64,000 nucleotides of DNA, from IMG/VR virus record IMGVR_UViG_3300025132_000002. The stretch is one strand, 5' to 3'. This document shows, piece after piece, positions 1 through 64,000 of the stretch. Within the stretch, counting starts at the first letter, position 1; the number at the start of each line of letters is the position of its first letter. The position numbers and the translations under genes were made by a program. The stretch comes from an uncultured virus (IMG/VR IMGVR_UViG_3300025132_000002) (Duplodnaviria > Heunggongvirae > Uroviricota > Caudoviricetes). The notes under the pieces are model-generated. The model was not told the origin of the DNA, did not search any database, and saw only the letters and a program-made list of their open reading frames with translations.

Positions 1-1401
1 GGGTTTGAACGTCAGATGAAAGCATTTAAAAAGAAAGGCTCCTGGCCCGATACAATGCGAATATTAGAGGTTGTGCGTAAGTACGAAATACCCATGTTTG
101 CCTTGTACCACTCTCTTGCTGGGCCGATGCTCCACTTACTTAGACCCTACGATGTGAAGCCCTCTATGTTAGACGTAGGGGCTCAGACAGGTACCGGTAA
201 GTCTATCACAGCTAAGCTGTATTCATGGGTTTACGGTCGTCCTGGGTTCGGTCCAAGTGACGCCGGAACAACGTGGAATAAATCTATGCGGGAGTTCGAA
301 GAATCGGGCGGCGTATTCGGATCTATTTCTATGGTTGTCGATGACACCAAGCACCAGCTTACAAAGTATGGGGCGAACCGAGGAGTCAAAAACTTAGTTA
401 AGTGTATCTACGCTTGGCACGATGGGGGCGGCTTTGATCGTCTGATGAAAGACGGAAGTAAACGAATAGGGGCTACATGGTGGACTAACGCCATGATAAC
501 TGGCGAAGAGTCTATGAACCGCGTGATCCGCGATGATGAAGGTGCCCGAGCCCGTATTGTGCCGATTGAATACCCGCCGTTCGGTAAGTTCGATCCTGTT
601 GGTACAGGTAAAGATATTAAATGGTTAGACAAAGAGTGCATCAAAGTTTACGGTGTACTAGGCCGTAAGTGGGTTGAGTTTCTTATGAAGCTCCAGGCTG
701 ATGCAGATGAAGATGAATGCCCTGCTATTCTGGCTAACTTATACGAAAGCCACTTGGAAAGGTTGGAAGCTTACGCAGCTTGCTCTGTTGGATCTCGGGT
801 AGCTAAAAGCATTGCCGCAGCTCTCACTGCCGGCGACTTAGCTTGCGACTTTTTGCAGTTACCCAGACCTAAAAGTGACATGCAGCAGCTTGTAAAGAGC
901 ATTATGAAAGATGCTACCTATCAGGCTAACCGTGGAGATCGGGCGCTTCGCAATCTCATTACCAACCTGATGCACCACCCACACAATGTAGTGGGCCTCG
1001 GAGCTACCGAAAACTCTTCTATCTGGGCTGCGTGGCCGCAGAAGGGCAAGCCTTACTTAGTGGTAAGTCAAACACACCTTAAATACTTCTTAGCAGAAGA
1101 AGGCGTATCTTTCCGGCAGACTATTACAGCTTGGATGAAGAACGGCTACTTCCTGTTCGACGGTACAGCTAACTACGACGATAAGAACTTTGATGATTGG
1201 GTAAAGCATACTAAGACCACCGAAAGGCGAATACTTCCAGGCGGGGCAAGACGTACCGTTAGCGGCTTCAGGATCAATGCTAAATACTTTAGAGACCTGA
1301 TAGCCGATGACGAAATGCTTAACGCCCCTGAAGAAGAACCCAACTACAGAACCACACCAGCACCCCAGGAAGTTATAGACGCCCCGAAGGTTAAGTGGTA
1401 G
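1..1401 (+). CDS. DUF927-family replicative helicase/primase-helicase, C-terminal part (5' truncated by window)
   Basis: Frame is open from base 1; Walker A GAQTGTGKS, Walker B-like MVVDD, TGE and GARARI motifs typical of DUF927/Cch-like helicases. Confidence 0.7.
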   Translation, partial: GFERQMKAFKKKGSWPDTMRILEVVRKYEIPMFALYHSLAGPMLHLLRPYDVKPSMLDVGAQTGTGKSITAKLYSWVYGRPGFGPSDAGTTWNKSMREFEESGGVFGSISMVVDDTKHQLTKYGANRGVKNLVKCIYAWHDGGGFDRLMKDGSKRIGATWWTNAMITGEESMNRVIRDDEGARARIVPIEYPPFGKFDPVGTGKDIKWLDKECIKVYGVLGRKWVEFLMKLQADADEDECPAILANLYESHLERLEAYAACSVGSRVAKSIAAALTAGDLACDFLQLPRPKSDMQQLVKSIMKDATYQANRGDRALRNLITNLMHHPHNVVGLGATENSSIWAAWPQKGKPYLVVSQTHLKYFLAEEGVSFRQTITAWMKNGYFLFDGTANYDDKNFDDWVKHTKTTERRILPGGARRTVSGFRINAKYFRDLIADDEMLNAPEEEPNYRTTPAPQEVIDAPKVKW

Positions 1402-1407
1402 CGGTTG

Positions 1408-1926
1408 CTATTTCTTTGGGGGGTCTAAGTTAGGGTCCGCTTTTTTACCTGTTTTATACAGCATGTACCCTTCTTCTACATACATAGGTCTCATGCTGCG
1501 GTAGCGGGATTTAGGTACGTCGTCTACAGACTGAAGTTTGAGCGGGTCTTGCATAATATCATCTAATAAGCCTTCAAAAGCTTTCATGTCTGAGCCTGCA
1601 ATATTATGCAGCTCAAACCCGATTGAGTTGTTGTGCAGATCCATTGCTTGATCTACGTCTCTACGAGATAGAGACCCTTGAAAATACTCTTTAAGCTGCG
1701 CTAAGTTCTTAGACCAATTCGGCGCGTAACCCCGGCGATCATCTGCCGCCGCAGCTAAATAACCTAACGCTACATGTCTTGCGGCGTCACCCTGGTTACC
1801 GGTGCCCCCTGCTGTACCAACTCCACCGTATTTAACCCCTAATGAGTTAGCCCACTTTACGTCTTCTGCGGTTACTCCCGCAAAAGGCTCGGACGTTACA
1901 GCGTAAAAATAATCCAGAGGGTTCAT
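1408..1926 (-). CDS. DUF6973-like protein (DAxRH...MDxxNN motif)
   Basis: GDAARH and MDLHNNSIG motifs; start moved to ATG at 1926 (MNPLDY) after a GAGG RBS. Confidence 0.55.
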   Translation of the reverse strand: MNPLDYFYAVTSEPFAGVTAEDVKWANSLGVKYGGVGTAGGTGNQGDAARHVALGYLAAAADDRRGYAPNWSKNLAQLKEYFQGSLSRRDVDQAMDLHNNSIGFELHNIAGSDMKAFEGLLDDIMQDPLKLQSVDDVPKSRYRSMRPMYVEEGYMLYKTGKKADPNLDPPKK

Positions 1927-2035
1927 GTTACCTCGCAAAAATGCCCGCGATACATTGAAATTAGGTCCATACCTGCAAGGAAACCTAACACAATGTATCG
2001 CGAGCAGCAAGGCGCTCTAAGCGACAGTAACCGTA

Positions 2036-2572
2036 TCAGTCTGCGTCTTCACGGTTGAAGTCAGCAACAACACGGGGGTGCTCCATGTTCACGGAGTACA
2101 CAGCCTTCTTGCCCCGACCATCCTTGTTAAGAAAGCCTGCGGCTGCGTAAGAGCGAAGGACGTTGATGGCGTTACCCTTACCGTCGATACCAGTAGAGGT
2201 AACAACGTCGGCCCAACCTTCATCATCATGGGTCACTTCGTTCACCGAAGTGATGTACTGGAGACGTTCCAGTCGAGCCTGCGAGAACTTGTACGAAGGT
2301 TCGTTACGAACCCAAGTAACCGTAGGCATGATAAGGGGCAGCGAGTCAGGAGCAGCAAGACCGGCAGCAGCAAAAGCGTCAACCAGAGCTGGGCGAAGCT
2401 CGTCAATAGCGGCTTCGTTTGCTTCCAGGGCGTCTTCTAAAGAGCCGACACCTTCGATCTGGGCAATGATTGCGGCGCGCTCAGACAAAAGCTGGGTGTG
2501 CTGGTTAAGGGCAGCGGTAACACCACTGGCGGGAGTTGCGGGAGGTGCGGCTTCAACAGCTTCTTCAGACAT
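2036..2572 (-). CDS. Hypothetical protein, coiled coil plus possible C-terminal winged helix
   Basis: ATG at 2572 (MSEEAV) after GGAG; codon usage resembles the capsid gene. Confidence 0.55.
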   Translation of the reverse strand: MSEEAVEAAPPATPASGVTAALNQHTQLLSERAAIIAQIEGVGSLEDALEANEAAIDELRPALVDAFAAAGLAAPDSLPLIMPTVTWVRNEPSYKFSQARLERLQYITSVNEVTHDDEGWADVVTSTGIDGKGNAINVLRSYAAAGFLNKDGRGKKAVYSVNMEHPRVVADFNREDAD

Positions 2573-2733
2573 ATTAAACTCCAAAGCCTCTACAGGAGGC
2601 CATGTATTTTGGTTGTATAGTTTCTGCGGGATAGGTCCGCCCGTCCCACTCCAATCTCTTATGCGGTAGAATAGAAGTCGGCAAGGGTAAAGTACCCATT
2701 TTAGGTAGAAAATTATTCTACTCCGGTAGCGTC

Positions 2734-2985
2734 TCACTCTATTTGCTCAGACTCTAAGAGTAATGCGGGGCCAACAATCAACATTTTCGCTGTTCGGCTC
2801 GCGGGGATATTTACCAGCAGATTTTTCAGCCGCCCCTCTTCGTTCACCGCCAATAGCTTGTTATCTTTAAGCGTAACGATTTCTACATATCCCTCTACGT
2901 ATTTTTGTAGTTCCTCTAAAGAGAATGTGTCTCCTTTAGGTTCTACGGTTTTTTCTTCCCCTTCAACAGTAAATAGTGTAGCCAT
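2734..2985 (-). CDS. DUF3846-domain protein
   Basis: LEELQKYVEGYVE...VNEEG...N..AS...IVGPALL pattern. Confidence 0.75.
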   Translation of the reverse strand: MATLFTVEGEEKTVEPKGDTFSLEELQKYVEGYVEIVTLKDNKLLAVNEEGRLKNLLVNIPASRTAKMLIVGPALLLESEQIE

Positions 2986-4010
2986 TACTTTGTAACCTCA
3001 CAAATGAAAATATGTTCTTTATTTTTAAGGTGGCTTATTTCACCGACCTTGTTTCCTTCCAAGTCATGTATGCCTATTTGGGCTCCTACATATCTGTCAT
3101 AGTCGTAACTGGACACCTCCACGTTACCTCGTGTTGATAGCATCTTAATCATTTCATCTCGACTTATGTAACCTTCGTTACTAAACGAGACAACTATATG
3201 CTTAGCCTTGACTGACTGAATGACATTCAACATAGCATCATGGGCTTTGCGCTTAAAGTTAAAGTCTGACTTAAAGTCTTTGTCTTTAACATCAATTCTT
3301 TTACGGGCTTTGCCGTATGCTTCCGGCTTATCCCATCTACACAGAGTCTCCCATATATGGTAGTTACCCCGGTAATTGTGTTGGTTGTAGGGAGGATCCA
3401 TATACACAACATCAACCGGGGCCGGGCGAGCAGTGAAGAACGTAGCCGCGTCACCGCATCTGGCGGCCCCCTGCGGCCCGTCAGGCATCTCCAGAGGGCG
3501 CATGTGGAGGTCGTTGTGGGAGCGCTTGCACCAGTGTTTTAGATAGGCCATCTGCACACCAGTCGTGTTGTCTACCCTATCCGCAGCCTCCATTAACGAC
3601 ACTAAGTAAGCTAAGTAAAACTTATCGTAGGGCTTGCCCTGCTCGATAGCCTCTCGGATCGTGTCAACCCTACTACCATTTTTAGGTTGAAAAAACATAG
3701 CATCTATACAAAACGTCTGCGTGAAGTAGCCTAATGTGCCTTCCTTGACTGCATTGAACCGGGCCAATGAAGGCTTCATGTACTTGGCAGCTTCAGCGTT
3801 GTCAAACTTTAGGTACGCAGAAGCTACACAGTAAGCATAGTAGTTTAAATCATTGGCAGTTACTACGTAACCACAACTACGCAGATGCTTAGACACATGG
3901 CCGGCTCCGCTAAACAGATCGACTACCGACGCCCCAGGAGGGGCGCAATGTCTAATCGCTGCCTCAACCTGGGGCAGAAGCTTACGCTTGGAGCCGATGT
4001 ATTTAATCAT
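2985..4010 (-). CDS. DNA adenine methyltransferase (D12 class)
   Basis: YIGSK, DLFSGAG (motif I), DPPY (motif IV), YHIWET. Confidence 0.9.
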   Translation of the reverse strand: MIKYIGSKRKLLPQVEAAIRHCAPPGASVVDLFSGAGHVSKHLRSCGYVVTANDLNYYAYCVASAYLKFDNAEAAKYMKPSLARFNAVKEGTLGYFTQTFCIDAMFFQPKNGSRVDTIREAIEQGKPYDKFYLAYLVSLMEAADRVDNTTGVQMAYLKHWCKRSHNDLHMRPLEMPDGPQGAARCGDAATFFTARPAPVDVVYMDPPYNQHNYRGNYHIWETLCRWDKPEAYGKARKRIDVKDKDFKSDFNFKRKAHDAMLNVIQSVKAKHIVVSFSNEGYISRDEMIKMLSTRGNVEVSSYDYDRYVGAQIGIHDLEGNKVGEISHLKNKEHIFICEVTK

Positions 4011-4489
4011 AAGTCTATAACACCCTTAGCAGCTTTAGCTTTTTCAATTGATTCCATCTTAGTCATAAGAGCGCTGTTAATCATATAGATTTCACAGTTA
4101 GTGGTATACTGCGTGTAGTCAAACGCTGCAAAAACCTCTTCGTCTCTCCAGATCCGCTTATCCATTCTGCCCGTAAGGAACTCACTTTGGGGTGTGCTAT
4201 CCCCCCAACCTGCCTCAAAGGTATTCATCAGGTAACCACAATCGCTGTAACTGTTGCCCACTACCACCACTGCGTAAAAGATTTCATGGTAGTAAGCGTA
4301 AGCAACATCAACCGTAACTTCTCCGATAGTCTGTTCACAGACCCAGGCAATACCTTCGTCATTACCCTCTACGCAGTTTTTTGTTGGGGCGGGGAATGTT
4401 CTATATGCTCCCCACTTTACGCCCTTGTAACCATCTGCAAGTGGCCCTGCAATAGCAGTAGAAATAATAAAACTAAAAATACTTGTCAT
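4007..4489 (-). CDS. Hypothetical exported protein
   Basis: N-terminal hydrophobic signal-like segment; overlaps the MTase start. Confidence 0.55.
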   Translation of the reverse strand: MTSIFSFIISTAIAGPLADGYKGVKWGAYRTFPAPTKNCVEGNDEGIAWVCEQTIGEVTVDVAYAYYHEIFYAVVVVGNSYSDCGYLMNTFEAGWGDSTPQSEFLTGRMDKRIWRDEEVFAAFDYTQYTTNCEIYMINSALMTKMESIEKAKAAKGVIDL

Positions 4490-4497
4490 GCTTTATG

Positions 4498-4998
4498 TTA
4501 CCTCTTCAGTCTGTGGGCATACTTATCTAAGAACAGATCAGCGTCTTCGCGATTAGTGCCTCTAAAAGACACGTCAAGCTGTTCGCAACAATGGCGAATC
4601 AAAGCCCGTTGCTTACCTGAGATACCGCCGAACTTGACCATATAGGCTTCAGCCTGTTGGGCGGATTTCTCAGCGAGATTACGGCGCTTCTGGATAGATT
4701 CAAAATACTTGCTCGAAAATCTTGCACATCCCCCAAAAGCTCCAGCAGCAGTAGCGCTGTTGAAGTTAAACACTTCAATCATTGACTCAGGTTCAGGTTG
4801 CTTGTCGCCATCTTCGTTAATAACGATAGACGCCCGATAGCCTTCCTCTTCGTCGTCCAACTCTACGCAGATCCAGAAATGCCCCACAAGCTGAGTCATA
4901 AACTGTAATCGCCCGTCACAATCTTCTTCGATGAATGTGAAGTTCAAGACATGCTTTAGCTCGTCTCTCAGAGCCTCGTTACTAAATAAGTGCTTCAT
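4498..4998 (-). CDS. Hypothetical protein
   Basis: ATG at 4998 after GGAG; fills the operon gap. Confidence 0.55.
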   Translation of the reverse strand: MKHLFSNEALRDELKHVLNFTFIEEDCDGRLQFMTQLVGHFWICVELDDEEEGYRASIVINEDGDKQPEPESMIEVFNFNSATAAGAFGGCARFSSKYFESIQKRRNLAEKSAQQAEAYMVKFGGISGKQRALIRHCCEQLDVSFRGTNREDADLFLDKYAHRLKR

Positions 4999-5000
4999 GT

Positions 5001-6269
5001 TTATGCTCCATAAGTAATAAAACAATTTTGTTGGTATCGCGACATGCCTGTATAAGGGTGCCGCAAAAAAGCAAAAGGATTGTCAGGATCTCTAAGCCCG
5101 TTGATTGACCGTTCCCAAACATACAAAACATTAGCCCATTGTGAGCCTTGCGCCTTATGCGCAGTCATTGTGTAAGAATAATCTACATTAACAATGTTTC
5201 GCAGCAACGTAGACAACCTACGTTTGTTCTTGCCTCCAATCTTTCTCAAAGCCTTGTTAACAGGTCCGACAACTTTACCCCAACCTTTTTCAAGGGCTGA
5301 CACCGAAATGACACAAGACCGACCGTCTTCAGCAGTTACAGTAGTTAGGTTAAGTCTACTGGGACTAAGACGTTCAATCTCTTCAAACTGAGTTCCGGTA
5401 TACGGTTCGTAATGAGCTACAATAAATGTATCGCCGTTGATAAAGTTACCTGCGTTTGAAGTAGAGATTAGCTTTTCTCCGACCACTAACGGTCCTTGTT
5501 GCATGTAACCTTTGTGGAATCTGATGTTAGCGTTTAGTGCGATTCGGGTTTTGTTTCTATGTACGATAATCTGGCCTTCGTTGCCTTGACCATAAGCATC
5601 TACAAAGCGCTTCCACACTCTGTCTGACATCTCCCCCACCGCCTTCATCTCAGTGTCCGCAGACTTTTGATCTGAGTTATTAGACAGGTAACTGCGCAGG
5701 GCCGAATAGTTAGTAACCTCCTTGTTTCTAATGGCGGTTAGCGCTTGGACGCCGATGCCGGCTGTCTGCCGGTGAATCTCCGTATAGGTGAACGATGTAT
5801 CTTCGGGCTTGAAAAATGGTGAGTCTTTCACCGGGGGCAACTGAAACGGGTCTTTTGTTACGAACAGTTTACATCGAGCTGTATCAAGCTGTTCCTGTAG
5901 CCGAGAGCCCAGGTACGTACCAACCATGGAAGCCTCATCGAGCCACACAATACCGTTACGCGGTAGCTTGTCAGCCCTCCAGTTACCAAACTGTAGTCTG
6001 CCGTCCTCGTCCATGTAAGCCCGTCCTGAGATCGCCCCATGGATAGACTTACCTGTAATGTGCGTTCGCTGCACAGCTACCTTGACAGACAGCCAAGTAG
6101 GGCCGAGCATCATTACCTCGTCACCCTTCCATTCATTTTCAAGCAGCCATTCCACAATGGCGGTTTTGCCCGTTCCGGCGTACCCGTCAATGATCCCGGT
6201 ACCCGTCTCATTCATATCTGTCAGGGCTGCTGTCAGCCCTTCCATCTGATGGTCTGTAGGTGTAATCAC
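5001..6269 (-). CDS. RecD/Dda-like SF1B DNA helicase
   Basis: GYAGTGKT, DEASMV, DPFQLPPV, EIHRQ, TAHKAQGSQW motifs. Confidence 0.9.
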   Translation of the reverse strand: MITPTDHQMEGLTAALTDMNETGTGIIDGYAGTGKTAIVEWLLENEWKGDEVMMLGPTWLSVKVAVQRTHITGKSIHGAISGRAYMDEDGRLQFGNWRADKLPRNGIVWLDEASMVGTYLGSRLQEQLDTARCKLFVTKDPFQLPPVKDSPFFKPEDTSFTYTEIHRQTAGIGVQALTAIRNKEVTNYSALRSYLSNNSDQKSADTEMKAVGEMSDRVWKRFVDAYGQGNEGQIIVHRNKTRIALNANIRFHKGYMQQGPLVVGEKLISTSNAGNFINGDTFIVAHYEPYTGTQFEEIERLSPSRLNLTTVTAEDGRSCVISVSALEKGWGKVVGPVNKALRKIGGKNKRRLSTLLRNIVNVDYSYTMTAHKAQGSQWANVLYVWERSINGLRDPDNPFAFLRHPYTGMSRYQQNCFITYGA

Positions 6270-6946
6270 GCCGCCTCCCTAACAATGCCAGAAAAGTTAT
6301 AAATATATACGTTTTCAGTATGGGTGGTCACCCACTTATCATTGACCTTGCCTGAATACTTCACTTCAGTAACTTCAACCAATGTCATCTCAACATCGTG
6401 AACTGCAAGCTCGACTGAAGCCGCGCCCTCAACAGTAACGCTAAAGGTACCGTCTACTTCCATAAGCTCTTTTAGTTCTTCGTCCGTCAAAATAGTCTTT
6501 GACGCTTCCCACCATTCTATCGGGCCTTCTACAACTTCATACTCATAGTCAGGCTGAGTATGAAAACCAGGGCAACCTTGGTACTCGTAGTGACCAATAC
6601 CGTTATCAACCCAGTTACCATTTACGTATTCTGGGGCGTCACCCATAGCTTGGTCTAAAGTGTGGGAGCAGGAGGCAACAACTTTTTTGGGGTCGTTCCA
6701 CTCAGTCAATCTCTTTTGGTTACGTTCGATAAAGGTTAGGTCTGGTGTGTAATAGACAGGGATGCTTGTCACCTGAGAAGCTTCGTGAAAAAAGCCTTCC
6801 TCTACAAGCGCCTTCATTGTAAAGTGTTGCAGGTCGTCATCGTACTTAACGTACTCTTTGACCATATCGATCATGCGCTCACCGTCTGCCTCGACAGCAA
6901 ACAGCTCTTTCACACGTTGTAGAAATCGTAGTTCGTTAACATTCAT
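6266..6946 (-). CDS. Hypothetical protein
   Basis: 226-aa ORF with TTGGAGA RBS; 4-nt overlap with the helicase start. Confidence 0.65.
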   Translation of the reverse strand: MNVNELRFLQRVKELFAVEADGERMIDMVKEYVKYDDDLQHFTMKALVEEGFFHEASQVTSIPVYYTPDLTFIERNQKRLTEWNDPKKVVASCSHTLDQAMGDAPEYVNGNWVDNGIGHYEYQGCPGFHTQPDYEYEVVEGPIEWWEASKTILTDEELKELMEVDGTFSVTVEGAASVELAVHDVEMTLVEVTEVKYSGKVNDKWVTTHTENVYIYNFSGIVREAA

Positions 6947-6979
6947 AGTCAGTCTCCAATAATAAAGTATGTTAATAGT

Positions 6980-7234
6980 TCATTCAGAATGTTTGCGTGC
7001 CGTCCAAGCTCTGCGGCACGAGGAAAGATACCCCATGAAAACGTGTTCGTCAAGGGCCGGGTCAGCAGAAATCACACAAACTGAGCCGGGAGAAAGCACC
7101 ACATCGCCTTTCACCATATGACTTAGAGTGTCAGCCCAGGCCGTAGCCTTTTTAGCTTTTTCGTGGTCCGCCCCCATAATAAAACCAAAAACAAAAATAC
7201 AAAGGCATAATAGGATAATCAAAAACTTTTCCAT
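6980..7234 (-). CDS. Hypothetical membrane protein
   Basis: N-terminal TM segment; GGAGAG RBS. Confidence 0.55.
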   Translation of the reverse strand: MEKFLIILLCLCIFVFGFIMGADHEKAKKATAWADTLSHMVKGDVVLSPGSVCVISADPALDEHVFMGYLSSCRRAWTARKHSE

Positions 7235-7567
7235 TTACTCTCCATTTTTTAGCATTTCAAACCTACACCATGATTGTTTTAACTGATTATAAAAAGGACT
7301 GAAATACGATGGTATTGTTACGTCTGCCCTTTTAAACTTTTCTTGGAACTGTTCTACTGGCCGCGCCCAGAATCTAAACATACCGTGACTGCGGCCTGCA
7401 TAAACAGCCAGTGTAGGAAACTTGGCGTCATCGTAAGATTCACTATTAACTACAAACAGAAGTAAGTATAATCTGCCTGAGTGGTGTCTGTAAAACTGAA
7501 AAGGTTGCAATAAACTAATCGCCATTATTATTCCTGCTGTCGAATACAGAAGCCATAGCTGATCCAA
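7235..7567 (-). CDS. DUF1653-like protein
   Basis: YRHHSGRLY...VY...WARPVEQFQEKF pattern; true start may be ~7525. Confidence 0.5.
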   Translation of the reverse strand: MDQLWLLYSTAGIIMAISLLQPFQFYRHHSGRLYLLLFVVNSESYDDAKFPTLAVYAGRSHGMFRFWARPVEQFQEKFKRADVTIPSYFSPFYNQLKQSWCRFEMLKNGE

Positions 7568-8240
7568 GTATGCCTGTTAACACAAGCAGCACTCTTTCTA
7601 TCATAGCCAAACCTTCAGGGTCAGTAGTACCAGTAACCCATTGAGCTACAATCAGCACACCTAACAGGGCTATCAACCCTACTGTGCCTGCGAATATCTG
7701 ACGTAATAAAGTTATTTGTCCTGACAATCTTTTTTGTTTAAGTAATCCATCTTCTGCTGCTTCTCTTGCGCTTTCAGCTTCTTTCATAGAAACTTCTGCG
7801 CAACTTACAGCTTCAGCTAACTTAGCCTCACGTTCTACGTCATCGCTTCTGTCCATAAAGAACGCAAGAAAGTACCGCTCATCGTCATTACGAATATCGC
7901 ACACATTAGCGTATACGTATGTAGGCTTTCCATCAGCTTTAACCCCTGTTACAGCCCGCCAGCTACCCATAATACTACTGCTTCTTACGGACCCCCCGTT
8001 AGCTCTGTCCACATAAGCGGACACATTAGCCTTATGGTCCTTAGCAATGGTGGGAGGCATTAGCGATCTTACATCTAACGCAATCATAGCTCGCTGAGAT
8101 GGGTAACCAAACAAAGTTACAGCCGGGCCATTAGCGTACAAAATAGATACACTACCACCACCCTCAACAGGCACAGACCCTACAATCATAGCTATCTGTG
8201 CTCTGTCTCCTATATATTCGATGGTCTCTATTACTCGCAT
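7515..8240 (-). CDS. PAS domain (FixL-like) + coiled coil + two C-terminal TM helices
   Basis: ILYANGPAVTLFGY, LMPP..AKDH, IMG..R.VTG.KADG PAS motifs; two hydrophobic C-terminal helices. Confidence 0.75.
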   Translation of the reverse strand: MRVIETIEYIGDRAQIAMIVGSVPVEGGGSVSILYANGPAVTLFGYPSQRAMIALDVRSLMPPTIAKDHKANVSAYVDRANGGSVRSSSIMGSWRAVTGVKADGKPTYVYANVCDIRNDDERYFLAFFMDRSDDVEREAKLAEAVSCAEVSMKEAESAREAAEDGLLKQKRLSGQITLLRQIFAGTVGLIALLGVLIVAQWVTGTTDPEGLAMIERVLLVLTGILGSAMASVFDSRNNNGD

Positions 8241-8313
8241 TAGCGTTAGCTCTCACTGGATTATGAATAACCTAATCCCGGTGTGGCCTTTATAACGTGC
8301 CCCACGTGGGCGC

Positions 8314-8706
8314 TCAACAATTATCTACCTGAACATTATAGTATTTAGCCCATTCTTTCAGCTCTTTCCAGGCGATAAACTCCCCACTGTTAGTATCCCA
8401 GTTTTCTTCAGCATCGTGCATTTGCTGCATACGCTTCAAAAAATACCCCGAACGGTCTTTGTTTTTGCCCTCAACAATAATTTTACCTTCGTGCACGAGG
8501 TCTAACGCAGACTTACCGTTATCCCATTCATGCTCAAACTTGTCGTCTGGAATCAGCAGCCCAATGAAACACTTAGCCCCGTCCGGCCCCCTGTACAAAC
8601 ACTTAGACCCAATGCCGTTGGCATGAGGTACAGCGCTTTGCCGCCCGCCGTTCTTTAGGTGGTTAAAAACTGTTGTGTACACATATTGCGAACTAACCGT
8701 AATCAT
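8314..8706 (-). CDS. Phage hypothetical protein (paralog of 8703-9092)
   Basis: CLYRGPDGAKCFIG...MQQMHD. Confidence 0.7.
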   Translation of the reverse strand: MITVSSQYVYTTVFNHLKNGGRQSAVPHANGIGSKCLYRGPDGAKCFIGLLIPDDKFEHEWDNGKSALDLVHEGKIIVEGKNKDRSGYFLKRMQQMHDAEENWDTNSGEFIAWKELKEWAKYYNVQVDNC

Positions 8707-9092
8707 ACCGACACCTCAAACTCTTTAGCCCATGCTTCAAGTACGCCCCAAGCCGCAAACTCTCCGTCATCTTCCCAATTATACGGCGTATCGTGGATTT
8801 CCTGTAGCTTGGACAAAGCATCTGAAAAGTCGTACCCGCTGTGCGGTCCCGTGTCATCTTGTCCGATGACATTCATACGGATCAAGTCACCTGACGCTAC
8901 GCCGTTTTCCAGGGAAGCATCATACATTTCGTCAGTAATCATTAGTCCGATGAAGCACTTAGCGCCATCTGCCCCATGGTACATACACTGAGGGGAGCCT
9001 AAACAGTAATCTTTTGCTAACGATTGCTTACCGCCTGCTTTAAGGTGTGTCACGATAGTCGTGTACAACTCGTCCAATGTAAACTTAATCAT
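8703..9092 (-). CDS. Phage hypothetical protein (paralog of 8314-8706)
   Basis: CMYHGADGAKCFIG...LQEIHD. Confidence 0.7.
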   Translation of the reverse strand: MIKFTLDELYTTIVTHLKAGGKQSLAKDYCLGSPQCMYHGADGAKCFIGLMITDEMYDASLENGVASGDLIRMNVIGQDDTGPHSGYDFSDALSKLQEIHDTPYNWEDDGEFAAWGVLEAWAKEFEVSV

Positions 9093-9610
9093 ACTGCCTC
9101 CAAACTATTCATGTATTCATGCCACCAAGGGGGCGGCTCCCGTCTTGTCCAAACTGCGAATCTTACTTTCTCCCCCATGTAATACGCTCGGTAAGATGAT
9201 GCAACACATTTTTGTTTGTATTCATCAGGCATAGCAAGAGCAAAAGGTGTAGGGTCTTCTGAGGGGAACGCTGTATCAACGTCCAAACCTACAGCCCATT
9301 TAATAACCGCCTCTGACTTGTGAGTCTTACCGTAGCGGTACGTGTATTCCTTTGCCAGTGACAGCCCATGAATACCCAACCAGTGGTAGTTAAACAATGA
9401 CTGCCGGGCCCAGATAGTACAGGGGTGATTTACGTGACACTTACGGTAGGGGATGTCTGCCGGATCAATGTCCAGCTTACCCTGCTCCCGCAATACATGA
9501 GCAGTAGTACAAAGTAGCTGAGCTGTTTCAAGTGTCATCTTAACAACATGCTTGTTACATAGCTGCTGTGCCGCAAGCTCTGGGTTTCTGTGTACTACAA
9601 AAATATTCAT
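9089..9610 (-). CDS. Pyrimidine-dimer DNA glycosylase / endonuclease V-like protein
   Basis: MNIF...KHVVKMTLETAQLL, YRKCHVNHPCTIW, EYTYRYGKTH, AMPDEY motifs. Confidence 0.8.
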   Translation of the reverse strand: MNIFVVHRNPELAAQQLCNKHVVKMTLETAQLLCTTAHVLREQGKLDIDPADIPYRKCHVNHPCTIWARQSLFNYHWLGIHGLSLAKEYTYRYGKTHKSEAVIKWAVGLDVDTAFPSEDPTPFALAMPDEYKQKCVASSYRAYYMGEKVRFAVWTRREPPPWWHEYMNSLEAV

Positions 9611-9634
9611 ACATCTCTCCAATGGTTAAGGTAG

Positions 9635-9708
9635 TGGGCTCTCTCGGGCTTGAACCGAGGACCATCCGGTTATGAGCCGGGTGCTCTGACCAACTGAGCT
9701 AAGAGCCC
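9635..9708 (-). tRNA. tRNA-Ile2/Met (CAT), Ile2-like
   Basis: Cloverleaf GGGCTCTTAGCTCAG...GGCTCATAACC...GGTTCAAGCCC...GAGCCCA; CCA not encoded. Confidence 0.9.
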
Positions 9709-9902
9709 GTATTAGGTAGAGGGCAATCTACAATGACTCCCTCTTTATAATTTAGTTTCTTTCTTACTTTTACAGAACCTTCGGGTGTTTCAACAGAACA
9801 AGTGTTTTTATTGCACTGGTCTATAACACACTCAGGAGCATCAGGCAACTCAGGATTAGAGCTACCAACAACAAAAGCAAACAGGGTAAACATATTAGTC
9901 AC
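9699..9902 (-). CDS. Small Cys-containing hypothetical protein
   Basis: ORF between tRNAs; last codons overlap the tRNA 5' end. Confidence 0.4.
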   Translation of the reverse strand: MTNMFTLFAFVVGSSNPELPDAPECVIDQCNKNTCSVETPEGSVKVRKKLNYKEGVIVDCPLPNTGS

Positions 9903-9913
9903 TTATAAGGTAG

Positions 9914-9986
9914 TGGGTTGTCTGGGGCTCGAACCCAGGACCATCGGCTTAAAAGGCCGGTGCTCTACCGACTGAGCTAACAACCC
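9914..9986 (-). tRNA. tRNA-Lys (TTT)
   Basis: GGGTTGTTAGCTCAG...CCTTTTAAG...GGTTCGAGCCC...CAACCCA. Confidence 0.93.
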
Positions 9987-9994
9987 GAAAGAAG

Positions 9995-10077
9995 TGGGCG
10001 AGGCGGGAATCGAACCCGCATGGCCTATGGCCGGGAGATTTTAAGTCTCATGTGTCTACCAATTCCACCACTCGCCC
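9995..10077 (-). tRNA. tRNA-Leu (TAA)
   Basis: GGGCGAGTGGTGGAATTGG...ACTTAAAAT, long variable arm GGCC-ATA-GGCC, GGTTCGATTCCC. Confidence 0.93.
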
Positions 10078-10083
10078 GTATCG

Positions 10084-10290
10084 TCAATCGCGGTCAATCC
10101 GCTGAATGATCATAATGGTTTCGCCGTCCTCTACAATATTGACGGGCTCCGTCCATTGTTTGTTAGCTTCTACGTACTTAGCCAACTCGGCGCCCTTCAA
10201 GTCACCGGGAACCTGTAGGATGCTGGCTCCGCTCAGGTAGCCAAACGTCGTACCATCGTCAAGGATAATCACAAAGTCTCTGTCTTCCAT
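10084..10290 (-). CDS. Hypothetical protein
   Basis: TTGGAGAG RBS before ATG at 10290. Confidence 0.6.
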   Translation of the reverse strand: MEDRDFVIILDDGTTFGYLSGASILQVPGDLKGAELAKYVEANKQWTEPVNIVEDGETIMIIQRIDRD

Positions 10291-10312
10291 TGTTCTCTCC
10301 AATAAAGTTAAG

Positions 10313-10386
10313 CGCCCCGAATAGGGATCGAACCTATGACATTCGGCTTAGAAGGCCGATGCTCTATCCAACTGAGCTACCGAGGC
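10313..10386 (-). tRNA. tRNA-Arg (TCT)
   Basis: GCCTCGGTAGCTCAG...CCTTCTAAG...GGTTCGATCCC...CGGGGCG. Confidence 0.93.
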
Positions 10387-10390
10387 ATAA

Positions 10391-10630
10391 AGGGTGTTGG
10401 TCTTGGCTACGTCAACCAACGTGGGGAACTTCGGCCAATGAGCTTATCTCAGAAAGACTTACTCGACGTGCCTGCCGTAGATCGCTCTACACAGGTAGGT
10501 ATCACATTACTGTGAGGTACATTCCCTTTGGATATTTCAGTTTACTCTGGGCACACTTTAACCGGTGTGCCAGCGGCTTTGGCTGCTAACCCCCTATCCC
10601 CCAGGAACCACCCCTCGAAGTTAGCAACCT
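10391..10630 (-). ncRNA. Candidate structured ncRNA (~240 nt) next to tRNA-Arg
   Basis: Six or more stems, including GTAA and GCGA tetraloops; fills the gap between an ORF stop (10635) and the tRNA. Confidence 0.5.
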
Positions 10631-10634
10631 TATA

Positions 10635-10856
10635 TTACCACCAATGACCTGCAACACAGTTACCACAATCATCATGCTCGGTTACAGCCTCACATTCTCT
10701 ACAGTATTGGTAACCATAACCTTCGTCATTAGCCCCGCTGTCCTGATACTCAGTCGGTACAGTTTCCCATACTTCTACTCTACCTGAATCGCGGGTTTTA
10801 ACTTCTGCTTCAATCTCTCGTTTAGTCATAGTAGGTTGAATCGGTTGGCGCGACAT
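10635..10856 (-). CDS. Small zinc-ribbon-like protein
   Basis: CREC...C.NC motif. Confidence 0.55.
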   Translation of the reverse strand: MSRQPIQPTMTKREIEAEVKTRDSGRVEVWETVPTEYQDSGANDEGYGYQYCRECEAVTEHDDCGNCVAGHWW

Positions 10857-11227
10857 TAGTTTGTTCCTTTAATATACTGTTTAATATTACCCTTTGTCAA
10901 TCCAAAATCTTCAGAAAGAATCTGTACAATATCTTTTTTAGGTGTTCCCCCCTTTCGCATTTCTGCGGCCTCAAACCTGATACGGTCTCGCGGCCCGTTC
11001 AGGCTAATCAACTTGTTTGAGTTACCTTCAGGCAATACTCTGTACTCTCCTGTATCTACAAGTTGGTCAAACGCTTTACTTACGTAGTACCTTAGCGTAG
11101 ACCTCTTTAGTTTTTGAAACACCCGCTTAGCCATAAGTGCCGAGATAGCTTGCGGGGTCGTAACACCTGCGTCAGACATTGACGTAGTAATAATTTTAGC
11201 TGCTAAATCTACCCGTTGCATACCCAA
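10856..11227 (-). CDS. Putative DNA-binding (HTH-like) protein
   Basis: Basic ORF with AGGAG RBS; helix-turn-helix-like C-terminus. Confidence 0.5.
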   Translation of the reverse strand: MGMQRVDLAAKIITTSMSDAGVTTPQAISALMAKRVFQKLKRSTLRYYVSKAFDQLVDTGEYRVLPEGNSNKLISLNGPRDRIRFEAAEMRKGGTPKKDIVQILSEDFGLTKGNIKQYIKGTN

Positions 11228-11257
11228 ACTCCTATCCGCTGCTACAGTGGCTAAATA

Positions 11258-11302
11258 AGGCGCTACAGAAAAGATATATTACAATCCAAGTCTGTAGCGC
11301 CT
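11258..11302. other. 12-bp perfect inverted repeat (possible terminator or processing stem)
   Basis: AGGCGCTACAGA...TCTGTAGCGCCT, intergenic. Confidence 0.5.
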
Positions 11303-11317
11303 CCCAGTTTTCGAATG

Positions 11318-11581
11318 TCACCCGTTAGCTGCCTGATCCAGAAGCATACGGATAACCTGTCCGATGTCGGTAAGCCCCTCAGACTCCATCAGACGGCGGG
11401 CAGTGTTGCCCTGAGTCTCCGTAATGGTCGCTCCGTTGAGTCGAAGGTTACCACCAGCAGCTTGCGTGATGTGCTTAGGGCCGTTCTTGATGAACTTGTA
11501 CATTGCAAATTCATCTTCGTGACCATCAGCAAGAGGATCGGAAGTAAGGCGGAAACGGGTTGCAGTAGTAGCGTCAGACAT
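11318..11581 (-). CDS. Hypothetical protein
   Basis: TTGGAG RBS before ATG at 11581. Confidence 0.6.
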   Translation of the reverse strand: MSDATTATRFRLTSDPLADGHEDEFAMYKFIKNGPKHITQAAGGNLRLNGATITETQGNTARRLMESEGLTDIGQVIRMLLDQAANG

Positions 11582-11741
11582 AATGTACTCCAATGTACAG
11601 GTTGTGGTTGAATCCTCAGACAAGGTTTTAAGGTTGGAAGGACTGAGGCATCCCTTCTTTCAAACTACACTTAACGGGTTGAGTTAGACTGTCAAGGAAG
11701 TTTTTTTAGTTTCTTGGCAGTCTTTCGAGGGCACCATACCC

Positions 11742-11793
11742 TCACCCGATGACATTAACGTAATCTCCTGACTACTCTAATGTCAAGGGGTGA
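11742..11793 (-). promoter_or_regulatory. Hairpin-promoter element, copy A
   Basis: TCACCC-2x2 loop-TGACATTA...TAATGTCA-GGGTGA; TTGACA with TACGTT at 18 bp. Confidence 0.7.
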
Positions 11794-11828
11794 ATGTTCA
11801 GCGGCGGTTGCGGTAAGAACGGTAAAAC

Positions 11829-12767
11829 TTAAAGAACATTTTGTGTGTTGTACTCCGTAATAACTTTCATATGGGTTTCGGACTCAAAAATGCCATAAAG
11901 AGAGCGGTCGCTTGTTACAAATACTCTGTAGTTGCCATCTCCTTCGGGCAGCCAGTCTGCCAAATCTCCAGTATCGTCGTTTTCAATCTTTGTCAATAGT
12001 GTTTTCCATTGTTTTTCTGTGTAGGGGCCTCCAAAATCTGTATGGATTAGGGTTGATAGGTGAGTGTCAATGAATGCTTGGATAACCTGATGGTCGGTGG
12101 GCTCCTGATAAGTATCTCCGCCATCCCAGTCTACGGAACTTTGGATTTTATCATAATGAGTCTCTCCATTAACTTCCATATCATTCTTACGTAGAACTTC
12201 ATCCATACGTTCGATAAAGTATTCGTAGTTTTGCTCTGATTCAACCTCCAAATAACATTCAACATGGTACTCATTCATTTCATGGTAAATATTTTCTTCT
12301 CCACGGGGGTCGATCGGCTCACCACAATGGTCACAGATAGGGGCACACTTTGTACATAGGATGTCTCCGCCTACCTCGTGAAACTCGGCGTAATCCCGGC
12401 TACGGCTCCAAAGGTTTCGGGCGAGGGGCGTACCGTACGATTCACCGATAGCCTCAATCTTTTCAGCAAGGGCGCGGATAGTGCTGTCCCCTTTATCCAC
12501 TCGGCCCCATTGCGAATAGGTAAACTTATCCGCGTCGGCTGTAAGGGCTACTTCACAATGGGCGCATTGCTCAAAGACAATAGACGTATCGTCAATCGCG
12601 CCGGGGTCGTACCCATGATCCTCGTCGGTCTCAGGGTGGTAGCCGGAGCAGGAAGGGCACCCCTTGCCGCTCAGAATGGCGTCAGCTTCACCGGGGGAGA
12701 CATCCCCATGGTAGAGACCGTATCGGTCCCAGGACTCGCCACAGACGGTGCAGTTAATGTCAGGCAT
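11829..12767 (-). CDS. Multi-zinc-finger hypothetical protein
   Basis: Several CxxC pairs; TTGGAGAG RBS. Confidence 0.7.
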   Translation of the reverse strand: MPDINCTVCGESWDRYGLYHGDVSPGEADAILSGKGCPSCSGYHPETDEDHGYDPGAIDDTSIVFEQCAHCEVALTADADKFTYSQWGRVDKGDSTIRALAEKIEAIGESYGTPLARNLWSRSRDYAEFHEVGGDILCTKCAPICDHCGEPIDPRGEENIYHEMNEYHVECYLEVESEQNYEYFIERMDEVLRKNDMEVNGETHYDKIQSSVDWDGGDTYQEPTDHQVIQAFIDTHLSTLIHTDFGGPYTEKQWKTLLTKIENDDTGDLADWLPEGDGNYRVFVTSDRSLYGIFESETHMKVITEYNTQNVL

Positions 12768-12792
12768 TGTACTCTCCAAAGTTAATGTTGAT

Positions 12793-12848
12793 TATCTCAT
12801 TCAATGACAATCTACAATATTTACTCCAGATTGTCAAGGAAAAAGTTA
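12793..12848 (-). promoter_or_regulatory. Hairpin-promoter element, copy B
   Basis: TTGACA-N17-TAGATT; TGACAATCT/AGATTGTCA stem. Confidence 0.75.
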
Positions 12849-12849
12849 G

Positions 12850-13155
12850 TCAATCGTATTCGTAGAAATCAAACCAATAAGAGGCGGCTGCATCCAATGA
12901 AACATGTTCTCCCAAATCCTCTACATTTTCTTTGTTAAGGTCGGGTGTTTCCTTCCTGTCTAAGCCCAGGCTTGACTTAGGGTAGAAGGAACCTTCGTCG
13001 TAACCAGGGGAACCGCAACCTCCGATATCTACAATCTTTGCGAATAGACCGACGCCGATCACGTCGCTGCCCCGTATAGTACCCGCATAGTAAGTAACAC
13101 CATCTGTTACATAGGTGGTGTCACCCTGTTTAACTGCAAAGTAGCGAGCCATCAC
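12850..13155 (-). CDS. Hypothetical protein
   Basis: ORF in the coupled early operon. Confidence 0.6.
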   Translation of the reverse strand: MMARYFAVKQGDTTYVTDGVTYYAGTIRGSDVIGVGLFAKIVDIGGCGSPGYDEGSFYPKSSLGLDRKETPDLNKENVEDLGEHVSLDAAASYWFDFYEYD

Positions 13156-13367
13156 ACGTTCCGCATTACTGTTACAATGGCCGTTTTTGATACTTTGTGC
13201 CCAATCATTTTAGACAACCGCTCACCTACAGCGGAATGAAAAGCATATGCACCTTCCTTAATGCCGTAGCGGCGTTTATAACCACGGGCCGCTGTGTAAA
13301 GGTTTTCGTCGTTTTTAACCACACGGGTTACTTCATCGTGAATCCAAGGGGTATCAGACATTTTCAA
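13152..13367 (-). CDS. Hypothetical protein
   Basis: ORF in the coupled early operon; AGGAG RBS. Confidence 0.55.
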   Translation of the reverse strand: MKMSDTPWIHDEVTRVVKNDENLYTAARGYKRRYGIKEGAYAFHSAVGERLSKMIGHKVSKTAIVTVMRNV

Positions 13368-13602
13368 TCTCCTTTACAATGATAGCTTGCGCCAACATCT
13401 CTCTAAAATCTTCTACGGCCACGTTGGTTAGATCCTCTACGTCCTCCTCTTCTACAAAGTTATAAGATGCAAGAGATTCAAAGTGGTCTGAGAAATGTTC
13501 TTCAATGTCAAGTCCCTGTAGGAAATCTACAAGTAGTTCATGTAGGGTGTCGGCCCCAATAACCGGGCTTTCAAAAGAGTCGCTGCAAATTTGAAGGTTC
13601 AT
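13354..13602 (-). CDS. Highly acidic small protein
   Basis: TTGGAGAGG RBS; Asp/Glu-rich. Confidence 0.6.
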   Translation of the reverse strand: MNLQICSDSFESPVIGADTLHELLVDFLQGLDIEEHFSDHFESLASYNFVEEEDVEDLTNVAVEDFREMLAQAIIVKEIENV

Positions 13603-13880
13603 TATGCCTCTCCAATAGTTTCAAATCCAAATGGTGACGGGCTAAACCAGATAGCCACACCAGGGTTAAAGTTGTCCTGTTCAATCTGTGAAGGCTCGAA
13701 GAACCCTTCTGGCATCTTTACAATAACACGTAGAAAGTTACTGTCAAGGTGTTCTGATTCAATCTTTACTCCGTTGTCGGGAAACCAATCACAAGCCTTA
13801 GCCGCCTTGACAATAGACATTAGGGCGTGTTGATGTCCCAATGAATCAGACGTAGACAGTACCGCATACAAGTCTTTCAT
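13602..13880 (-). CDS. Hypothetical protein
   Basis: ATG at 13880 overlapping the upstream stop. Confidence 0.6.
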   Translation of the reverse strand: MKDLYAVLSTSDSLGHQHALMSIVKAAKACDWFPDNGVKIESEHLDSNFLRVIVKMPEGFFEPSQIEQDNFNPGVAIWFSPSPFGFETIGEA

Positions 13881-14074
13881 TCTTTCCCCCCGAGAGCCGC
13901 CCACTCTTCTGCTACAATGCCCGTTTTTACAAACTCTCTATCATCATCGGATAGATTAGGCATTGCATCCTGAATCAGCGCGCCGGCTTCCCACTCCTTA
14001 ATCTGTTGTCGAGTGACTGGCAAGTCTTTAGTTCGTACAATACCAGTTAGCATAGAGGTACGTTTAATCTTCAT
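13877..14074 (-). CDS. Conserved phage protein (LIQ.AMP.L...REF..TG family)
   Basis: Recognisable phage motif; TTGGAGAG RBS. Confidence 0.7.
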   Translation of the reverse strand: MKIKRTSMLTGIVRTKDLPVTRQQIKEWEAGALIQDAMPNLSDDDREFVKTGIVAEEWAALGGKE

Positions 14075-14092
14075 GTTACTCTCCAAGGATGA

Positions 14093-14149
14093 TTGTTTCA
14101 TACGATGACACTATAACATCTTACATCATAGTGTCAAGGTAAGAATCAA
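14093..14149 (-). promoter_or_regulatory. Hairpin-promoter element, copy C
   Basis: TTGACA-N16-TATAGT with TG extension; TGACACTAT/ATAGTGTCA stem. Confidence 0.75.
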
Positions 14150-14880
14150 CCAGTAAGTCGTCGTGTGTTAGATGCTCCCGATACCCCCTTGTTTAGTCTA
14201 ACACGTTGACCGGCTTTGTACCCGGCAGACGAATGACTTGCCCCCTTTCGAGCAACTCCTTTACCAAAGGTAAAGTTATCTGAAACCCACTGATCTACTT
14301 GCTTCTTACGGCTAACCATAAGGGCGAAGCCATCGGGATTTTCTTCGGGTTCCGTCTTCTTCATTTCTCGTAGCTTAGACCGTAGCCCGCTAACAGCCGA
14401 TTGACGGAACTCGGCCCCCAATGTCTTGCCGTGCTTGTGTCGGTCTTCCCATGAAGGGCTTTTACAATAAGCCTTAGCCGCCTTGTCAATCTGATTAGCT
14501 ACTACAGTGTAAAGATAGACTGCAATCTCACAGTCAGACTGATAGCCATAGAAGTGGAACATATTTGTGCCGCTACTCTGGGCCCCCTTAATATCAAGGT
14601 AATAGGCGATAGAAAAGGCAAGGTCGCGTTTCCACTGTTGGGTTTTTTGACCTCGGTAACGGCGCTTAGATTCGTCGATTGACAACTCGTTCTTTACAAA
14701 CGATACCGTCATTTTGACAAGGGGGTCAGACGGTCGATCTGATTCGGCCAACTGTTGTTCGGTTACCGCATGTTCCGTCATAAGACGGCGTGCCATTCTC
14801 ATCGCGGTTTCTGATTCGTTGCCCTCGCTACCATCGGCAAGGCGCATAAGCTTTTGGATTCGTTCAATGATCTTAGACAT
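14146..14880 (-). CDS. DUF2786-domain protein
   Basis: KIIERIQKLMRLA...E.E.A...ARRLM.EH N-terminus; GYKAG near the C-terminus. Confidence 0.8.
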   Translation of the reverse strand: MSKIIERIQKLMRLADGSEGNESETAMRMARRLMTEHAVTEQQLAESDRPSDPLVKMTVSFVKNELSIDESKRRYRGQKTQQWKRDLAFSIAYYLDIKGAQSSGTNMFHFYGYQSDCEIAVYLYTVVANQIDKAAKAYCKSPSWEDRHKHGKTLGAEFRQSAVSGLRSKLREMKKTEPEENPDGFALMVSRKKQVDQWVSDNFTFGKGVARKGASHSSAGYKAGQRVRLNKGVSGASNTRRLTG

Positions 14881-14904
14881 AGTGTCACTCCAAATGTATG
14901 TAAG

Positions 14905-15096
14905 TTAATCGTCCATCGTCGCGCTGGGTGGCAGGAACACCCTACCATCTACAATGTCCACACTACTAATAACAGGGTCTAAGTTAGTTGTCCAGTCCTG
15001 ATTGTGAATAAACTTCAGGGCAGAATCCCAAACATCGAGACTGATACCCTCATCCTGTGTGAGTAAGTTAATAAGAAACTGTACAAAGCCCGACAT
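14905..15096 (-). CDS. Hypothetical protein
   Basis: TTGGAGAGTGACATG start motif. Confidence 0.55.
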   Translation of the reverse strand: MSGFVQFLINLLTQDEGISLDVWDSALKFIHNQDWTTNLDPVISSVDIVDGRVFLPPSATMDD

Positions 15097-15293
15097 GTCA
15101 CTCTCCAATGTTTGTAAGTTAATCACTCCTCAATGCTTTGTCAATAATCTTTTTTGCCGCCTGTCTAACTTTCGTTTCGTGCGCTCTATCCACACGATCG
15201 GATTCATGGGCCGGCTTACGTCTATGACGAGCATTGACAGACTTCTCTCCATTACACCAGTTTTTGCGGTTCATGCCACTCTCCAATAGTTAA

Positions 15294-15357
15294 TGACTAT
15301 CTCATTCAATGACATTGTAACTTCCTACAATCACAATGTCAAGGAAAAAGTTAATCA
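15294..15357 (-). promoter_or_regulatory. Hairpin-promoter element, copy D
   Basis: TTGACA-N17-TACAAT; TGACATTGT/ACAATGTCA stem. Confidence 0.75.
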
Positions 15358-15543
15358 GATTAGTCCGAGGATGATTAGCCATGATGGACTATCATCGGGA
15401 CCATAACCATCGGGCTCTACTGTATGACCCGTGACGGACTCACACACCGAATCATATACCCACGCTTGGATTTCTTCGAAAGAAGGAACTTCGTATTCTT
15501 CACCATTCCAAGTAACTGTTTCAGGAAACATATCATACTCCAA
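15355..15543 (-). CDS. Small phage protein (VEPDG...SWL motif)
   Basis: CESVTGHTVEPDG...PSWL..LGLI; true start probably ~15531. Confidence 0.6.
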   Translation of the reverse strand: MEYDMFPETVTWNGEEYEVPSFEEIQAWVYDSVCESVTGHTVEPDGYGPDDSPSWLIILGLI

Positions 15544-15550
15544 GGATTAA

Positions 15551-15934
15551 TCAACCAAAAACAATAGAACCGTAACAAGCTACCTGTACAATAACATCGG
15601 CGTCGGAAGCGTCAATATCTGCGCCTTCCATTGTACGGTAAACTTCTGCCCAGAACTTTTGACCCCTCCTTGTCTGTACCTTTCCCTCCTTTAGCTTACA
15701 TAGCGCCGATGCAATAGCATCATTGTTGATCAATGTCCAGGGTTCTTCCGGGTCTTCGCAGTCACGGACCATGGCCGTAACATTGTTTTCATCGGTGTTA
15801 TTATAGCGCTTTACTACGGCCCAATGATTAACGCCGCCTTTAATCGCTGTAATGGCAATGCCAGAATAAAAGTTAGAACGGTCTGTACTACGCTGCATCA
15901 GAGACTCCATCATACCAATCGCTAAGGTTTCCAA
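15551..15934 (-). CDS. Phage hypothetical protein
   Basis: C-terminal IDASDADVIVQVACYGSIVFG phage motif; start uncertain. Confidence 0.65.
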   Translation of the reverse strand: METLAIGMMESLMQRSTDRSNFYSGIAITAIKGGVNHWAVVKRYNNTDENNVTAMVRDCEDPEEPWTLINNDAIASALCKLKEGKVQTRRGQKFWAEVYRTMEGADIDASDADVIVQVACYGSIVFG

Positions 15935-16112
15935 GGTTACGCTTGCCTTCTGCCTTAGAAGGATGGCGCGTCAAGCAATAGTTATATGCTTCTTTAATAG
16001 ATTGTTTAATCGTGCGGCGGTCTCCCCTATGGCTTGACCAATCCTTAATGATTGAGTCAACCATACAAGACATGTTAAATCGTTCGCGGCCAGTATCATA
16101 ACCGTTAGGCAT
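15888..16112 (-). CDS. Hypothetical protein
   Basis: AAGGA RBS; ORF. Confidence 0.45.
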   Translation of the reverse strand: MPNGYDTGRERFNMSCMVDSIIKDWSSHRGDRRTIKQSIKEAYNYCLTRHPSKAEGKRNLGNLSDWYDGVSDAA

Positions 16113-16175
16113 AGTTTATCCTTTAATCATTTTGTTGTAATAGTCAAGCAATCACTGTGTCAAGGAAAAAATAGA

Positions 16176-16427
16176 TTATTTTGTTTCTACTCCTGCATTA
16201 ACTGCGGCACATCCCATTTGAGTCAATGCAAACTTAACCTCTTTAAGCGTCGCCCTAAGTTTGATTACTTCCGGGTGTTGGGTGTCGGAGGTATCACCGC
16301 CGGTCCAATGGGCGGCGAACCCTTGACCGTTAGCCAGTCTATCAGACACGGCCGTTAGAAGGGCGGACGCTTTTTGAATATCGTCCGAAACAGAAAACCA
16401 TTGTTCAGTAGTAGGGTTAACTCGCAT
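16176..16427 (-). CDS. Hypothetical protein
   Basis: TTGGAGA RBS. Confidence 0.6.
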   Translation of the reverse strand: MRVNPTTEQWFSVSDDIQKASALLTAVSDRLANGQGFAAHWTGGDTSDTQHPEVIKLRATLKEVKFALTQMGCAAVNAGVETK

Positions 16428-16428
16428 A

Positions 16429-16749
16429 TCATTCTCCAAAGATAATGTCACATACTTTCTGGTATTCTTCCAATGTCATAGAGGGCCACCCGTCGTCTTT
16501 ACTCCTTACTTCCAGTTTTGTTGCGGCGAATCCTGTCCTACCGGGCTCAAAGCCCAGCCAGTAGATTTTACTGATTGACCACCCCGACATACGGCGGCGA
16601 CGGATAAAAGCCCGAACAGGATCGTAGTCCATCGACTGCAATACTTCTGTTTTGAAGTCAGGGCCATTCGGTCCCCGACGCGGGGGTCCGAGCTTTACAC
16701 GGGGTAGAGTATGGGCAGGACGAATAGAAGGTACTTTTGGCCAAGGCAT
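16429..16749 (-). CDS. Hypothetical protein
   Basis: TTGGAGAGTGATATG start motif. Confidence 0.6.
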   Translation of the reverse strand: MPWPKVPSIRPAHTLPRVKLGPPRRGPNGPDFKTEVLQSMDYDPVRAFIRRRRMSGWSISKIYWLGFEPGRTGFAATKLEVRSKDDGWPSMTLEEYQKVCDIIFGE

Positions 16750-16750
16750 A

Positions 16751-17113
16751 TCACTCTCCAATGTCTTTGTCAAACAAATCGTAGTAAAATGTTTCTGCAA
16801 TATACATACGATGCAGTTCGTCTGCATACTTTCGGGCGGTGTTATCGTAGCCCTTCACACTTACTGTAACATCGTTTCCGGTGAATGTCGAGCGAACAGT
16901 TACAATATATGTAACCCATCCATCATACATACCGTGTTCATTCATATGATGAAACGGTGCTTCAAATACCACCTTTTCTGGGGTTAAGCTAACCAGTTCG
17001 ACGCCAGAATCAAAGCCGCTACCAGACGGCATATGGTTATATAGAAGGTCGTCCGTCAGATAGGCATGGCCCGAATTCCATAGACGTTGCAATTCAGACA
17101 TAACAGTTTTCAT
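16751..17113 (-). CDS. Conserved phage protein (PSGSG.D...FHHMNE.G.YDGW)
   Basis: Recognisable phage motif; GGAGAGGTG RBS. Confidence 0.7.
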   Translation of the reverse strand: MKTVMSELQRLWNSGHAYLTDDLLYNHMPSGSGFDSGVELVSLTPEKVVFEAPFHHMNEHGMYDGWVTYIVTVRSTFTGNDVTVSVKGYDNTARKYADELHRMYIAETFYYDLFDKDIGE

Positions 17114-17157
17114 GTTTCACCTCTCCAAAAGTATTTATAATAAAGTCAACGTAATCG

Positions 17158-17260
17158 TGGGGATAGCGGGAATCGAACCCGCGCTAATACGTGTTAGCTT
17201 TGCCGAGCCTTTCACTACTTAGCCCGCCCAACCCCGGCAAGGGTTATGTACAATATCCCC
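17158..17260 (-). ncRNA. tRNA-like RNA with canonical acceptor stem and T-arm but non-canonical interior
   Basis: GGGGATA/TATCCCC-A acceptor stem; GCGGG-TTCGATT-CCCGC T-arm; no standard D-arm or 7-nt anticodon loop. Confidence 0.6.
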
Positions 17261-17278
17261 TTAAATCTTTCCAATAAA

Positions 17279-17361
17279 GTCAATGGAACCCATCTTACAC
17301 TCTACCCTTAATGGAGTGTGCTGGTATTGTCAAGGACAAAATGTAAGATGAACTCGATTGA
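17279..17361 (-). promoter_or_regulatory. Hairpin-embedded promoter, variant class
   Basis: TTGACA-N17-TAAGGG flanked by CATCTTACA/TGTAAGATG and GTCAAT/ATTGAC inverted repeats. Confidence 0.55.
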
Positions 17362-17385
17362 CCCTACTAAAAGGGTCGTAATAGA

Positions 17386-17820
17386 TTAGACTGCGATCGG
17401 GGTAGCCATACGGTCTACCATATAACATGCGAGGGTTTCCTTGTTATTTACCTCAACCCACACACCATCATGGTCTCGGCACAAATGCCATGTCCCGCCC
17501 CGGCTCGGTATCCACGGCCCATCATCTTCCAATAGATGTAGAGCACCACCATAGGTCGGTGTGTTATCGTAGGAGCCACCGTTAATGACCGCTGTATTTA
17601 GGGTGTACTTGCTATGGCGGAGGTCGTAGACCCATCGGGTTAGCGTGCCCCGTTCAATGCTTTGAGCGATGACATAGCCGGTATATGCGGTGCCGCAGCC
17701 ATCCCCGTTCCATGTGGCGAGGGGTTTGATTGACGCCGCGAGTAGCGTGTGATCGGTCAATCCAATGGTTCGGGTTAGGGATTCAAAGCATTGAGCAGGG
17801 GAAGGAAAAGTAATAGTCAT
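17386..17820 (-). CDS. Hypothetical protein
   Basis: TTGGAG RBS. Confidence 0.6.
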   Translation of the reverse strand: MTITFPSPAQCFESLTRTIGLTDHTLLAASIKPLATWNGDGCGTAYTGYVIAQSIERGTLTRWVYDLRHSKYTLNTAVINGGSYDNTPTYGGALHLLEDDGPWIPSRGGTWHLCRDHDGVWVEVNNKETLACYMVDRMATPIAV

Positions 17821-17838
17821 AGGTCACTCCAAGGTTAA

Positions 17839-18087
17839 TCAGCTAACAATGTTTTCGGTAAAGTCAAAGCCTTTTCTACAGATGTAACATGTTGGAGCGT
17901 TACTGTAAACCAGACAGTACACTCTATACCAACGTTCCCGGCCATCGGCACCCGTTGCCTTAACCTTTCGGGAGGTTGGGATCTTCTTACCATAACCGGA
18001 TGCTGTGTAGCTACGGCCCGCCAATTGCCATGGCAAGGGGTCGACAATGAATGGAACGGGGCCGGACTTCATATCAAGGTGTTGCAT
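17839..18087 (-). CDS. Conserved phage protein (TASGYG.KIPT...RVY...YSN)
   Basis: Recognisable phage motif; TTGGAGAG RBS. Confidence 0.7.
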   Translation of the reverse strand: MQHLDMKSGPVPFIVDPLPWQLAGRSYTASGYGKKIPTSRKVKATGADGRERWYRVYCLVYSNAPTCYICRKGFDFTENIVS

Positions 18088-18104
18088 ATCACTCTCCAAT
18101 GGTT

Positions 18105-18166
18105 AACAGTTTCATTCAATGACACTATAACTTGTAATGATTACAGTGTCAAGGAAAGAATCTATT
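18105..18166 (-). promoter_or_regulatory. Hairpin-promoter element, copy E
   Basis: TTGACA-N17-TATAGT; TGACACTGTAA/TTATAGTGTCA stem with one G.T pair. Confidence 0.75.
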
Positions 18167-18440
18167 TACATTTGTTGAGTCCCGCCTCATATCCTTTCAT
18201 AAAAGCATTCATCATATAGTATAGCTCACGCTTAGAGCTAAAGCCGGTTAGCTCATGGGTTCCTCCCCCGTCACTGTCGATACGCTCCAGTCGCACGTTT
18301 CCGGCATTGTGCCCGATAACATACGTACCGATATTGTAGTGACCGCCCTCACTGTCTACAGTATACTCATCGGGGTGCTCCCCCGTAACTTGGTTAAGGT
18401 TGTGTAGCCGTTGATTCAAAAGCTTTCGTGTCACTCGCAT
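18162..18440 (-). CDS. Hypothetical protein
   Basis: TTGGAGAGTGATATG start motif. Confidence 0.65.
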   Translation of the reverse strand: MRVTRKLLNQRLHNLNQVTGEHPDEYTVDSEGGHYNIGTYVIGHNAGNVRLERIDSDGGGTHELTGFSSKRELYYMMNAFMKGYEAGLNKCK

Positions 18441-18441
18441 A

Positions 18442-18792
18442 TCACTCTCCAATGGTAACAATTTGGGTTTCGTGGATTAGGGCGAAGACTGTAACGTCTT
18501 CACTAAGAAAGGCCCGTACCCATTGACCGAACCACGATTTGTCGGTCACACCCTCAGAAATTTGGGTGAGGTAGAGATACAGCGCATACTCTTTACTATC
18601 TGTAAAGGGCAACGGTTCCAGCCCTTTACGCTCCCTATCGCGCTGTAGATAATGGAAAGAATCGCACGAAATTGTGATCGGCTTCCACCGATCGGGGTCT
18701 CTTCCCCCTTTGTAGTCGGCCCGCTGGACTTTGTACCGATCGGGCTTATGGTTTGTAGGTCCGAGCCACTTTACTGTAATAGCACATGCCAT
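18442..18792 (-). CDS. Hypothetical protein (I.VK.LGPTN motif)
   Basis: TTGGAGAG RBS. Confidence 0.65.
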   Translation of the reverse strand: MACAITVKWLGPTNHKPDRYKVQRADYKGGRDPDRWKPITISCDSFHYLQRDRERKGLEPLPFTDSKEYALYLYLTQISEGVTDKSWFGQWVRAFLSEDVTVFALIHETQIVTIGE

Positions 18793-18930
18793 GTTTCACT
18801 CTCCAATGTCTTTGTTAGACGGGTAACCAGATGCCGGCCTAAAGATCCAAGCAATAAAATAGACGGACATAATAAAAGCGATAAGATTTATGGCCATGCT
18901 TCACTCTCCAATGGTAACTTAATAGGTTTG

Positions 18931-19215
18931 TTATGTCAATGGGGGGCATTCACCCGATACGATTCCACCATGGGCGACGATCATCATACGTACCACATGG
19001 GCCGGAACCCAACCATACACTGTGCCGGTCAAATCGCGGGGGTTTTCCGCGTAGTCCTTGATAAAGACACAAGGTCTGTTAGGAAAACCAAGCTCTACAC
19101 TTTGATAAGCTTTCGCAATATCCGATCTCGGTTCGCAGTAGTTGTAGCTACTTGCTTGAATGGACACTTTGAAGCCATCTGCACAGGTTACCTTTGCGTA
19201 AAACTTTCTACTCAT
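18931..19215 (-). CDS. Conserved phage protein (C.DGF..S.QAS...YC.PR...VELGFP)
   Basis: Recognisable phage motif; TTGGAGAG RBS. Confidence 0.75.
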   Translation of the reverse strand: MSRKFYAKVTCADGFKVSIQASSYNYCEPRSDIAKAYQSVELGFPNRPCVFIKDYAENPRDLTGTVYGWVPAHVVRMMIVAHGGIVSGECPPLT

Positions 19216-19240
19216 GTTTCACTCTCCAATCGAACCATCA

Positions 19241-19297
19241 TTGGTTCATTCATTGACATACTAACATGAATAGAAAGTATGTCAAGGAAAGAATCAA
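19241..19297 (-). promoter_or_regulatory. Hairpin-promoter element, copy F
   Basis: TTGACA-N16-TAGTAT; TTGACATACT/AGTATGTCAA stem. Confidence 0.75.
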
Positions 19298-19300
19298 GGA

Positions 19301-19534
19301 TTATAGCTTAAAGATTCCATGCAATTCCCCGTCATTAGACATCCAATACATTACTGAGGCTCCGCCGGCCCACGGACTGCCTACCCGCACCCATTCGTCG
19401 GGGTCCATGCACAGATCCTCCGCAATATCGCGGGGTACCCTACCGTCCGCTGGATACAGTTCATCATTATCGTTCACATCATAACGAACGAGCTTGTATC
19501 GGTCGCCGGTCATAACTGTTTCACGTCTTTTCAT
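19301..19534 (-). CDS. Hypothetical protein
   Basis: TTGGAGAG RBS. Confidence 0.6.
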   Translation of the reverse strand: MKRRETVMTGDRYKLVRYDVNDNDELYPADGRVPRDIAEDLCMDPDEWVRVGSPWAGGASVMYWMSNDGELHGIFKL

Positions 19535-19684
19535 ATTACTCTCCAATGGTTATAGCGTACCAATACCCAAGTTAGGGTCATCCTGACAATCCTGATCGAA
19601 GATACCTCCCATGTATTCAAACAAATCGAGCCACATTTCACGATCTTCGGGGTTAACGAAACGGACTTCCGACATATTCATAGC

Positions 19685-20125
19685 TCACTCCAATGTGATC
19701 GACTGCTGAAAAGACACATACTCATCATATGCTTCTTTAACCTTTTCTCCAATGAAGGTCAAGTCATTGTAGCATTTGTAGGACTTGCCCTTGAAAGCCC
19801 GTGTATCGCGGGAACTGGTAACGACAAGCGTGACATAGTATTCAACGTCCCGGTATTTCTCAATTGGTGTCCCGTCTTCGTAAGTCTCCCCGGTGCGGAA
19901 CCGTTCGGATTCAAGGTATCGAACGGGGGCGATAGCAATATATACTTCTTCGCCCCGTTGCGGTTCATAGGCCAGTCTAAGTTTTGCGCAAAACCCCGCC
20001 GTCACCTGTTGTGTGTCGGGTCCAAAGCAATACTTCACTAAATGTTTACCGTTACCTTGCTCCCATCGCGTAGATGGTACAAGGGGGGAAGCGTTCAAAA
20101 CGTCTGCCAAGGATGGAATAATCAT
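19685..20125 (-). CDS. Hypothetical protein
   Basis: TTGGAGAG RBS. Confidence 0.6.
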   Translation of the reverse strand: MIIPSLADVLNASPLVPSTRWEQGNGKHLVKYCFGPDTQQVTAGFCAKLRLAYEPQRGEEVYIAIAPVRYLESERFRTGETYEDGTPIEKYRDVEYYVTLVVTSSRDTRAFKGKSYKCYNDLTFIGEKVKEAYDEYVSFQQSITLE

Positions 20126-20166
20126 CACACTCTCCAATGTCAAGCATAGAAAAGAGATAGGATAGT

Positions 20167-20246
20167 GTGTGAGGGCTTTAGCCCGGTGTGCCGATCAAGG
20201 GTGACATACCGGTCTCTTCAAAACTTCAACACTAAAACCCTCACAC
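20167..20246 (-). ncRNA. Candidate small structured RNA (80 nt)
   Basis: 15-bp closing stem, large one-sided bulge, inner ~10-bp stem. Confidence 0.45.
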
Positions 20247-20290
20247 GATGACACGTCATAGGACGCGCCAAACTACCCAAACCATTGTTA

Positions 20291-20340
20291 ATGGTTCACC
20301 CTATGACATACTGAAACCAATATGTCAAGGGGAGAATCAT
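20291..20340 (-). promoter_or_regulatory. Hairpin element, copy G (short loop)
   Basis: GATTCTCCCCTTGACATATTG...CAGTATGTCATAGGGTGAACC. Confidence 0.7.
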
Positions 20341-20352
20341 CAAACTTTATGA

Positions 20353-20583
20353 TCACCCCCATTCCTGTGGCCAATACCGCACATCATCGCCCCGACCATT
20401 ACTCCAATTTGAGTCGGATAGGTCGATACCTTGTCGAAGGCAAAACGATCGGGTCCACACTTTGACGATATAGCCGGGCGGTAGATCCTTAGCTATTTCG
20501 ATGGCGTCCTCTTTGAATTCAGCGCCGGCCAAAACTTGTTCGGTGCGGCTGTTAATGACGTAAAAAGGGTATTCAGGATACAT
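20353..20583 (-). CDS. Hypothetical protein
   Basis: TTGGAGAGG RBS. Confidence 0.6.
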   Translation of the reverse strand: MYPEYPFYVINSRTEQVLAGAEFKEDAIEIAKDLPPGYIVKVWTRSFCLRQGIDLSDSNWSNGRGDDVRYWPQEWG

Positions 20584-20597
20584 AGTCCTCTCCAAAG

Positions 20598-21005
20598 TTA
20601 AAAGGAAGTCGGTACGCAGTCAAGGCCCTCACCAAAACGGGTGTAACTGAAAACACAGTTAACCCTACAGCTACCATTTGTCACGGTAACTTTTGCTTTT
20701 GAGCCCGACTGAAACGTAGCGCTCTCACCCTTATAGGGTTTTGGCAATACAACGGTGATACTGTACCACCATGTAACGTCACTGTGTTTCCGGATAGGGT
20801 CACCGATCAAACGGAAGGTATCCCATAGCGGCCCGCTTTCGGGGATGTCCAACCGAGAACTCGGGGCGCTGTACCGTTTACCCCATTGCTCCAACGTCCA
20901 AAAAACGCCATCATAGCAGTCAACGTCATCGTCCCAGCCATAGCAGTCGATAAGATACCCACGACGTCCTACAGACTTACGAATTTCTTTAAGCATATCT
21001 TGCAT
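20598..21005 (-). CDS. Hypothetical protein
   Basis: TTGGAGAG RBS. Confidence 0.6.
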   Translation of the reverse strand: MQDMLKEIRKSVGRRGYLIDCYGWDDDVDCYDGVFWTLEQWGKRYSAPSSRLDIPESGPLWDTFRLIGDPIRKHSDVTWWYSITVVLPKPYKGESATFQSGSKAKVTVTNGSCRVNCVFSYTRFGEGLDCVPTSF

Positions 21006-21015
21006 AGTTCTCTCC

Positions 21016-21067
21016 AATGGTTCACCCTATGACACACTAATGATAGTATGTCAAGGGGAGAATCATT
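21016..21067 (-). promoter_or_regulatory. Hairpin element, copy H (short loop)
   Basis: GATTCTCCCCTTGACATACTA-TCAT-TAGTGTGTCATAGGGTGAACC. Confidence 0.7.
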
Positions 21068-21311
21068 CAAGCGTTTCAATTTTGTCGATATAAATACGGT
21101 TCAGATTCCAATGGTTGACGGACCTACGGAATTGCCACGCATAAATCGTACGGTCAAGTCGCATAACACCGCTAACAGCTACATCCCAGCCCGGTCGCCC
21201 TTGCCACCTGTCATGGGCTTTAGCCGCATAGATACGGGCTCCAGGGTACTTCTCACAAAGTACCTTACGGGCATGTTCTACCGTTGGTCGTTCTACTTGA
21301 ACATAGGCCAT
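21063..21311 (-). CDS. Hypothetical protein
   Basis: TTGGAG RBS. Confidence 0.6.
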   Translation of the reverse strand: MAYVQVERPTVEHARKVLCEKYPGARIYAAKAHDRWQGRPGWDVAVSGVMRLDRTIYAWQFRRSVNHWNLNRIYIDKIETLE

Positions 21312-21382
21312 AGCTCACACTCCAAAGAAGATGACAAAGAAGACGCAGAAGGCCACAAAGGGCCAAAACCAGGGACGCCGGA

Positions 21383-21811
21383 TCATCCAAGCTCCCGATC
21401 CAATTCGCGGGCCTTCCACCCTACGAACCCTTGACGACGGCCAGTATCAGCCGGTTCGGACGGTGGGCGATAGTACCACTTGACATATTCCTGCCACTTG
21501 TTGACCGAGCCGTACTTAGCGGTACGGTGAATTCGTGCCAGCAGACACTTTTCTGCCATAGATACATCGGGATCTTCCCAAACTGCCTCAAACGTCCATG
21601 GCAGCTTATTGTACGGCAACGGCTTATCCGTCAACCATAGATCGGCATATTCCACGATTTCGGTGTAGCCTTCACTAATTGCGCTGTTTCGCAAGTCGGC
21701 CACGGTTTCATCGCCGCTCAGCAGACGATCACCATAGCGATCGGTGCTCAGAATTTCATCGGTTGACGGGCAGATAGGTCGCCCGTTCATAGCTACAGTG
21801 ACCAGAGACAT
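21383..21811 (-). CDS. Hypothetical protein
   Basis: AGGAGAG RBS. Confidence 0.6.
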   Translation of the reverse strand: MSLVTVAMNGRPICPSTDEILSTDRYGDRLLSGDETVADLRNSAISEGYTEIVEYADLWLTDKPLPYNKLPWTFEAVWEDPDVSMAEKCLLARIHRTAKYGSVNKWQEYVKWYYRPPSEPADTGRRQGFVGWKARELDRELG

Positions 21812-21884
21812 AGCGCTCTCCTATTGTTAACACGGTTAAACGAAAGGACTAACAGATAGTCCCTAACTTTAACGGTATTAACGG

Positions 21885-22124
21885 TCAGTCTACGGGTACC
21901 ATGAAAACGAACTCATGGGCCTTTCCTGACTTCCGATCGATCACGCGCAGACTAAAACCACGCCTAATGATCTTCCCCGCTTCATCTTGATCGGGTACGA
22001 CTTCAGCCGTCATAACCTCGATCCCTTCTCGGAGCTTCATACCAGACGAATAGAAATCGTGGGAGTAGGGGTTAGCCCCTGGCGGCATGAACGCAAACGG
22101 GCCGCTATCAAACACCTTATCCAT
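21885..22124 (-). CDS. Hypothetical protein
   Basis: AGGAG RBS. Confidence 0.6.
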   Translation of the reverse strand: MDKVFDSGPFAFMPPGANPYSHDFYSSGMKLREGIEVMTAEVVPDQDEAGKIIRRGFSLRVIDRKSGKAHEFVFMVPVD

Positions 22125-22191
22125 GGTTCGCTCCTATTGTTAGCATAGTCAATAAAAGCCATAAGCGGACTTATGGCCTATGTTGAACATG

Positions 22192-22398
22192 TCAACCGAT
22201 ACCGCGCCTTTTCAATTCCTGCCGATAGACAGAACACTGATCGCGGTACTTCCCCGCACGACAACCCCGTTCCATGGGCATAGCGCGGTCAAGGGCGTCC
22301 ATAGCGAACGCCGTACAGATAGCGTCCCGAAGGGCGTCCTGTAGGGTAAAGGTGTCCATACGACGGGCTGTATCGGCCCACACGGCCCACGGGGTCAT
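22192..22398 (-). CDS. Hypothetical protein (KY.DQ....RQEL.RR motif)
   Basis: Coupled to the upstream ORF by an ATGA overlap. Confidence 0.6.
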   Translation of the reverse strand: MTPWAVWADTARRMDTFTLQDALRDAICTAFAMDALDRAMPMERGCRAGKYRDQCSVYRQELKRRGIG

Positions 22399-22619
22399 GC
22401 CGCCACCGCCTCACCCTTGACGGGCTCCGCGACAGGGTATTGACGGGCCCAATCGGCATCGATCCGATCCCACGCCGTATCACTGAGCACGCGCGGTTCG
22501 TGCCACCCCACACTTCTACCAGTCGAGAGCAGAACGGGCCCACGACGGGGCGTATCTCGGATTGCGTCTTGCCATTCGTCGAGCCGCTCGTTTGCATCTT
22601 TCAGCAATTTGTCAACCAT
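22395..22619 (-). CDS. Hypothetical protein
   Basis: TTGGAG RBS. Confidence 0.55.
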   Translation of the reverse strand: MVDKLLKDANERLDEWQDAIRDTPRRGPVLLSTGRSVGWHEPRVLSDTAWDRIDADWARQYPVAEPVKGEAVAA

Positions 22620-22698
22620 AATATACCACTCCAATCGAAACCTAATGTTTCGTCAAAGGCCATAAGCGGACTTATGGCTAATGATGAATCATTACGAT

Positions 22699-23049
22699 TT
22701 AGACGCTCCACACCCTTTGCCTTTCGGCAAGTGCGGCTTTCCCACGCAACCACCGCACGGATTCGTCGCTATTGGCGACATTCCACAAAGCGCGGAGCAT
22801 ATCCATAGCCGCGCCTTTATTGTAAAAGTTTTCCGTTCCGGCGTGGCCGCCCATACCGAAGTTACGGTAACGAGCCAACCTCCGCACATGATCGGGATCG
22901 CGCTGGTTAGAGACGCTACCCCACACCGACCATCCCTGAATGGCGCGGCCCTTATCCATTAAAAAGGTCGGGCTACAGGTAGCCTCAACCCAAACCGATC
23001 GGGCTTCTTCCGGTGACATAGCCCTTGTATCCCGACAAAACATAGTCAT
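22699..23049 (-). CDS. Hypothetical protein, first gene of the early operon
   Basis: GGGAG RBS directly after the structured leader. Confidence 0.55.
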   Translation of the reverse strand: MTMFCRDTRAMSPEEARSVWVEATCSPTFLMDKGRAIQGWSVWGSVSNQRDPDHVRRLARYRNFGMGGHAGTENFYNKGAAMDMLRALWNVANSDESVRWLRGKAALAERQRVWSV

Positions 23050-23063
23050 AATAGCCCGCTCCC

Positions 23064-24038
23064 ATTGTTTGATTAAAGGCGTCGGAAAGCCCGGTAAACT
23101 TTACAAAATGCGTAGAAAACGGTGGGCCCGCATACCTTATGGCCCGTTACTGCTCCCCTTTAGCCGGAGCACCATTACACACGAAAACTCTACAAAACAT
23201 CCGACGCCAGCGATCAAACAATCGCAAAACGCTTGTCTTACAATAATACAGGGAGCTTCGAACCCTTCACCATTTTAGCCCACCACGGACCACACCGGAT
23301 CCGTTTTAACTATAAACAGCTACTGCGCATATACCAGACAAACTGGTTCCGTTGTCGCATACGCTATGGGGACTTGCGGCTATCCGCTCCCTACATGTAG
23401 GGTTCCCGCCTAACAACGAATTATAAGTTCGATTACTTTATACCTTTAAGACATAATCATGGCGCCTTGACTTCCGAGGACAGCTAAAAGCCGCCCTTGC
23501 CGATACTCTCCACGCCTACCACCAATTCCCATGGTCACTTGCTCCGCCGTGGGTACGTTCCGGGTCCGCTTGCCAGCGATTATCCGAAGACGTAACTATA
23601 TTGTGATGTCAAAGAGACCGCCGCTTTCGCGCCGTGGCTCCTCAGACCGCTCCTAATGAATTGTGATCTCAGACTTTGTGGTGCCTACATAGCCGAAGCT
23701 ACCGTGTCCCCGCTTGTCACGGGTAAGATCCTGCCGGATCGGGCTTGTCGTCTGATACCTTCCCAAGGAAGCCGCGTCCGTCGCTCGTACGGTAATCAGC
23801 GGTCAGGGTAGACCGTTGCGCAATTTGACGAATCCGATTGACGCCCCCGTCTGCTTTCCCCGAATCCACGGGTTCCACATAGGGTTTTCGATAAGGGTGC
23901 CGGGGCACCTAAGCACTAAGGATCGGCGGTTCTGTTGTATCTGCTACCGATCTATAGTCCCCGAATCGAGGCGTCTCACATAGCCGTCAAGGCTTCCAAG
24001 GGTGCTTCAGGCTTAACCTGAAACGGAACACAATTCAT
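23064..24038 (-). ncRNA. Candidate large structured ncRNA(s)/leader
   Basis: No credible ORF; many hairpins including two cUUCGg loops; closing stems 23656-23665/24029-24038 and 23064-23086/23200-23222. Confidence 0.55.
23607..23631 (-). promoter_or_regulatory. boxB-boxA antitermination-like site 2
   Basis: CGC-GAAA-GCG hairpin followed by GTCTCTTTGACA. Confidence 0.55.
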
Positions 24039-24046
24039 ATTCGCGA

Positions 24047-24075
24047 TTTGAAAGAGCGTCGGGATTTTCATCCCG
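24047..24075 (-). promoter_or_regulatory. boxB-boxA antitermination-like site 1
   Basis: CGGGAT-GAAA-ATCCCG hairpin followed by CGCTCTTTCAAA. Confidence 0.6.
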
Positions 24076-24082
24076 CCCCAGA

Positions 24083-24120
24083 CCTTTAAGGGTTCTGGGG
24101 TTTCCCGTCAAGGAAAAAAA
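24083..24120 (-). promoter_or_regulatory. sigma70-type leftward early promoter
   Basis: T-tract (UP-like)-CC-TTGACG-N17-TAAAGG; the -10 lies in the loop of a CCCCAGA/TCTGGGG inverted repeat. Confidence 0.55.
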
Positions 24121-24268
24121 TTCATTCTTCCCTTTCGGCCGAATCGGTATTCCCGGCTCGGGTCGTTCAGGGCGGTTGGCGTTGCGCCGTCCATCCCTTC
24201 AGACGAAAACGGTATATCACTTCCAATCGGTCGGATTAGTCGAAAATGGCTCTAACGTACACTAAGCC

Positions 24269-24900
24269 AAAACGCTGTGCTGATGGGGGTTTTCGTCAAA
24301 ACGCGGATTGGGCCAATTGGCGAGAATGCCCATGAATACGGTGTCCATTGCTTTTCTTCGCGTTGGCGTAATTTAGCACCTCCTCGTTGAATGATGCTCT
24401 ATGCGCCACATATCTTCGCCTCCGTTGACGAGAAGCCCCTATCCATCGACATTCTCGGCAAGGGGGAGAAGGGGGAGTGGCCGAGAGTGGGCTGATACTG
24501 GGCTTTCTCGTCAACGCCTCAGATCGGGCGGCTCCTCCTGGCTTGCCGTTATCGGGTGATAAGCCGCTGATACCGGGCATTCTCGGGCAATCGGGGGACC
24601 AAAACAATTTTTTCCCTAAAGAAACGCCACGTCAGGAAAGCTGAAGATCGGGCGCCGATCGGGGTTTTCGCCGTTGTCGCCGTTGCCCTACGATCGGCAT
24701 TCCGTAGAAGGTCTTTCAAAACATTGTGCTGGTCGGGCTTCTCAGCCTTTAAGGGTCAATCGGGGTCAATCGGGGCCTATGCCGTGGCACACCCTGCCAT
24801 CATAGTAGAAAGTTCAAAACATCGGCTGTGACGGCGTTTGACAATTCCCGATTTTCGCTGAAGCTATTTCAAAACATCGGCTGTGACGGGCTTCTCGCCG
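24269..24900. repeat. Degenerate dispersed repeats (iteron/terminus-like)
   Basis: TTCAAAACATCGGCTGTGACGG exact at 24813 and 24868; related GCTG...GGGCTTCTC units near 24269, 24487, 24563, 24718. Confidence 0.55.
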
Positions 24901-25209
24901 TCTATGGCAGAAAACGCCCCTTTTCGGTGGGTAGTTCCCAGAATTAATTGGGGGGAGTCGGGTTTGGGGGAATTGGGCTCTTTTGGTGTATGGAAGGGAT
25001 AGGGTCTAATTGATCAGTTCAATGGGTGTATATGGTTAGATCGGGTGGTGGTGCATGTTTTGGAGAAGCTTCTACAAAGGATAGAAAATCCTTCACTTGG
25101 TGAGAAGGCCCATGATCACGATGTTTTGAACCCTCTTCTACTCTATAAGATTTAAAACATTGGACAGAATTGGGCCGTTTGTACTCACTTTGTACAGGGT
25201 TTCCCCTTA

Positions 25210-25225
25210 TGCAATTCCCGTGCCA
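25210..25225 (-). promoter_or_regulatory. sigma54 -24/-12 consensus
   Basis: TGGCACG-GGAA-TTGCA. Confidence 0.6.
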
Positions 25226-25278
25226 AGGTTTCATTTTATATCGAACGTTCGTTATGCCCGGTGGGGTCCTGGTCGGAC

Positions 25279-25306
25279 AAAAGAAAAGCCCCGCCGAAGC
25301 GGGGCT
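25279..25306 (-). terminator. Intrinsic terminator
   Basis: AGCCCCGC-TTCG-GCGGGGCT followed by TTTCTTTT, downstream of ORF 25342-25695. Confidence 0.85.
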
Positions 25307-25341
25307 AAGAGCCGAAAAGGCCCATGGTTAGGGGGTTTTGG

Positions 25342-25695
25342 TCACATGGCGTACCGGAACCAAGCGTGTCCCAGGGCGTCCACTACCATCTCGTTAGCCT
25401 TCTTTATGTCGGCTTCCATGCGACGGCTCTTAGCGTTGTGAATCGGGTAGTGGCCGGCATTTCGGGGCAATTCCTCCTCTACATAAAAGTACAATTCTGT
25501 CTCCGCTGCTTGGATCTCCATAGCCAGGAAACCATAAAGGCACCGCCTCCCGAGAGCACCGCACTCCTGGATGTCTTCCAAAAGTTCGGTAACGACGGTG
25601 ATGATGCCCTTTTCCCAGCACGCCGGGGTGTAGGGCTTCTTTACGCGGTATGTGGTGCCGTCGGGGTTCTTAACGATCATTGTGTGGCTTTCCAT
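25342..25695 (-). CDS. Hypothetical protein, monocistronic
   Basis: TTGGAG RBS, own terminator, upstream sigma54-like site. Confidence 0.6.
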   Translation of the reverse strand: MESHTMIVKNPDGTTYRVKKPYTPACWEKGIITVVTELLEDIQECGALGRRCLYGFLAMEIQAAETELYFYVEEELPRNAGHYPIHNAKSRRMEADIKKANEMVVDALGHAWFRYAM

Positions 25696-25793
25696 AGTTA
25701 CTCCAAATGGCCGGGAAGATTAAGTCGGCCGAATGGCCGGTAATTGCTTTTAAGACCAGGGGCAAATTTTAAATTGCCTGGGTTCTTTCCCTA

Positions 25794-25809
25794 TGCAATT
25801 TTCATGCCA
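25794..25809 (-). promoter_or_regulatory. sigma54 -24/-12 consensus
   Basis: TGGCATG-AAAA-TTGCA. Confidence 0.55.
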
Positions 25810-25909
25810 TGTTTTACCTTTGTCAAGCGGATGTCAAAACCCTGCTCACCTGTCCAGTGATTTCCTTTGACACGTCAAGGCTTTCTGGACATATTCTGTC
25901 CGCCTTGGC

Positions 25910-25925
25910 TGGCACGATAATTGCC
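25910..25925 (+). promoter_or_regulatory. sigma54 -24/-12 consensus
   Basis: TGGCACG-ATAA-TTGCC. Confidence 0.55.
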
Positions 25926-26101
25926 GGACACTGAACATAAAGGGCTTTTGTTCAGGTCAGAAATTGTCCGTTTCGCCTGTGGGCCCTTCTGCGGCGATCT
26001 GAATGGTACCGGACGCCCGATCGCGTCGATCGCTCACAGGGGCTCACAGGGGCTCCGAGAGGCATAGTGTCAAGCTGACACGAACCCCGCCGATCTGGGG
26101 T

Positions 26102-26117
26102 TGGCACGGATATTGCA
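26102..26117 (+). promoter_or_regulatory. sigma54 -24/-12 consensus
   Basis: TGGCACG-GATA-TTGCA. Confidence 0.6.
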
Positions 26118-26550
26118 TAGGAAACGGGCAAGCTCACACGGGCCCATACCGAACGCTTGTTACGTACCACCGGCATGAGGGGAACCCCTATACGCAGATC
26201 CCCTAAGTAGATCCCCTCACCCGCCCGCCTCGCCTAAATGCAATTGAATCCCATTATCAACTTGACATCCCCCTGACATCTCCCCGATCGTTGTGATCAC
26301 AACGACTTCAAACATCAACCATCAAATAATTTTTTGAAAGCCCCATTGCCCCCCCAAAGCTTTATTATTCTAATTCTCACCCCCCAGAAATTCCGCGAGC
26401 AAATTTTCAAATTAAAAAAGGTAGAAGTTTTTTCTAACCTAGAGGTGAAGAAATTTCAACCCATTCCTTGCGGGGCACATTCCGCAGGGTTACAGGATGG
26501 GTGGGCCTGACGAGCGGGTCGCGCACTTTTCCCACACATGAGACTGAGCC

Positions 26551-27678
26551 ATGTCTATTATCAAATCTTTATTTGACTCTTATCCAATGTTTGTAGATAC
26601 AAAGCCTGACGCGAATAAGGTTACAGACGGCGCGGGGCGTTACATGGACCCGGCAGTTGTGGTCAGGTTGTTATCATATTCGATTGACGCCGATCCGGCA
26701 ACCCAAAAGACTGTGACAATGGCGTTCGCGGACCATTTAGCTGCTGCCACTCCTTCAGTCCCAACGGCTGTGATCGCGCCCGAACCAGAAAAAATGGAGT
26801 TTGTGCCTTCTGTTAATATACCGGAGCAGTTGTCTTTGTTCGACCGAACGATTGAAGCAGCCCCTAAAAATGAGGTAGCTCCGACCCCTACCGTTACCAT
26901 TCCCCCACCCCCTAACAGCCCTTCAGCGGGGTCGGTTACGACCGTAACATGCCCTTACTGCGTCTCTGAGTATGACGTTACTACCTCGGCCATAAACCCC
27001 CACGACCCTAAAACATTATGTCGATACTGCGGTAACTGGTTTAAGGTTTCCCTTGACCAAAAAGAAGAAGATTCCGATGTGGTCGCTCCTGGGCCAAGCG
27101 GCGAAGAAATCCCGGCTGTGTCAATGGAGCCGTTCTTAGACCGAGCGGTGGAAAAGGTAACTAACCTTCCGTGGACAGAAAACGTTACAGTAGCAGAAGA
27201 CGGTACCTCCCCTCTCTCCGATGCCTACAAGTTTATCAAAAACAGCCGACTCATTAACTTTGTTGTCCGGCTGAGCCCGCCCTCCACCGCAAACACCGGA
27301 ATCTACTCTGAGTCTAACGTAGGAGGTGCGTACCAGTGTTACGGAGCAGTTGTTGTTGGTGAAGCATCGCCTTCCATGGGAGATATGCCCGACGTTGCGA
27401 CAGGGGCGCTACTGAGAGCCCGGCTGTTCGATCTTGAAGACGAAACTCCTGTGTTCTTTCACATCATGCACCGAGTAGAGGTTGTCAACGCTATCCGTAA
27501 TACGGAGTTATTCGCCTCATTCTCTCGCAGTGTTGCATCGGAACATCAGGATAGAGTGAATAACCGCGCGGCTGAAGCCAAGGCGAAGGAAGAGGACGAG
27601 TTAGGCGCTATCCTTAGCGACCCGACAATGGTTAAAGCCCTGTTCGCCCGACTTATGAAGAATGCGGAGAGTAACTGA
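26551..27678 (+). CDS. Hypothetical protein with central zinc ribbon
   Basis: VTCPYC...LCRYCGNWF between Pro-rich linkers. Confidence 0.7.
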   Translation: MSIIKSLFDSYPMFVDTKPDANKVTDGAGRYMDPAVVVRLLSYSIDADPATQKTVTMAFADHLAAATPSVPTAVIAPEPEKMEFVPSVNIPEQLSLFDRTIEAAPKNEVAPTPTVTIPPPPNSPSAGSVTTVTCPYCVSEYDVTTSAINPHDPKTLCRYCGNWFKVSLDQKEEDSDVVAPGPSGEEIPAVSMEPFLDRAVEKVTNLPWTENVTVAEDGTSPLSDAYKFIKNSRLINFVVRLSPPSTANTGIYSESNVGGAYQCYGAVVVGEASPSMGDMPDVATGALLRARLFDLEDETPVFFHIMHRVEVVNAIRNTELFASFSRSVASEHQDRVNNRAAEAKAKEEDELGAILSDPTMVKALFARLMKNAESN

Positions 27679-28091
27679 TGGCCAAAAAGCCCATTATTTT
27701 CCGCCGAATCATCAACCGTTTCGGGCAAAAAGCCGCACTACAGATGGTATTTGACCGCGAATCAGGCATGACTAAATCGGCTATTGCCCGAAAATACCAC
27801 ATTTCCCCGTCATACATGACAGATTTCTTCATGCACTTAGAAGGAATAACTACTTTCGCTATACCGCCGGAGTTCTTACTAGTAGATGGGGCCGGCGAAG
27901 ATAACCTAAGCACCCTGCGTGGCGTACCCGAAAGAGCCGCATACCTAAGATCCAACAATCTTTTCCCCGTATCCCCAGAAAGGGCGTCGGAGTTTGCGGC
28001 TAAGCTGACAGCAGACCAGCACTTTTCTTTTGTCCTCAACCCATCTCTTCGTGCTTCGGTATACTGGGCGCACAGGGATATGAAAGAGTAA
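27678..28091 (+). CDS. Putative HTH DNA-binding protein
   Basis: GMTKSAIARKYHISPSYM helix-turn-helix-like segment. Confidence 0.55.
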   Translation: MAKKPIIFRRIINRFGQKAALQMVFDRESGMTKSAIARKYHISPSYMTDFFMHLEGITTFAIPPEFLLVDGAGEDNLSTLRGVPERAAYLRSNNLFPVSPERASEFAAKLTADQHFSFVLNPSLRASVYWAHRDMKE

Positions 28092-28094
28092 ATC

Positions 28095-28289
28095 ATGCCT
28101 ATCTATGAACATAAATGCAAGAAATGCCGGGCTGTATTTGAGGTAATGATACCTTTCAGCGAGGCCAATAAGCCCGTCGCATGTATTGAATGCGGGGCGG
28201 CAAAGACAGTACGCCTAATATCAGCAACAAGCTTTTCTCTCAAAGGTGATGGCTGGGCTAAGGATGGCTACGGCGGGGCTAAACAATGA
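28095..28289 (+). CDS. FmdB-family zinc-ribbon protein
   Basis: MPIYEHKCKKC...FEV...CIECG...RLIS...F.LKG.GW..DGY. Confidence 0.85.
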   Translation: MPIYEHKCKKCRAVFEVMIPFSEANKPVACIECGAAKTVRLISATSFSLKGDGWAKDGYGGAKQ

Positions 28290-28681
28290 TTAACGCAGGA
28301 ATAAACAGAATGACTATTACAGTTCTTATCATTAGCGGTGCGGCGCTACTTCTAAGCGGCGGTGCTGTAGGCTGGTCTTTACGGGGCGAAAGAAGCTCTA
28401 AGATAATAGAGGCCCAGACCGAACTTATCGGAGAGGTACAAACCCAACAAAATAAACTATTGGAAGCCGCCCAACGGCCCATCGTCATTGACTCGGAAAT
28501 CAAGGCCGCGCTTGCCGATCTTCCTCCAGCTTGTATCGTAAGTGCTGGCGGCGATCCTCTAAGCGCCCAATGCGCACTTCAAGCTTGCTGGCGCTACGGC
28601 CAATCAGCAGCCCAACGACCTAACTGTGACGGCGTAGAGAAAGCCGCATTGATTGCCTACGAAGCAAAGGAGGCTAAGTGA
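28286..28681 (+). CDS. Membrane-anchored Cys-containing protein
   Basis: N-terminal TM, coiled coil, four Cys; start may be 28310. Confidence 0.55.
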   Translation: MINAGINRMTITVLIISGAALLLSGGAVGWSLRGERSSKIIEAQTELIGEVQTQQNKLLEAAQRPIVIDSEIKAALADLPPACIVSAGGDPLSAQCALQACWRYGQSAAQRPNCDGVEKAALIAYEAKEAK

Positions 28682-29244
28682 CTAACCCCACTACCCGCAC
28701 TCTCGGTAAAGATGATTGGATGACTCCGGCGTCGGTGTTTGACCCTTTGAATGCTGTCTTTAGGTTCACAGGTGACGGTTGTGCAACGGACGCCAGGGCT
28801 TCTCGCCTTCCCCGCTTTATCTCTCCCGAAGAGGATGCCTTGTCCGTCGACTGGGATCGTATCGGGCCGACTGTTTGGCTGAACCCTCCCTATGGTCGAC
28901 AGATTAAAAAGTGGTTCGCTAAAACAATTGAGCAGTGTTCATTAAGAAATGTAAATACTGTTGTAATGTTAACCTTTGCTAACACCGATACGACTTACTG
29001 GAGGGACTACGTAGCTAACGCCCCCCATTGTCATAAGGTAGTATTCCTTCGGCCCAGGGTTAAGTTTGAGCGTCCCGATGGTGAGGGAGCTGTAGGTGCG
29101 CCAAAAGGATCTGCGGTGATTGTCTATCGGTCAAAGCCCCGCGTGTATCGGCCTGGACAAGGGTATTGGCCTAACCATTGTTATGCCGACTTCACCTCTA
29201 CTAACTGGGTAGAGGCGGCCAGATTGGGTTCATTCCATGACTGA
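28678..29244 (+). CDS. Phage DNA N6-adenine methyltransferase (Dam-like)
   Basis: DDWMTP, WLNPPYG, TDTTYW, RVKF motifs. Confidence 0.85.
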   Translation: MTNPTTRTLGKDDWMTPASVFDPLNAVFRFTGDGCATDARASRLPRFISPEEDALSVDWDRIGPTVWLNPPYGRQIKKWFAKTIEQCSLRNVNTVVMLTFANTDTTYWRDYVANAPHCHKVVFLRPRVKFERPDGEGAVGAPKGSAVIVYRSKPRVYRPGQGYWPNHCYADFTSTNWVEAARLGSFHD

Positions 29245-29533
29245 GCTTTCCCCCACATCTCAATATTATTATCTAGTTTCAGACAACTCTGAGGACTTTC
29301 TACCTTCGTTAAAGCGGTCTTATGACACCCACTACAGTTCATTCGAAGCGGCTATGGAAGATGCGGCGGAAAGGGTATCCGATTTGCCAGATTGGTACAG
29401 TGTAACTATAGACCGATTTAGGTTAGACCTGAGTGTTGCGGGCGTGATACGTCTACTCGACCATCAGGGGTTCATGCTGGACACCACAAATGTGTTTAAT
29501 GCCCCTGGCACTAACAATGATTACGACGAGTAA
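29237..29533 (+). CDS. Hypothetical protein
   Basis: Coupled ORF. Confidence 0.55.
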   Translation: MTELSPTSQYYYLVSDNSEDFLPSLKRSYDTHYSSFEAAMEDAAERVSDLPDWYSVTIDRFRLDLSVAGVIRLLDHQGFMLDTTNVFNAPGTNNDYDE

Positions 29534-29550
29534 TCGCAAAAAGGTTACGT

Positions 29551-30093
29551 ATGCCCCAAGGTAAAGTATGGTTTTATGGCGATGAAGGCTATAAACCCAA
29601 AAAAGGATCTTTCTATATGTCTCACGATTTGCCGCTCGTTACTAAAATAGGCGTGGTTTTCATGCCTTCTAGTTCTCACAGGGGTGACCCCCAGCTACCC
29701 ACTAAGGGTTCTGACCAGTCTGCGGGTTGGGACATACGCAACAATCTAAACTATCCCATAAGGATGGGGCCTGGAGAGCGTAAGTTATTTCCTACGGGAT
29801 TGCGGCTTATGATACCTGATGGGTATGAGATTCAGGTACGCCCCAGATCGGGCCTCGCGCTGAAGAAAGGGCTAACTGTCCTGAACACTCCCGGCACCAT
29901 AGATAGCGACTATACAGGAGAAGTTGGGGTAGTAATCATAAATCACTCTAATGAAGTGCAGGTGGTAGAAGCCGGAGATCGTATAGCCCAGTTGGTAGTA
30001 AAGAAAGTGGAGACCGTAGAGTTCGCCCTTATGGCGGAAGCCGACAAAGATACAAGTCGAGGCTCAGGCGGCTTCGGCTCTACGGGGGCCTGA
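29551..30093 (+). CDS. dut: dUTPase (trimeric)
   Basis: AGWDI, RPRSGLA, GTIDSDYTGE, RIAQL, RGSGGFGSTG; start may be ~29617. Confidence 0.95.
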   Translation: MPQGKVWFYGDEGYKPKKGSFYMSHDLPLVTKIGVVFMPSSSHRGDPQLPTKGSDQSAGWDIRNNLNYPIRMGPGERKLFPTGLRLMIPDGYEIQVRPRSGLALKKGLTVLNTPGTIDSDYTGEVGVVIINHSNEVQVVEAGDRIAQLVVKKVETVEFALMAEADKDTSRGSGGFGSTGA

Positions 30094-30338
30094 TGCTATG
30101 CCCATCTTGTGATTGCAGTGGAGATAAAGTAATATTCTCGGCTAAGGCCGAGCATAAGTATAAAAATGTGCCTAACTGGTTTAGGGCTTTTACGGAGCAC
30201 TACCCTTCATGTATAGTTAGAAGGCGCCGCTGTAAGACTTGTGGCCACCGCTACTACACATTAGAGTTACCCGTAAAAGACTTTAAGTATCTGGGCGACC
30301 CCGCCCAGGTTAAAGAACTACCACTAAAAGACAAATGA
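30093..30338 (+). CDS. NrdR-like zinc-ribbon protein lacking the ATP cone
   Basis: MLCPSC...IVRRRRCKTCGHRYYTLE. Confidence 0.7.
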   Translation: MLCPSCDCSGDKVIFSAKAEHKYKNVPNWFRAFTEHYPSCIVRRRRCKTCGHRYYTLELPVKDFKYLGDPAQVKELPLKDK

Positions 30339-30913
30339 CTAAAAAGCCCCGAAGAAGAAATGTAATATGTAAGGATCTACCCGGCGAACGGTGGCGAACC
30401 ATTCCCGGCTTTCCTGATGTATACGAAGTTTCATCCTTTGGGCGTGCGCGTACATGGCTGGGTAAAGGCCGAGCAATGAAAAGCGGTAGGGGCGAGATTG
30501 CCTACCTGATGAACCTGCTGCCAGATAGAGCGGGCTATCTACGGGTCAGGATGACTCTTCCCGGCAAGCGCATAAAGACACCATTTATTCACACGCTGGT
30601 GTTGACAGCCTTTGTCGGACCCCGCCCTGATAACTGTATGACACGGCATTTAGATGGGTGCCCCGCCAACAACATAATATGCAATCTCGCCTGGGGCACA
30701 GCTCAGCAAAACGCAGACGACCGAAAGTTTCACGGTACCGATAGGCTCGGTGAGAATCACCCAAGGAGTAAACTAACGGCGTCTGACGTTAGGCAGATCA
30801 GGGCTTTGTGCGAAGCCGGCGAATCTCAAAAGAAGACGGCAGAAAGGTTCGGCGTTTCCCAACAGGTAATAAGCCAAATCAAACGCCGCCTGCTTTGGGC
30901 GCACTTAGATTAG
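30335..30913 (+). CDS. NUMOD4-HNH homing endonuclease
   Basis: ERWRTIPGF..YEVSSFGR (NUMOD4); HTLVLTAFVG...RHLDG...NN...NLAWGT...N; C-terminal HTH. Confidence 0.9.
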   Translation: MTKKPRRRNVICKDLPGERWRTIPGFPDVYEVSSFGRARTWLGKGRAMKSGRGEIAYLMNLLPDRAGYLRVRMTLPGKRIKTPFIHTLVLTAFVGPRPDNCMTRHLDGCPANNIICNLAWGTAQQNADDRKFHGTDRLGENHPRSKLTASDVRQIRALCEAGESQKKTAERFGVSQQVISQIKRRLLWAHLD

Positions 30914-31893
30914 AAAATACCAACAGTGTTAGTCGGCAAAGTCAAATCTTGCGGCAAGCTGGTTCCTGCACCGCTCGGACGAGACGCCAAGGTTTCAGCC
31001 GCAGGAGGCTTAGACGCTGACGGGTTCTGGTTGGGGTACTTGTGCATCATGCGGCTTTCAATGATTTCATCAATCTCTTTGATGTCACTGTCAGTGGCAT
31101 TAGGGTTAGCACTCAGGAAGCCCTGCATGAGACGGTAGTAGTCGTCCATGGCAGTTTCGTACCGCTGGTCACCCACAAGGTGGGGCATTGCGGATTCAAA
31201 CAGTTGCACAGCCTTTTCGGCTTCGTACTGTTCTGTCTGTTTACGAAGCTGTTGCAGCTCAGACTGAAGCTGGCGGTTGCTTTGGCGTTCGCGCAAAACG
31301 TGTTCGTTTAGCTGTCCCTGATAGTGATCGTGGACTGCCTTTTCCCGGCCCTGTAACTGACGGGCGAACTCAGCCAGCTTTTTGTTGTGCGAGTAAAACT
31401 GGTTAGCTTCTTGGGTTCTTTGCCCGAGCTGTTGGTTGAAGCTTTGCAGCTTTCCGCTAAGCGAGTCTAACTGGGCTTTGTAACCGCCTTCCAGGGCTTT
31501 GAACCGTTCATCGGCGGTAGCGTCTTCAGACGAAGCCGATTCCAGAGAGTTAAGGGTAGTAGCCAAACGCTGTTGCATTGACTGCACTTGCTCATAGGCG
31601 GCGTCAAGCTGGCGGCTTTTTTGTGACTGCGCGGTTGTATGCTTGTGCAAGGCAGAAGTGGCGTTATTTCTGACTCTTTCATAGCCTGCGCTAATAGCAG
31701 ACTTGATATTGTCATCAAGGCCCGAATACCAATCTTGTTCATTGAGACTGGGAAGTTCGCCATTCCAGTTGTACGAAGCCGGCGCGGATTCCATGGTTGG
31801 CGCGGACTCCATAGCTGGAGCTGCATCCATCACAGGGGCCGCACTGTCTGCGCTTACGATATCTGATGGGGTGTTTGGTTGCTCGTCCGACAT
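30910..31893 (-). CDS. Putative capsid scaffolding protein
   Basis: Acidic N-terminus, long coiled coil, downstream of portal. Confidence 0.55.
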   Translation of the reverse strand: MSDEQPNTPSDIVSADSAAPVMDAAPAMESAPTMESAPASYNWNGELPSLNEQDWYSGLDDNIKSAISAGYERVRNNATSALHKHTTAQSQKSRQLDAAYEQVQSMQQRLATTLNSLESASSEDATADERFKALEGGYKAQLDSLSGKLQSFNQQLGQRTQEANQFYSHNKKLAEFARQLQGREKAVHDHYQGQLNEHVLRERQSNRQLQSELQQLRKQTEQYEAEKAVQLFESAMPHLVGDQRYETAMDDYYRLMQGFLSANPNATDSDIKEIDEIIESRMMHKYPNQNPSASKPPAAETLASRPSGAGTSLPQDLTLPTNTVGIF

Positions 31894-31919
31894 CTTATCT
31901 CCATTAACCGTTTGGTTGG

Positions 31920-32366
31920 TCAGACCATAGGAACTTTGTTAGGGTTGCTATCGCCCTTCATGGTCTGGACAAGGCCGACAAGCTGGTCAACCATATCAGG
32001 ACTTTGTGCAAGTGCAGCAAGTAGTCCTTCCATTCCACCAGCGTTTTCAAGCAAGCCGGACTTTTCGAGGAACTCTTGCAGTTCTTCTTCAGTAACACCA
32101 GCCTTTTCGGCAAGCTCGGCAGCAGTCATCATCTTAGCGGGCTTAGCAGCAGGCTTGTCAGCAGTTTCAACAGCAGCAGTTTCCACTGCCTCTTCTTCAA
32201 CTGCGGGCATTTCGGCCTTTGGCCCAGCATCTTTCATCATCGGTTCAGCCATTTTAGCTCCTTTAGCTTGGGGCTTACTAGGGGTTAGTAACACATCACT
32301 TGTGTCGGTATTCATAACCTCGTTAATAAGGCCACGAATATCCTCATAGCTGGGGTTTTGGGCCAT
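31920..32366 (-). CDS. Hypothetical head-module protein
   Basis: Low-complexity ORF with GAGG RBS. Confidence 0.6.
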   Translation of the reverse strand: MAQNPSYEDIRGLINEVMNTDTSDVLLTPSKPQAKGAKMAEPMMKDAGPKAEMPAVEEEAVETAAVETADKPAAKPAKMMTAAELAEKAGVTEEELQEFLEKSGLLENAGGMEGLLAALAQSPDMVDQLVGLVQTMKGDSNPNKVPMV

Positions 32367-32380
32367 AGCTATGCCTCTTA

Positions 32381-32773
32381 CTAGAGAGTTTTAAGTTCTT
32401 TTACGGGACGATCCGCAAAACGTTTTGCGATATGAGGCGATCTAGCAGCGTAGTCTTTTACAACCTTGTGCCTAAGTTCCTCAATCTCGACTTTTCTTTT
32501 ATATTCGTTTATGGGCTCAATGCGCAAGTTTTCTGCCGACTCCCCAACGTGGGTTCGGGCCATGCCGGCTAACATACGCTTTTCTTCTGCCTTAGAAGAA
32601 ATCATTGTCTGCCCATTATTGTAGGGCCGAAAGAGCTGAAATACGGAACCGGATGCACCGCCTGTTGACAGCTTTCTTTTCATCTCCGTATCACAGCATA
32701 CGGGAATAGGCTCATCATCAAAGGCTTCTGCCTGATCTCTACAGCTTGTACAAACAAATCCTAATAACAACAT
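32381..32773 (-). CDS. Zinc-ribbon protein downstream of portal
   Basis: CTSC...CC...MKRKLS, FmdB-like. Confidence 0.55.
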   Translation of the reverse strand: MLLLGFVCTSCRDQAEAFDDEPIPVCCDTEMKRKLSTGGASGSVFQLFRPYNNGQTMISSKAEEKRMLAGMARTHVGESAENLRIEPINEYKRKVEIEELRHKVVKDYAARSPHIAKRFADRPVKELKTL

Positions 32774-32783
32774 TGTAATACCT

Positions 32784-34433
32784 TTATTCCTGCGCCATCT
32801 GTGCTACTTGTTCTTGGTTAGGACTGCCTTCAGCCGGATCTACTTCAGCCGCCTGTGTTGACGCTTCTGCCATTTGATCTATCCCTGGTTGTGCTTGCTG
32901 TCCAGCGGGTTCTGGATTGTACAAGGTTGAAGGGATACCAAAGCCTTCCATTATGATTTCGTAGAATTCTCTTTGGTTGACGTTGGGGTTGTTCATAAGC
33001 AGGTTGCTCATCTTGCCCACCACGTCTGCTAAAAGCTGCGGGTTGTTTTTGATGGGCGAGTAGGGAGCAATGTCAAAGTGCCCATTGAAGTTCTTTAGGT
33101 CGATCTGGTTCAGCTCAGAAAAGGTGTCCCTGTGCTTCACAGAATACGGACCCTGACCATACTTTTGGAGCAGGCGCATACAGCGCTCACCCACACGACT
33201 GATAGCATCGCGGAAGTTACCTTCACGGAAAGCTACTCTATCACGAGCGTAGGCAGAAATATCTGCGGCTTCTCGGGCTGTTCTAATGTTCTGTGCGGCC
33301 CCTCTCGATTGTGATGTGAGGCCCGAAACAAACTGGGCGTCCCCGATCATGATCTCTCGTGCCCGAATAAGCTGTGGGTCTAAGTTAGCCGTAGGCGTAG
33401 GCATGAAAGCCTGAGCTAAGGGGGCTCCCTGGGGGCTGGTCATCCTGACTGGAGTGTAGGAACCGGCAGGGGCGTGATACGCCTTGGCCAAGTCACCCAT
33501 GTCAACAATGCCCGAATCGACCATAATCCTAGGCAGAATACGGTGGATGACTTGGTGCATCGTTGTGTTAATATTGTTGATGGCTTCCTGCTGGGGGATA
33601 ATAAGTTCCAGCTCGGACAACCCATCTAAGTTTCTAAGGTTGTGGTTAAGGCTAAACATAGACAACGGCTGGTCATCTATTTCGCCTTCCCATATGATGG
33701 TACCGGTGGTTTCGTGCCAGTGATAAGCACGCATACCAATCATATCGTAGATTTCCCAAACGATAGCGATACCGAAAACTTCATCGACAGAAAGCTGATC
33801 GGATTGGTCTCCTAGCATTGCCCATTGGGGCGTAGTGTCGGGAGCGACCGGATCTGCAAGTTTGCCCGGTCTTTTGTAGACTCCCATTTCGACGCGCTTT
33901 TTAAACAGTCGCCAAGGCATTTCGACCATATGAGTCCAGAATCTAGACTCTCTATGGGCTTTTGCGCTGGGGTCGTAGCCTACGTGACTGGGCTCTACCG
34001 TAAAGATTTTAGGCTTTTTCTTAATCGGGTCAATAATAGTTTTGAAAATACCCCGTCTTTTAGTCAGGGCGTTGTCTAGCGCGATACCGCAAAGCTCCCG
34101 CATATCGTTTTCGCGGAAAACTTCGTTGATAAGGTGCGTAATCCGACCCTGTAGTTTGTGAGCTTCAGGGGTATGGCCGTTAGCTGCGACTGCAACTTCC
34201 TGACCCAAAAGCAGAAACTTAGCTGTCTCTACCGCAGTAAAGAAAAGGTTGACGCTACTACGGGGGTCGTCATGGAACTGAACACCTCTATTGGAGGCGC
34301 GGCTATTAAGATGAAAGAACTCGCCATTGTAGAAACGTTCTATTTTTGCAAATAGAGACTTTTCTTTTCCAATGTAATGTTTTTTATGCTGCGCCACCAA
34401 AACTTTTATATGATTAGTGTTCATGCGTTCCAT
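32784..34433 (-). CDS. Portal protein
   Basis: 549 aa directly after TerL; L.PQQ..IN, RTA.EA, Gln-rich tail typical of P22/T7-like portals. Confidence 0.8.
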   Translation of the reverse strand: MERMNTNHIKVLVAQHKKHYIGKEKSLFAKIERFYNGEFFHLNSRASNRGVQFHDDPRSSVNLFFTAVETAKFLLLGQEVAVAANGHTPEAHKLQGRITHLINEVFRENDMRELCGIALDNALTKRRGIFKTIIDPIKKKPKIFTVEPSHVGYDPSAKAHRESRFWTHMVEMPWRLFKKRVEMGVYKRPGKLADPVAPDTTPQWAMLGDQSDQLSVDEVFGIAIVWEIYDMIGMRAYHWHETTGTIIWEGEIDDQPLSMFSLNHNLRNLDGLSELELIIPQQEAINNINTTMHQVIHRILPRIMVDSGIVDMGDLAKAYHAPAGSYTPVRMTSPQGAPLAQAFMPTPTANLDPQLIRAREIMIGDAQFVSGLTSQSRGAAQNIRTAREAADISAYARDRVAFREGNFRDAISRVGERCMRLLQKYGQGPYSVKHRDTFSELNQIDLKNFNGHFDIAPYSPIKNNPQLLADVVGKMSNLLMNNPNVNQREFYEIIMEGFGIPSTLYNPEPAGQQAQPGIDQMAEASTQAAEVDPAEGSPNQEQVAQMAQE

Positions 34434-36238
34434 CCGGCACCGGGAGCCCAGGGATTGTCAGAATCCGCATTAGACCCTCTTCGGCGCTTTCTTAAATTGG
34501 TGTCTAACGTGGCCATTCTTGCTCTAAGCTCGGCGTCAGCTAAAAGGTTTAGATTTGCCTCTTGTTCTTTAATCCTATCGCGAAGCTCCATATCTGTCAA
34601 GTGACGAGGCCAGTTGAGCCGCGTTAGCGCCCATGCGGCAATAATGTAGGTTCTAGCTAGGTCGAAGTGCGATGTATTCTTACCCTTTGATATACGTCTA
34701 TCTCTGTTCTTGCCGTCAAAGTTTATTAACTGTTGTACCCCGGTAAGGCTATTTATTTTAATATCTTTAGTAGTCAAAGATACTTCCATATCCCCTTCAG
34801 CTTCCTGAATACTTTTTGATGTGGCCCGCCATCCCGGTTCCGTCCTACCTGATTTGTACGTCTGATGCCACACAGCATACCTATTTTCATTCATAGCAAT
34901 ACCCAGCAAAGCTGCTGCGTTTGACTCAATGATAACTGTGTTGCCTCTATTACGTCCGGCCTGTCTATATACTTGGGTAGCGGTAGTTAATAACGCATGA
35001 AGTTGTGTGGGCTGTACTCTTCCTTCCCAGGATGCCACCTCTTCCCAACTACTAACGTCAAAAACGGAGATAGCAGAATAGTCACCCTGTGAACCAAAGT
35101 TCGCCGGGTCTACACAAAACAAATAGAAACGTCTAGGGTTAGGGGCCACAAACTCCCATAGACCCGATCGTCCCGATTGTTCGTCACCTTTTAGCGCGTC
35201 ATCTTTCATTTCTCTAAGGTATTCAGCGGCCTTACCTGCATAAATCTTATTGGTTTGGGTAAGCCAGCCTTCTGTCGGACCTGGGGGATATTTATTATCG
35301 AACCGATCAGGCTGATTATCGAACGTAGCCGGAAGTGCCGCACGGCGGAAATAAATATGATGTCGCGTTGCGCCTTTTAGGCGGCCCATCATTTCACTTT
35401 CTTCTTCAGAAAGTGGCCCCAGTTCCACGGGTTCTTCGGTGTCCTCATCTAACAAACGTCTACGTTTGTCGACCCACCATTCAAGGAAGAGTGGATGCCA
35501 CCTCGTTGGTTGCCCAGGTGGAGGATTCCAAGTATTAAGCCATAATCTGTGCAGACGTGTACCCCAATCACCGGGAGTTGTTTCAAGGATAACTCTGGCA
35601 TTTGGTCTAGATTCTACAGCGGGAAACAGCTTTTCCTGTAACCGCCCAAAGGTGTCATCGTCCATTTCACAGCCTTCTGTGATATGAACTCTATCACGCG
35701 ACTTACCAACACCGGGAGACTTAGTGCCGACTGTGATTGAGGTAATCTGATTACCATTCTCAAACTCTATGCGCTCTCTTGTAGCCTTCGTTCCTTTTTT
35801 CAAAGGGTTTCTAAGTACGTCAGGTAGATTCTCAAACGCATAAATAATACGGTCCATGATTTCGTCGCAGGTGTCTCTGTCCTGCGCGACAATGGCAGTC
35901 TTAATAGCTTCGCCATACATAGTGTCTCTAAGCATCAGCAGGCACACAATAGTAGATATCATAGCCTGTCTGTACTTACTTACGTACAGCCATCTGTTAT
36001 TTTGGTAAGCGTCGGCAACGAGCATCTGTGCCGGCGTAGGATCCAGTAAAGCTTTTTGGCCTTCGTTTGTTTGAATATAGCAAGCACGAATAAAAGAGTC
36101 AGGCGTAGCAAAAAGTAAATCGACATGTAGCTTTTTTGCTTGATCTACCGGCTCTCCAGATTTATTACCGTACCAAAGCTTCATGCCTTTTGGTAGGCCC
36201 TTCAATTCAATATTGGCTAATGCCGTTTCATAGTTCAT
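34421..36238 (-). CDS. terL: Terminase large subunit
   Basis: KYRQAMIST (Walker A variant), VHITE (Walker B), ETT coupling motif, VDPA...DYSA nuclease, IESN, HFDL. Confidence 0.9.
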   Translation of the reverse strand: MNYETALANIELKGLPKGMKLWYGNKSGEPVDQAKKLHVDLLFATPDSFIRACYIQTNEGQKALLDPTPAQMLVADAYQNNRWLYVSKYRQAMISTIVCLLMLRDTMYGEAIKTAIVAQDRDTCDEIMDRIIYAFENLPDVLRNPLKKGTKATRERIEFENGNQITSITVGTKSPGVGKSRDRVHITEGCEMDDDTFGRLQEKLFPAVESRPNARVILETTPGDWGTRLHRLWLNTWNPPPGQPTRWHPLFLEWWVDKRRRLLDEDTEEPVELGPLSEEESEMMGRLKGATRHHIYFRRAALPATFDNQPDRFDNKYPPGPTEGWLTQTNKIYAGKAAEYLREMKDDALKGDEQSGRSGLWEFVAPNPRRFYLFCVDPANFGSQGDYSAISVFDVSSWEEVASWEGRVQPTQLHALLTTATQVYRQAGRNRGNTVIIESNAAALLGIAMNENRYAVWHQTYKSGRTEPGWRATSKSIQEAEGDMEVSLTTKDIKINSLTGVQQLINFDGKNRDRRISKGKNTSHFDLARTYIIAAWALTRLNWPRHLTDMELRDRIKEQEANLNLLADAELRARMATLDTNLRKRRRGSNADSDNPWAPGAGWNA

Positions 36239-36326
36239 GCTGTGCTCGTTTTACTGTGGTTGACTGTGAGCTGCCGCCCTGTTATCTATTATTCGACTCT
36301 CTATTGTGCGTCAACTGGAGCTACCC

Positions 36327-36692
36327 GTGGCCGGTAAGTATGACCATATAGATCGTAAAGTTACAAAGACAATGTATCTTGCGGCAAAAAATGCTTTAGA
36401 AGAAAGGGCTGATACACCTAAGTCTAAGCGCGGTGGACTTGATCCAGAAGAGGCTCGAAAGCAGGGTATAGATAGTGGTGTCACTCGCGCACGTCAGATT
36501 GTATCTGCCTGGAAAAGCAAGGCGCCTTTATCCTTTGAAACATGGCGCAAGGTAGCTGCGTTTAGCCGTTTTGATAACCGGCCCCCTTCTACTAAGATTA
36601 GACAGGCTCGGGGTCTTTGGGGAGGTAAGGCGGGAACAGCTAAAGCTAGAGGTATTATGAAACAAAAGAAAGCTGCGGACAAAAAGAAATGA
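36327..36692 (+). CDS. Basic phage head-region protein (GV.RA.Q...LWGG..G family)
   Basis: GTG start after GGAG; recognisable motif. Confidence 0.65.
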   Translation: MAGKYDHIDRKVTKTMYLAAKNALEERADTPKSKRGGLDPEEARKQGIDSGVTRARQIVSAWKSKAPLSFETWRKVAAFSRFDNRPPSTKIRQARGLWGGKAGTAKARGIMKQKKAADKKK

Positions 36693-37180
36693 CAGCACTT
36701 GCACCTGTTGTAGACCTGACATGGATAAACGATGACGAGGTTCTGAATAACCTAGAGGTCATGGTTCGTCAAGGGATGTCGGTAGATCAATGCGCCCGCA
36801 TATTAGGTTTGCAGGCTTCGTCTGTTGCTGTCGTGCTGCAATCTAATCCGAAGATAAAAGCTGCGTCTTTACAGGCAGTAGACCATACGCGGCACAATAT
36901 TACCAGAAAGATTGTAAACAAGTCTGATAGTGTTTTAGATGTTCTGTATGACATTGTACACTCTCACGATGAAGACGTGGTTAAAACGCGCGATCGTATC
37001 GCAGCAGCTAACCTGTACTTAAATGCTTCTGGCATGATTGGTAACAAGGCTGCTGAAGCTGAAAAGCGTATGAACCCCGCACAAGTTAAAACTACCGAGC
37101 AAGACAGAACTGCCCAGTTTATCCTTGATAGGCTGATAGACCGCGCAGTAGAGTCTAGCGGAGAAGCTAAAAATGAGTAA
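36689..37180 (+). CDS. Possible terminase small subunit (HTH)
   Basis: N-terminal HTH, RIAAA..L helix, near terL. Confidence 0.4.
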   Translation: MTALAPVVDLTWINDDEVLNNLEVMVRQGMSVDQCARILGLQASSVAVVLQSNPKIKAASLQAVDHTRHNITRKIVNKSDSVLDVLYDIVHSHDEDVVKTRDRIAAANLYLNASGMIGNKAAEAEKRMNPAQVKTTEQDRTAQFILDRLIDRAVESSGEAKNE

Positions 37181-37583
37181 CTACACAAAGCCGGGGTTAC
37201 GAAAACGTATCGTAGCTAGCGTTAAACGCGGTACAAAAGGCGGTAAAGCGGGTCAATGGTCTGCGCGTAAAGCTCAGATTGCTGCTCAACGCTATGAGAA
37301 AGCTGGCGGTGGTTACAAAAAAGGCGGGCCTACCAAAAAACAAAAGTCTTTAAAAAAATGGACAGGCCAGAAGTGGCAAACAGCGTCGGGCAAAAAATCT
37401 GTTCAAGGCAAAAAAGCGAGTGGCGAAGTATACGCACCTAAGAAAACAATATCTAAGTTGAAATCTACTGCGGCAGGACGTAAAAAGCTGGCTGCTGCCA
37501 ACAGGAAAAAGCGAGTCGCCACGAAAAAAGGCAAGCAGTACGCGAAGCACGGGTTACACAAGGGGAAGAAACGATCCGCATAG
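37173..37583 (+). CDS. DUF5872-like highly basic protein
   Basis: NYTKP.LR...KGG..GQWSARKAQ...Y...GGGY...SLKKWT.Q.W. Confidence 0.75.
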   Translation: MSNYTKPGLRKRIVASVKRGTKGGKAGQWSARKAQIAAQRYEKAGGGYKKGGPTKKQKSLKKWTGQKWQTASGKKSVQGKKASGEVYAPKKTISKLKSTAAGRKKLAAANRKKRVATKKGKQYAKHGLHKGKKRSA

Positions 37584-37591
37584 GAGATCCC

Positions 37592-38305
37592 GTGGCTCAA
37601 CTCAACGCGAACATGCCTTACATTCAATGTTTTATTAGAAAAGAGTTTACAGGCTTATATGAAGACATAAGCGGTTATGTTTTTGGCGTCAAGTCTATGC
37701 TTAACCGACCTTTGCATTTCCACTTCCAAACTTCGTTTGGTGCTACTATGTGGAACATGCCTGTATCTGCATTTGTCAGCAAGCGTGACTATGATAAGCT
37801 GTCCGACAATGAGTCTACTCGCCTTCAACTTTTAGAATCTTGGGATGGTCAAAGTAACAATATAGCTGTAACTACCTTTGCGTTTTTGCAAAATAAACGA
37901 GTTGATGTTTTTTGCCGCGATAAAAAGTGGCGGTCTGGGCAGTACCTCACTACGATTGATGATTACGAGGGAGACCTAAACGAACTTAACGTAGGTTACT
38001 CAAACGACCAAGATAGTAAATGCTTTCACTTCATTTGTCTAGATGATGGTAACTTCTGCATTCAGCCCAATAATCTTTTGCGGTGGCATAACCCAGACTT
38101 CATTGTTCCCTATGCTAAAGACAAGCCGCCTAAGTTTAATATTAACAAAGAGCAGTATTGTAGTGAGGACATTGACAGATCATATGGTAACTCGCCATAT
38201 TGGTTTTATGGGTTCTACGATAAGCCAGAAGAAGTAGTTGTAACGAAAGACTCTAAAGTCGTACCACTAAAGTCTGAAGCAAAAGAAAAAGGCAGCGCAG
38301 ACTAA
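37592..38305 (+). CDS. Conserved phage hypothetical protein
   Basis: LNAN.P...QPNN..RW pattern; AGGAG RBS. Confidence 0.65.
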   Translation: MAQLNANMPYIQCFIRKEFTGLYEDISGYVFGVKSMLNRPLHFHFQTSFGATMWNMPVSAFVSKRDYDKLSDNESTRLQLLESWDGQSNNIAVTTFAFLQNKRVDVFCRDKKWRSGQYLTTIDDYEGDLNELNVGYSNDQDSKCFHFICLDDGNFCIQPNNLLRWHNPDFIVPYAKDKPPKFNINKEQYCSEDIDRSYGNSPYWFYGFYDKPEEVVVTKDSKVVPLKSEAKEKGSAD

Positions 38306-38330
38306 GCTGCGTCCCCGATACACTATTTTC

Positions 38331-38359
38331 TTGCCTGTCTTGTCCTAACTTGATATAGT
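38331..38359 (+). promoter_or_regulatory. sigma70-type promoter upstream of the capsid gene
   Basis: TTGCCT-N17-TATAGT with TG extension. Confidence 0.55.
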
Positions 38360-38472
38360 TGGGGCGAGCGTTCCGAGTGACGGGTAGCCGAGCAAATTGG
38401 TCCGAAAAGCTACGGGTAGACGCGGGAAACGAAAGCTACTTCCCTTCCTACCAATAGAAATAGGACTAAACA

Positions 38473-39558
38473 ATGTCGTTTAGCACCCAAGATGTTCTGA
38501 ATACCGTCAAGCGTACTTTTGATGGTAACGTCCTTCGCAACGTGATCGAGAAAGAGCCTATCTTCGAAGAGATGCTGAAGCTCGAAAGATTCTCCAAGGC
38601 CCAGCAGGGTGGAGATACACTCGAATCGACCATCATTAACTCTGCCGGTGTTACTGGCATGAAGTTCGTTTCGGGCCTTGAACAGCCTGAGCGCCGTGTC
38701 CATCAGATCACCAAGAACTACAAGGTTACCCGTCAGGTGCTTGGTGGCGATATGGTCTTCTCCGACATGGAAGAACGTACCCTGCGTCAAGACCGGGCTG
38801 CACTGGCTTCTAAGGCTAAAGAGCTGCACACGCACCTTTACTCTTGGATCCTTCGCGACCTTGGTTCGTGGTTCCTGTCTGGTAAGTCCACTGGTTCTGT
38901 CTTTAGCGACAGCGACCTTCGTGACCTTCTTACCCTGAACGGCCAGATCAGCACCGGTACTCTTACTGGTACCACTCGCGGTCTTCTGTCTTTCGCCGCT
39001 CCTAGCGTTCAGATTGCTGGTGGTGCGCTTGTCGAAAACCTTGCTCGCCAGTCGGATATCCACTTCAACCAGTGTGAAGCTGTCGCAGCTTTCCCCACTG
39101 ATGGCTTCAAGCAGATGCAGAAGGCTTACCTTCTCGCTAAGCGCAAGGATGTGGAAGGTAACGGCCCGACTCTCGCAGTTGGTGACCTTGCTTCTTACCT
39201 CAACCTTCTGGAGCATGTGCGGTCGCAGGTTCGTGTCACTTCTGACCTTGACCAGCTCACGGGTAACAGCTTCCAGACCGCTTCGTTCGGTCCCATGAAG
39301 ATTACTTACTCCGAGTACATTGACCCGGCTAACTACAGCACTGAAGCTGATACCGCTTTCGATCCAGCTAACGGTCTCTTCATGTTCCTTAGCCCTCAGT
39401 ACATCCAGTACTTCACTCTTCTTACTAAGATGATTGAAATTCAGGATTGGAAGCCTTCGGATACTCAGCGTGCCCACGTTTGTCGCTTCGACATCGACGG
39501 CAACTTCCTTGTCCGTAACCTTCCTGCTTTCGCAACTGTTGTCAACACCGCAAGCTGA
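38473..39558 (+). CDS. Major capsid protein
   Basis: 361 aa, strong high-expression codon bias, own promoter, GG..LE and GF/SF...I.Y.EY patterns of HK97-fold capsids. Confidence 0.75.
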   Translation: MSFSTQDVLNTVKRTFDGNVLRNVIEKEPIFEEMLKLERFSKAQQGGDTLESTIINSAGVTGMKFVSGLEQPERRVHQITKNYKVTRQVLGGDMVFSDMEERTLRQDRAALASKAKELHTHLYSWILRDLGSWFLSGKSTGSVFSDSDLRDLLTLNGQISTGTLTGTTRGLLSFAAPSVQIAGGALVENLARQSDIHFNQCEAVAAFPTDGFKQMQKAYLLAKRKDVEGNGPTLAVGDLASYLNLLEHVRSQVRVTSDLDQLTGNSFQTASFGPMKITYSEYIDPANYSTEADTAFDPANGLFMFLSPQYIQYFTLLTKMIEIQDWKPSDTQRAHVCRFDIDGNFLVRNLPAFATVVNTAS

Positions 39559-39586
39559 TAATAAGTAAAACTTAAAGGAGCACAAA

Positions 39587-40090
39587 ATGGCTGCAAGACT
39601 TTTTCCTTTCGCTCGCGCTATCGTTGACTTCGCAGTTACCGATACGTGGGATCCTGCTGGTACCGACTACCGTAAAGACGAGTGGATCGGCGCTGTTTAC
39701 TACGATTACGATGCTACTGACGGCTACCTCGTCTACCGCTGTGTGAAGAACACGGGTTCCGGCGCTATTGCTGCTGCACTTGTGGTGGCTACTGAAGCTG
39801 GCGAAGTTAACATCGACCATGTTGATGCGGCCGGGGCTAACACCGCTGCTCCTCGTGTTCGTGGCGTTACCATTGGCTCCATTCCTGCGGGCCACTGTGG
39901 TTTCGTTGTGTGCCAGGGTAAAGTAACTGCTACAGACAGTGGTTCTGCCATTACTGTTAACAAGCAGATTGCTACCGCTGCCGCTGGTGATATCGCTGAT
40001 GCTACTATTGGTACCCATGCTGTTATTGGTTCGGGTATGGCTGCTATTAGTGCGGGCGTTACCGGTAAGGTTTATATCAGCGTTCTGTGA
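39587..40090 (+). CDS. Capsid decoration/cement-like protein
   Basis: Ala/Gly-rich, same codon bias as the capsid gene, YRCVK...G...IPAG..GFV..QG pattern. Confidence 0.6.
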   Translation: MAARLFPFARAIVDFAVTDTWDPAGTDYRKDEWIGAVYYDYDATDGYLVYRCVKNTGSGAIAAALVVATEAGEVNIDHVDAAGANTAAPRVRGVTIGSIPAGHCGFVVCQGKVTATDSGSAITVNKQIATAAAGDIADATIGTHAVIGSGMAAISAGVTGKVYISVL

Positions 40091-40142
40091 TTAAAGCGTA
40101 AATCGCCTGGGGTGTTTGGTTCCGCTCGTCCGACGCCTCTCC

Positions 40143-40182
40143 GCCCCCGGTCTGTGTGTGGTTGCATAGATCGGGGGCTTTT
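40143..40182 (+). terminator. Intrinsic terminator after the capsid operon
   Basis: GCCCCCGGTCTGTG...CATAGATCGGGGGC followed by a T-tract. Confidence 0.8.
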
Positions 40183-40201
40183 ATCTTGGGGATACTGAAA
40201 G

Positions 40202-41047
40202 ATGGCTGAGCCAACCGTTCAACAGTTAATTGATATGTACTCCACTAAGCCTCAATCTGAGGTTGAAATGGAAGGGGCTGTTGTACGTGGCCAGATCCCC
40301 AAGCCCGTTTATAGAGACGGTGTTAATCTAGACGTTTCTATGGTTGGTAATAAGTTTGTACACATTGGAAAGTTATCTGAGCTAGAAAATATTATAGGTT
40401 CTTTTAGCCCTTCTTACAAAGAACTGGGTCGGCGCGTTGACCCTTCTATGCGCGCGGTTCATTCCGAGCTTGCAGAGTTACGAAAAACGCGTACTTACCG
40501 ACCATCTGAAGTTAATACACGGCATACAAATGACCCTATGGAAGAGTATGGAATGGATGTGCTGACTCCTGTTGGCGCGGGGGCATTTCTTGTAGTAGGG
40601 GCAAGCGCGGGAAAAGACGAGCAAGGAAATGATATACCTATTATTGTATATCAAGATAGCGGTAAAATAGGTGAAGGCAAAAGAGCCGTAGGAGCCGCCG
40701 GTCCTTATGGCGGGGATCCCCGATTAGGCTACCGCTACCCTTCTGCCGAAGACAAATCTTATTTTACTTCCGGTGGAGATAGTTTTGGGTGGCATAACCA
40801 GCACATTGTACCCCGCTCTAAGATTGTCGATTACCCATTTGATCCGTCTGCAAATGTGGGCCTCGAAGCTTCTCGTAACTACGGGCAAGACTTCGCAGAA
40901 AGAATCGCGCCTAAACCTATCCCACCGCCTCCTGTACTGGCTCCAATGCCCCCGCCAGCGCCAAGGCCATTTGACTTAGAAGATCCTCCTATAAGAGATA
41001 CTGAGTACAGAAGCCCTTTCCGCACTATGTACAAAAAAGGATACTAA
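40202..41047 (+). CDS. Hypothetical (possible virion-internal) protein
   Basis: Structural region; Pro-rich tail. Confidence 0.6.
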   Translation: MAEPTVQQLIDMYSTKPQSEVEMEGAVVRGQIPKPVYRDGVNLDVSMVGNKFVHIGKLSELENIIGSFSPSYKELGRRVDPSMRAVHSELAELRKTRTYRPSEVNTRHTNDPMEEYGMDVLTPVGAGAFLVVGASAGKDEQGNDIPIIVYQDSGKIGEGKRAVGAAGPYGGDPRLGYRYPSAEDKSYFTSGGDSFGWHNQHIVPRSKIVDYPFDPSANVGLEASRNYGQDFAERIAPKPIPPPPVLAPMPPPAPRPFDLEDPPIRDTEYRSPFRTMYKKGY

Positions 41048-41050
41048 AAG

Positions 41051-43063
41051 ATGGCTAACGGTAAAATAACTTTTTCTACCCCTGTTCCCGAAGAAGAGTT
41101 TTATCGACAAGCTCTTGGTAGTGCGGGCATTAACGTAAACGACTTAGTTGATTACTATAGTCGGCCTGAGTCTGCGCCAATGACTCCCGTTAGCCCTGCC
41201 CAACCATCTACGGGTTTTGTACCTGCGTCTGGTGCGCCTGCGGGTATGGTGTATGACGCCGAAGTAGGAGACTTTGTTTCTCCGCAAAAAGCGGCTGCAC
41301 GAGACGCTATTAGAGCCCAGCGCGCAAACTTAGCTATGGATCGTGCTGTCTATGGCGAGTCTCCCGGCTACATGTCTATGACTATGCGGGACGACAAAGG
41401 CCCCTATGCGTACATGGGCGACATGAGCCCCTACACCCGTCCTCCCGATACTTACGGCCAGCCTGTGACCCCTCAGACCATGGGAGAGAGGGCCTTGGCA
41501 GAGGCTCAGGCGGGCGCTGAACGTGCCCTGTATGGCGGCATGGGGGCGATCACTGGCGGGCTTGTAGGAGAGGGCACAGCCCGAAACATTAAAGAGTTTG
41601 TAAGTATGGCTAGGTCTCCTGCTATCAAGGAAGACGTAAGACCTTTTATTGGAGCTGATGGCGACTATGATTATGCTAGAGGTAGTAGAGCTGAAGATAT
41701 TGCTGACTTAGAAAGACAGCTTACGAGAGAAAACCGGCTACATTCGGATATTTTAAGCACGGCACAGAATGATCCTAGAGTTATGTATGCTTACCAAATA
41801 AGAGAAAGAAACGCCGCTGAGCTAGATGCACTGTATGATGATTTAGGCGAACTGGACCCGCGCGAAAAAGGCATAAGTTTTACAGAAAGAATGGATAGAC
41901 AACGCGCAAAAATGAATAACGATCGACTAAAAACAGATTACAATCTGTCTGTTGGTCAGTATAAAATAGATTTAAAAAATGCTTTTGCTAAAGCTTCGGG
42001 CGGCTATCCGTATGATGTATCCCAGAAAAACTTGGTTGCTATGGCCGACAGGCTTTATGATTTACAAAATGAGCCGGTTCGTGCTTTAGGGTACGATAGA
42101 GAAGCAGGCGCACCTTTAACTGACAGCGTTGAATACACTCGACGGGAAGCTATGGGTGAACGGTTTACCGTAACTCCAGAAGGTGAGATTGTATATCAGC
42201 CTCGGGTTGCACCTCGGCTTTACCCGAATGAAGACTTTGTACGTATTCCGGGCAATCAAAGAGCCCAGTTTATTCCTGAACAGCCCTCCGGTGTCTTTAC
42301 TACAGACAACCCAAACTTAATGCCCCAGTTTATTCGGGACCGCACTGATATTGTTAGTTACGATTCGGCTGGACGGTCGGAAGGTTTACGTAACTTTAGG
42401 ATGCTTGATGAAGTTCCTGCTGCTGGCCAACGCTACATGCAGTATAAAGTATTGCCTGTTAATGCTCCGCAGTCTGCTTACGCGCCGATTCCCGGTACTG
42501 ACTATCAGTCAGAAGCGCAGCAAAAAGCTATATACGATTACTTTGGCAAGTTCCCCAACCCGCCCGAAGGCGTAACTGCCGCAGATTTTGAGTTTGAGCG
42601 CCCAAAGGTTGACAGAAGCGGAATGATACGGGGTGCAGGTGCCGGTATGGCTGCGGAGGGCGTTTACATGGGTATGCAAGAATCGACATCGGTTCCTGCT
42701 GCTTACGTTAAAAAAGAAATAGAGAAGCTTCAAGGCGGCAACTATATTCCTGACTTGTCAGAAGTACCCGAAGCCGAAAAGCCCGCATTGTATTCCGAAA
42801 TGATCAGTATGCTTAACTTTGGTCTGCCCGACGCCTACTTTGGTTCTGCCCGGCATAAGAGAGAAGAAGCTTTGTCTAAACAGTTCGGAGAGCCCCTTAC
42901 TAATGAAGTTAAGGTTGCTCGCGATATGATGAAGTTAACCGCTAAGATGCAAGATCAAGATATCGTTAAAGCGGGCCAGCCTTCTTTGGTTGATCAGTTT
43001 AAAGACTTCGGTTATACCATTCTGGAAGCTGAAGCCGCTGCCGCCCTCGCGGGTCTTCTATAA
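41051..43063 (+). CDS. Hypothetical (possible virion-internal) protein
   Basis: 670 aa; shares motifs with the next ORF. Confidence 0.65.
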   Translation: MANGKITFSTPVPEEEFYRQALGSAGINVNDLVDYYSRPESAPMTPVSPAQPSTGFVPASGAPAGMVYDAEVGDFVSPQKAAARDAIRAQRANLAMDRAVYGESPGYMSMTMRDDKGPYAYMGDMSPYTRPPDTYGQPVTPQTMGERALAEAQAGAERALYGGMGAITGGLVGEGTARNIKEFVSMARSPAIKEDVRPFIGADGDYDYARGSRAEDIADLERQLTRENRLHSDILSTAQNDPRVMYAYQIRERNAAELDALYDDLGELDPREKGISFTERMDRQRAKMNNDRLKTDYNLSVGQYKIDLKNAFAKASGGYPYDVSQKNLVAMADRLYDLQNEPVRALGYDREAGAPLTDSVEYTRREAMGERFTVTPEGEIVYQPRVAPRLYPNEDFVRIPGNQRAQFIPEQPSGVFTTDNPNLMPQFIRDRTDIVSYDSAGRSEGLRNFRMLDEVPAAGQRYMQYKVLPVNAPQSAYAPIPGTDYQSEAQQKAIYDYFGKFPNPPEGVTAADFEFERPKVDRSGMIRGAGAGMAAEGVYMGMQESTSVPAAYVKKEIEKLQGGNYIPDLSEVPEAEKPALYSEMISMLNFGLPDAYFGSARHKREEALSKQFGEPLTNEVKVARDMMKLTAKMQDQDIVKAGQPSLVDQFKDFGYTILEAEAAAALAGLL

Positions 43064-43074
43064 GGAATAGAACC

Positions 43075-43926
43075 ATGTCTGATATGAAAAACCGTCGCTT
43101 ATATCGTAGTGATATGGAACCCGCGCCGGGGCAAAGAGCTATAACCGCCGAAGAACTAATTGAATACTATACCTCCGGTATGGACGCGCCTAGAGAAAGT
43201 GGTCCGAGAGAAGGTTATTACTCTCGTTTTGTAGGATTGGAGCCTGCTCCTGCTCCTGCTCCGAGACGTTTTACTTTGCCTGCACAGCCTGCACGCTCTA
43301 TGCCCCCCGAACCTAAGCGGCCCGTTATGTACTATTCGCCTAAGATGGGTCGGAATGTTCCTGCGGAGCAAATCTATAACGAGGCAAGAGAAGCCAATAG
43401 GGCTATCATTGATCTAAAGATGCAAGGCGCGCCTGTTTATAGCTATTATCAATTTGGACCTGACGATGAACCATTAATGCCCGGTGCTACTAGAGTCGTA
43501 CTAAATAAAACTATCCCTGACTTACCTTTTGATCCCGGTTTTGATAGGAGTCTTTACGATTCAACGGCGTATCCCAGTGCTATAGACTTTAAGTACAGTC
43601 TTGCTGATTTAGACCATCTACGTCGCAGCAGCGTAAAAGAAGAAAATGTGCCCCCTTTCAGCTCTCCTTTTTACTACGATAGAGTTAAGATGATTATGGA
43701 AGAGCTACCTAAAGGGTACTACGGCTCTCCCCAACATCTAGCCGACGAAAAACGTAGAGAAGCTACAGGAGAAGTTACGCCGAATCTGCATCTTGCGCGG
43801 ATGGCAGGTATGTTAATGCGAGATTCTGCTGTTGAACCTAGTATGGCTTATCTTTACGATGTAACACGTAATGTTTCCTTTGACCCTGAAAGCTACGTCG
43901 GCCCTCCTTCGTTTGAGGAAAAATAA
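43075..43926 (+). CDS. Hypothetical protein, partial paralog of 41051-43063
   Basis: LP..Y.GS..H..E motif shared. Confidence 0.65.
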   Translation: MSDMKNRRLYRSDMEPAPGQRAITAEELIEYYTSGMDAPRESGPREGYYSRFVGLEPAPAPAPRRFTLPAQPARSMPPEPKRPVMYYSPKMGRNVPAEQIYNEAREANRAIIDLKMQGAPVYSYYQFGPDDEPLMPGATRVVLNKTIPDLPFDPGFDRSLYDSTAYPSAIDFKYSLADLDHLRRSSVKEENVPPFSSPFYYDRVKMIMEELPKGYYGSPQHLADEKRREATGEVTPNLHLARMAGMLMRDSAVEPSMAYLYDVTRNVSFDPESYVGPPSFEEK

Positions 43927-43928
43927 TC

Positions 43929-44699
43929 ATGGCTTTTCCCGATGGCCCGAGTGAGGCTGATATTGCCCGAGACATGATTAGTCCTTCTGCGCAAAAAAGA
44001 ATGGCTATCATGCCTCCGACTTATCGTCCTTTTGAAGAAGCTCCTTTTTCTCAGTACGATTATCAGACAAGCATATCGGGAACACCTGATGAGCGTCGAG
44101 TTATGGAAGCTGTTGGTTACTCTTCGTATTCAGATAGATTAATGGAGCTGGCTGTAGCAGAAGATATGTTTGACGGATCTTACGAAGGACTCGCAGACAT
44201 TTTCAAGGGGCATATCAACGCGCACTATTCTGGTGCGGCTACAATGCCTAACTTCTACACAGACCAAGAAGACTATCAGGGATCCACGCATACAGACTAT
44301 GCCAACGATATTCTGGTCACCATGAATACGCTATATCCAGACAGGGCGCGTGACACTAAAAACATGGAACGTATGCTCATGGATTTTGAGGCCATGGGTA
44401 AGCGCGTGGCAAAAGAAAAAGACCCTCTTATGAAAAGAGGCGTTCCGCTTAGGCCGGAAATGTATATGCCGCTAGACGAAGCTAACCAGCGTCAAACAGA
44501 CTTAAACATTAAAAACAAAGTCATGGCTGAGCAGCTTAACCGTCTGCAAGAAATGAAAACCGCTGAGTTTGATTCTCTTAATCGTGCTGAATCTACGGAA
44601 CAAAAAGACGCTGTTATTCAAAACATAAGCTTGATTAACAGCAAGATGAAAGAAATAGAAAGTTTTAGAGAAAAAGCTAAAGCTGAGTTTAGCGAATAA
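43929..44699 (+). CDS. Hypothetical protein with C-terminal coiled coil
   Basis: ORF with GAGG RBS. Confidence 0.6.
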   Translation: MAFPDGPSEADIARDMISPSAQKRMAIMPPTYRPFEEAPFSQYDYQTSISGTPDERRVMEAVGYSSYSDRLMELAVAEDMFDGSYEGLADIFKGHINAHYSGAATMPNFYTDQEDYQGSTHTDYANDILVTMNTLYPDRARDTKNMERMLMDFEAMGKRVAKEKDPLMKRGVPLRPEMYMPLDEANQRQTDLNIKNKVMAEQLNRLQEMKTAEFDSLNRAESTEQKDAVIQNISLINSKMKEIESFREKAKAEFSE

Positions 44700-44721
44700 C
44701 AAAGCATAAAAGGAGTAAGCT

Positions 44722-45003
44722 ATGTACACGTTAGATGCTATGGATATGTCTGAAATAAGTTCAATCATAGCTGAGCTGCATAAAGCTTCTAAGACGCACA
44801 AAAAGCAAGCGCACAGATTGCAAGCTATCTACGATCGGTGTACTGGCGTTGAAGCGCCTAACGTGCCCCCCGGTGCTCCGCATATGCGTCCTGTAAAGGA
44901 ACACGGGCACAAAAAGCCTCATATGAAAAGCCACTACGGTAAGCCCTTGCATCATGGCGAGGAAGACATTATAACCATAATCGCGCTTTACGCAGACGAA
45001 TGA
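44722..45003 (+). CDS. His-rich small protein
   Basis: I.EL.KAS..H..QA..L motif; AAGGAG RBS. Confidence 0.6.
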   Translation: MYTLDAMDMSEISSIIAELHKASKTHKKQAHRLQAIYDRCTGVEAPNVPPGAPHMRPVKEHGHKKPHMKSHYGKPLHHGEEDIITIIALYADE

Positions 45004-45010
45004 GGTAAAT

Positions 45011-46531
45011 ATGGCCCAGTCTCCAATGTCGAGAGTCCGAATTCGGCATCATGCAGCTAGACGTTGTGCGTTCAGGGCCTTATCTCAGAGACAGTTAGAC
45101 GATCTGAATGAAGAGATCGACAACGCATTAGCTATGATGTCCGCTGATTGTGTGGAAGCTTTTGCGTTTGATCCTGTAGAAATAGACGTAATGCAGTTGT
45201 ACCGGCTTGATAACTATTCTGCCGGTGTCAAAGCTGTTGCGGGTTTACCTACAATCATTCAGAATAGAATGTTAGAGATAACCGATGCCGATGGCACGAC
45301 CTTATCTCATGCTACTTGGTCTCCCGCCGTAGATGGTACGTGGGATGGTCGTATGTGGTTACGTATCACTACGGGCGGTGAGACTTACATACTTCAATCT
45401 AGAGAGTGGTTTACTGCGGCTGTAAATCAAGTTTTGGGTTATTATGTTTCGTTAGTCGAACCACTGCCTTTTGCTACTACCGCAGTTATTACTAAAGTTG
45501 AAATATTCCAGAGGCATTTGTGGTTTCCTGGGGACACTACTTATGTAAAGTCTATGGGCGCGGACTCGGGCTCGTTCTTTAACGCCATCACTGAAATAGA
45601 CCCTGCTACGGCTAGACATAGAATGTCAGTAGTTAGGGACGAAATAGCAGCAGGCGATGTGCATAACATTTGGCGTGACACTAGGTTTAACCTTCCCGCA
45701 CCGCTAAGAGAGCCTAAAATCACATTGCACGGCAGCTCTACCTGGGCCGGTAATAGGTTTCCTAAAGGTACATTTGAATTTTGTTTTACCTATGTGTGGG
45801 GGCGAGTAGGTAACTTAGCGAGTGGCAATAGCTCCAGAGGAATATTTAAGCCCCTATGGGAGTCTGCTCCAAGTCCGCTGGTTAAGCATATTATGACGCT
45901 CAATGGTAACGAAGCCTTAAATATACAAACTACTAATATAGATGCCCAGCTTGGCTTTTCCCATCCCGATCTTAACGCTACACCATGGGAGGGTAAAAGC
46001 GGTATTCGCATTCGTATTTATGTCAGAGTTAAGTCTTTATTAGATAGCGGAGATTTAAGGTTTAGAACTGTTGAAGCTTCAGACCGTTTTTTGTTGCTCC
46101 AAGAGATTGAACCCACCGCTGTGGTAAGTACAAACTATGCCGTGTACACATGGGATGGTACGGCTATCCCTGATTACGAAACACTGCTGAAACCCGTTCC
46201 CGGCTATTTTGGGTATGCTATGTATCCGCAGCCGCTTACTGACCGCGTTTTAGACTTTACTATCCGCCGTATGCCCCACCAGCTTCAAGATGATTCGATG
46301 GTTGTGCATATGCACCCAGACGGTCGAGAAGCCCTGATACAGCTAATCGTATCCGCTATTAAACAGGCTGACGGAGACGCGGGGGGATCGCAGCTTTCAA
46401 AGCAGGAGTATTTACGCCTTGTCGATGGTCTACGCGCCCGATACGGTAATCCTGGCGCATTTGGCTTGCCCCGAGGAATGGGGGATGACTACGCGCTTAC
46501 AACCGAGCCTGTAACTACTTTTGCAACATAA
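45011..46531 (+). CDS. Putative head-tail adaptor (tail tubular A-like, with insertion)
   Basis: N-terminal helix L...I.NAL, YPQP and C-terminal helical pattern; position before the nozzle-like gene. Confidence 0.5.
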   Translation: MAQSPMSRVRIRHHAARRCAFRALSQRQLDDLNEEIDNALAMMSADCVEAFAFDPVEIDVMQLYRLDNYSAGVKAVAGLPTIIQNRMLEITDADGTTLSHATWSPAVDGTWDGRMWLRITTGGETYILQSREWFTAAVNQVLGYYVSLVEPLPFATTAVITKVEIFQRHLWFPGDTTYVKSMGADSGSFFNAITEIDPATARHRMSVVRDEIAAGDVHNIWRDTRFNLPAPLREPKITLHGSSTWAGNRFPKGTFEFCFTYVWGRVGNLASGNSSRGIFKPLWESAPSPLVKHIMTLNGNEALNIQTTNIDAQLGFSHPDLNATPWEGKSGIRIRIYVRVKSLLDSGDLRFRTVEASDRFLLLQEIEPTAVVSTNYAVYTWDGTAIPDYETLLKPVPGYFGYAMYPQPLTDRVLDFTIRRMPHQLQDDSMVVHMHPDGREALIQLIVSAIKQADGDAGGSQLSKQEYLRLVDGLRARYGNPGAFGLPRGMGDDYALTTEPVTTFAT

Positions 46532-46545
46532 AAACTAAAACGAGC

Positions 46546-47025
46546 GTGACTATAATGCCTAGAATCGAGCGGCCATCCCCTTTAGATATTTTTATCTGTA
46601 TCCGGTCAGGGATCGATCATATTGTCGAGGTTACTCCAAGGATTGAGTATCCCCAGGTTAAGCCAGAGCAGTGGACTGCAATCTTTCCTGATAACTCTAG
46701 AGTTTACTGGAACACACATCAGTGGGCTGCTTTTGATATGTTCCACCCTAAAGGCTGGGTTAAAACTGGTGCGTATTATTACCCAGTCGATTGTGAAGAA
46801 CGCTTCCCACAAGCTCAACCCGATGAAACATTTAAAAACTACGTAGAAAGGCTGAAGCACGCTAATCTCGAAGGTCTTGATCAGCTTAAAGAAGCCCAGC
46901 TTAAAACTATCTTTACTAAGAAGTCAGGTGTGCTGAAGGCCGCTGAAGCTCACAAAGAAAAGATTAAGAAGGCTAAAGCTGCAAACCCTAAGAAAAGCTA
47001 CCCGCCTCTCGCGCTGCCAGGGTAA
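46546..47025 (+). CDS. Hypothetical protein
   Basis: ORF in the structural operon. Confidence 0.55.
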   Translation: MTIMPRIERPSPLDIFICIRSGIDHIVEVTPRIEYPQVKPEQWTAIFPDNSRVYWNTHQWAAFDMFHPKGWVKTGAYYYPVDCEERFPQAQPDETFKNYVERLKHANLEGLDQLKEAQLKTIFTKKSGVLKAAEAHKEKIKKAKAANPKKSYPPLALPG

Positions 47026-47030
47026 TATAG

Positions 47031-49157
47031 ATGTCTTCCATTGATCGTCAGATAGCGTTTGGGATGAGTACGATTAGATATCGTACCACTCCAGGCAAGG
47101 CTAGTTTACTTGAAAACATGATTGTGACGGACGATGGAACACTTCGATCTATTACGGGGCCGACATTGTACGAGCCCCGTCATGTATTTTCTAAAGCTCC
47201 AGTGGCTCTAGGTACAGTACATGCTATATTTCATGGTTACTTCAATGCCGGCGATAAAGAAATATTAGTTATTCATGCTGGTACTTCTTTATGGTCGCAC
47301 GAAGGAGCTAAAAAAGGGTGGGTAGAACTGAGCATACCCAGATCATTGAGAGACGACTCTGAAAAGTCTGCCTATTCTACCTTTGATAAGTTTGGCGAAA
47401 CTTTAATATTCTCTGATGGTGTCGGGCCTCCAATTGTTATTGATGCCTCTTTACGGTGTATGAATCTTGGGTTTGCCATGATTCCTAACGCTCCTTCGGC
47501 TAAAGGACCGGAAACCGCTACACATTCTAAGTATAATAGTGAAGGCACACAAGGTTATTCTTGGCCTGGGGGTTTAGGTACTCCAGGGGGCAAGCTAGCA
47601 GGAGAAATACCCAACATACTTAAAGGTAGTTGGTCTTGGTGTATACGTTACCAAGATTTTTATGGTAACTATTCGGCGCTATCTCAGGCTTCAGCAGAAG
47701 TTGAATACGGGCCCAAAAAGGCTCAACCTGTTGATAACTTTAGAATGAAATTTATAGCCATGAGCGCTGTAGCAGAAACCACTTCTGTAGGCAGGCCCGC
47801 TACACCTGGAATAAGAAATATATTAAGAACAGGGTTAAAAGTTAAGGGGCTCAAACGCGCAGCAGCTATAGATATTCCTAAAAGCGTGCCCAATAACTGT
47901 AGACGTATTCAGATTGGCCGGACTTTAGACACAGAAAGAAATGAAAATGATTTTTATCTCGTAGCATCTATGGGTTCCGAAGGAGGTACTTTCCATGATA
48001 GTAGATTGGATAGCAGCCTCACAACGGTAATGAAAGAAAACTGGCCCGTGCCTGTTATGACTTCGTTTTTTGTTGATAACGGGCGGCTTATTGTAGCATC
48101 AGGCCCTTACATATACCTTTCTGACCCAGGGTTTGCAGGGACTTTTAATAAAGAAAACAGATTAATGCTTACCGCAGATGGAAAGCAAAGCACTGCTATC
48201 TTTGCTCTAAACGGTAAACGTTATGCAGCTACTAAAACTAGTATAACAGATGTTACAGATTTAACTTCTCCTATTGTGATTTCCACTCTCATAGGTATAT
48301 CTGGGCCTAAAGCTTGGACATACTTGCCTGGAGAATCGGGCATTGTTTTTGTTTCTGAGCCGGGCGTGTTTTCATTATCCAGCCAGGGATTAACTAAAAT
48401 ATCTGATCCTGATGTAAACCGTTTCTGGCTTAATGAAGTTAATAAGGTGCGATTAGATTCTACTGTCGTATGGTATTCTAGAAAGCGGCAAGAAGTTAGA
48501 ATCGCTTTGACTCCTACTAGTGATGTAACTAATAAGCTTATTTTGGCTTACTCTGCATTAGGCTGGCGCACGTATAGATTAGGGGTTGCCGTTAGCTGCT
48601 TTGCCTACATTGAAGATATGGAAGCTGTTGGCGGAAATGACGGGCAAAGTAGAAACGGGCAGTACACAAGTGATGATGTTTATATACTAGAACGTGAATC
48701 AGCTCTTTACGCTCCGCCCGCCCGTCAATCCATATATGAGTCTGACTATATACCCTTAGACGAAGCTTTAGGTTTTGTTCGCGGAAAAGTCCTGACTATG
48801 TTTTTTGGTTTTATTGAATCGTATTCTGGTTCTGCCGCTACTGTAGAATATGAAATAAACTACGACACAGACATTGCCGAAACTCACTCAATGCGTCTGG
48901 ATGATGCTGTGGGCGTTAATATTATGGAAGGAGGCGAGCGCCGTCCTTCTTGGGGCACATTTCTTATTGGTACTGATAACTTCCACGAAAAGCGTAAAGT
49001 CTATAGAAAGGCTAGAATCGATCTAAGCAACGCTAACAGATTTAAATTTACAATAAAAGCCGATTACCCTTTTATGTTAGAGCTGGTGGATTACTTATTC
49101 GAGTTTAATGTCGAGACTATACCGGGAACCCGTGAACTTGACGTAACTGAGGTTTGA
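47031..49157 (+). CDS. Putative tail nozzle / head-closure beta-propeller protein
   Basis: LENM...G.L start, beta-rich, GIVFVS..GVF motif, ~700 aa as in P22 gp10/T7 gp12-like proteins. Confidence 0.6.
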   Translation: MSSIDRQIAFGMSTIRYRTTPGKASLLENMIVTDDGTLRSITGPTLYEPRHVFSKAPVALGTVHAIFHGYFNAGDKEILVIHAGTSLWSHEGAKKGWVELSIPRSLRDDSEKSAYSTFDKFGETLIFSDGVGPPIVIDASLRCMNLGFAMIPNAPSAKGPETATHSKYNSEGTQGYSWPGGLGTPGGKLAGEIPNILKGSWSWCIRYQDFYGNYSALSQASAEVEYGPKKAQPVDNFRMKFIAMSAVAETTSVGRPATPGIRNILRTGLKVKGLKRAAAIDIPKSVPNNCRRIQIGRTLDTERNENDFYLVASMGSEGGTFHDSRLDSSLTTVMKENWPVPVMTSFFVDNGRLIVASGPYIYLSDPGFAGTFNKENRLMLTADGKQSTAIFALNGKRYAATKTSITDVTDLTSPIVISTLIGISGPKAWTYLPGESGIVFVSEPGVFSLSSQGLTKISDPDVNRFWLNEVNKVRLDSTVVWYSRKRQEVRIALTPTSDVTNKLILAYSALGWRTYRLGVAVSCFAYIEDMEAVGGNDGQSRNGQYTSDDVYILERESALYAPPARQSIYESDYIPLDEALGFVRGKVLTMFFGFIESYSGSAATVEYEINYDTDIAETHSMRLDDAVGVNIMEGGERRPSWGTFLIGTDNFHEKRKVYRKARIDLSNANRFKFTIKADYPFMLELVDYLFEFNVETIPGTRELDVTEV

Positions 49158-49158
49158 T

Positions 49159-50886
49159 ATGCCCTATGAGTTTCCAGAAAGATATCCCAGAACTAATGAT
49201 ACTATAGATATTGATACACTCAATAAACAGTTTTCTACTATTGTAGAAAATATTACTGGTACTGTGGGTGAACATAACTTAGCTGAAGCAGCTTATACCA
49301 TTGCCGATTCGGCTAGATATAAGATACACTATGCTTCTACCTTATCTCAAATAGGTTTTGGCGGTCCTTCTGGAAGTCCTGCTAAGCACGCTAGGCCCCA
49401 AGAAAAGGTATCTGAATATAGTGGTAGTTATAAAGAGTTACCAAACTCCGGATCGTGGGAAAGAATACAGCAAGTTTCTATACCTTCTTCTGACTCTTTT
49501 AGAGTTTTACATATATTTTCTCATACAAACTACAACTGGACAGGGTACACAAGTGGGTCTAACGCTGACAGCAATATAAATTCAGGCACTTCTTCGTCCC
49601 CCGGCTCACCTGTTGCCGGCAGGCATGAGTTTAGTAATAGTAATAATTGGGGTTTTTACTCAGGAAATTTAGATGATGAAAACCAACCTTATGAGGCTCC
49701 CGGCTTTCAGGTAGCACTTAGAGTTTTGGGCACGCGGTACGGATTAAGCGGGCAAAGGAATGAAACTCGTAAACCTCATATGCCCCTACGAAGCGAGCCA
49801 GAAAATCAAACTTTAGACGCTACTTTTTCGGGCCAGTTCAATGATGATAAGTGGCCGGGTACTCTTAACTACAGAACAAAAGTTGTTAGCGGCCCCGCGC
49901 ACACTACAATGACTGTTGATTTAGTAGATATTGTGTCGCTGCCACCAGGCCCCGCTACCACAGTAGAAGTTATAGCTAAAAGAACTCAGCCCTTGAAGGC
50001 TAAAAAGTATAACTCTGATGATGTTGTGGTATTTTTAAATCGTAACTTATTTGTTGTTTCGTATTTTACTAGTAAGGCAAAAACACGTTCTATATCTGCT
50101 GTGGGTGTCTCTCCTATAAGAAAGGGTGACGCGGCTACTACCACTCAGCTTAACACTAATATTTTACAGAAAATAAAAACTAAGATAGACGCCCTTACAG
50201 CTTCAGACTTTGTGCGCCTCAATCGGTATCATATGGCAAAGCCTTTGGTTGAAACAAACACAGGCAATTTACTTATAGCAGGCCGTAACGCCGTAGAGTA
50301 CTCAGGGGGTACAGGTACCTTAGACATTAAGAATAGATTGCCAGGAGAGACTACTTCTACGTTTGCTAGTGTTGGAACACTAACTGGTGTAAATGGCTGG
50401 ACACCTTTAGTTACAGCTATTGGGGGCTCTACGGAGTTCTTAGCTAGTGTGCCGGGCTCTAGCGGCGCCCCTAACGCTAATACTAAAGGTTATATACTTT
50501 TAACAGGCCATATTCATATTCAAAAGATAGCAAAGAGCAACGCCGGAAATACAGCCTTAACTAATCAAGAATACCAAATGGGTTGTGTAGCTTTATACTA
50601 TAAAACTGCAAGCTCTAGGGTACTAATAAATAATTCAGTGGTGCCCCTTTCCCGTGTTACGTTACCGTTACCCTTAACAGCTAAAGACCGGCTGGCTGTA
50701 CAAAATAATAGCGATAATATTCATGTCCCTCTTATGGCTGTTATAGATACCAAAACAGCTTACGTAGTTCCTAGTATTACAGATTTTGGTATATGCGTGT
50801 CTACCATAAACTGGGAAAACGCAGACGACATAACAGTAGAAGTTAAAAACGCTTCCCTAAACTTTGAATACTATAAGTCTGAGTAA
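49159..50886 (+). CDS. Putative tail structural protein
   Basis: Ser/Thr/Gly/Asn-rich, beta-rich; position. Confidence 0.55.
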   Translation: MPYEFPERYPRTNDTIDIDTLNKQFSTIVENITGTVGEHNLAEAAYTIADSARYKIHYASTLSQIGFGGPSGSPAKHARPQEKVSEYSGSYKELPNSGSWERIQQVSIPSSDSFRVLHIFSHTNYNWTGYTSGSNADSNINSGTSSSPGSPVAGRHEFSNSNNWGFYSGNLDDENQPYEAPGFQVALRVLGTRYGLSGQRNETRKPHMPLRSEPENQTLDATFSGQFNDDKWPGTLNYRTKVVSGPAHTTMTVDLVDIVSLPPGPATTVEVIAKRTQPLKAKKYNSDDVVVFLNRNLFVVSYFTSKAKTRSISAVGVSPIRKGDAATTTQLNTNILQKIKTKIDALTASDFVRLNRYHMAKPLVETNTGNLLIAGRNAVEYSGGTGTLDIKNRLPGETTSTFASVGTLTGVNGWTPLVTAIGGSTEFLASVPGSSGAPNANTKGYILLTGHIHIQKIAKSNAGNTALTNQEYQMGCVALYYKTASSRVLINNSVVPLSRVTLPLPLTAKDRLAVQNNSDNIHVPLMAVIDTKTAYVVPSITDFGICVSTINWENADDITVEVKNASLNFEYYKSE

Positions 50887-50901
50887 GCAGCGGAGACAGT
50901 A

Positions 50902-51714
50902 ATGCCTAACTTCGATCCTCAGTATACGTATGCAGCAGCCGCTATTAGCGCTTCAGGCCATACAGGTAACTTAACTTCTAACCCTCCAGAAAGGGGCCTC
51001 TATACCCTTTATAACGGGTCGTTAGATTCTAATAATCTAAACATAGCTAGCTTTGGATCTTCCGAGCTTCAGTTATCTGAGTATGCAGTATTTGACAAAT
51101 ACGATTGGAGCGGGCCTAGAATAATCTACGACAACACTATTGGGGGGTCGGACACCAATGCAGGATCTCCTTGCGGTCTCGGCTTGCGCTTTATGCTACC
51201 TTCACAAGCAGACGTTGTTCGTTTAGACGTTTGTACTTTTGTGTCTGCTGCAAGAGCTGTTAAAGTTAGGCGTAGCGGTCCCGCCCAGGCATTTATAACT
51301 ACGCAAAAAGCGCTAGAGTTAAAGATAGTTCCATTTTTAGACGGTGCTGCTATAGCCGGAACTACCTATAAGCTCCCTCAAAGTTTTTTTGCCGGCCATA
51401 CTGTTAGCCCTACCTCTACTGCTAGTAGAGGTACTGATAACCACGTAAGCACTTTTGAACACAGATACTCTCAACAGTATAGAAACTCTTATGTAGTACA
51501 GAATTTAGCTAAGGGACTTCATACATTTGAGTTACGTGTCATAATGGAAAGCCCCGGCGCGCTGTTTACCCTTGAAGGCGACACACGGGTAGGTTTAGCT
51601 CTGGGTGCGTTGTTTAAAAATGACGCCTTTGGAGCTGTAGTCCATCAGCGTTTGACGTTTGGGTCAGGGTGCATTACAATGCGGGCATTAGGCTTAAACT
51701 CCCCGAGTACATAA
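50902..51714 (+). CDS. Putative tail structural protein
   Basis: NG.LD..N motif, beta-rich. Confidence 0.55.
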   Translation: MPNFDPQYTYAAAAISASGHTGNLTSNPPERGLYTLYNGSLDSNNLNIASFGSSELQLSEYAVFDKYDWSGPRIIYDNTIGGSDTNAGSPCGLGLRFMLPSQADVVRLDVCTFVSAARAVKVRRSGPAQAFITTQKALELKIVPFLDGAAIAGTTYKLPQSFFAGHTVSPTSTASRGTDNHVSTFEHRYSQQYRNSYVVQNLAKGLHTFELRVIMESPGALFTLEGDTRVGLALGALFKNDAFGAVVHQRLTFGSGCITMRALGLNSPST

Positions 51715-51729
51715 AAAATCGAGGCTAAC

Positions 51730-52557
51730 ATGGCAAACGGAGTGGGCGGCGCGGTCGTATCAGCAGGAGCGGAGCTTGGTACAGAAGAGGTTGCTAAGGG
51801 CCTTTTTGCGGGTGTAGGGGGCGCGGCATTAAAAAGCGGTTTGCTAGCTGGCGGGATCGGTTTAGCCGTGCCTATCGCTCTTAAGGGTTTGATGGCCCTT
51901 ACTCCTGCTGCTATCGCTAAACGCCGGGCGGATAGAAAAGAGCTTAGAGACGCGGAAGAAGACGTAGCTAAAGGTAGGGCTGGTGGCTTTGGGCCTAGTA
52001 GAGCTGAGAGAGAGCGCGACGTTAGAAAAGAAATGCGGGCTTTTGCAAGAGACATGGGTGGCGCAGAAGAAAACTTAAAGGCACAAGAAGCTGCTTTGGG
52101 TTTTGGCCGTTCAGGAGCTTTAGCTGGCGCTAGAGAACGTATTGCTAGGGCTTATGCTGATACTCGCGGTAAGGTTAGAGGCGCGGTTGAAGATCGGGCG
52201 GAAAAAATTGGAGAAAGACGCGAAGCCTTAGCCCTAAATAGACTTGCCGCTGCAAGAGGTCAGGAAGCGAGAAGAATTGCAGCGAATCAACAGTTTGCTA
52301 TGCAGGTTGGTACATCTGCAATCACTTCTGGTTTGCAGGCTGGTATGGCTAAGAAACAGCAGATCGAGGGCGACACCAGAAGAACAGAACAGAATGTCGC
52401 TATGCTTGCTGCTACGGGCGGCCCGGAAGCTGTTGATGCTTACCGGGGATTTTTGAGTGACGCGGCAACGGAAAGAGCGGCAGCGATTGATGCGCAGCAG
52501 AAAGAGCGCGAAAAGAAAAAAGCTGCTAGACGTGGCGAAACCGAAGCGTCAGCCTGA
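51730..52557 (+). CDS. Putative small DNA ejection protein
   Basis: Gly/Ala-rich hydrophobic N-terminus, G.GRSG motif, helical. Confidence 0.55.
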   Translation: MANGVGGAVVSAGAELGTEEVAKGLFAGVGGAALKSGLLAGGIGLAVPIALKGLMALTPAAIAKRRADRKELRDAEEDVAKGRAGGFGPSRAERERDVRKEMRAFARDMGGAEENLKAQEAALGFGRSGALAGARERIARAYADTRGKVRGAVEDRAEKIGERREALALNRLAAARGQEARRIAANQQFAMQVGTSAITSGLQAGMAKKQQIEGDTRRTEQNVAMLAATGGPEAVDAYRGFLSDAATERAAAIDAQQKEREKKKAARRGETEASA

Positions 52558-52588
52558 CACAGTATTAAATCCATAAGGATACGATCTA

Positions 52589-55438
52589 ATGCAAGATTTC
52601 TATAACAGTCTGGTTTTGGCTATGCTCGGTCCACAGGCAAACTCGTCTGATGCCGCCACAGCTTTGAGCCCCCAGATTCTTTATACGTATAAAGCGCTTA
52701 TAGATAATCAAACAAGCTTAGCTAAAGCCTATCGTTCTGCCGAAACTAAACGAAGCTTAGGTGAACTTAAAAATCTTGTAAACATTTACTCTACTGCGCA
52801 AAAAGCGCAAACTGCTGCGTTGGGCGAAATAGCTTCGAGTAGTCGAGTATCTTCACAAAATATTGCTAAGCTTAAAGATGGTGCGCAGAAAACGCTTGAG
52901 CGTGCTACGTCTAAGCAAACTTCAGTAGATGAAGACAAAAGAAATAAGATTATTGAAGCGGGAAAGGCTAACAAGACTTTTAATAATTCTACGCTTGAAC
53001 AAAGTATTTTATACGAAGCTACTATCACCCGTTTTAACAGCACAGATCCCGTAGACCCTGATAACACTAAAGCTTTAGGTACAATTTCTAGTATTTTACA
53101 AGAAGTAGTTGGGGCAGGATTAAGTGAAGGCGACATCGTAGCAAAGGTAAGAGAGTTTACAGCCGGTTCGCCCCTTCAAGAAGATATTGTACAAAAAATT
53201 ATACGTTATAAAACTGCTTATGATGACGTAGGTATATCGACAAAAAAAGCTAGTTCTATGCTGGGCAGTATAGAATCTTATGGAAAGGAGTTGGATGGGG
53301 TGCTTGCGGGGGCACCGGGGTCGAGAGAAAAGATAGACGCAGCTAACAAGCGGCTAGACCTATCGCTTAAAGATTACGGCGAAGTGCTAAAAGTTTCTGC
53401 CGATGCCGCCAGAACTTCGCAGGCAGATACAGCAGCTTTTTATACTGATTACTTATCTGCGTCAGCTCAATACGCTCCTGCGTTAAAAGCTATATCAGAC
53501 CAGATCATTGGAAGAGACACCAGTGGGACGGCTCGTGGTGCCCTTGTATCTGACCCTAACTTTAAGGCTTGGGCTAAAGATAACGGGTACAATAACTTAG
53601 GTTATATGTCGGGCAGTACCTACGTAGAAGGCGCAGATGATACTGACGCTATCTACATATTTAAGTACCAACGTATGAATCCTGATAAGTACCGCCCCGG
53701 TATTCGTAAAGACTTAGGCGATACAGATGATTTGATTGTTATTGAAAAGAAGCCTTCGGAAGAGTACCTTAATAGTCTTATTTCTTTTACTGATTCTAAA
53801 GATGGAAACGCTAAAAAGTATTTAATTAAGTTAGATAACGAAGGGAATAGAAAGTATTTGAAGCAAAATGATGACCTTATGCTTCTTATTGCAAAGGGTG
53901 GCTACCGTATCGATACGGTAGGCGGCGATACTCTTATGTTAGATTTTAGAGGATACGATATTCTTGATGAGACCTCTTACTTATATAAAGCGCTTGAAGA
54001 AGAGGCGGATAAGCCCGGTGCAAAATTTACTATGAAGGGACTGCAAGACGCTTATGCAAAAAATCCTACAAAGATGGATCAAAGTTTATTTAATGCTGTA
54101 ACACAAGGTGAGGACAAAAAGCTTAGCGCCAGAGCAGTTAAAGCTTTAGGCGTAGTTAAGGTTGATATAAACGGTAATGTTATATCGCCAAACTTAGATG
54201 AGCTGACAGATGCTTTAGCTGAAGAAGTTATTAAAAACCCAGACGGAACTGTAAAAGACATAAAAAAACCCGTACTTGCGGGTGAGGTGCCTCCGAATAG
54301 CTTGGATATATATTTTGATAATGACGAAAAGGGCACAAAAGGCATAACCACAATATCTGCAACGACTGAGATGCCCGTAGAAAAAATTGCAGCCCGGCGG
54401 CAAAGGCTTCATGCGGCCCAAAACTTTGGAGAAGAAGGGGCTACGATAACTGCACTAACGGCTGATGGTGAGATTACTTTCGACCCCTCTTCTAAAGAAG
54501 ATGGTTTACGGGTGGTTGATTCTTATAGTCAAGTCCCAGGAGGCCGGGCAGCTATCTTAGCCGGCACCCCAGCCAAAGCGTTAGAAAAAGTTTTTGAAAA
54601 AACAGGCAGAACAGAAAAAGATGAGCTTGCGTCTGAAACAAAGTTTGCAGATAGGCCAACCGAAGAAGAAGTAGAAGCGGAAGAAAAAGAATCTGTATTA
54701 AAATTGCTTAGGCGTACCCCTGGAAAAGTTATAAGAGATAGTATGCGCTTAGACGCTAAAGTAGACGAGATTACGGGGGATGTAGATCCGATATTCACTG
54801 TTGTCCACGGGGCAGCAGATCCTTTACTCGTGGGCAAGTCACGTCGTCGGCAACAAGATCAGCTTGTAGAGGAAGACGCAGAAAAAAGGCTGAAAGATGT
54901 GGTACAAGTTACGGGTACTACGCCTACGTCTAAAGCAGATTTACCCCCACTTCAGCCTAGCCCTGGCCGTACTCGATATCCAAAGTTAAATTTATTTGCA
55001 GATACGAACGTAGTGCCGGCTGGCGTCCAGAGAGATTTGATGGCAGCTTTGCCTATGGGCGTTGATGCACCCTTACCTCAGTTAATGCCTTTAGATTTCA
55101 CGGGCGCTTCTACACAGAGAAGATCAGATGCTTTACCTTCTGCTATCAGTGGGCCTAAAGAGTCTCGCTTAAAAGTTCCTACATCAAGGGGCGAGCTGAC
55201 TTTTCCTTATGATAGAGCTTTTGGGTCTGAGCTAACACCAATGAGTGAGCGCATGGTGGGCCAAACCCCTTCAGGTCTTTTTTCTCCTAATTTTGTCTCG
55301 GATAACTTAGAAACTTTAAAGCTGTTTGATCGTGTCGCGAAAAGGAGAGCCCGTATGAAAGAAATTGAACAACCTAAAAAAACCGCTTCGCCCGATATCT
55401 TTACAGACGACGCCGATAGATTCGAAAACAGAGATTAG
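52589..55438 (+). CDS. Putative internal virion/ejection protein
   Basis: 949 aa, no Cys seen; position. Confidence 0.6.
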   Translation: MQDFYNSLVLAMLGPQANSSDAATALSPQILYTYKALIDNQTSLAKAYRSAETKRSLGELKNLVNIYSTAQKAQTAALGEIASSSRVSSQNIAKLKDGAQKTLERATSKQTSVDEDKRNKIIEAGKANKTFNNSTLEQSILYEATITRFNSTDPVDPDNTKALGTISSILQEVVGAGLSEGDIVAKVREFTAGSPLQEDIVQKIIRYKTAYDDVGISTKKASSMLGSIESYGKELDGVLAGAPGSREKIDAANKRLDLSLKDYGEVLKVSADAARTSQADTAAFYTDYLSASAQYAPALKAISDQIIGRDTSGTARGALVSDPNFKAWAKDNGYNNLGYMSGSTYVEGADDTDAIYIFKYQRMNPDKYRPGIRKDLGDTDDLIVIEKKPSEEYLNSLISFTDSKDGNAKKYLIKLDNEGNRKYLKQNDDLMLLIAKGGYRIDTVGGDTLMLDFRGYDILDETSYLYKALEEEADKPGAKFTMKGLQDAYAKNPTKMDQSLFNAVTQGEDKKLSARAVKALGVVKVDINGNVISPNLDELTDALAEEVIKNPDGTVKDIKKPVLAGEVPPNSLDIYFDNDEKGTKGITTISATTEMPVEKIAARRQRLHAAQNFGEEGATITALTADGEITFDPSSKEDGLRVVDSYSQVPGGRAAILAGTPAKALEKVFEKTGRTEKDELASETKFADRPTEEEVEAEEKESVLKLLRRTPGKVIRDSMRLDAKVDEITGDVDPIFTVVHGAADPLLVGKSRRRQQDQLVEEDAEKRLKDVVQVTGTTPTSKADLPPLQPSPGRTRYPKLNLFADTNVVPAGVQRDLMAALPMGVDAPLPQLMPLDFTGASTQRRSDALPSAISGPKESRLKVPTSRGELTFPYDRAFGSELTPMSERMVGQTPSGLFSPNFVSDNLETLKLFDRVAKRRARMKEIEQPKKTASPDIFTDDADRFENRD

Positions 55439-55450
55439 CAGGAATAAAAA

Positions 55451-56968
55451 ATGAACACCGCAGATTTATTGGCCGGTATACAAGCCGCAAAGGCATCTCC
55501 TCCCCCTGCCGAGGCCCCACCAGCCGAAGAGGCTAAGGCCCCCGATACGCCCCCTGCTGCCCCTGCAAAGGCTGCAACGCCCCCGGCTAAGGCTTCGGGT
55601 AAGACTTCGGGTGGTAGCGGCCTTACAGCGGCTCAGAAGGCAGAACGGGACGCAGCGGCCCGACGTAGACGGGAACAGGCAGAAGCCGCAAAAGCAAAGG
55701 CAGAAGTAGAAGCAGAAGATCCTGCTATGCCTCCAATGCCTGAACTTACCCCGTTCTTTGAGGCTTCTCCCCGCGCCGGTAGAGGTATAGATTCTATTAG
55801 AAGCACCAGTAAGGCTATTAAAACTACACCAGGGTATAGCGCGGCTAAAGAGGTAGCTGATTACGCCTCATCTTCTTCTAGAATAGGCGAGAGACTGGGA
55901 GATGCTTTTTCCGGCGATACCCGACCTTCTTACGAAGCGATGGTAGCAGCCTTGCCCAGAGCGGCAAAAGACGCTTATGATGTAGATATCTACGATAAGG
56001 CTGAAAATAGGGCGATGTTGCTCAAAGCTATTAAGCCGGATTCGGCTGTTATGGCCGCTGCTCCTGAGTTTAAAACAGAAAAAGGGGCAGAACTATATAG
56101 GAATGCCGCTAAAGGCGCGGCGCTTAAAAAGTTACTAGCGCTTAAAAGCTTATATCCAGAAATGAGCGCAGAGGCAGAGTTTTTTGAAATCGACACAGCG
56201 TCAAAACGTCCTACATATGCTGGAGTTATGGACCTAAAAGTAGAAGACAAAGAAGGTAATAGATCTGCTCCTTCTTTATTGGCCCGGTTAAATAAAAGTT
56301 TAGACATTGTTACAGCCCCTTCAATAAGACCTTACGCACCAGAAGAAACATTACCGGGGTTTAAAGACAATGTATTTGCAGACGATATACGTTCTGACCT
56401 GATGTTATCTCCTCCCCCTGAAGTTGTAGATTACCTACAGGGTTTAGCTGATGGGCCGCCTTACGATTTTCAAGAAAATAGAAACCAAGAAGAAATGGCT
56501 AGATTATACGCTGCCGCAGGATATGGCCCTTCTGTCACGCCCTCGCCTACATTAAGTAGCAGAATTGGCGACTACTATGAAGGCTTAAAGCAACAAAGTA
56601 TAGCGCGCGGTGAAGCAGAAGAACAAGAAAGACTGGATGAAGTCTACCAAACCGCGATGCGCACGGCAACGCCCCCGGTGCCTGAAGAAACTATGCAAGA
56701 ATATATGGAGAGGCGCGCAACGGCTAAAAGAATGATAGACCATGCAAATTATAACAGACTTAGAGATGTTAATAACGCACCCTTATTTGCTGATCGCGCA
56801 CAAAGATACATGGAAAGTAGGGCCGTTGGTAAGTCAATAGAAACTGTTGAAGCGGAGCGGAAAGCAGCAGAGTTAGAAAAAATGAGAGATATGTCTGACG
56901 ATGAGCTTACCCAATATTTACTAACTAGCGGAAACTACCCCAACGCACCAAGTCTTCGCAGGAATTAA
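55451..56968 (+). CDS. Putative internal virion protein
   Basis: Ala/Pro-rich N-terminus, no Cys seen. Confidence 0.6.
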   Translation: MNTADLLAGIQAAKASPPPAEAPPAEEAKAPDTPPAAPAKAATPPAKASGKTSGGSGLTAAQKAERDAAARRRREQAEAAKAKAEVEAEDPAMPPMPELTPFFEASPRAGRGIDSIRSTSKAIKTTPGYSAAKEVADYASSSSRIGERLGDAFSGDTRPSYEAMVAALPRAAKDAYDVDIYDKAENRAMLLKAIKPDSAVMAAAPEFKTEKGAELYRNAAKGAALKKLLALKSLYPEMSAEAEFFEIDTASKRPTYAGVMDLKVEDKEGNRSAPSLLARLNKSLDIVTAPSIRPYAPEETLPGFKDNVFADDIRSDLMLSPPPEVVDYLQGLADGPPYDFQENRNQEEMARLYAAAGYGPSVTPSPTLSSRIGDYYEGLKQQSIARGEAEEQERLDEVYQTAMRTATPPVPEETMQEYMERRATAKRMIDHANYNRLRDVNNAPLFADRAQRYMESRAVGKSIETVEAERKAAELEKMRDMSDDELTQYLLTSGNYPNAPSLRRN

Positions 56969-56970
56969 CA

Positions 56971-59900
56971 ATGGCCGAGCAAGCTAACTTTGACACGTAT
57001 CAGCTTACGGCTGATATCTTCGAAGCCGAAAAGCGTACAGATAGGGGCGAACAAGGAAATCAGTTCGATGCTATGTCTGCCGCAGATGTGGTAGATCAGT
57101 ACGCATTTAAATATACTGGCGGCGATACCAATAAGTTTGTCGAGCAGCTTGCAGCCCAGAACTATCGTCTCACTGAAGTTATTAACAAAGCTACAGAAAA
57201 TCCATACGGCTACGCAGACTATAAAGAGTTAGAGAAAGCCAGAGATGCTGCGCCTGCTGCAACGGGCCCAGAGGCTACTGTTGACTATCTTAATATGCCT
57301 ATTAGGGAAATTGGAGAGATGGGCGTCTTCACGGATGATATTCCTGTAGAAGACTACGACATAATGAATGCTAACTACGTAGACGCTAACTGGTCCGGTA
57401 TAGTTTCTGCCGCTAACGAAACTGTTGGCATTCTTTCCGACGAAGCTGTGAGTGAGATGAGGCAGTGGTCGCACGGAGAAGACTTAGATTCTAGCTACAT
57501 AAGAAAGTACACATTACAGAATTTAAAGAGTAGGGGAATATACGAAAACACAGATAAGTTTTTTGAGTCTTATGACGAAGAGCATAGAAAAGTTATTAAC
57601 GCTTTAATGTTGCAGCGCACATATGGGCGCCACACAGCCACTATTAGAATGACGCTGGATGAGTACGCCAACCCAAGTGAAGCTTTGGGCGGCAAAGTTT
57701 TAGATGCTGTCAGCCCCCAAATTAAGTTTCTGGGCGTGGGTAAAAATAACCAATTAGTTTATGTGTCCGAGAGCACTGCTCGATACGGCACCGATATGTT
57801 GGACATTCCTAAGATGGCCGTTATTGGTGCGTTAAAGTACGGCCCATCTGAGTTTGAGCGCGGTATTTCTGAACGGGCTATGGCGTCTAAAGAACTGTAT
57901 GAAGTAGGCGCGGCTACTGGTATTCCAGGGCTTAAATACTTTGGCGGTGCTTTAGGTTTCGTAGCAGACATATTAGCCCCTGACTTAACTGTTGCCGGGG
58001 GATTGGTTACCAAGGGCGCAAAGCTCGCTGTAAAGACCGGCACTAAGCTGGGTGAAGCCGCTTCAATTATACGTAAAGCTACAAAGACTATGCCCGAGTC
58101 TGATTTCGTGGCAACGGAGATCAAGAGTATCGGGGAGCTGTTTGAAACTGCCGCCAGAAACAATGACCGGGCCGCAGCAATCGAAGCTTCTGAAAGATAC
58201 GCCAAGGTTAGAGCGGAGAACCCCGCTTTACGCGATGCTATGGATAGAGGCATTGAAGCCTACGCAGCGGAAAGAACCGAGCAAGCTAGAAACTTGCTGA
58301 AAGAAGGTAAGCTTACTGACGATATTAGAGAAGATGCTTTGCTCAGCCTGCAAACTGCGGGTAAGATTAAAGTTAAGAAAGTTACAAGCAAAGCAGATAA
58401 AGACCTTCAACCGCTGTTTAAAACCTCCGAGCTTAGAACAGGCGCCAGAAAAGACGCACTAAACCGAGGTGTAATCAAAGCTTTAGATACAGCGGAAATA
58501 CCCCGCTACGATAAGTCTTTAGCTGATTTGGACAAAGCAGAAAAAATCATAGCTACTAAGGGTGAGTACAGAACCACCGCTCCCCAAGTTAAGGAAGCTT
58601 TCACTAAACTGCTGAAAGTTAGAGCGGCAGAATATTTAGAGGCTGCTCCGCCTATAGGTAAAAGCCGGGCGCCATCTGTTACCCCCAAACTGTCTACACT
58701 GCTTAAAAATATAGCTCGTGGGTCTAAAGATAAGCCCCTGGCAGCAATAGAAAATGATTTGCTGGTCATTATTGAAAAGCGCGCAGGTGTAGGTAACCGG
58801 GGCGATGCAGAATATGAAAAAGCTACAGAGCGGGTTGCTAACTACTTTGCGTCTTTTGTTAATGACGACGCGCTTGACGTTTTAGAAAAGAAAGCACGCA
58901 GTCGTGCTAAGACGATTGAAAAAAATAGAAAGTATAATCGCGACAGAGAAGTTAAAATTAAAGAGGCTCGCAAGCTTCAGCGAGAAATTGATGTCGCCCT
59001 TATAGACGTTAGAGACAACCAGCGGCTCAAAACTCGTGCGTTGAAAAGCGCAGAAGAGGCTGTTTCTGATGTAGAGCGTAGATTGGCTGGAGCCAAAGCA
59101 CTGGCTAAGTCGTCTAAAACAAGCAAAAACGAAATAAAGCAGTTAGAAAAAGTCAAGAAACTTCTGATAGAGAAGGGAGACTTGCTGATTGAGCAGGCTT
59201 TTCTACAAAAGCTTAAAGACGCAGAGTTCTTAGCAGGCTTTTACAAATCTGATAAGACGATAAAAGAAGTAGCTAAGGCTGCTGAACAGTACGAAAATGT
59301 AGTAAGAAAGATTCAGGATGCCAGGGTCGGTTACTACGCCCGTATTGGTACACCAGATGAGATTGCCGAAACAACTGCCGCAATATACAGAAATCAGTTA
59401 GAGACGTTATTTACAGAGTTAGCTGAGTACAGAAAAAGACTCGTTAAGACTAGAGGCACAATAACTCCTGACGCTAGCAAACGGGCAATAGCGCGTTTTG
59501 ACGAGTTAACTGAGCGGTATAAAGCTGCTTCAGCACAGGTAAAAATCCACAAAGAAGAGTTAAAGGCAGTTAAGGCAGCTCTAAAGCAAGCTAAAAAAGA
59601 AAGTAAGCTCGCTGATGCTGCTGCCGCTGCATTGCGTAAGCGCTTAAATAAAAGCTTAAAGGTTGAGGCTGTGGCTAAGGCCCGTAAGGCCCGCGATATA
59701 CCTGATGATTTATTTATTGAGCAGCAAGCTTTCTTAGATCGTTTTGTGGCCGAAAACATTGACGCGCTTGACGAACTGTACAAATACTTTTATGCTTACG
59801 GCAAAACTAGCGCTGCATTAGAGCAGGTAGCTAGAACTCGCCAAGCAGTAAACTTTAATATGCGCACAACGGGAGAGGCGCTGCAAATACTGGGCGACCG

Positions 59901-62900
59901 TATTAAAGCCGGTAAGCGTGTGTCTGCTACGCTTTTAGCCGACACGTCGAGCATGAAAGAGATCCGCAACTCAGATGTCGTGCAGGAGCTTATTGCGAGA
60001 GCCCCCAGCTTAGACCCCGCTACGGTGCCTCAGGCTTTAGAGATATTAGGCGCAAAGCACGGTGTATTGGCAGAGAGTATTGCGGACGGCATACTCAGCG
60101 GCAATCCCATTGTAACCACCGTTGACGGGGTTGAAGTGCTCTTAGACGCATCGTTTGTGTCTAAAACTCAGCTTAAACTAGACGATGCTGCTTACATTGC
60201 GGCTAACACTCAATCGCCTAGATACTCTATGAAAGAGTCATTCGAAGGCTTTGACCCAGAAAAAGCTACAGGTAAGATCGATAAAGCTTTGCACATCGGT
60301 AAAAAGACGGGCAAAACAAAGAACATTCTTAGCATTATTCGTAATGTGACTATCGGGGGCGAAGTTACTCCTGAGCTTATCAATCTCAGCGATCCCTTGA
60401 AGCGGGTTGTTCAGCGCATACCTAGAGCTATCAGCCAAACAATCGGTGACTTGGCTAAGTTAATGCAGGACGGAGATCCTGATAGCATCATTAAGTTCCT
60501 TGCCGGTCAGCAGGGCACATTCTCCGACAAGCGCCAAATTCTGTCTAGCGGCTTTCCATCCGTAGCTAGTGTGTTTTCTTTATCTTTAGAGCGCACACTT
60601 GAAAGAATGGCGGCAATAAAAGGCAACGCAGAAAGCGTAAAAGCACTGAGGTTTTTGTTTAGTCAAGAGTTAAATAGCCAGGGTAGGGTAAACATTGAGC
60701 TATTAAAAACAACAGACCCCGCGATGTTTAATAAGGCTCAAAAGGCTTTAGTTAACATGCTACAATCTGGAGCCAGTAGAAAAGAGGCAGACTTAAAAGA
60801 TATTGACAGAGCGTTAGACGCTACGTCAGATATTGCTGTAAACCCTGAAGTTGTGTCTGTGCCAATGCCCAGAGCTATCATTGATATCCTAGACTACACT
60901 CAGACAGATTACTTAGACACTACAACAGTAACGGTAGAAACGTTAACGCTGCTGCACACATTATTTAATGCAGGCCGTAAAGTTGACAACGCCGAAGAAG
61001 CTACTAAAGCTCTTATTCTGGGCATACAAAACGCTTACACAGCCGGAAGCGCCGCAGAATCATTAGAGCGTGGCCGCACGGCTATGCACCGAGCTTTGCC
61101 TATCTTAGCGGCTCACACAAAAGCCAGCGCGGTTATAAACGATATCGGTGATACTGGCTTGTCTTTAAGCGCTAAAGACTATAAATATTGGCAAGCTTAC
61201 GTAAACGGTCATACCGTTCCTTATGAATGGCGTACTACACGGCTTCAAGAGCTTATAGACCTTACCGGCGACTCGGTTATGTTCCGCGCTATGGATGTTA
61301 TGGGCGAACAACGGTTCATGCCCGAGCAGGCATTCACGGTTATGAACAGGGCCATAAACAGCGCTAAGGATAAGGCAGCATTCTTACAAAAAGCTCCCGA
61401 CACCAAAGAAGTTATCAACAAAGAGTACATAAAAAACATAGTCACAAAGACTATGGCTATTAGAGTGTACGGCGCGTTTTTCTTCCGCTCGCGCTTTGGT
61501 ATTGACTCTTTGTATGAAGGTACTTCTAACGCCATGCAGATTGGCGGTATGACGCCAGCATCCTTGTACTTAATACGGCAGTTTAGTCAAGTACCTACTA
61601 TGTTCCCCGGCGTTATTCAAGCGTCTCACTTTACCAATAGAATGGCTACGTGGTCGACAAAACTACTGGATCCCGGCGGTCCTTTAGATGGAGTGCCCGA
61701 CATAGTTAGAACTATAGCAAAGGGTGTTGCTGATAACTCATCTCCAGAAGATGTACAAAGCTTCTTCCAGAAGATCGGAGACGCCGCAGCAAATAAGTTT
61801 GGGGAGTTTATCGGGGCCGGTCGCTGGCAGATGGACGTAAATAAAATGCTTGCGGGGTCTGATGAAATCGTAACACTGCCCGATGGCAGTATGTACACAT
61901 ACAAAACCCTAAGAGATATGGCTGTTGCAGAAGGAGTCCCTGGGGGCTCTATGCAGGCTAACTTCTTCGCGTCTAACATAAAGTCAAGGCTTACTGGATT
62001 TAGCGGTACCGCTGAAGCAGAAACGTATTTAGCCAAAACTCGCGGCTTATTAGGCGAAGAAGCTAGAAGTCTCACCGGTCTGGTAGAAAACTACGCTAAA
62101 AGTTTAGGTGAACGCGAACGGCTTAGTATGTTCGCGGCGTTTATTGCTTCTGGCTACAAGCCTGTAGAAGCTTCTGAAATGGTTAGAAGATCGCTGTTTG
62201 ATTACCAACAAACTTTGTCTGAGTTTGATTACGGCCTGATGACCAGAATCATGCTGCCGTACTGGTCATTCCATAAGAACAACTCTCGTCTACAGCTAGA
62301 CTCTATGCTCGACCCCATGACAGCGTACCGGGCGGGTATTGTTAGAAAAGGGCCTCAGTCCGCACTTGTTTTACTACAAGAAAGCGTTAATGACTTTTAC
62401 ATAGATGACTTGGGCGTTCAGGTCAATATGCTGGATGAAGATCGTCAGATTGTGTATGAAGAATACAAAAAAGCTATTCTTACTGACTTAGGGCAAACTA
62501 GATTTACCGAAGAACAAAAGTCTGTTATGCGGTCTATTCTGCTGGGCATTAGCGCCGGGTATAAGGATAAGGGTAAGGAGTTTGGTACAGGCGCGGCTCT
62601 ACTAAAGATAAACTACATTAAAGATGTGATTGGTGTGAGTGACGCCATGCAGGTTAATCCTTATGTGCAGGGTTACGTTAAGCCCTATCAGCAAGGCCGC
62701 CCTGTATTCTTCTTCCCTTCAGACCTTAAAGACCCTGATACAAACTTCAGAAAACAGGTAAACGCTCCGGCTTTATTTAACTATCTGGCTTTGCCTGAGT
62801 CTGGACAAGCTGCATTTGCTTCGCACATACTTGCATTGGGCACCGCTTCGGCTTCATTAGCCTTAGCTGGAACAAGTGATCTTACGACTTCCGATGCACT

Positions 62901-63360
62901 GCTTAAAAACATTCCAGAAGCATTAGAAACTACGCTCTCTCCTGAGTTTAACCCCGTAGCAAACCTAGCCTTAAAAACAGTTGGAGCGACTACCAGAAGT
63001 GGGCAGGGCTCTATTAGAATATCCAGCGATGTCCATAAGTTGTTTCAGAATGTAGGCTGGGATGTTTCTTTTGAGGTTCCTGAGAAGATAGTAGCAGGAA
63101 AAGTTGTTAGCCCTAAAAGGTACTATGCAAGTGCTTGGGCCGGGGCGTTAATAAATCTTGTTCCTACTGCTGCTCAGGGCTCTAAAGAACTAGAGGTATT
63201 AGAGGCCGAAGGTGTGGGAGTTTCTGGAGATCCGGTGTTTGACCTCTCCCTAAACACCGCAAAACTGTTTGGCTTACAAATAGAGCGCGGAGACCCCGAA
63301 GCTGTTATGCGGCAGGTACAGCCGTCTGATACAATCAGAACCTATCGCCCCCAGAACTAA
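56971..63360 (+). CDS. Large internal virion/ejection protein
   Basis: 2129 aa, helical; C-terminal LFDY...LS.F...M..I..PYWSF..N motif common in large podovirus internal proteins. Confidence 0.65.
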   Translation: MAEQANFDTYQLTADIFEAEKRTDRGEQGNQFDAMSAADVVDQYAFKYTGGDTNKFVEQLAAQNYRLTEVINKATENPYGYADYKELEKARDAAPAATGPEATVDYLNMPIREIGEMGVFTDDIPVEDYDIMNANYVDANWSGIVSAANETVGILSDEAVSEMRQWSHGEDLDSSYIRKYTLQNLKSRGIYENTDKFFESYDEEHRKVINALMLQRTYGRHTATIRMTLDEYANPSEALGGKVLDAVSPQIKFLGVGKNNQLVYVSESTARYGTDMLDIPKMAVIGALKYGPSEFERGISERAMASKELYEVGAATGIPGLKYFGGALGFVADILAPDLTVAGGLVTKGAKLAVKTGTKLGEAASIIRKATKTMPESDFVATEIKSIGELFETAARNNDRAAAIEASERYAKVRAENPALRDAMDRGIEAYAAERTEQARNLLKEGKLTDDIREDALLSLQTAGKIKVKKVTSKADKDLQPLFKTSELRTGARKDALNRGVIKALDTAEIPRYDKSLADLDKAEKIIATKGEYRTTAPQVKEAFTKLLKVRAAEYLEAAPPIGKSRAPSVTPKLSTLLKNIARGSKDKPLAAIENDLLVIIEKRAGVGNRGDAEYEKATERVANYFASFVNDDALDVLEKKARSRAKTIEKNRKYNRDREVKIKEARKLQREIDVALIDVRDNQRLKTRALKSAEEAVSDVERRLAGAKALAKSSKTSKNEIKQLEKVKKLLIEKGDLLIEQAFLQKLKDAEFLAGFYKSDKTIKEVAKAAEQYENVVRKIQDARVGYYARIGTPDEIAETTAAIYRNQLETLFTELAEYRKRLVKTRGTITPDASKRAIARFDELTERYKAASAQVKIHKEELKAVKAALKQAKKESKLADAAAAALRKRLNKSLKVEAVAKARKARDIPDDLFIEQQAFLDRFVAENIDALDELYKYFYAYGKTSAALEQVARTRQAVNFNMRTTGEALQILGDRIKAGKRVSATLLADTSSMKEIRNSDVVQELIARAPSLDPATVPQALEILGAKHGVLAESIADGILSGNPIVTTVDGVEVLLDASFVSKTQLKLDDAAYIAANTQSPRYSMKESFEGFDPEKATGKIDKALHIGKKTGKTKNILSIIRNVTIGGEVTPELINLSDPLKRVVQRIPRAISQTIGDLAKLMQDGDPDSIIKFLAGQQGTFSDKRQILSSGFPSVASVFSLSLERTLERMAAIKGNAESVKALRFLFSQELNSQGRVNIELLKTTDPAMFNKAQKALVNMLQSGASRKEADLKDIDRALDATSDIAVNPEVVSVPMPRAIIDILDYTQTDYLDTTTVTVETLTLLHTLFNAGRKVDNAEEATKALILGIQNAYTAGSAAESLERGRTAMHRALPILAAHTKASAVINDIGDTGLSLSAKDYKYWQAYVNGHTVPYEWRTTRLQELIDLTGDSVMFRAMDVMGEQRFMPEQAFTVMNRAINSAKDKAAFLQKAPDTKEVINKEYIKNIVTKTMAIRVYGAFFFRSRFGIDSLYEGTSNAMQIGGMTPASLYLIRQFSQVPTMFPGVIQASHFTNRMATWSTKLLDPGGPLDGVPDIVRTIAKGVADNSSPEDVQSFFQKIGDAAANKFGEFIGAGRWQMDVNKMLAGSDEIVTLPDGSMYTYKTLRDMAVAEGVPGGSMQANFFASNIKSRLTGFSGTAEAETYLAKTRGLLGEEARSLTGLVENYAKSLGERERLSMFAAFIASGYKPVEASEMVRRSLFDYQQTLSEFDYGLMTRIMLPYWSFHKNNSRLQLDSMLDPMTAYRAGIVRKGPQSALVLLQESVNDFYIDDLGVQVNMLDEDRQIVYEEYKKAILTDLGQTRFTEEQKSVMRSILLGISAGYKDKGKEFGTGAALLKINYIKDVIGVSDAMQVNPYVQGYVKPYQQGRPVFFFPSDLKDPDTNFRKQVNAPALFNYLALPESGQAAFASHILALGTASASLALAGTSDLTTSDALLKNIPEALETTLSPEFNPVANLALKTVGATTRSGQGSIRISSDVHKLFQNVGWDVSFEVPEKIVAGKVVSPKRYYASAWAGALINLVPTAAQGSKELEVLEAEGVGVSGDPVFDLSLNTAKLFGLQIERGDPEAVMRQVQPSDTIRTYRPQN

Positions 63361-63383
63361 GCGGCTAAACAATAGGATTAATC

Positions 63384-63854
63384 ATGTACGAAGGTTGGTC
63401 ACACACAGGTTTTGCTTACGCTTCGGCAGTAAGTTTGTCTGGTTCTGAGGCAACGGCGGAGCTTTTGCCTAATGGTGGTGTTGGGGCAGGCGGCTTTTCA
63501 CGCACAGTATTTAAGCTTGCTTACATTACCGTGGATCTCAGTTCTATTGCTAACGCTCCGGCTGAAGTTGAAGTGTCCCTTACCTGGGATGCTGGCGGTG
63601 ACCACTTTATCACCGACGCTCCGTTAGTGGGAACCATACAGATTGGTAAGACTACGGCAACAGATGGTACGGCTGTTATCAATATCCCTAATGCCTACAA
63701 CCTTGCTCACCCGCCTAAAGGTATTTACACCAACGCAACCACAGATAAAGCGGATAAAATCATAAAGGTGTGGGCACGGATTAAGCTGAACGGTGGGTCT
63801 TCTCCGACCGCCACAGCAAACATTAGAGCCGGTTTCTACCATGGGGGCCTGTGA
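63384..63854 (+). CDS. Hypothetical structural protein
   Basis: Beta-rich ORF with AGGA RBS. Confidence 0.6.
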   Translation: MYEGWSHTGFAYASAVSLSGSEATAELLPNGGVGAGGFSRTVFKLAYITVDLSSIANAPAEVEVSLTWDAGGDHFITDAPLVGTIQIGKTTATDGTAVINIPNAYNLAHPPKGIYTNATTDKADKIIKVWARIKLNGGSSPTATANIRAGFYHGGL

Positions 63855-64000
63855 TGACTAACTATTCCGAAGCACGGTTTACATTAGCGCGCACAAGCCG
63901 ATCTGCCACTGATTCATTTAGTTCGCATGACTTGCAGCGGGTAGATAAAGATATTCACATTGAAAACTTAGACTTTAGGTTTTCTGCTACGGCTAATGGT
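63854..64000 (+). CDS. Partial ORF running off the window
   Basis: TGATG coupling; 49 open codons. Confidence 0.5.
   Translation, partial: MTNYSEARFTLARTSRSATDSFSSHDLQRVDKDIHIENLDFRFSATANG

Follow-up and report, generated by a model that had tools for sequence, protein, structure and literature searches.

In phage T7, the RNase III signals R0.3, R0.5, R1, R1.1 and R1.3 are paralogous hairpins located between co-transcribed early genes, and the T7 intergenic spaces are also annotated with promoters (the E. coli promoters B and C, phi1.1A/B and phi1.3). In lambda sib retroregulation, the point at which a transcript starts or stops decides whether an RNase III hairpin forms. In Neisseria, insertion of a Correia element involves a target duplication. 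These elements (CREE/nemis) are described as intergenic inverted repeats able to supply a promoter, and RNase III binds or cleaves their RNA hairpin (PMC2649163). In T4-type phages, PeSL elements have been reported as an intergenic near-consensus sigma70 early promoter with a stem-loop and a Shine-Dalgarno sequence (SD) between small ORFan genes, and have been linked to genes being inserted, deleted or replaced and to degraded half elements (PMC4122927; PMC2839356). Here we describe a hairpin family that separates the small early genes of an uncultured marine phage and in which, compared with the T7 signals and PeSLs, the promoter hexamers lie inside the hairpin arms rather than beside a stem-loop.

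A covariance model built from 24 copies identified exactly eight sense-strand copies (49.8-80.8 bits) in the window, which is the whole 64-kb stretch of DNA analysed. All eight minus-strand intergenic elements listed in a preliminary description of this DNA (at 11742, 12793, 14093, 15294, 18105, 19241, 20291 and 21016) were recovered as hairpins of 58-70 nt, co-oriented with the genes. The features are as follows.

11733..11802, minus strand: hairpin A, 70 nt, covariance model 54.2 bits
from 11786, minus strand: -35 TTGACA of hairpin A, with candidate -10 TACGTT, spacer 18
12788..12853, minus strand: hairpin B, 66 nt, covariance model 74 bits
12837-12809, minus strand: nested promoter of hairpin B, TTGACA-17-TAGATT; upstream stop TGA at 12852
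14089..14153, minus strand: hairpin C, 65 nt, covariance model 77.8 bits
14137-14110, minus strand: nested promoter of hairpin C, TTGACA-16-TATAGT; upstream stop TGA at 14148
15293..15358, minus strand: hairpin D, 66 nt, covariance model 80.6 bits
15342-15314, minus strand: nested promoter of hairpin D, TTGACA-17-TACAAT; upstream stop TGA at 15357
18103..18168, minus strand: hairpin E, 66 nt, covariance model 80.8 bits
18152-18124, minus strand: nested promoter of hairpin E, TTGACA-17-TATAGT; upstream stop TAG at 18164
19237..19301, minus strand: hairpin F, 65 nt, covariance model 71.8 bits, weakest long-context fold
19285-19258, minus strand: nested promoter of hairpin F, TTGACA-16-TAGTAT; upstream stop TAA at 19303
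20287..20344, minus strand: hairpin G, 58 nt, 4-nt loop, 53.6 bits; only TAGGGT at spacer 19
21013..21070, minus strand: hairpin H, 58 nt, 4-nt loop, 49.8 bits, no well-spaced -10; upstream stop TGA at 21065, outermost pairs extending into the SD
16148..16178, minus strand: half element that retains the 5' arm and the -35; its homology to complete hairpins of related contigs (L025:4533, L014:3623 and L028:4378) stops in the loop at 16149, with a different gene downstream
12765..20137 (span), minus strand: RBS-start motif TTGGAGAGTR-N2-4-ATG, 12 copies

From the outside inwards, the lower hairpin consists of an outer stem of 7 bp, a 1x1 mismatch, 3 bp, a T.T mismatch and 3 bp, so that fixed 1x1 mismatches recur every 3 bp; the upper hairpin consists of a 2x2 loop and a 10-14 bp stem that opens with TGACA/TGTCA. 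This agrees with the architecture first proposed, except that the hairpin is longer, with an extra outer stem of 5-7 bp past another fixed 1x1 mismatch. As had been stated, the 5' arm is CCTTGACA in 8/8 copies, the T.T position is paired in copy A (A-T), and one outer pair varies between copies (U-A, C-G or A-U). The three mismatch positions stay unpaired despite base changes (A.A/A.C/A.G, C.T/C.C/C.A and T.T), and the outermost stems are wholly different in sequence between copies and still paired. Neither motif is expected at such frequency by chance: TTGACA-N15-35-TGTCA matched 7 times versus 0.37 expected (7 was reached in 0/100 shuffles), the matches being copies A-F with F counted on both strands, and CCTTGACA occurred 14 times versus 1.96 expected, 12 of them on the minus strand between 11690 and 21056. 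No Rfam family matched the hairpins. A covariance-model search of metagenomes, as the preliminary description had proposed, added 26 further full copies above the alignment threshold from eight related marine contigs.

The hairpin structure is under selection. In an alignment of 34 copies (8 from the window and 26 from relatives), 94.7% of 843 pair cells were paired, compared with 78.2 +/- 0.8% in shuffle controls (the observed value was reached in 0/500) and 31-53% in slid controls; these cell counts overstate the number of independent events because the copies are close relatives (about 75-90% nucleotide identity) and paralogues. Both sides changed at 16/25 pairs, matched in 2/500 shuffles, and the covariation score was 0.529 versus 0.209 in shuffles, exceeding 500/500 of them. 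A MAFFT-only alignment of 24 copies gave similar values (94.6% paired, 15/25 pairs changed on both sides, covariation 0.494 versus 0.196). The expectation that these elements form a genuinely covarying family was thus borne out. Promoter bases take part in the covariation: the three free positions of the -10 hexamer covary with the bases directly after the -35 (e.g. AU 12, GC 9, CG 6), and the -35 variant TTGCCA is compensated by TGGCA in 2/4 copies. One orthologue (L034:812) carries two uncompensated upper-stem mismatches.

Wobble pairs were concentrated on the minus (sense) strand, as the preliminary description had it, with 94 G.T/T.G versus 7 A.C/C.A cells in the 34-copy alignment and 63 versus 5 in the MAFFT alignment. 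This asymmetry, which could be inflated by strand-biased mutation, indicates that selection on the fold acts only through the sense strand, and therefore argues for RNA and against a duplex operator or cruciform. Consistently, the mean RNA minimum free energy (MFE) was -26.4 for the sense strand versus -21.6 for the antisense strand, the sense fold being the more stable in 25/30 copies. Fold z-scores against shuffles were -6.08 for E, -5.43 for D and -6.06 for H. When 120 nt of context was included on each side, five copies (B, C, D, E and H) had the consensus fold as their MFE structure, with 22-24 of 24-25 pairs formed; the fold was partial in A (14/25) and G (10/24), and absent in F (0/25).

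An inverted repeat centred on a promoter, with TGACA half-sites invariant within the window, is also what would be seen if a dimeric repressor bound a duplex palindromic operator, or a cruciform acted likewise, to shut off the early promoters. We disfavour this explanation and consider it very improbable. The distance from TGACA to TGTCA varies within 14-26 nt (14, 21, 22 or 26 nt), and hence does not describe a fixed-geometry protein site; the inner and outer arms compensate rather than conserve, as the two-sided changes show, and the wobble bias leaves the opposite strand mismatched. Moreover, G and H are not promoters, and the early region yielded no helix-turn-helix protein.

A promoter scan of 14 kb returned the hairpin elements as its best matches, with 10-11 of 12 positions of the sigma70-type consensus. 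The proposal that the -10 hexamer is the 3' inner arm held, with spacers of 17 (B), 16 (C), 17 (D), 17 (E) and 16 (F), and 18 in A as well. G and H, as claimed, keep the fold without promoter geometry, with loops of 4 nt and, as the sole -10 candidate, TAGGGT spaced 19 bp from the -35; their orthologues in two related contigs (L007 and L025) likewise keep the fold and 4-nt loops and lack a -10 at 16-18 bp. Conversely, promoters without the fold occur at 11695, 16163 and 17333, and at L039:1299 in a relative. Fold and promoter are therefore separable, each occurring without the other. A transcript from the element's own promoter starts in the 3' arm and cannot form the fold, as had been pointed out. 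A hairpin promoter in single-stranded DNA, of the Frpo or N4 early type, is not supported: folding pairs the -35 with bases after the -10 and the -10 with bases after the -35, which puts the hexamers opposite one another on separate arms, abolishes their 16-18 bp spacing and destroys the promoter geometry. This, together with the unfolded promoters and the promoterless folds, speaks against a structure-dependent promoter; nor did the window yield a virion or phage RNA polymerase.

In six of the eight copies (B, C, D, E, F and H), the upstream stop codon lies inside the 5' edge of the hairpin or 2 nt before it, and an SD lies within about 12 nt downstream, in line with the claim that most copies run from the upstream stop to the next RBS. 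The RBS motif TTGGAGAGTR-N2-4-ATG follows most hairpins. Terminator-like sites were no more frequent than in shuffles (12 versus 12.7 expected), and the scan found none at the hairpin junctions; therefore, read-through into the hairpins is expected. This bears on the view that the hairpin is an attenuator or terminator in read-through RNA that insulates each cassette without processing, as for PeSL stem-loops, which have been reported as effective terminators beside early promoters (PMC2839356). The hairpins are very stable (z about -6) and stop just before the next RBS, which would suit such a role, but none of the copies is followed by a U-tract, the junctions yielded nothing in the terminator scan, and the genes behind G and H, which have no usable promoter, would need read-through. 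We regard simple attenuation as unlikely.

Relatives differ from the window in mosaic blocks and in gene-sized indels that end at hairpins and at the RBS motif, and one tandem duplication of a hairpin element was seen. The anticipated gene gain and loss with breakpoints at the elements was thus found, including the half-element junction in the loop at 16149. Among 13 joints from four runs, five had an end at or in a hairpin and five had one at the RBS motif, which also serves as a deletion junction in other metagenome contigs; several breakpoints fell in this repeated motif, with 9-18 nt of identity. A sense-strand single-stranded DNA fold used for recombination (attC-like cassette capture) or priming (ssi-like) would account for the strand specificity, the fixed mismatches, and the indels and duplication at cassette junctions. 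Against it, the breakpoints keep to no single fixed position but are scattered over the hairpin edge, the loop and the RBS motif, which fits homologous exchange, and neither a Pfam scan of 76 ORFs nor a PHROGs scan of 18 turned up an integrase or recombinase family. Furthermore, with DNA energies the fold reaches only about -11 kcal/mol and has no strand asymmetry, and G.T makes up 11% of pair cells, as is typical of RNA. We consider such a DNA fold improbable, and the attC-like cassette system suggested earlier was not supported.

Multi-copy, palindromic, intergenic and promoter-bearing elements also invite comparison with mobile repeats (MITE-like), in which the fold would be a by-product of terminal inverted repeats; Correia elements, which make promoters and are bound or cut by RNase III in the published account (PMC2649163), are the obvious parallel. 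However, the hairpin ends show neither target-site duplications nor flanking direct repeats, all 8/8 window copies are co-oriented, no transposase was found among the scanned ORFs, and the outermost stems are wholly different yet paired, unlike terminal repeats copied by transposition. There is accordingly very little chance that the family is a mobile repeat.

Of the three options initially put forward (a structure-dependent promoter, a processing system or a cassette-shuffling system), processing or insulation of read-through RNA fits best. The hairpin probably marks a site where a long early message is cut or insulated. Specifically, we propose, with about an even chance of being right, T7-like processing of RNase III type in read-through early mRNA, combined with a nested sigma70 promoter and junctions that act as exchange homologies. 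Each element would be a junction between early-gene cassettes carrying two overlapping codes. In DNA, it would be read as a host sigma70-type promoter, its TTGACA supplied by the 5' arm and its TAnnnT by the 3' arm; transcription is predicted to begin at the first paired base beneath the 2x2 loop, which gives a leader of 29-36 nt. In RNA, the full 58-70 nt hairpin would form only in transcripts begun further upstream, and would play the part that the RNase III signals play in the T7 early region. The enzyme would be a double-strand-specific nuclease, host RNase III being the most likely candidate; its cut, at or near the internal loop, would leave the upstream message with a protective 3' hairpin and release the downstream gene, whose new 5' end would fall no more than a few bases from the start set by the nested promoter. 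Transcripts from the nested promoter, having no 5' arm, would not be cut. The conserved junctions would also serve as short homologies for the gain, loss or swap of single genes. We infer the formation of the hairpin by read-through RNA in vivo, its cutting and the identity of the enzyme from these sequence patterns; a search for RNA runs that contain this DNA returned none.

The processing model does not account for the fixed mismatches or the invariant TGA of the 3' arm. Another reading is that the hairpin is an RNA site at which a phage protein, for instance a dedicated nuclease or a regulator of translation or stability, reads the TGACA/TGTCA helix and the fixed mismatches. G and H retain the helix although they have no -10 that would require it, the three mismatch positions remain unpaired while their bases change, and most early genes are ORFans without a family match; but scans of the early region returned no RNA-binding or nuclease family, and conservation of the helix is explicable by the -35 hexamer and recent common descent. 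We think it unlikely that such a protein is involved. A broader speculation, to which we give only a small chance, is a self-insulating expression junction of a so far undescribed kind, in which the hexamers are hairpin pairing partners, primary and processed 5' ends are alike, and a dedicated phage factor reads the TGACA/TGTCA helix and three fixed mismatches and cuts RNA or captures cassettes; the early region would then be an array of promoter-carrying cassettes with its own junction-recognition system.

The overlapping code is compact: one stretch of 60-70 bases is a near-consensus promoter at the DNA level and a covarying hairpin at the RNA level, and at the -10, and even at the -35, its bases co-evolve with those they pair with. 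Should the hairpin signal processing or insulation, small early genes would be autonomous, each with its own promoter, message ends and short exchange homologies, which would help explain how phages shuffle ORFans without upsetting their neighbours. Because the promoter is a consensus sigma70 promoter, the design is testable in E. coli, and the element may be useful as a terminator-free insulator part.

The closest parallel is with the T7 signals, which likewise occupy the intercistronic space from stop codon to next RBS. When T7 R0.3-R1.3 were folded in the same way and compared with the predicted folds of 30 copies, the geometry was the same (9-13 bp of upper stem, then an internal loop and a lower stem), although there was no sequence similarity: in a search of T7 300-7000 with the hairpin model and filters off, the best hit was 6.1 bits (E 9.7). 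Unlike the T7 sites, the hairpins described here enclose a sigma70 promoter with -35 and -10 on opposite arms, so that their own transcript lacks the fold, and have fixed 1x1 mismatches every 3 bp in the lower stem; their cleavage is a prediction. With PeSLs they share a sigma70-like early promoter and SD repeated between small early genes, and indels and replacements between relatives that end at the elements, including a half element. However, the PeSL stem-loop is described as short, G/C-rich and just upstream of the promoter (PMC4122927), whereas here the promoter is inside a 58-70 nt hairpin, and PeSLs belong to T4-type phages, to which this phage is unrelated. Correia elements are bacterial, mobile and found in both orientations, whereas the phage hairpins are co-oriented, without target duplication and with copy-specific outer stems. 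Lambda sib resembles them in that hairpin formation is set by transcript start or end, but it is a single site at the int 3' end with no nested promoter and a different logic. Taken together, these comparisons add a nested-promoter variant to the intergenic hairpin families of phages.

All eight minus-strand hairpins that the preliminary description placed between the early genes (copies A to H) were found in the window at the places it gave. TTGACA-N15-35-TGTCA occurs there 7 times against 0.37 expected, and CCTTGACA 14 times against 1.96. Folding of 30 distinct copies, eight from the window and 22 from relatives, predicted a structure that is longer than first described and very regular. From the outside inwards, a 5-7 bp outer stem is separated by a 1x1 mismatch from a first 3-bp helix, and this by a T.T mismatch from a second 3-bp helix. 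Further in lie an internal loop, 2x2 or in some copies 1x1, and an upper stem of 10-14 bp that has TGACA/TGTCA at its base and is capped by a 4-14 nt loop; the whole hairpin measures 58-70 nt. The upstream gene's stop codon lies inside the 5' edge of the hairpin or 2 nt ahead of it in six of the eight copies, and an RBS follows within about 12 nt of the 3' edge in the same six. Folding z-scores are about -6 relative to dinucleotide shuffles. When more flanking sequence is included, B, C, D, E and H take the consensus fold as their MFE structure, A and G do so only in part, and F does not. The sequence 3' of F-type copies (window 19213-19236, minus strand; also at the F-type copies of the related contigs L020, L025 and L037) could pair into a small alternative hairpin, GAACC..GGTTC, where the own-promoter transcript begins; this may be the reason that F misses the consensus fold in the longer context. 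About 140 nt of non-coding DNA (window 20144-20286, minus strand), with no match in Rfam, separates hairpin G from the next RBS; in L007 and L025, the RBS stands directly behind the counterpart of G.

The claim of a covarying family with fixed mismatch positions is borne out by an alignment of 34 copies, in which standard pairs fill 94.7% of 843 pair cells, although the copies are paralogues and close orthologues whose cell counts are not independent. The paired fraction was 78.2 +/- 0.8% with shuffled partners (none of 500 shuffles reached the observed value) and 31-53% with partners slid by 1-3 columns. The more robust pair and pair-type counts gave changes on both sides in 16 of 25 pairs (reached by 2 of 500 shuffles) and 44 further pair types (0 of 500). 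Some pairs take five or six states, such as an outer-stem pair with GC 9, AU 8, CG 7, UA 5, GU 2 and UG 1. The promoter is itself involved: where the -10 hexamer is free to vary, at three positions, its bases covary with those directly behind the -35. The -35 variant TTGCCA is compensated by TGGCA in the 3' arm of two orthologous copies (L028:2560 and L014:5593) and uncompensated in two others. Three positions stay unpaired despite varying bases: A.A/A.C/A.G, C.T/C.C/C.A, and T.T (22 of 24 copies). A structure-blind MAFFT alignment of 24 copies gave the same covariation outcome; applied to all 30 copies, MAFFT misaligned the short-loop G/H type, and the model-based alignment was used instead.

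The wobble pairs also indicate which molecule folds. G.T/T.G outnumbers A.C/C.A by 94 to 7 in cells, by 16 to 4 in position-by-type classes, and, as G.T against A.C, by 63 to 5 in the MAFFT alignment. Neither a duplex palindrome read by a protein nor a two-strand cruciform predicts this asymmetry. By RNA energies, 25 of 30 copies are more stable as the sense than as the antisense strand (means -26.4 versus -21.6 kcal/mol), whereas DNA energies are about -11 kcal/mol for either strand, without asymmetry. The TGACA and TGTCA boxes lie 14, 21, 22 or 26 nt apart, a range that a dimeric DNA-binding protein would not tolerate but a hairpin does. Based on the wobble asymmetry, the RNA energies and the variable box spacing, we conclude that the fold was selected in a single-stranded sense nucleic acid, most simply RNA. 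We regard it as likely that the hairpin acts at the RNA level.

Within 14 kb, no sigma70 match is better than the promoters nested in B-F, which have 10-11 of 12 consensus positions and spacers of 16-17; the -10 candidate of copy A is TACGTT, at a spacer of 18. Since the first T of TGTCA doubles as the last T of the -10, the predicted start falls on the first paired base beneath the internal loop, leaving predicted leaders of 29-36 nt. This position agrees with the preliminary expectation that a transcript from the element's own promoter would lack the entire 5' arm. Terminator-like sites in the region are as frequent as expected by chance (12 versus 12.7), and none lies at any junction; therefore, transcripts from upstream promoters must cross the elements and carry the full hairpin. 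As regards a possible translational switch, the SD of 5 of 6 copies was more accessible in RNA from the own promoter than in read-through RNA (H, 0.88 versus 0.43), with the reverse in C, an unfair comparison because the read-through construct is much longer. A leaderless mini-ORF beginning at the invariant A/G-TGA at the predicted start was rejected, as reading frames judged by eye differ among copies.

The fold and the promoter are separable. As first described, G and H retain the fold without promoter geometry. Like their orthologues in L007 and L025, they have a compensated upper stem and a 4-nt loop, and TAGGGT at 19 bp is their only -10 candidate. Conversely, the promoters at 11695, 16163 and 17333 lack the hairpin-family fold, and L039:1299 keeps the promoter of L034:868 with the 3' arm lost. 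Behind the fold-less promoter 17333, which has a different inverted repeat of its own, sits a tmRNA/tRNA-like element (window 17155-17260, minus strand; Rfam RF00023, 27.9 bits, E 5e-8, gathering score of 47 not reached) that ARAGORN did not call.

We folded the early RNase III signals of phage T7 from the T7 record for comparison. Their upper stems have 9-13 bp above the internal loop, and R0.5 begins at the gene 0.4 stop codon; the present hairpins resemble them in size, two-stem geometry and stop-to-RBS placement. By this analogy, cleavage on the 3' side of the internal loop would leave an end 1-2 nt upstream of the predicted start of the nested promoter; the downstream mRNA would then be almost the same whether processed or primary, and a 3' hairpin would remain on the upstream mRNA. 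The hairpin could alternatively act as a terminator, but no copy is followed by a U-tract and the genes behind G and H seemingly rely on read-through. For processing by an RNase III-type enzyme specifically, we put the chances at about even.

The window covers part of a double-stranded DNA phage genome, and its genes further include a Dda-like helicase, a primase/helicase, two DNA methyltransferases, a dUTPase and four tRNAs. Individual features are:
32784-34433, portal
34421-36238, large terminase
2985-4010 and 28678-29244, two adenine methyltransferases
30335-30913, plus strand, middle-region gene resembling HNH/NUMOD4 homing endonucleases, its C-terminal domain a helix-turn-helix
56971-63360, plus strand, 2129-aa ORF without PHROG match, closing the structural block
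The 11.7-21.1 kb region is a minus-strand array of small ORFan genes, in which Pfam matched no family except one DUF protein. No DNA match to the window was found among 50,697 deposited phage records, and its 708-aa structural protein had no match in cultured phages, to which the terminase shows only about 20-24% protein identity. Portal genes identical or 90%-identical to that of the window are on short IMG/VR contigs, and near-identical DNA came from marine or aquatic metagenome runs only.

Scanning metagenome contigs with a 20-base pattern yielded 39 stretches. Eight contigs (L007, L013/L014 as one contig, L020, L025, L028, L034, L037 and L039) belong to the same phage lineage, with 75-90% identity across shared blocks. 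With a covariance model trained on 24 copies, the window yielded 8 sense-strand copies and no more, and the lineage contigs yielded 27 complete ones, 5 of them without the exact search pattern; one, at 43 bits, was under the alignment threshold and was left out of the 34-copy alignment, and one more is truncated by a contig end. Antisense matches at the same sites reached about half the sense score, and 42 unrelated loci scored at most 33.7 bits. The family was not found in 185,579 species genomes, where the eight single pattern matches, all in unrelated bacteria (about 10 estimated by chance), were rejected because none exceeded 33.7 bits. Two element patterns found no member in IMG/VR, two early proteins found no relatives there, and Rfam has no family for the hairpins. 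The portal relatives L004 and L005 (39-40% identity) contain neither TTGACA..TGTCA nor a consensus TTGACA-N16-18-TAnnnT, in records that are 48% and 33% complete and may miss the early region. A different hairpin-nested promoter, TTGACA..TATTGT, occurs in unrelated marine phage contigs (L006, L008, L011, L015-L018, L023, L026, L027, L031, L033, L040-L048); in its hairpin, the SD of the gene forms one outer arm and an anti-SD the other, and this hairpin would mask the RBS solely in read-through RNA. It was rejected as the same family, being unrelated and present once per record in the three records searched.

Between elements, the relatives share some genes and differ in others, in a mosaic fashion. 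Promoter 16163 is a half element: its homology to the complete hairpins of three relatives stops in the loop, beyond which both the RBS and the gene differ. In DNA contigs from four further metagenome runs, 13 joints were seen, 5 of them with one end at or within a hairpin:
12850/12852 to 13149/13151, hairpin end, in two runs
15053 to 15335, hairpin end
18160 to 19685, hairpin end
90-nt tandem duplication of F, hairpin joint
Another 5 fall within an RBS-start motif that recurs in the region, with 4-18 nt in common at the joint, 2 are intragenic, and 1, in one contig, deletes the tmRNA-like element (17129 to 17273). This motif, TTGGAGAGTR-N2-4-ATG, has 12 copies at 12765-20137 (minus strand), all in the early region, against 0 expected by chance, and forms a deletion junction in other metagenome contigs. 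Of the proposed cassette shuffling, the ending of indels at the elements or the motif thus stands, whereas a site-specific system does not fit the scattered junctions, and no integrase was found among the scanned window ORFs. Homologous exchange is consistent with junctions that are scattered over short conserved sequences, and it is likewise proposed, in excerpts of PMC4122927 and PMC2839356, for the promoter-early stem-loop (PeSL) cassettes of T4-type phages. The ending of indels at elements is an association and not a mechanism, since surviving gene-sized indels are expected to end intergenically.

Taken together, the element family is real and has strong support; it had not been catalogued before, and a phage intergenic hairpin with a nested promoter was not described in the open-access literature searched. 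By sequence and layout, it belongs to neither the T7-type signals, the PeSL cassettes nor the Correia elements, the last being a bacterial parallel as far as the excerpts of PMC2649163 go. The element acts like a fusion of T7-type intercistronic processing hairpins with PeSL-type promoter cassettes, and its distinguishing feature is the nesting itself, wherein the -35 and -10 occupy opposite arms and co-evolve with their pairing partners.

Follow-up and report, generated by a model that had tools for sequence, protein, structure and literature searches.

A predicted closed RNA domain within a putative boxA-headed early leader of a divergent, uncultured phage

Given how tightly phages pack their genomes, it is unusual to find a stretch of 1 kb that lacks open reading frames (ORFs), is above average in G+C and folds better than its shuffles. 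The window analysed here, 64,000 nt of DNA from a divergent, uncultured phage, contains one: positions 23279-24295 (1017 nt) are its longest stretch without an ORF of at least 70 aa on either strand. Within it lies the candidate, 23656-24038 on the minus strand, which a first-pass annotation made from the letters had taken for a large non-coding RNA, discrete, processed, first-transcribed and possibly of a new class. The question is what these 383 nt are. The G+C content of the ORF-free stretch is above average. Genes run on the minus strand left of ~26,400 and mostly on the plus strand from 26,551 rightwards, except in the block 30910-36238. Protein family scans of 66 proteins identified the portal (32784-34433, minus strand), the large terminase (34421-36238, minus strand), a Dda-like helicase, a primase/helicase, two DNA methyltransferases and a dUTPase, and four tRNA genes (9634-10386) are the only matches in the window at Rfam gathering score. 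The best identity of the terminase among 50,697 phage records is no higher than 25.5%, so that the closest cultured phages give no basis for inferring a host. The four public sequencing runs used here that contain parts of the region have source labels reading marine or seawater metagenome; six further runs (X4-X6 and X8-X10) contain only small shares of it.

The candidate region is supported as non-coding. No credible ORF had been seen in it, and this holds: the longest, of 63 aa (23717-23908, minus strand), starts with GTG and has no Shine-Dalgarno sequence. That the interior encodes a small, fast-evolving protein such as this one is highly improbable. The codon-usage log-odds of the 63-aa ORF (0.129 per codon, against 0.095-0.155 for neighbouring small genes) were surpassed by only 3 of 83 spurious ORFs, but about ten ORFs were scored, and a value in this 4% tail is then expected by chance. 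Moreover, five neighbouring small genes (25695, 23049, 22619, 22398 and 22124) start with ATG after GGAG, GAGG or AGGAG, and a search of 5.8 billion proteins returned no candidate relative of the ORF. Its sole match among 1.84 billion representative proteins, a cadherin-repeat protein, proved to be an artefact, its score adding up nine near-identical repeats that match at only 13-14 of 39 positions each. Stop-codon recoding was also considered and rejected: reading TAG or TGA as sense opens no long frame across 23279-24295.

Does the stretch then fold as a unit? A perfect 10-bp stem lies exactly where it had first been described, ATGAATTGTG (24038-24029) pairing on the minus strand with CACAATTCAT (23665-23656), and the predicted helix extends by two to three outer pairs. 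Its 5' arm begins 7 nt past a boxA-like element. The pair probability of the stem was 0.83-1.0 in all contexts tried, up to 1251 nt, and in the fold of the surrounding 991 nt the helix persists and the candidate is still a closed domain. On the minus strand the 383 nt have a minimum free energy of -145.8 kcal/mol, compared with -125.5 +/- 6.3 across 100 dinucleotide shuffles, none of which did as well (z = -3.21), whereas the plus strand gave z = -1.59 (5 of 100 shuffles as good), an asymmetry that fits an RNA on the minus strand. The predicted fold contains 10 G-U pairs among 121. Inside the closing helix, the list of helices resolves into a first hairpin (24024-24004) and a large multi-branched subdomain (24002-23762), which together occupy the central part (23757-24023), followed by a 3' subdomain (23666-23756) closed by UCAGAC/GUCUGA and made up of three hairpins, one of them capped by UUCG. 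All eight hairpins listed in the first-pass annotation are present in the sequence, and six of them form in the minimum-energy fold; the other two, CCTCG/CGGGG and CTTCC/GGAAG, do not, their segments taking part in other, longer-range pairings. As had been noted, GATTCGGGG occurs twice; both copies belong to a 26-nt direct repeat (23857-23882 and 23958-23983) with 81% identity.

These values need to be read against the background of the window. The closing stem is not significant by itself, because about 25 inverted 10-mer repeats are expected per window: perfect 10-mer inverted repeats 50-500 nt apart number 48 here and 25.4 in shuffles. Among 40 control tiles of 383 nt (transcribed strand, 20 shuffles each), three reached z <= -3.2, one of which (22900-23282) is part of the same leader as the candidate. 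The candidate has the lowest minimum free energy of the 383-nt pieces folded, the best of the 40 control tiles reaching -141.5 kcal/mol. Since four 200-nt windows across 23600-24099 gave z of only +0.26 to -1.65, the density of hairpins as such is not exceptional. The folding argument thus survives in part: the minus strand does fold better than its shuffles, while hairpin density is unexceptional and controls reach the same z. The unremarkable 200-nt windows, together with the controls, place the signal in long-range pairing and not in hairpin density. Structure is moderately above chance, and we regard it as suggestive rather than decisive.

Inverted repeats might also be read on the level of DNA, as the borders of an inverton or as part of a replication or regulatory region next to iterons. 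Invertons typically have repeats spaced like the 10-bp ones here, which are ~360 bp apart; of the 48 perfect 10-mer inverted repeats, 25 lie within 21.6-26.1 kb; and ATGTTTTGAA occurs four times at 24715-25130, compared with 0.2 occurrences expected in the whole window. A DNA element of this kind is nevertheless very unlikely. Among the 66 proteins scanned, no recombinase, invertase or reverse-transcriptase domain is present in full; a weak, sub-threshold match to a resolvase-type helix-turn-helix (PF02796, E 6e-4), in an HNH endonuclease (30335-30913), is the one related finding. No strand-changing joint was reported in the contigs of the four runs, and both the strand asymmetry of the fold and its G-U pairs point to RNA.

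If the candidate acts as RNA, what would transcribe it? Upstream on the minus strand lies a promoter-like site (24083-24113) with a T-run, a -35 element (CCTTGACG), a 17-nt spacer and a -10-like TAAAGG, which the first-pass annotation had spelled TTGACG, 17 nt, TAAAGG. A start of transcription near 24077 would follow from this site. The hexamer TAAAGG is poor, and a generic sigma-70 scan made no call at 24083-24113 because this -10 has no T at position 6. The promoter call is backed by the phage itself: the T-run and the CCTTGAC part of the -35 region are common to ten other sites, all on the minus strand at 11.8-21.1 kb, which combine a T-rich tract and CCTTGAC with a TATAGT-like or TTAAGGGT-like -10, and all 11 rows of the alignment of the candidate site with these ten paralogous sites read CCTTGAC without variation. 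Most of the family members inspected have a ribosome-binding site and a small ORF within ~40-75 nt, whereas the site at 24083-24113 instead precedes a 6-bp GAAA hairpin and then a boxA-like sequence. That the candidate would be first-transcribed is not what we find, as its promoter-like site is one of at least 11 similar ones and lies ~2 kb from the divergent promoter zone. Strong structure (z = -3.31) is also predicted ahead of the promoter-like site, at 24020-24260, so transcription may begin further upstream.

The hairpin and the boxA-like GCTCTTTCAA are both present behind the promoter-like site, as originally proposed. The hairpin, CGGGAU-GAAA-AUCCCG (24060-24075, minus strand), has a 6-bp stem and a GNRA tetraloop and appears in both the minimum-energy and the centroid fold; we call it boxB-like from its position alone. 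The boxA-like element, CGCUCUUUCAAAU (24046-24058, minus strand), is the single exact occurrence of GCTCTTTMAA in 64 kb. GCTCTTTCAAA agrees with 9 of the 10 specified positions of GYTCTTTAANA, the mismatch being C for A at position 8; this consensus, as given in PMC5725501, is gamma-proteobacterial and may not be that of the host. Along the minus strand the order is promoter-like site (24113-24083), hairpin (24075-24060), boxA-like element (24058-24046) and helix strand (24038-24029), which is the order of rRNA operons (rrn): after the promoter, boxB, boxA and the leader strand of a long-range helix. Another motif, CTTAAAGG, was considered as a repeated signal and set aside as weak (7 matches compared with 3.0 expected; 3 of 100 shuffles as high).

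Downstream of the candidate the ORF-free RNA would continue. The adjoining stretch, 23430-23655, is conserved, weakly structured (z = -0.71 for 23420-23660) and partly covered by RNA-library contigs; it includes a 30-codon ORF (23538-23446) with GGAG ~10 nt before an internal ATG. It is followed by a 110-nt segment (23320-23429) that, judging from contig joints, is missing in two relatives, with ~10 letters in its place, and by a structured end (23050-23325; z = -3.84 and 1 of 200 shuffles as good for 23045-23325), where a 23-nt inverted repeat (23064-23086/23200-23222) reaches almost to the first gene's ribosome-binding site. That gene (22699-23049, minus strand; 116 aa) starts with ATG at 23049, preceded by a clear GGGAG ribosome-binding site. 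For the entire 991 nt, z is -3.56 (0 of 20 shuffles as good). A scan of the minus strand for terminator-like sites came up empty from 24100 to 23050.

Our preferred reading, held tentatively and just short of even confidence, is that the 383 nt make up one thermodynamically closed domain within a longer 5' leader of ~1.0 kb, which is untranslated and structured and would be under boxA/Nus-type control. The leader would extend on the minus strand from ~24077 to 23050 at the head of a leftward operon of small early genes, and is best seen as having four parts: the candidate domain, a weakly structured middle, a 110-nt segment dispensable in relatives and a structured 3' end. Host RNA polymerase would initiate at a promoter from the phage-specific family, and the first 35 nt of the transcript, comprising the GAAA hairpin and the boxA-like element, would recruit host NusB/NusE and other Nus factors. 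The polymerase so modified could continue through ~1 kb of ribosome-free RNA, where Rho and, close to the first gene, attenuator-like hairpins would otherwise come into play. Meanwhile the tethered 5' strand, 7 nt past boxA, would pair with its partner 360 nt later, in the manner suggested for rRNA operons, and close a domain with a variable centre. The data show the sequence elements, the absence of ORFs and of any terminator-like site ahead of the first gene, the folding scores and the pattern of conservation; what we infer is Nus binding, the start of transcription, protection from Rho and any role of the domain; untranslated RNA of 1 kb is the kind that needs protection from Rho, and this favours Nus-dependent processive transcription. 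The locus is most safely described as a phage early leader carrying Nus-type signals in rrn order.

How is the candidate conserved? For comparison we used contigs of four public runs aligned on 21000-27000, two of them RNA runs (X7 and X11); across the candidate itself the comparison consists of one 1130-nt DNA contig from a single relative (~90% identical; run X3). This contig aligns at ~86% identity over 23430-23756 and on a 36-nt block, 24024-24059, and a neighbouring contig of the same relative is ~92% identical over 22728-23319. The X3 contig joins 23756 to 24024 and 24059 to 24361, and nothing between these joints aligns at >=80%. Thus 267 of the candidate's 383 nt, its central part, are without alignment at this threshold, whereas the flanks are 86-92% identical. 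The block 24024-24059, which comprises the boxA-like element and the 5' arm, is kept between two non-aligning stretches in this one relative, and both arms of the closing helix and the 3' three-hairpin subdomain lie in conserved blocks. By arithmetic on depth bins and coordinates, the two unaligned gaps hold ~631 nt in the X3 contig against 568 nt here, so the centre appears replaced or diverged and not deleted. Predicted helix or subdomain boundaries lie within 1-2 nt of both ends of the variable segment (23757 and 24023). This pattern would fit a conserved scaffold with a free centre and a recombination-prone spacer equally well. The region is rich in indels (110, 119 and 694 nt missing in the relative), the 110-nt gap being visible both as the X3 joint from 23319 to 23430 and as a loose contig end at 23430 in X7.

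The alternative that the predicted fold of 23656-24038 does nothing by itself, and that in a fast-evolving spacer of a mosaic early region only the boxA block and 23430-23756 matter, appears somewhat unlikely. It accounts for the unaligned centre and the indels, for a 10-bp inverted repeat of a kind that chance is expected to provide, for control tiles that fold equally well and for RNA-library contigs that map to 23178-23597. Against it stand the stronger z of the minus strand over the plus strand, a minimum free energy lower than that of every control tile and a variable segment that seems to have been swapped for one of similar length.

The same comparison bears on the claim from which the analysis started, a stable ~380-nt non-coding RNA of a new class, cut in the manner of rRNA at its closing helix from a Nus-modified transcript. 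Such an RNA would fit the minus-strand fold that none of 100 shuffles equalled, a closing-helix probability of ~1.0, the rrn order of the elements, the placing of both helix arms in conserved blocks and the coincidence of variable-segment edges with subdomain boundaries, and it would have no match in Rfam, as is the case here. Several findings speak against it, and we judge it distinctly unlikely. The helix, at 10 bp plus two to three outer pairs, is far shorter than the >17 bp needed, and the 27-44 bp measured, in rRNA leader-trailer helices according to PMC10250234, and no terminator follows the candidate; discreteness and processing are therefore not borne out. Nor is a conserved class, since the central 267 nt do not align in the one relative while the flanks do, which is unusual for an RNA of complex fold. 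In addition, local 200-nt z-scores are unremarkable, and our searches found no homologue from which covariation could be read.

RNA-library contigs from two studies fall on the leader, at 23178-23290 and 23430-23597 (X7, 23430-23569; X11, 23466-23597). The 110-nt deletion junction of the DNA relative recurs in one of them, which is therefore phage-derived. Because contigs reveal neither strand nor ends nor abundance, and because DNA can be present in an RNA library, they are no proof of transcription; the X7 and X11 contigs do not fall on 23656-24038, and missing contig cover does not equal absence. The X11 contig, of 161 nt, has adapter-like letters at both ends around 23466-23597. It may stem from a small discrete RNA or just from a short insert; this piece and 23178-23290 fold no better than shuffles (z -0.30 to -0.84).

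Could the candidate belong to a known RNA family? The first-pass annotation had not recognised it as one, and this is borne out by the absence of any Rfam match at E <= 10 in 22800-24600: it belongs to none of the Rfam 15 families, among them GOLLD, ROOL, tmRNA, RNase P, 6S, group I and II introns, C4 antisense RNA and riboswitches. Over 20000-27000, eight weak matches were returned, all far under gathering scores and none in 23050-24300. Sequence searches were similarly empty around the candidate. A blastn search with 23000-24400 gave no match among the 50,697 phage records. In IMG/VR, scans with four neighbouring proteins found no relatives, a scan with the portal found five loci, none over the region and with a DNA match in 0 of 5 records, two 20-mers had no matches, and a boxA 17-mer had one chance match sharing only those 17 nt. 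In JGI metagenomes the 116-aa neighbour led to two loci with only 125 and 273 nt upstream, which do not include the candidate, and in GTDB genomes one 20-mer had four chance matches in gut MAGs that share only the 20-mer. In a distant relative (G001; 94 kb, 69% G+C), ORF-free stretches and boxA-like sites are both absent. The phage lineage is rare.

The closest likeness among known systems is to the rrn leader. There, according to PMC10250234, the promoter is directly followed by boxB, boxA and boxC, boxA is both required and by itself enough to assemble the Nus complex, and the antitermination complex comprises NusA, NusB, NusE, NusG, SuhB and S4. In the looping model of the same source, boxA keeps the leader strand tethered close to the RNA exit channel while the trailer strand is still to emerge; the leader-trailer helix has >17 bp and an RNase III site, and boxC lies 18-19 nt after boxA. 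Similarly, the phage has a promoter-like site, a hairpin and then a boxA-like core (GCUCUUU), a strand a few nucleotides past boxA that is predicted to pair over a long range around structured untranslated RNA, and conserved flanks with variable enclosed and flanking spacers (compare PMC10250234). It differs from the rrn leader described there in the length of its helix (10 bp and not >17) and in the position of its strand (7 nt past boxA and not 18-19), and for these reasons we do not class it as one. Furthermore, the enclosed RNA is 363 nt long and resembles no rRNA, boxA position 8 departs from the gamma-proteobacterial consensus, and protein genes would share the transcript.

Lambdoid nut sites (PMC10250234) resemble the locus in that a boxA-like sequence and a GNRA-type hairpin lie near the 5' end of an early transcript, before terminator-prone sequence. 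In lambda, boxA precedes boxB, whereas here, as in rrn, the hairpin comes first. None of the 66 proteins scanned is recognisable as an N-like protein, and the locus is thus not assigned to the lambda-type nut sites; N proteins are small and poorly conserved, which makes this negative weak evidence. The put sites of HK022 and the immunity RNAs P4 CI and P1 c4 are functional RNA structures, with internal repeats, in untranslated leaders of early operons, but the phage leader has no Rfam match to such families. In suhB-type 5' untranslated regions, boxA likewise lies in an mRNA leader, where it is bound by NusB/E and alters the action of Rho and ribosomes (PMC5725501); that boxA is at most 50 nt from the start codon, according to the same source, whereas here ~1 kb of structured RNA lies between. 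Like GOLLD and ROOL, which are large, structured, ORF-free RNAs often borne by phages (10.1101/2024.12.08.627333, PMC5737381), the candidate is ORF-free and predicted to be structured; unlike those broadly conserved RNAs, it has no Rfam match and no detectable relatives beyond its narrow lineage, and the tRNA genes are 13 kb away. Judged by their titles and abstract openings, none of the papers returned by a literature search reports a phage unit of such design.

What the locus means depends on which reading is right. If the boxA-like element does recruit Nus factors, the transcription and folding machinery of host rRNA would carry ribosome-free RNA into early genes, such control would work without a lambda-style N protein, and the known targets of the Nus complex would be extended. 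A bolder version, in which the lineage copies the architecture of an rRNA operon and a Nus-modified polymerase makes a large non-coding RNA with a swappable, hypervariable centre of ~270 nt in a conserved scaffold, would amount to a new kind of phage non-coding RNA; we regard it as a long shot. If the fold is incidental, the finding is an ordinary mosaic regulatory region.

For the preferred reading, a structured leader, the first gene offers a view beyond the window. The 116-aa protein belongs to no Pfam family and has two homologues (92% and 88%) among 5.8 billion proteins. In a distant relative (locus L007), the 280 nt before a homologous gene (L007:1-280; 52% protein identity) gave z = -5.03, which, together with the z of -3.84 found here, suggests that a structured leader ahead of the 116-aa gene is a trait of the lineage.

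The promoter-like site that heads the proposed untranslated leader belongs to a family, with at least 10 further near-identical sites on the minus strand of the window. The first T of CTTGAC lies at 24112 in the leader site and, in the others, at 21055, 20329, 19286, 18153, 17334, 16164, 15343, 14138, 12838 and 11787. Their common layout is a T-rich tract or ATTCTTTC, followed by CCTTGACA, a spacing of 17 nt, a TATAGT-like hexamer and, often, GTCATTGAATGAA, and for most sites a small ORF and its ribosome-binding site come next, within ∼40–75 nt. With up to one mismatch allowed, CCTTGACGG occurs 26 times, against 12 expected. Around the leader site itself, the 240 nt that cross it (24020–24260, minus) fold strongly (z=−3.31, equalled by 1 of 200 shuffles), and transcription may start further upstream.

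Structure is also pronounced at the other end of the leader, where the final ∼280 nt upstream of the 116-aa gene (23045–23325, minus) folded with z=−3.84, far better than shuffles. The equivalent stretch of L007 (L007:1–280), a metagenome locus whose homologue of the 116-aa gene shares 52% protein identity, likewise folded far better than shuffles (z=−5.03), and carries a terminator-like hairpin and U-run ∼100 nt upstream of the start codon. In the window, this part of the leader holds a 23-nt inverted repeat (23064–23086/23200–23222), the end of which directly precedes the ribosome-binding site of the 116-aa gene. Within the leader, the 132 nt of 23466–23597 are exactly the part covered by one RNA-library contig of 161 nt, which has one mismatch there and adapter-like letters on either end. 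It could represent a short discrete RNA or merely a short insert; 23466–23597 folded no better than shuffles.

Upstream of the leader, a strong ribosome-binding site, GAGGAGGT (24385–24378, minus), lies 6 nt upstream of an ATT codon (24372), the first of a 36-codon frame that runs to 24262. Both the site and the ATT fall within a 50-nt block (24361–24410) kept in the ∼90% relative known from marine contigs, and the codon score of the frame is 0.110. The frame could be a small gene using a rare start codon. Further upstream, a second ORF-poor stretch of the window (24704–25141) contains four copies of ATGTTTTGAA, against 0.2 expected across the whole window, including a perfect 22-nt direct repeat (24813–24834 and 24868–24889) and inverted copies at 25101–25141. 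These copies may be operator or iteron sites.

The segment 25252–25945 is an accessory cassette. Since a contig of the ∼90% relative joins 25251 straight to 25946, this relative lacks the 117-aa gene (25342–25695, minus), the strong terminator of that gene (25306–25287) and one promoter-like site of the segment.

Elsewhere in the window, the hairpin AGCCATAAGTCCGCTTATGGC (minus) follows each of two successive small genes as a 34-nt repeat of 88% identity (22154–22187 and 22655–22688), and may be a common terminator or processing signal. A free-standing HNH endonuclease of the homing-endonuclease type, with NUMOD4 and HTH domains, is encoded at 30335–30913 between the dUTPase and structural genes.
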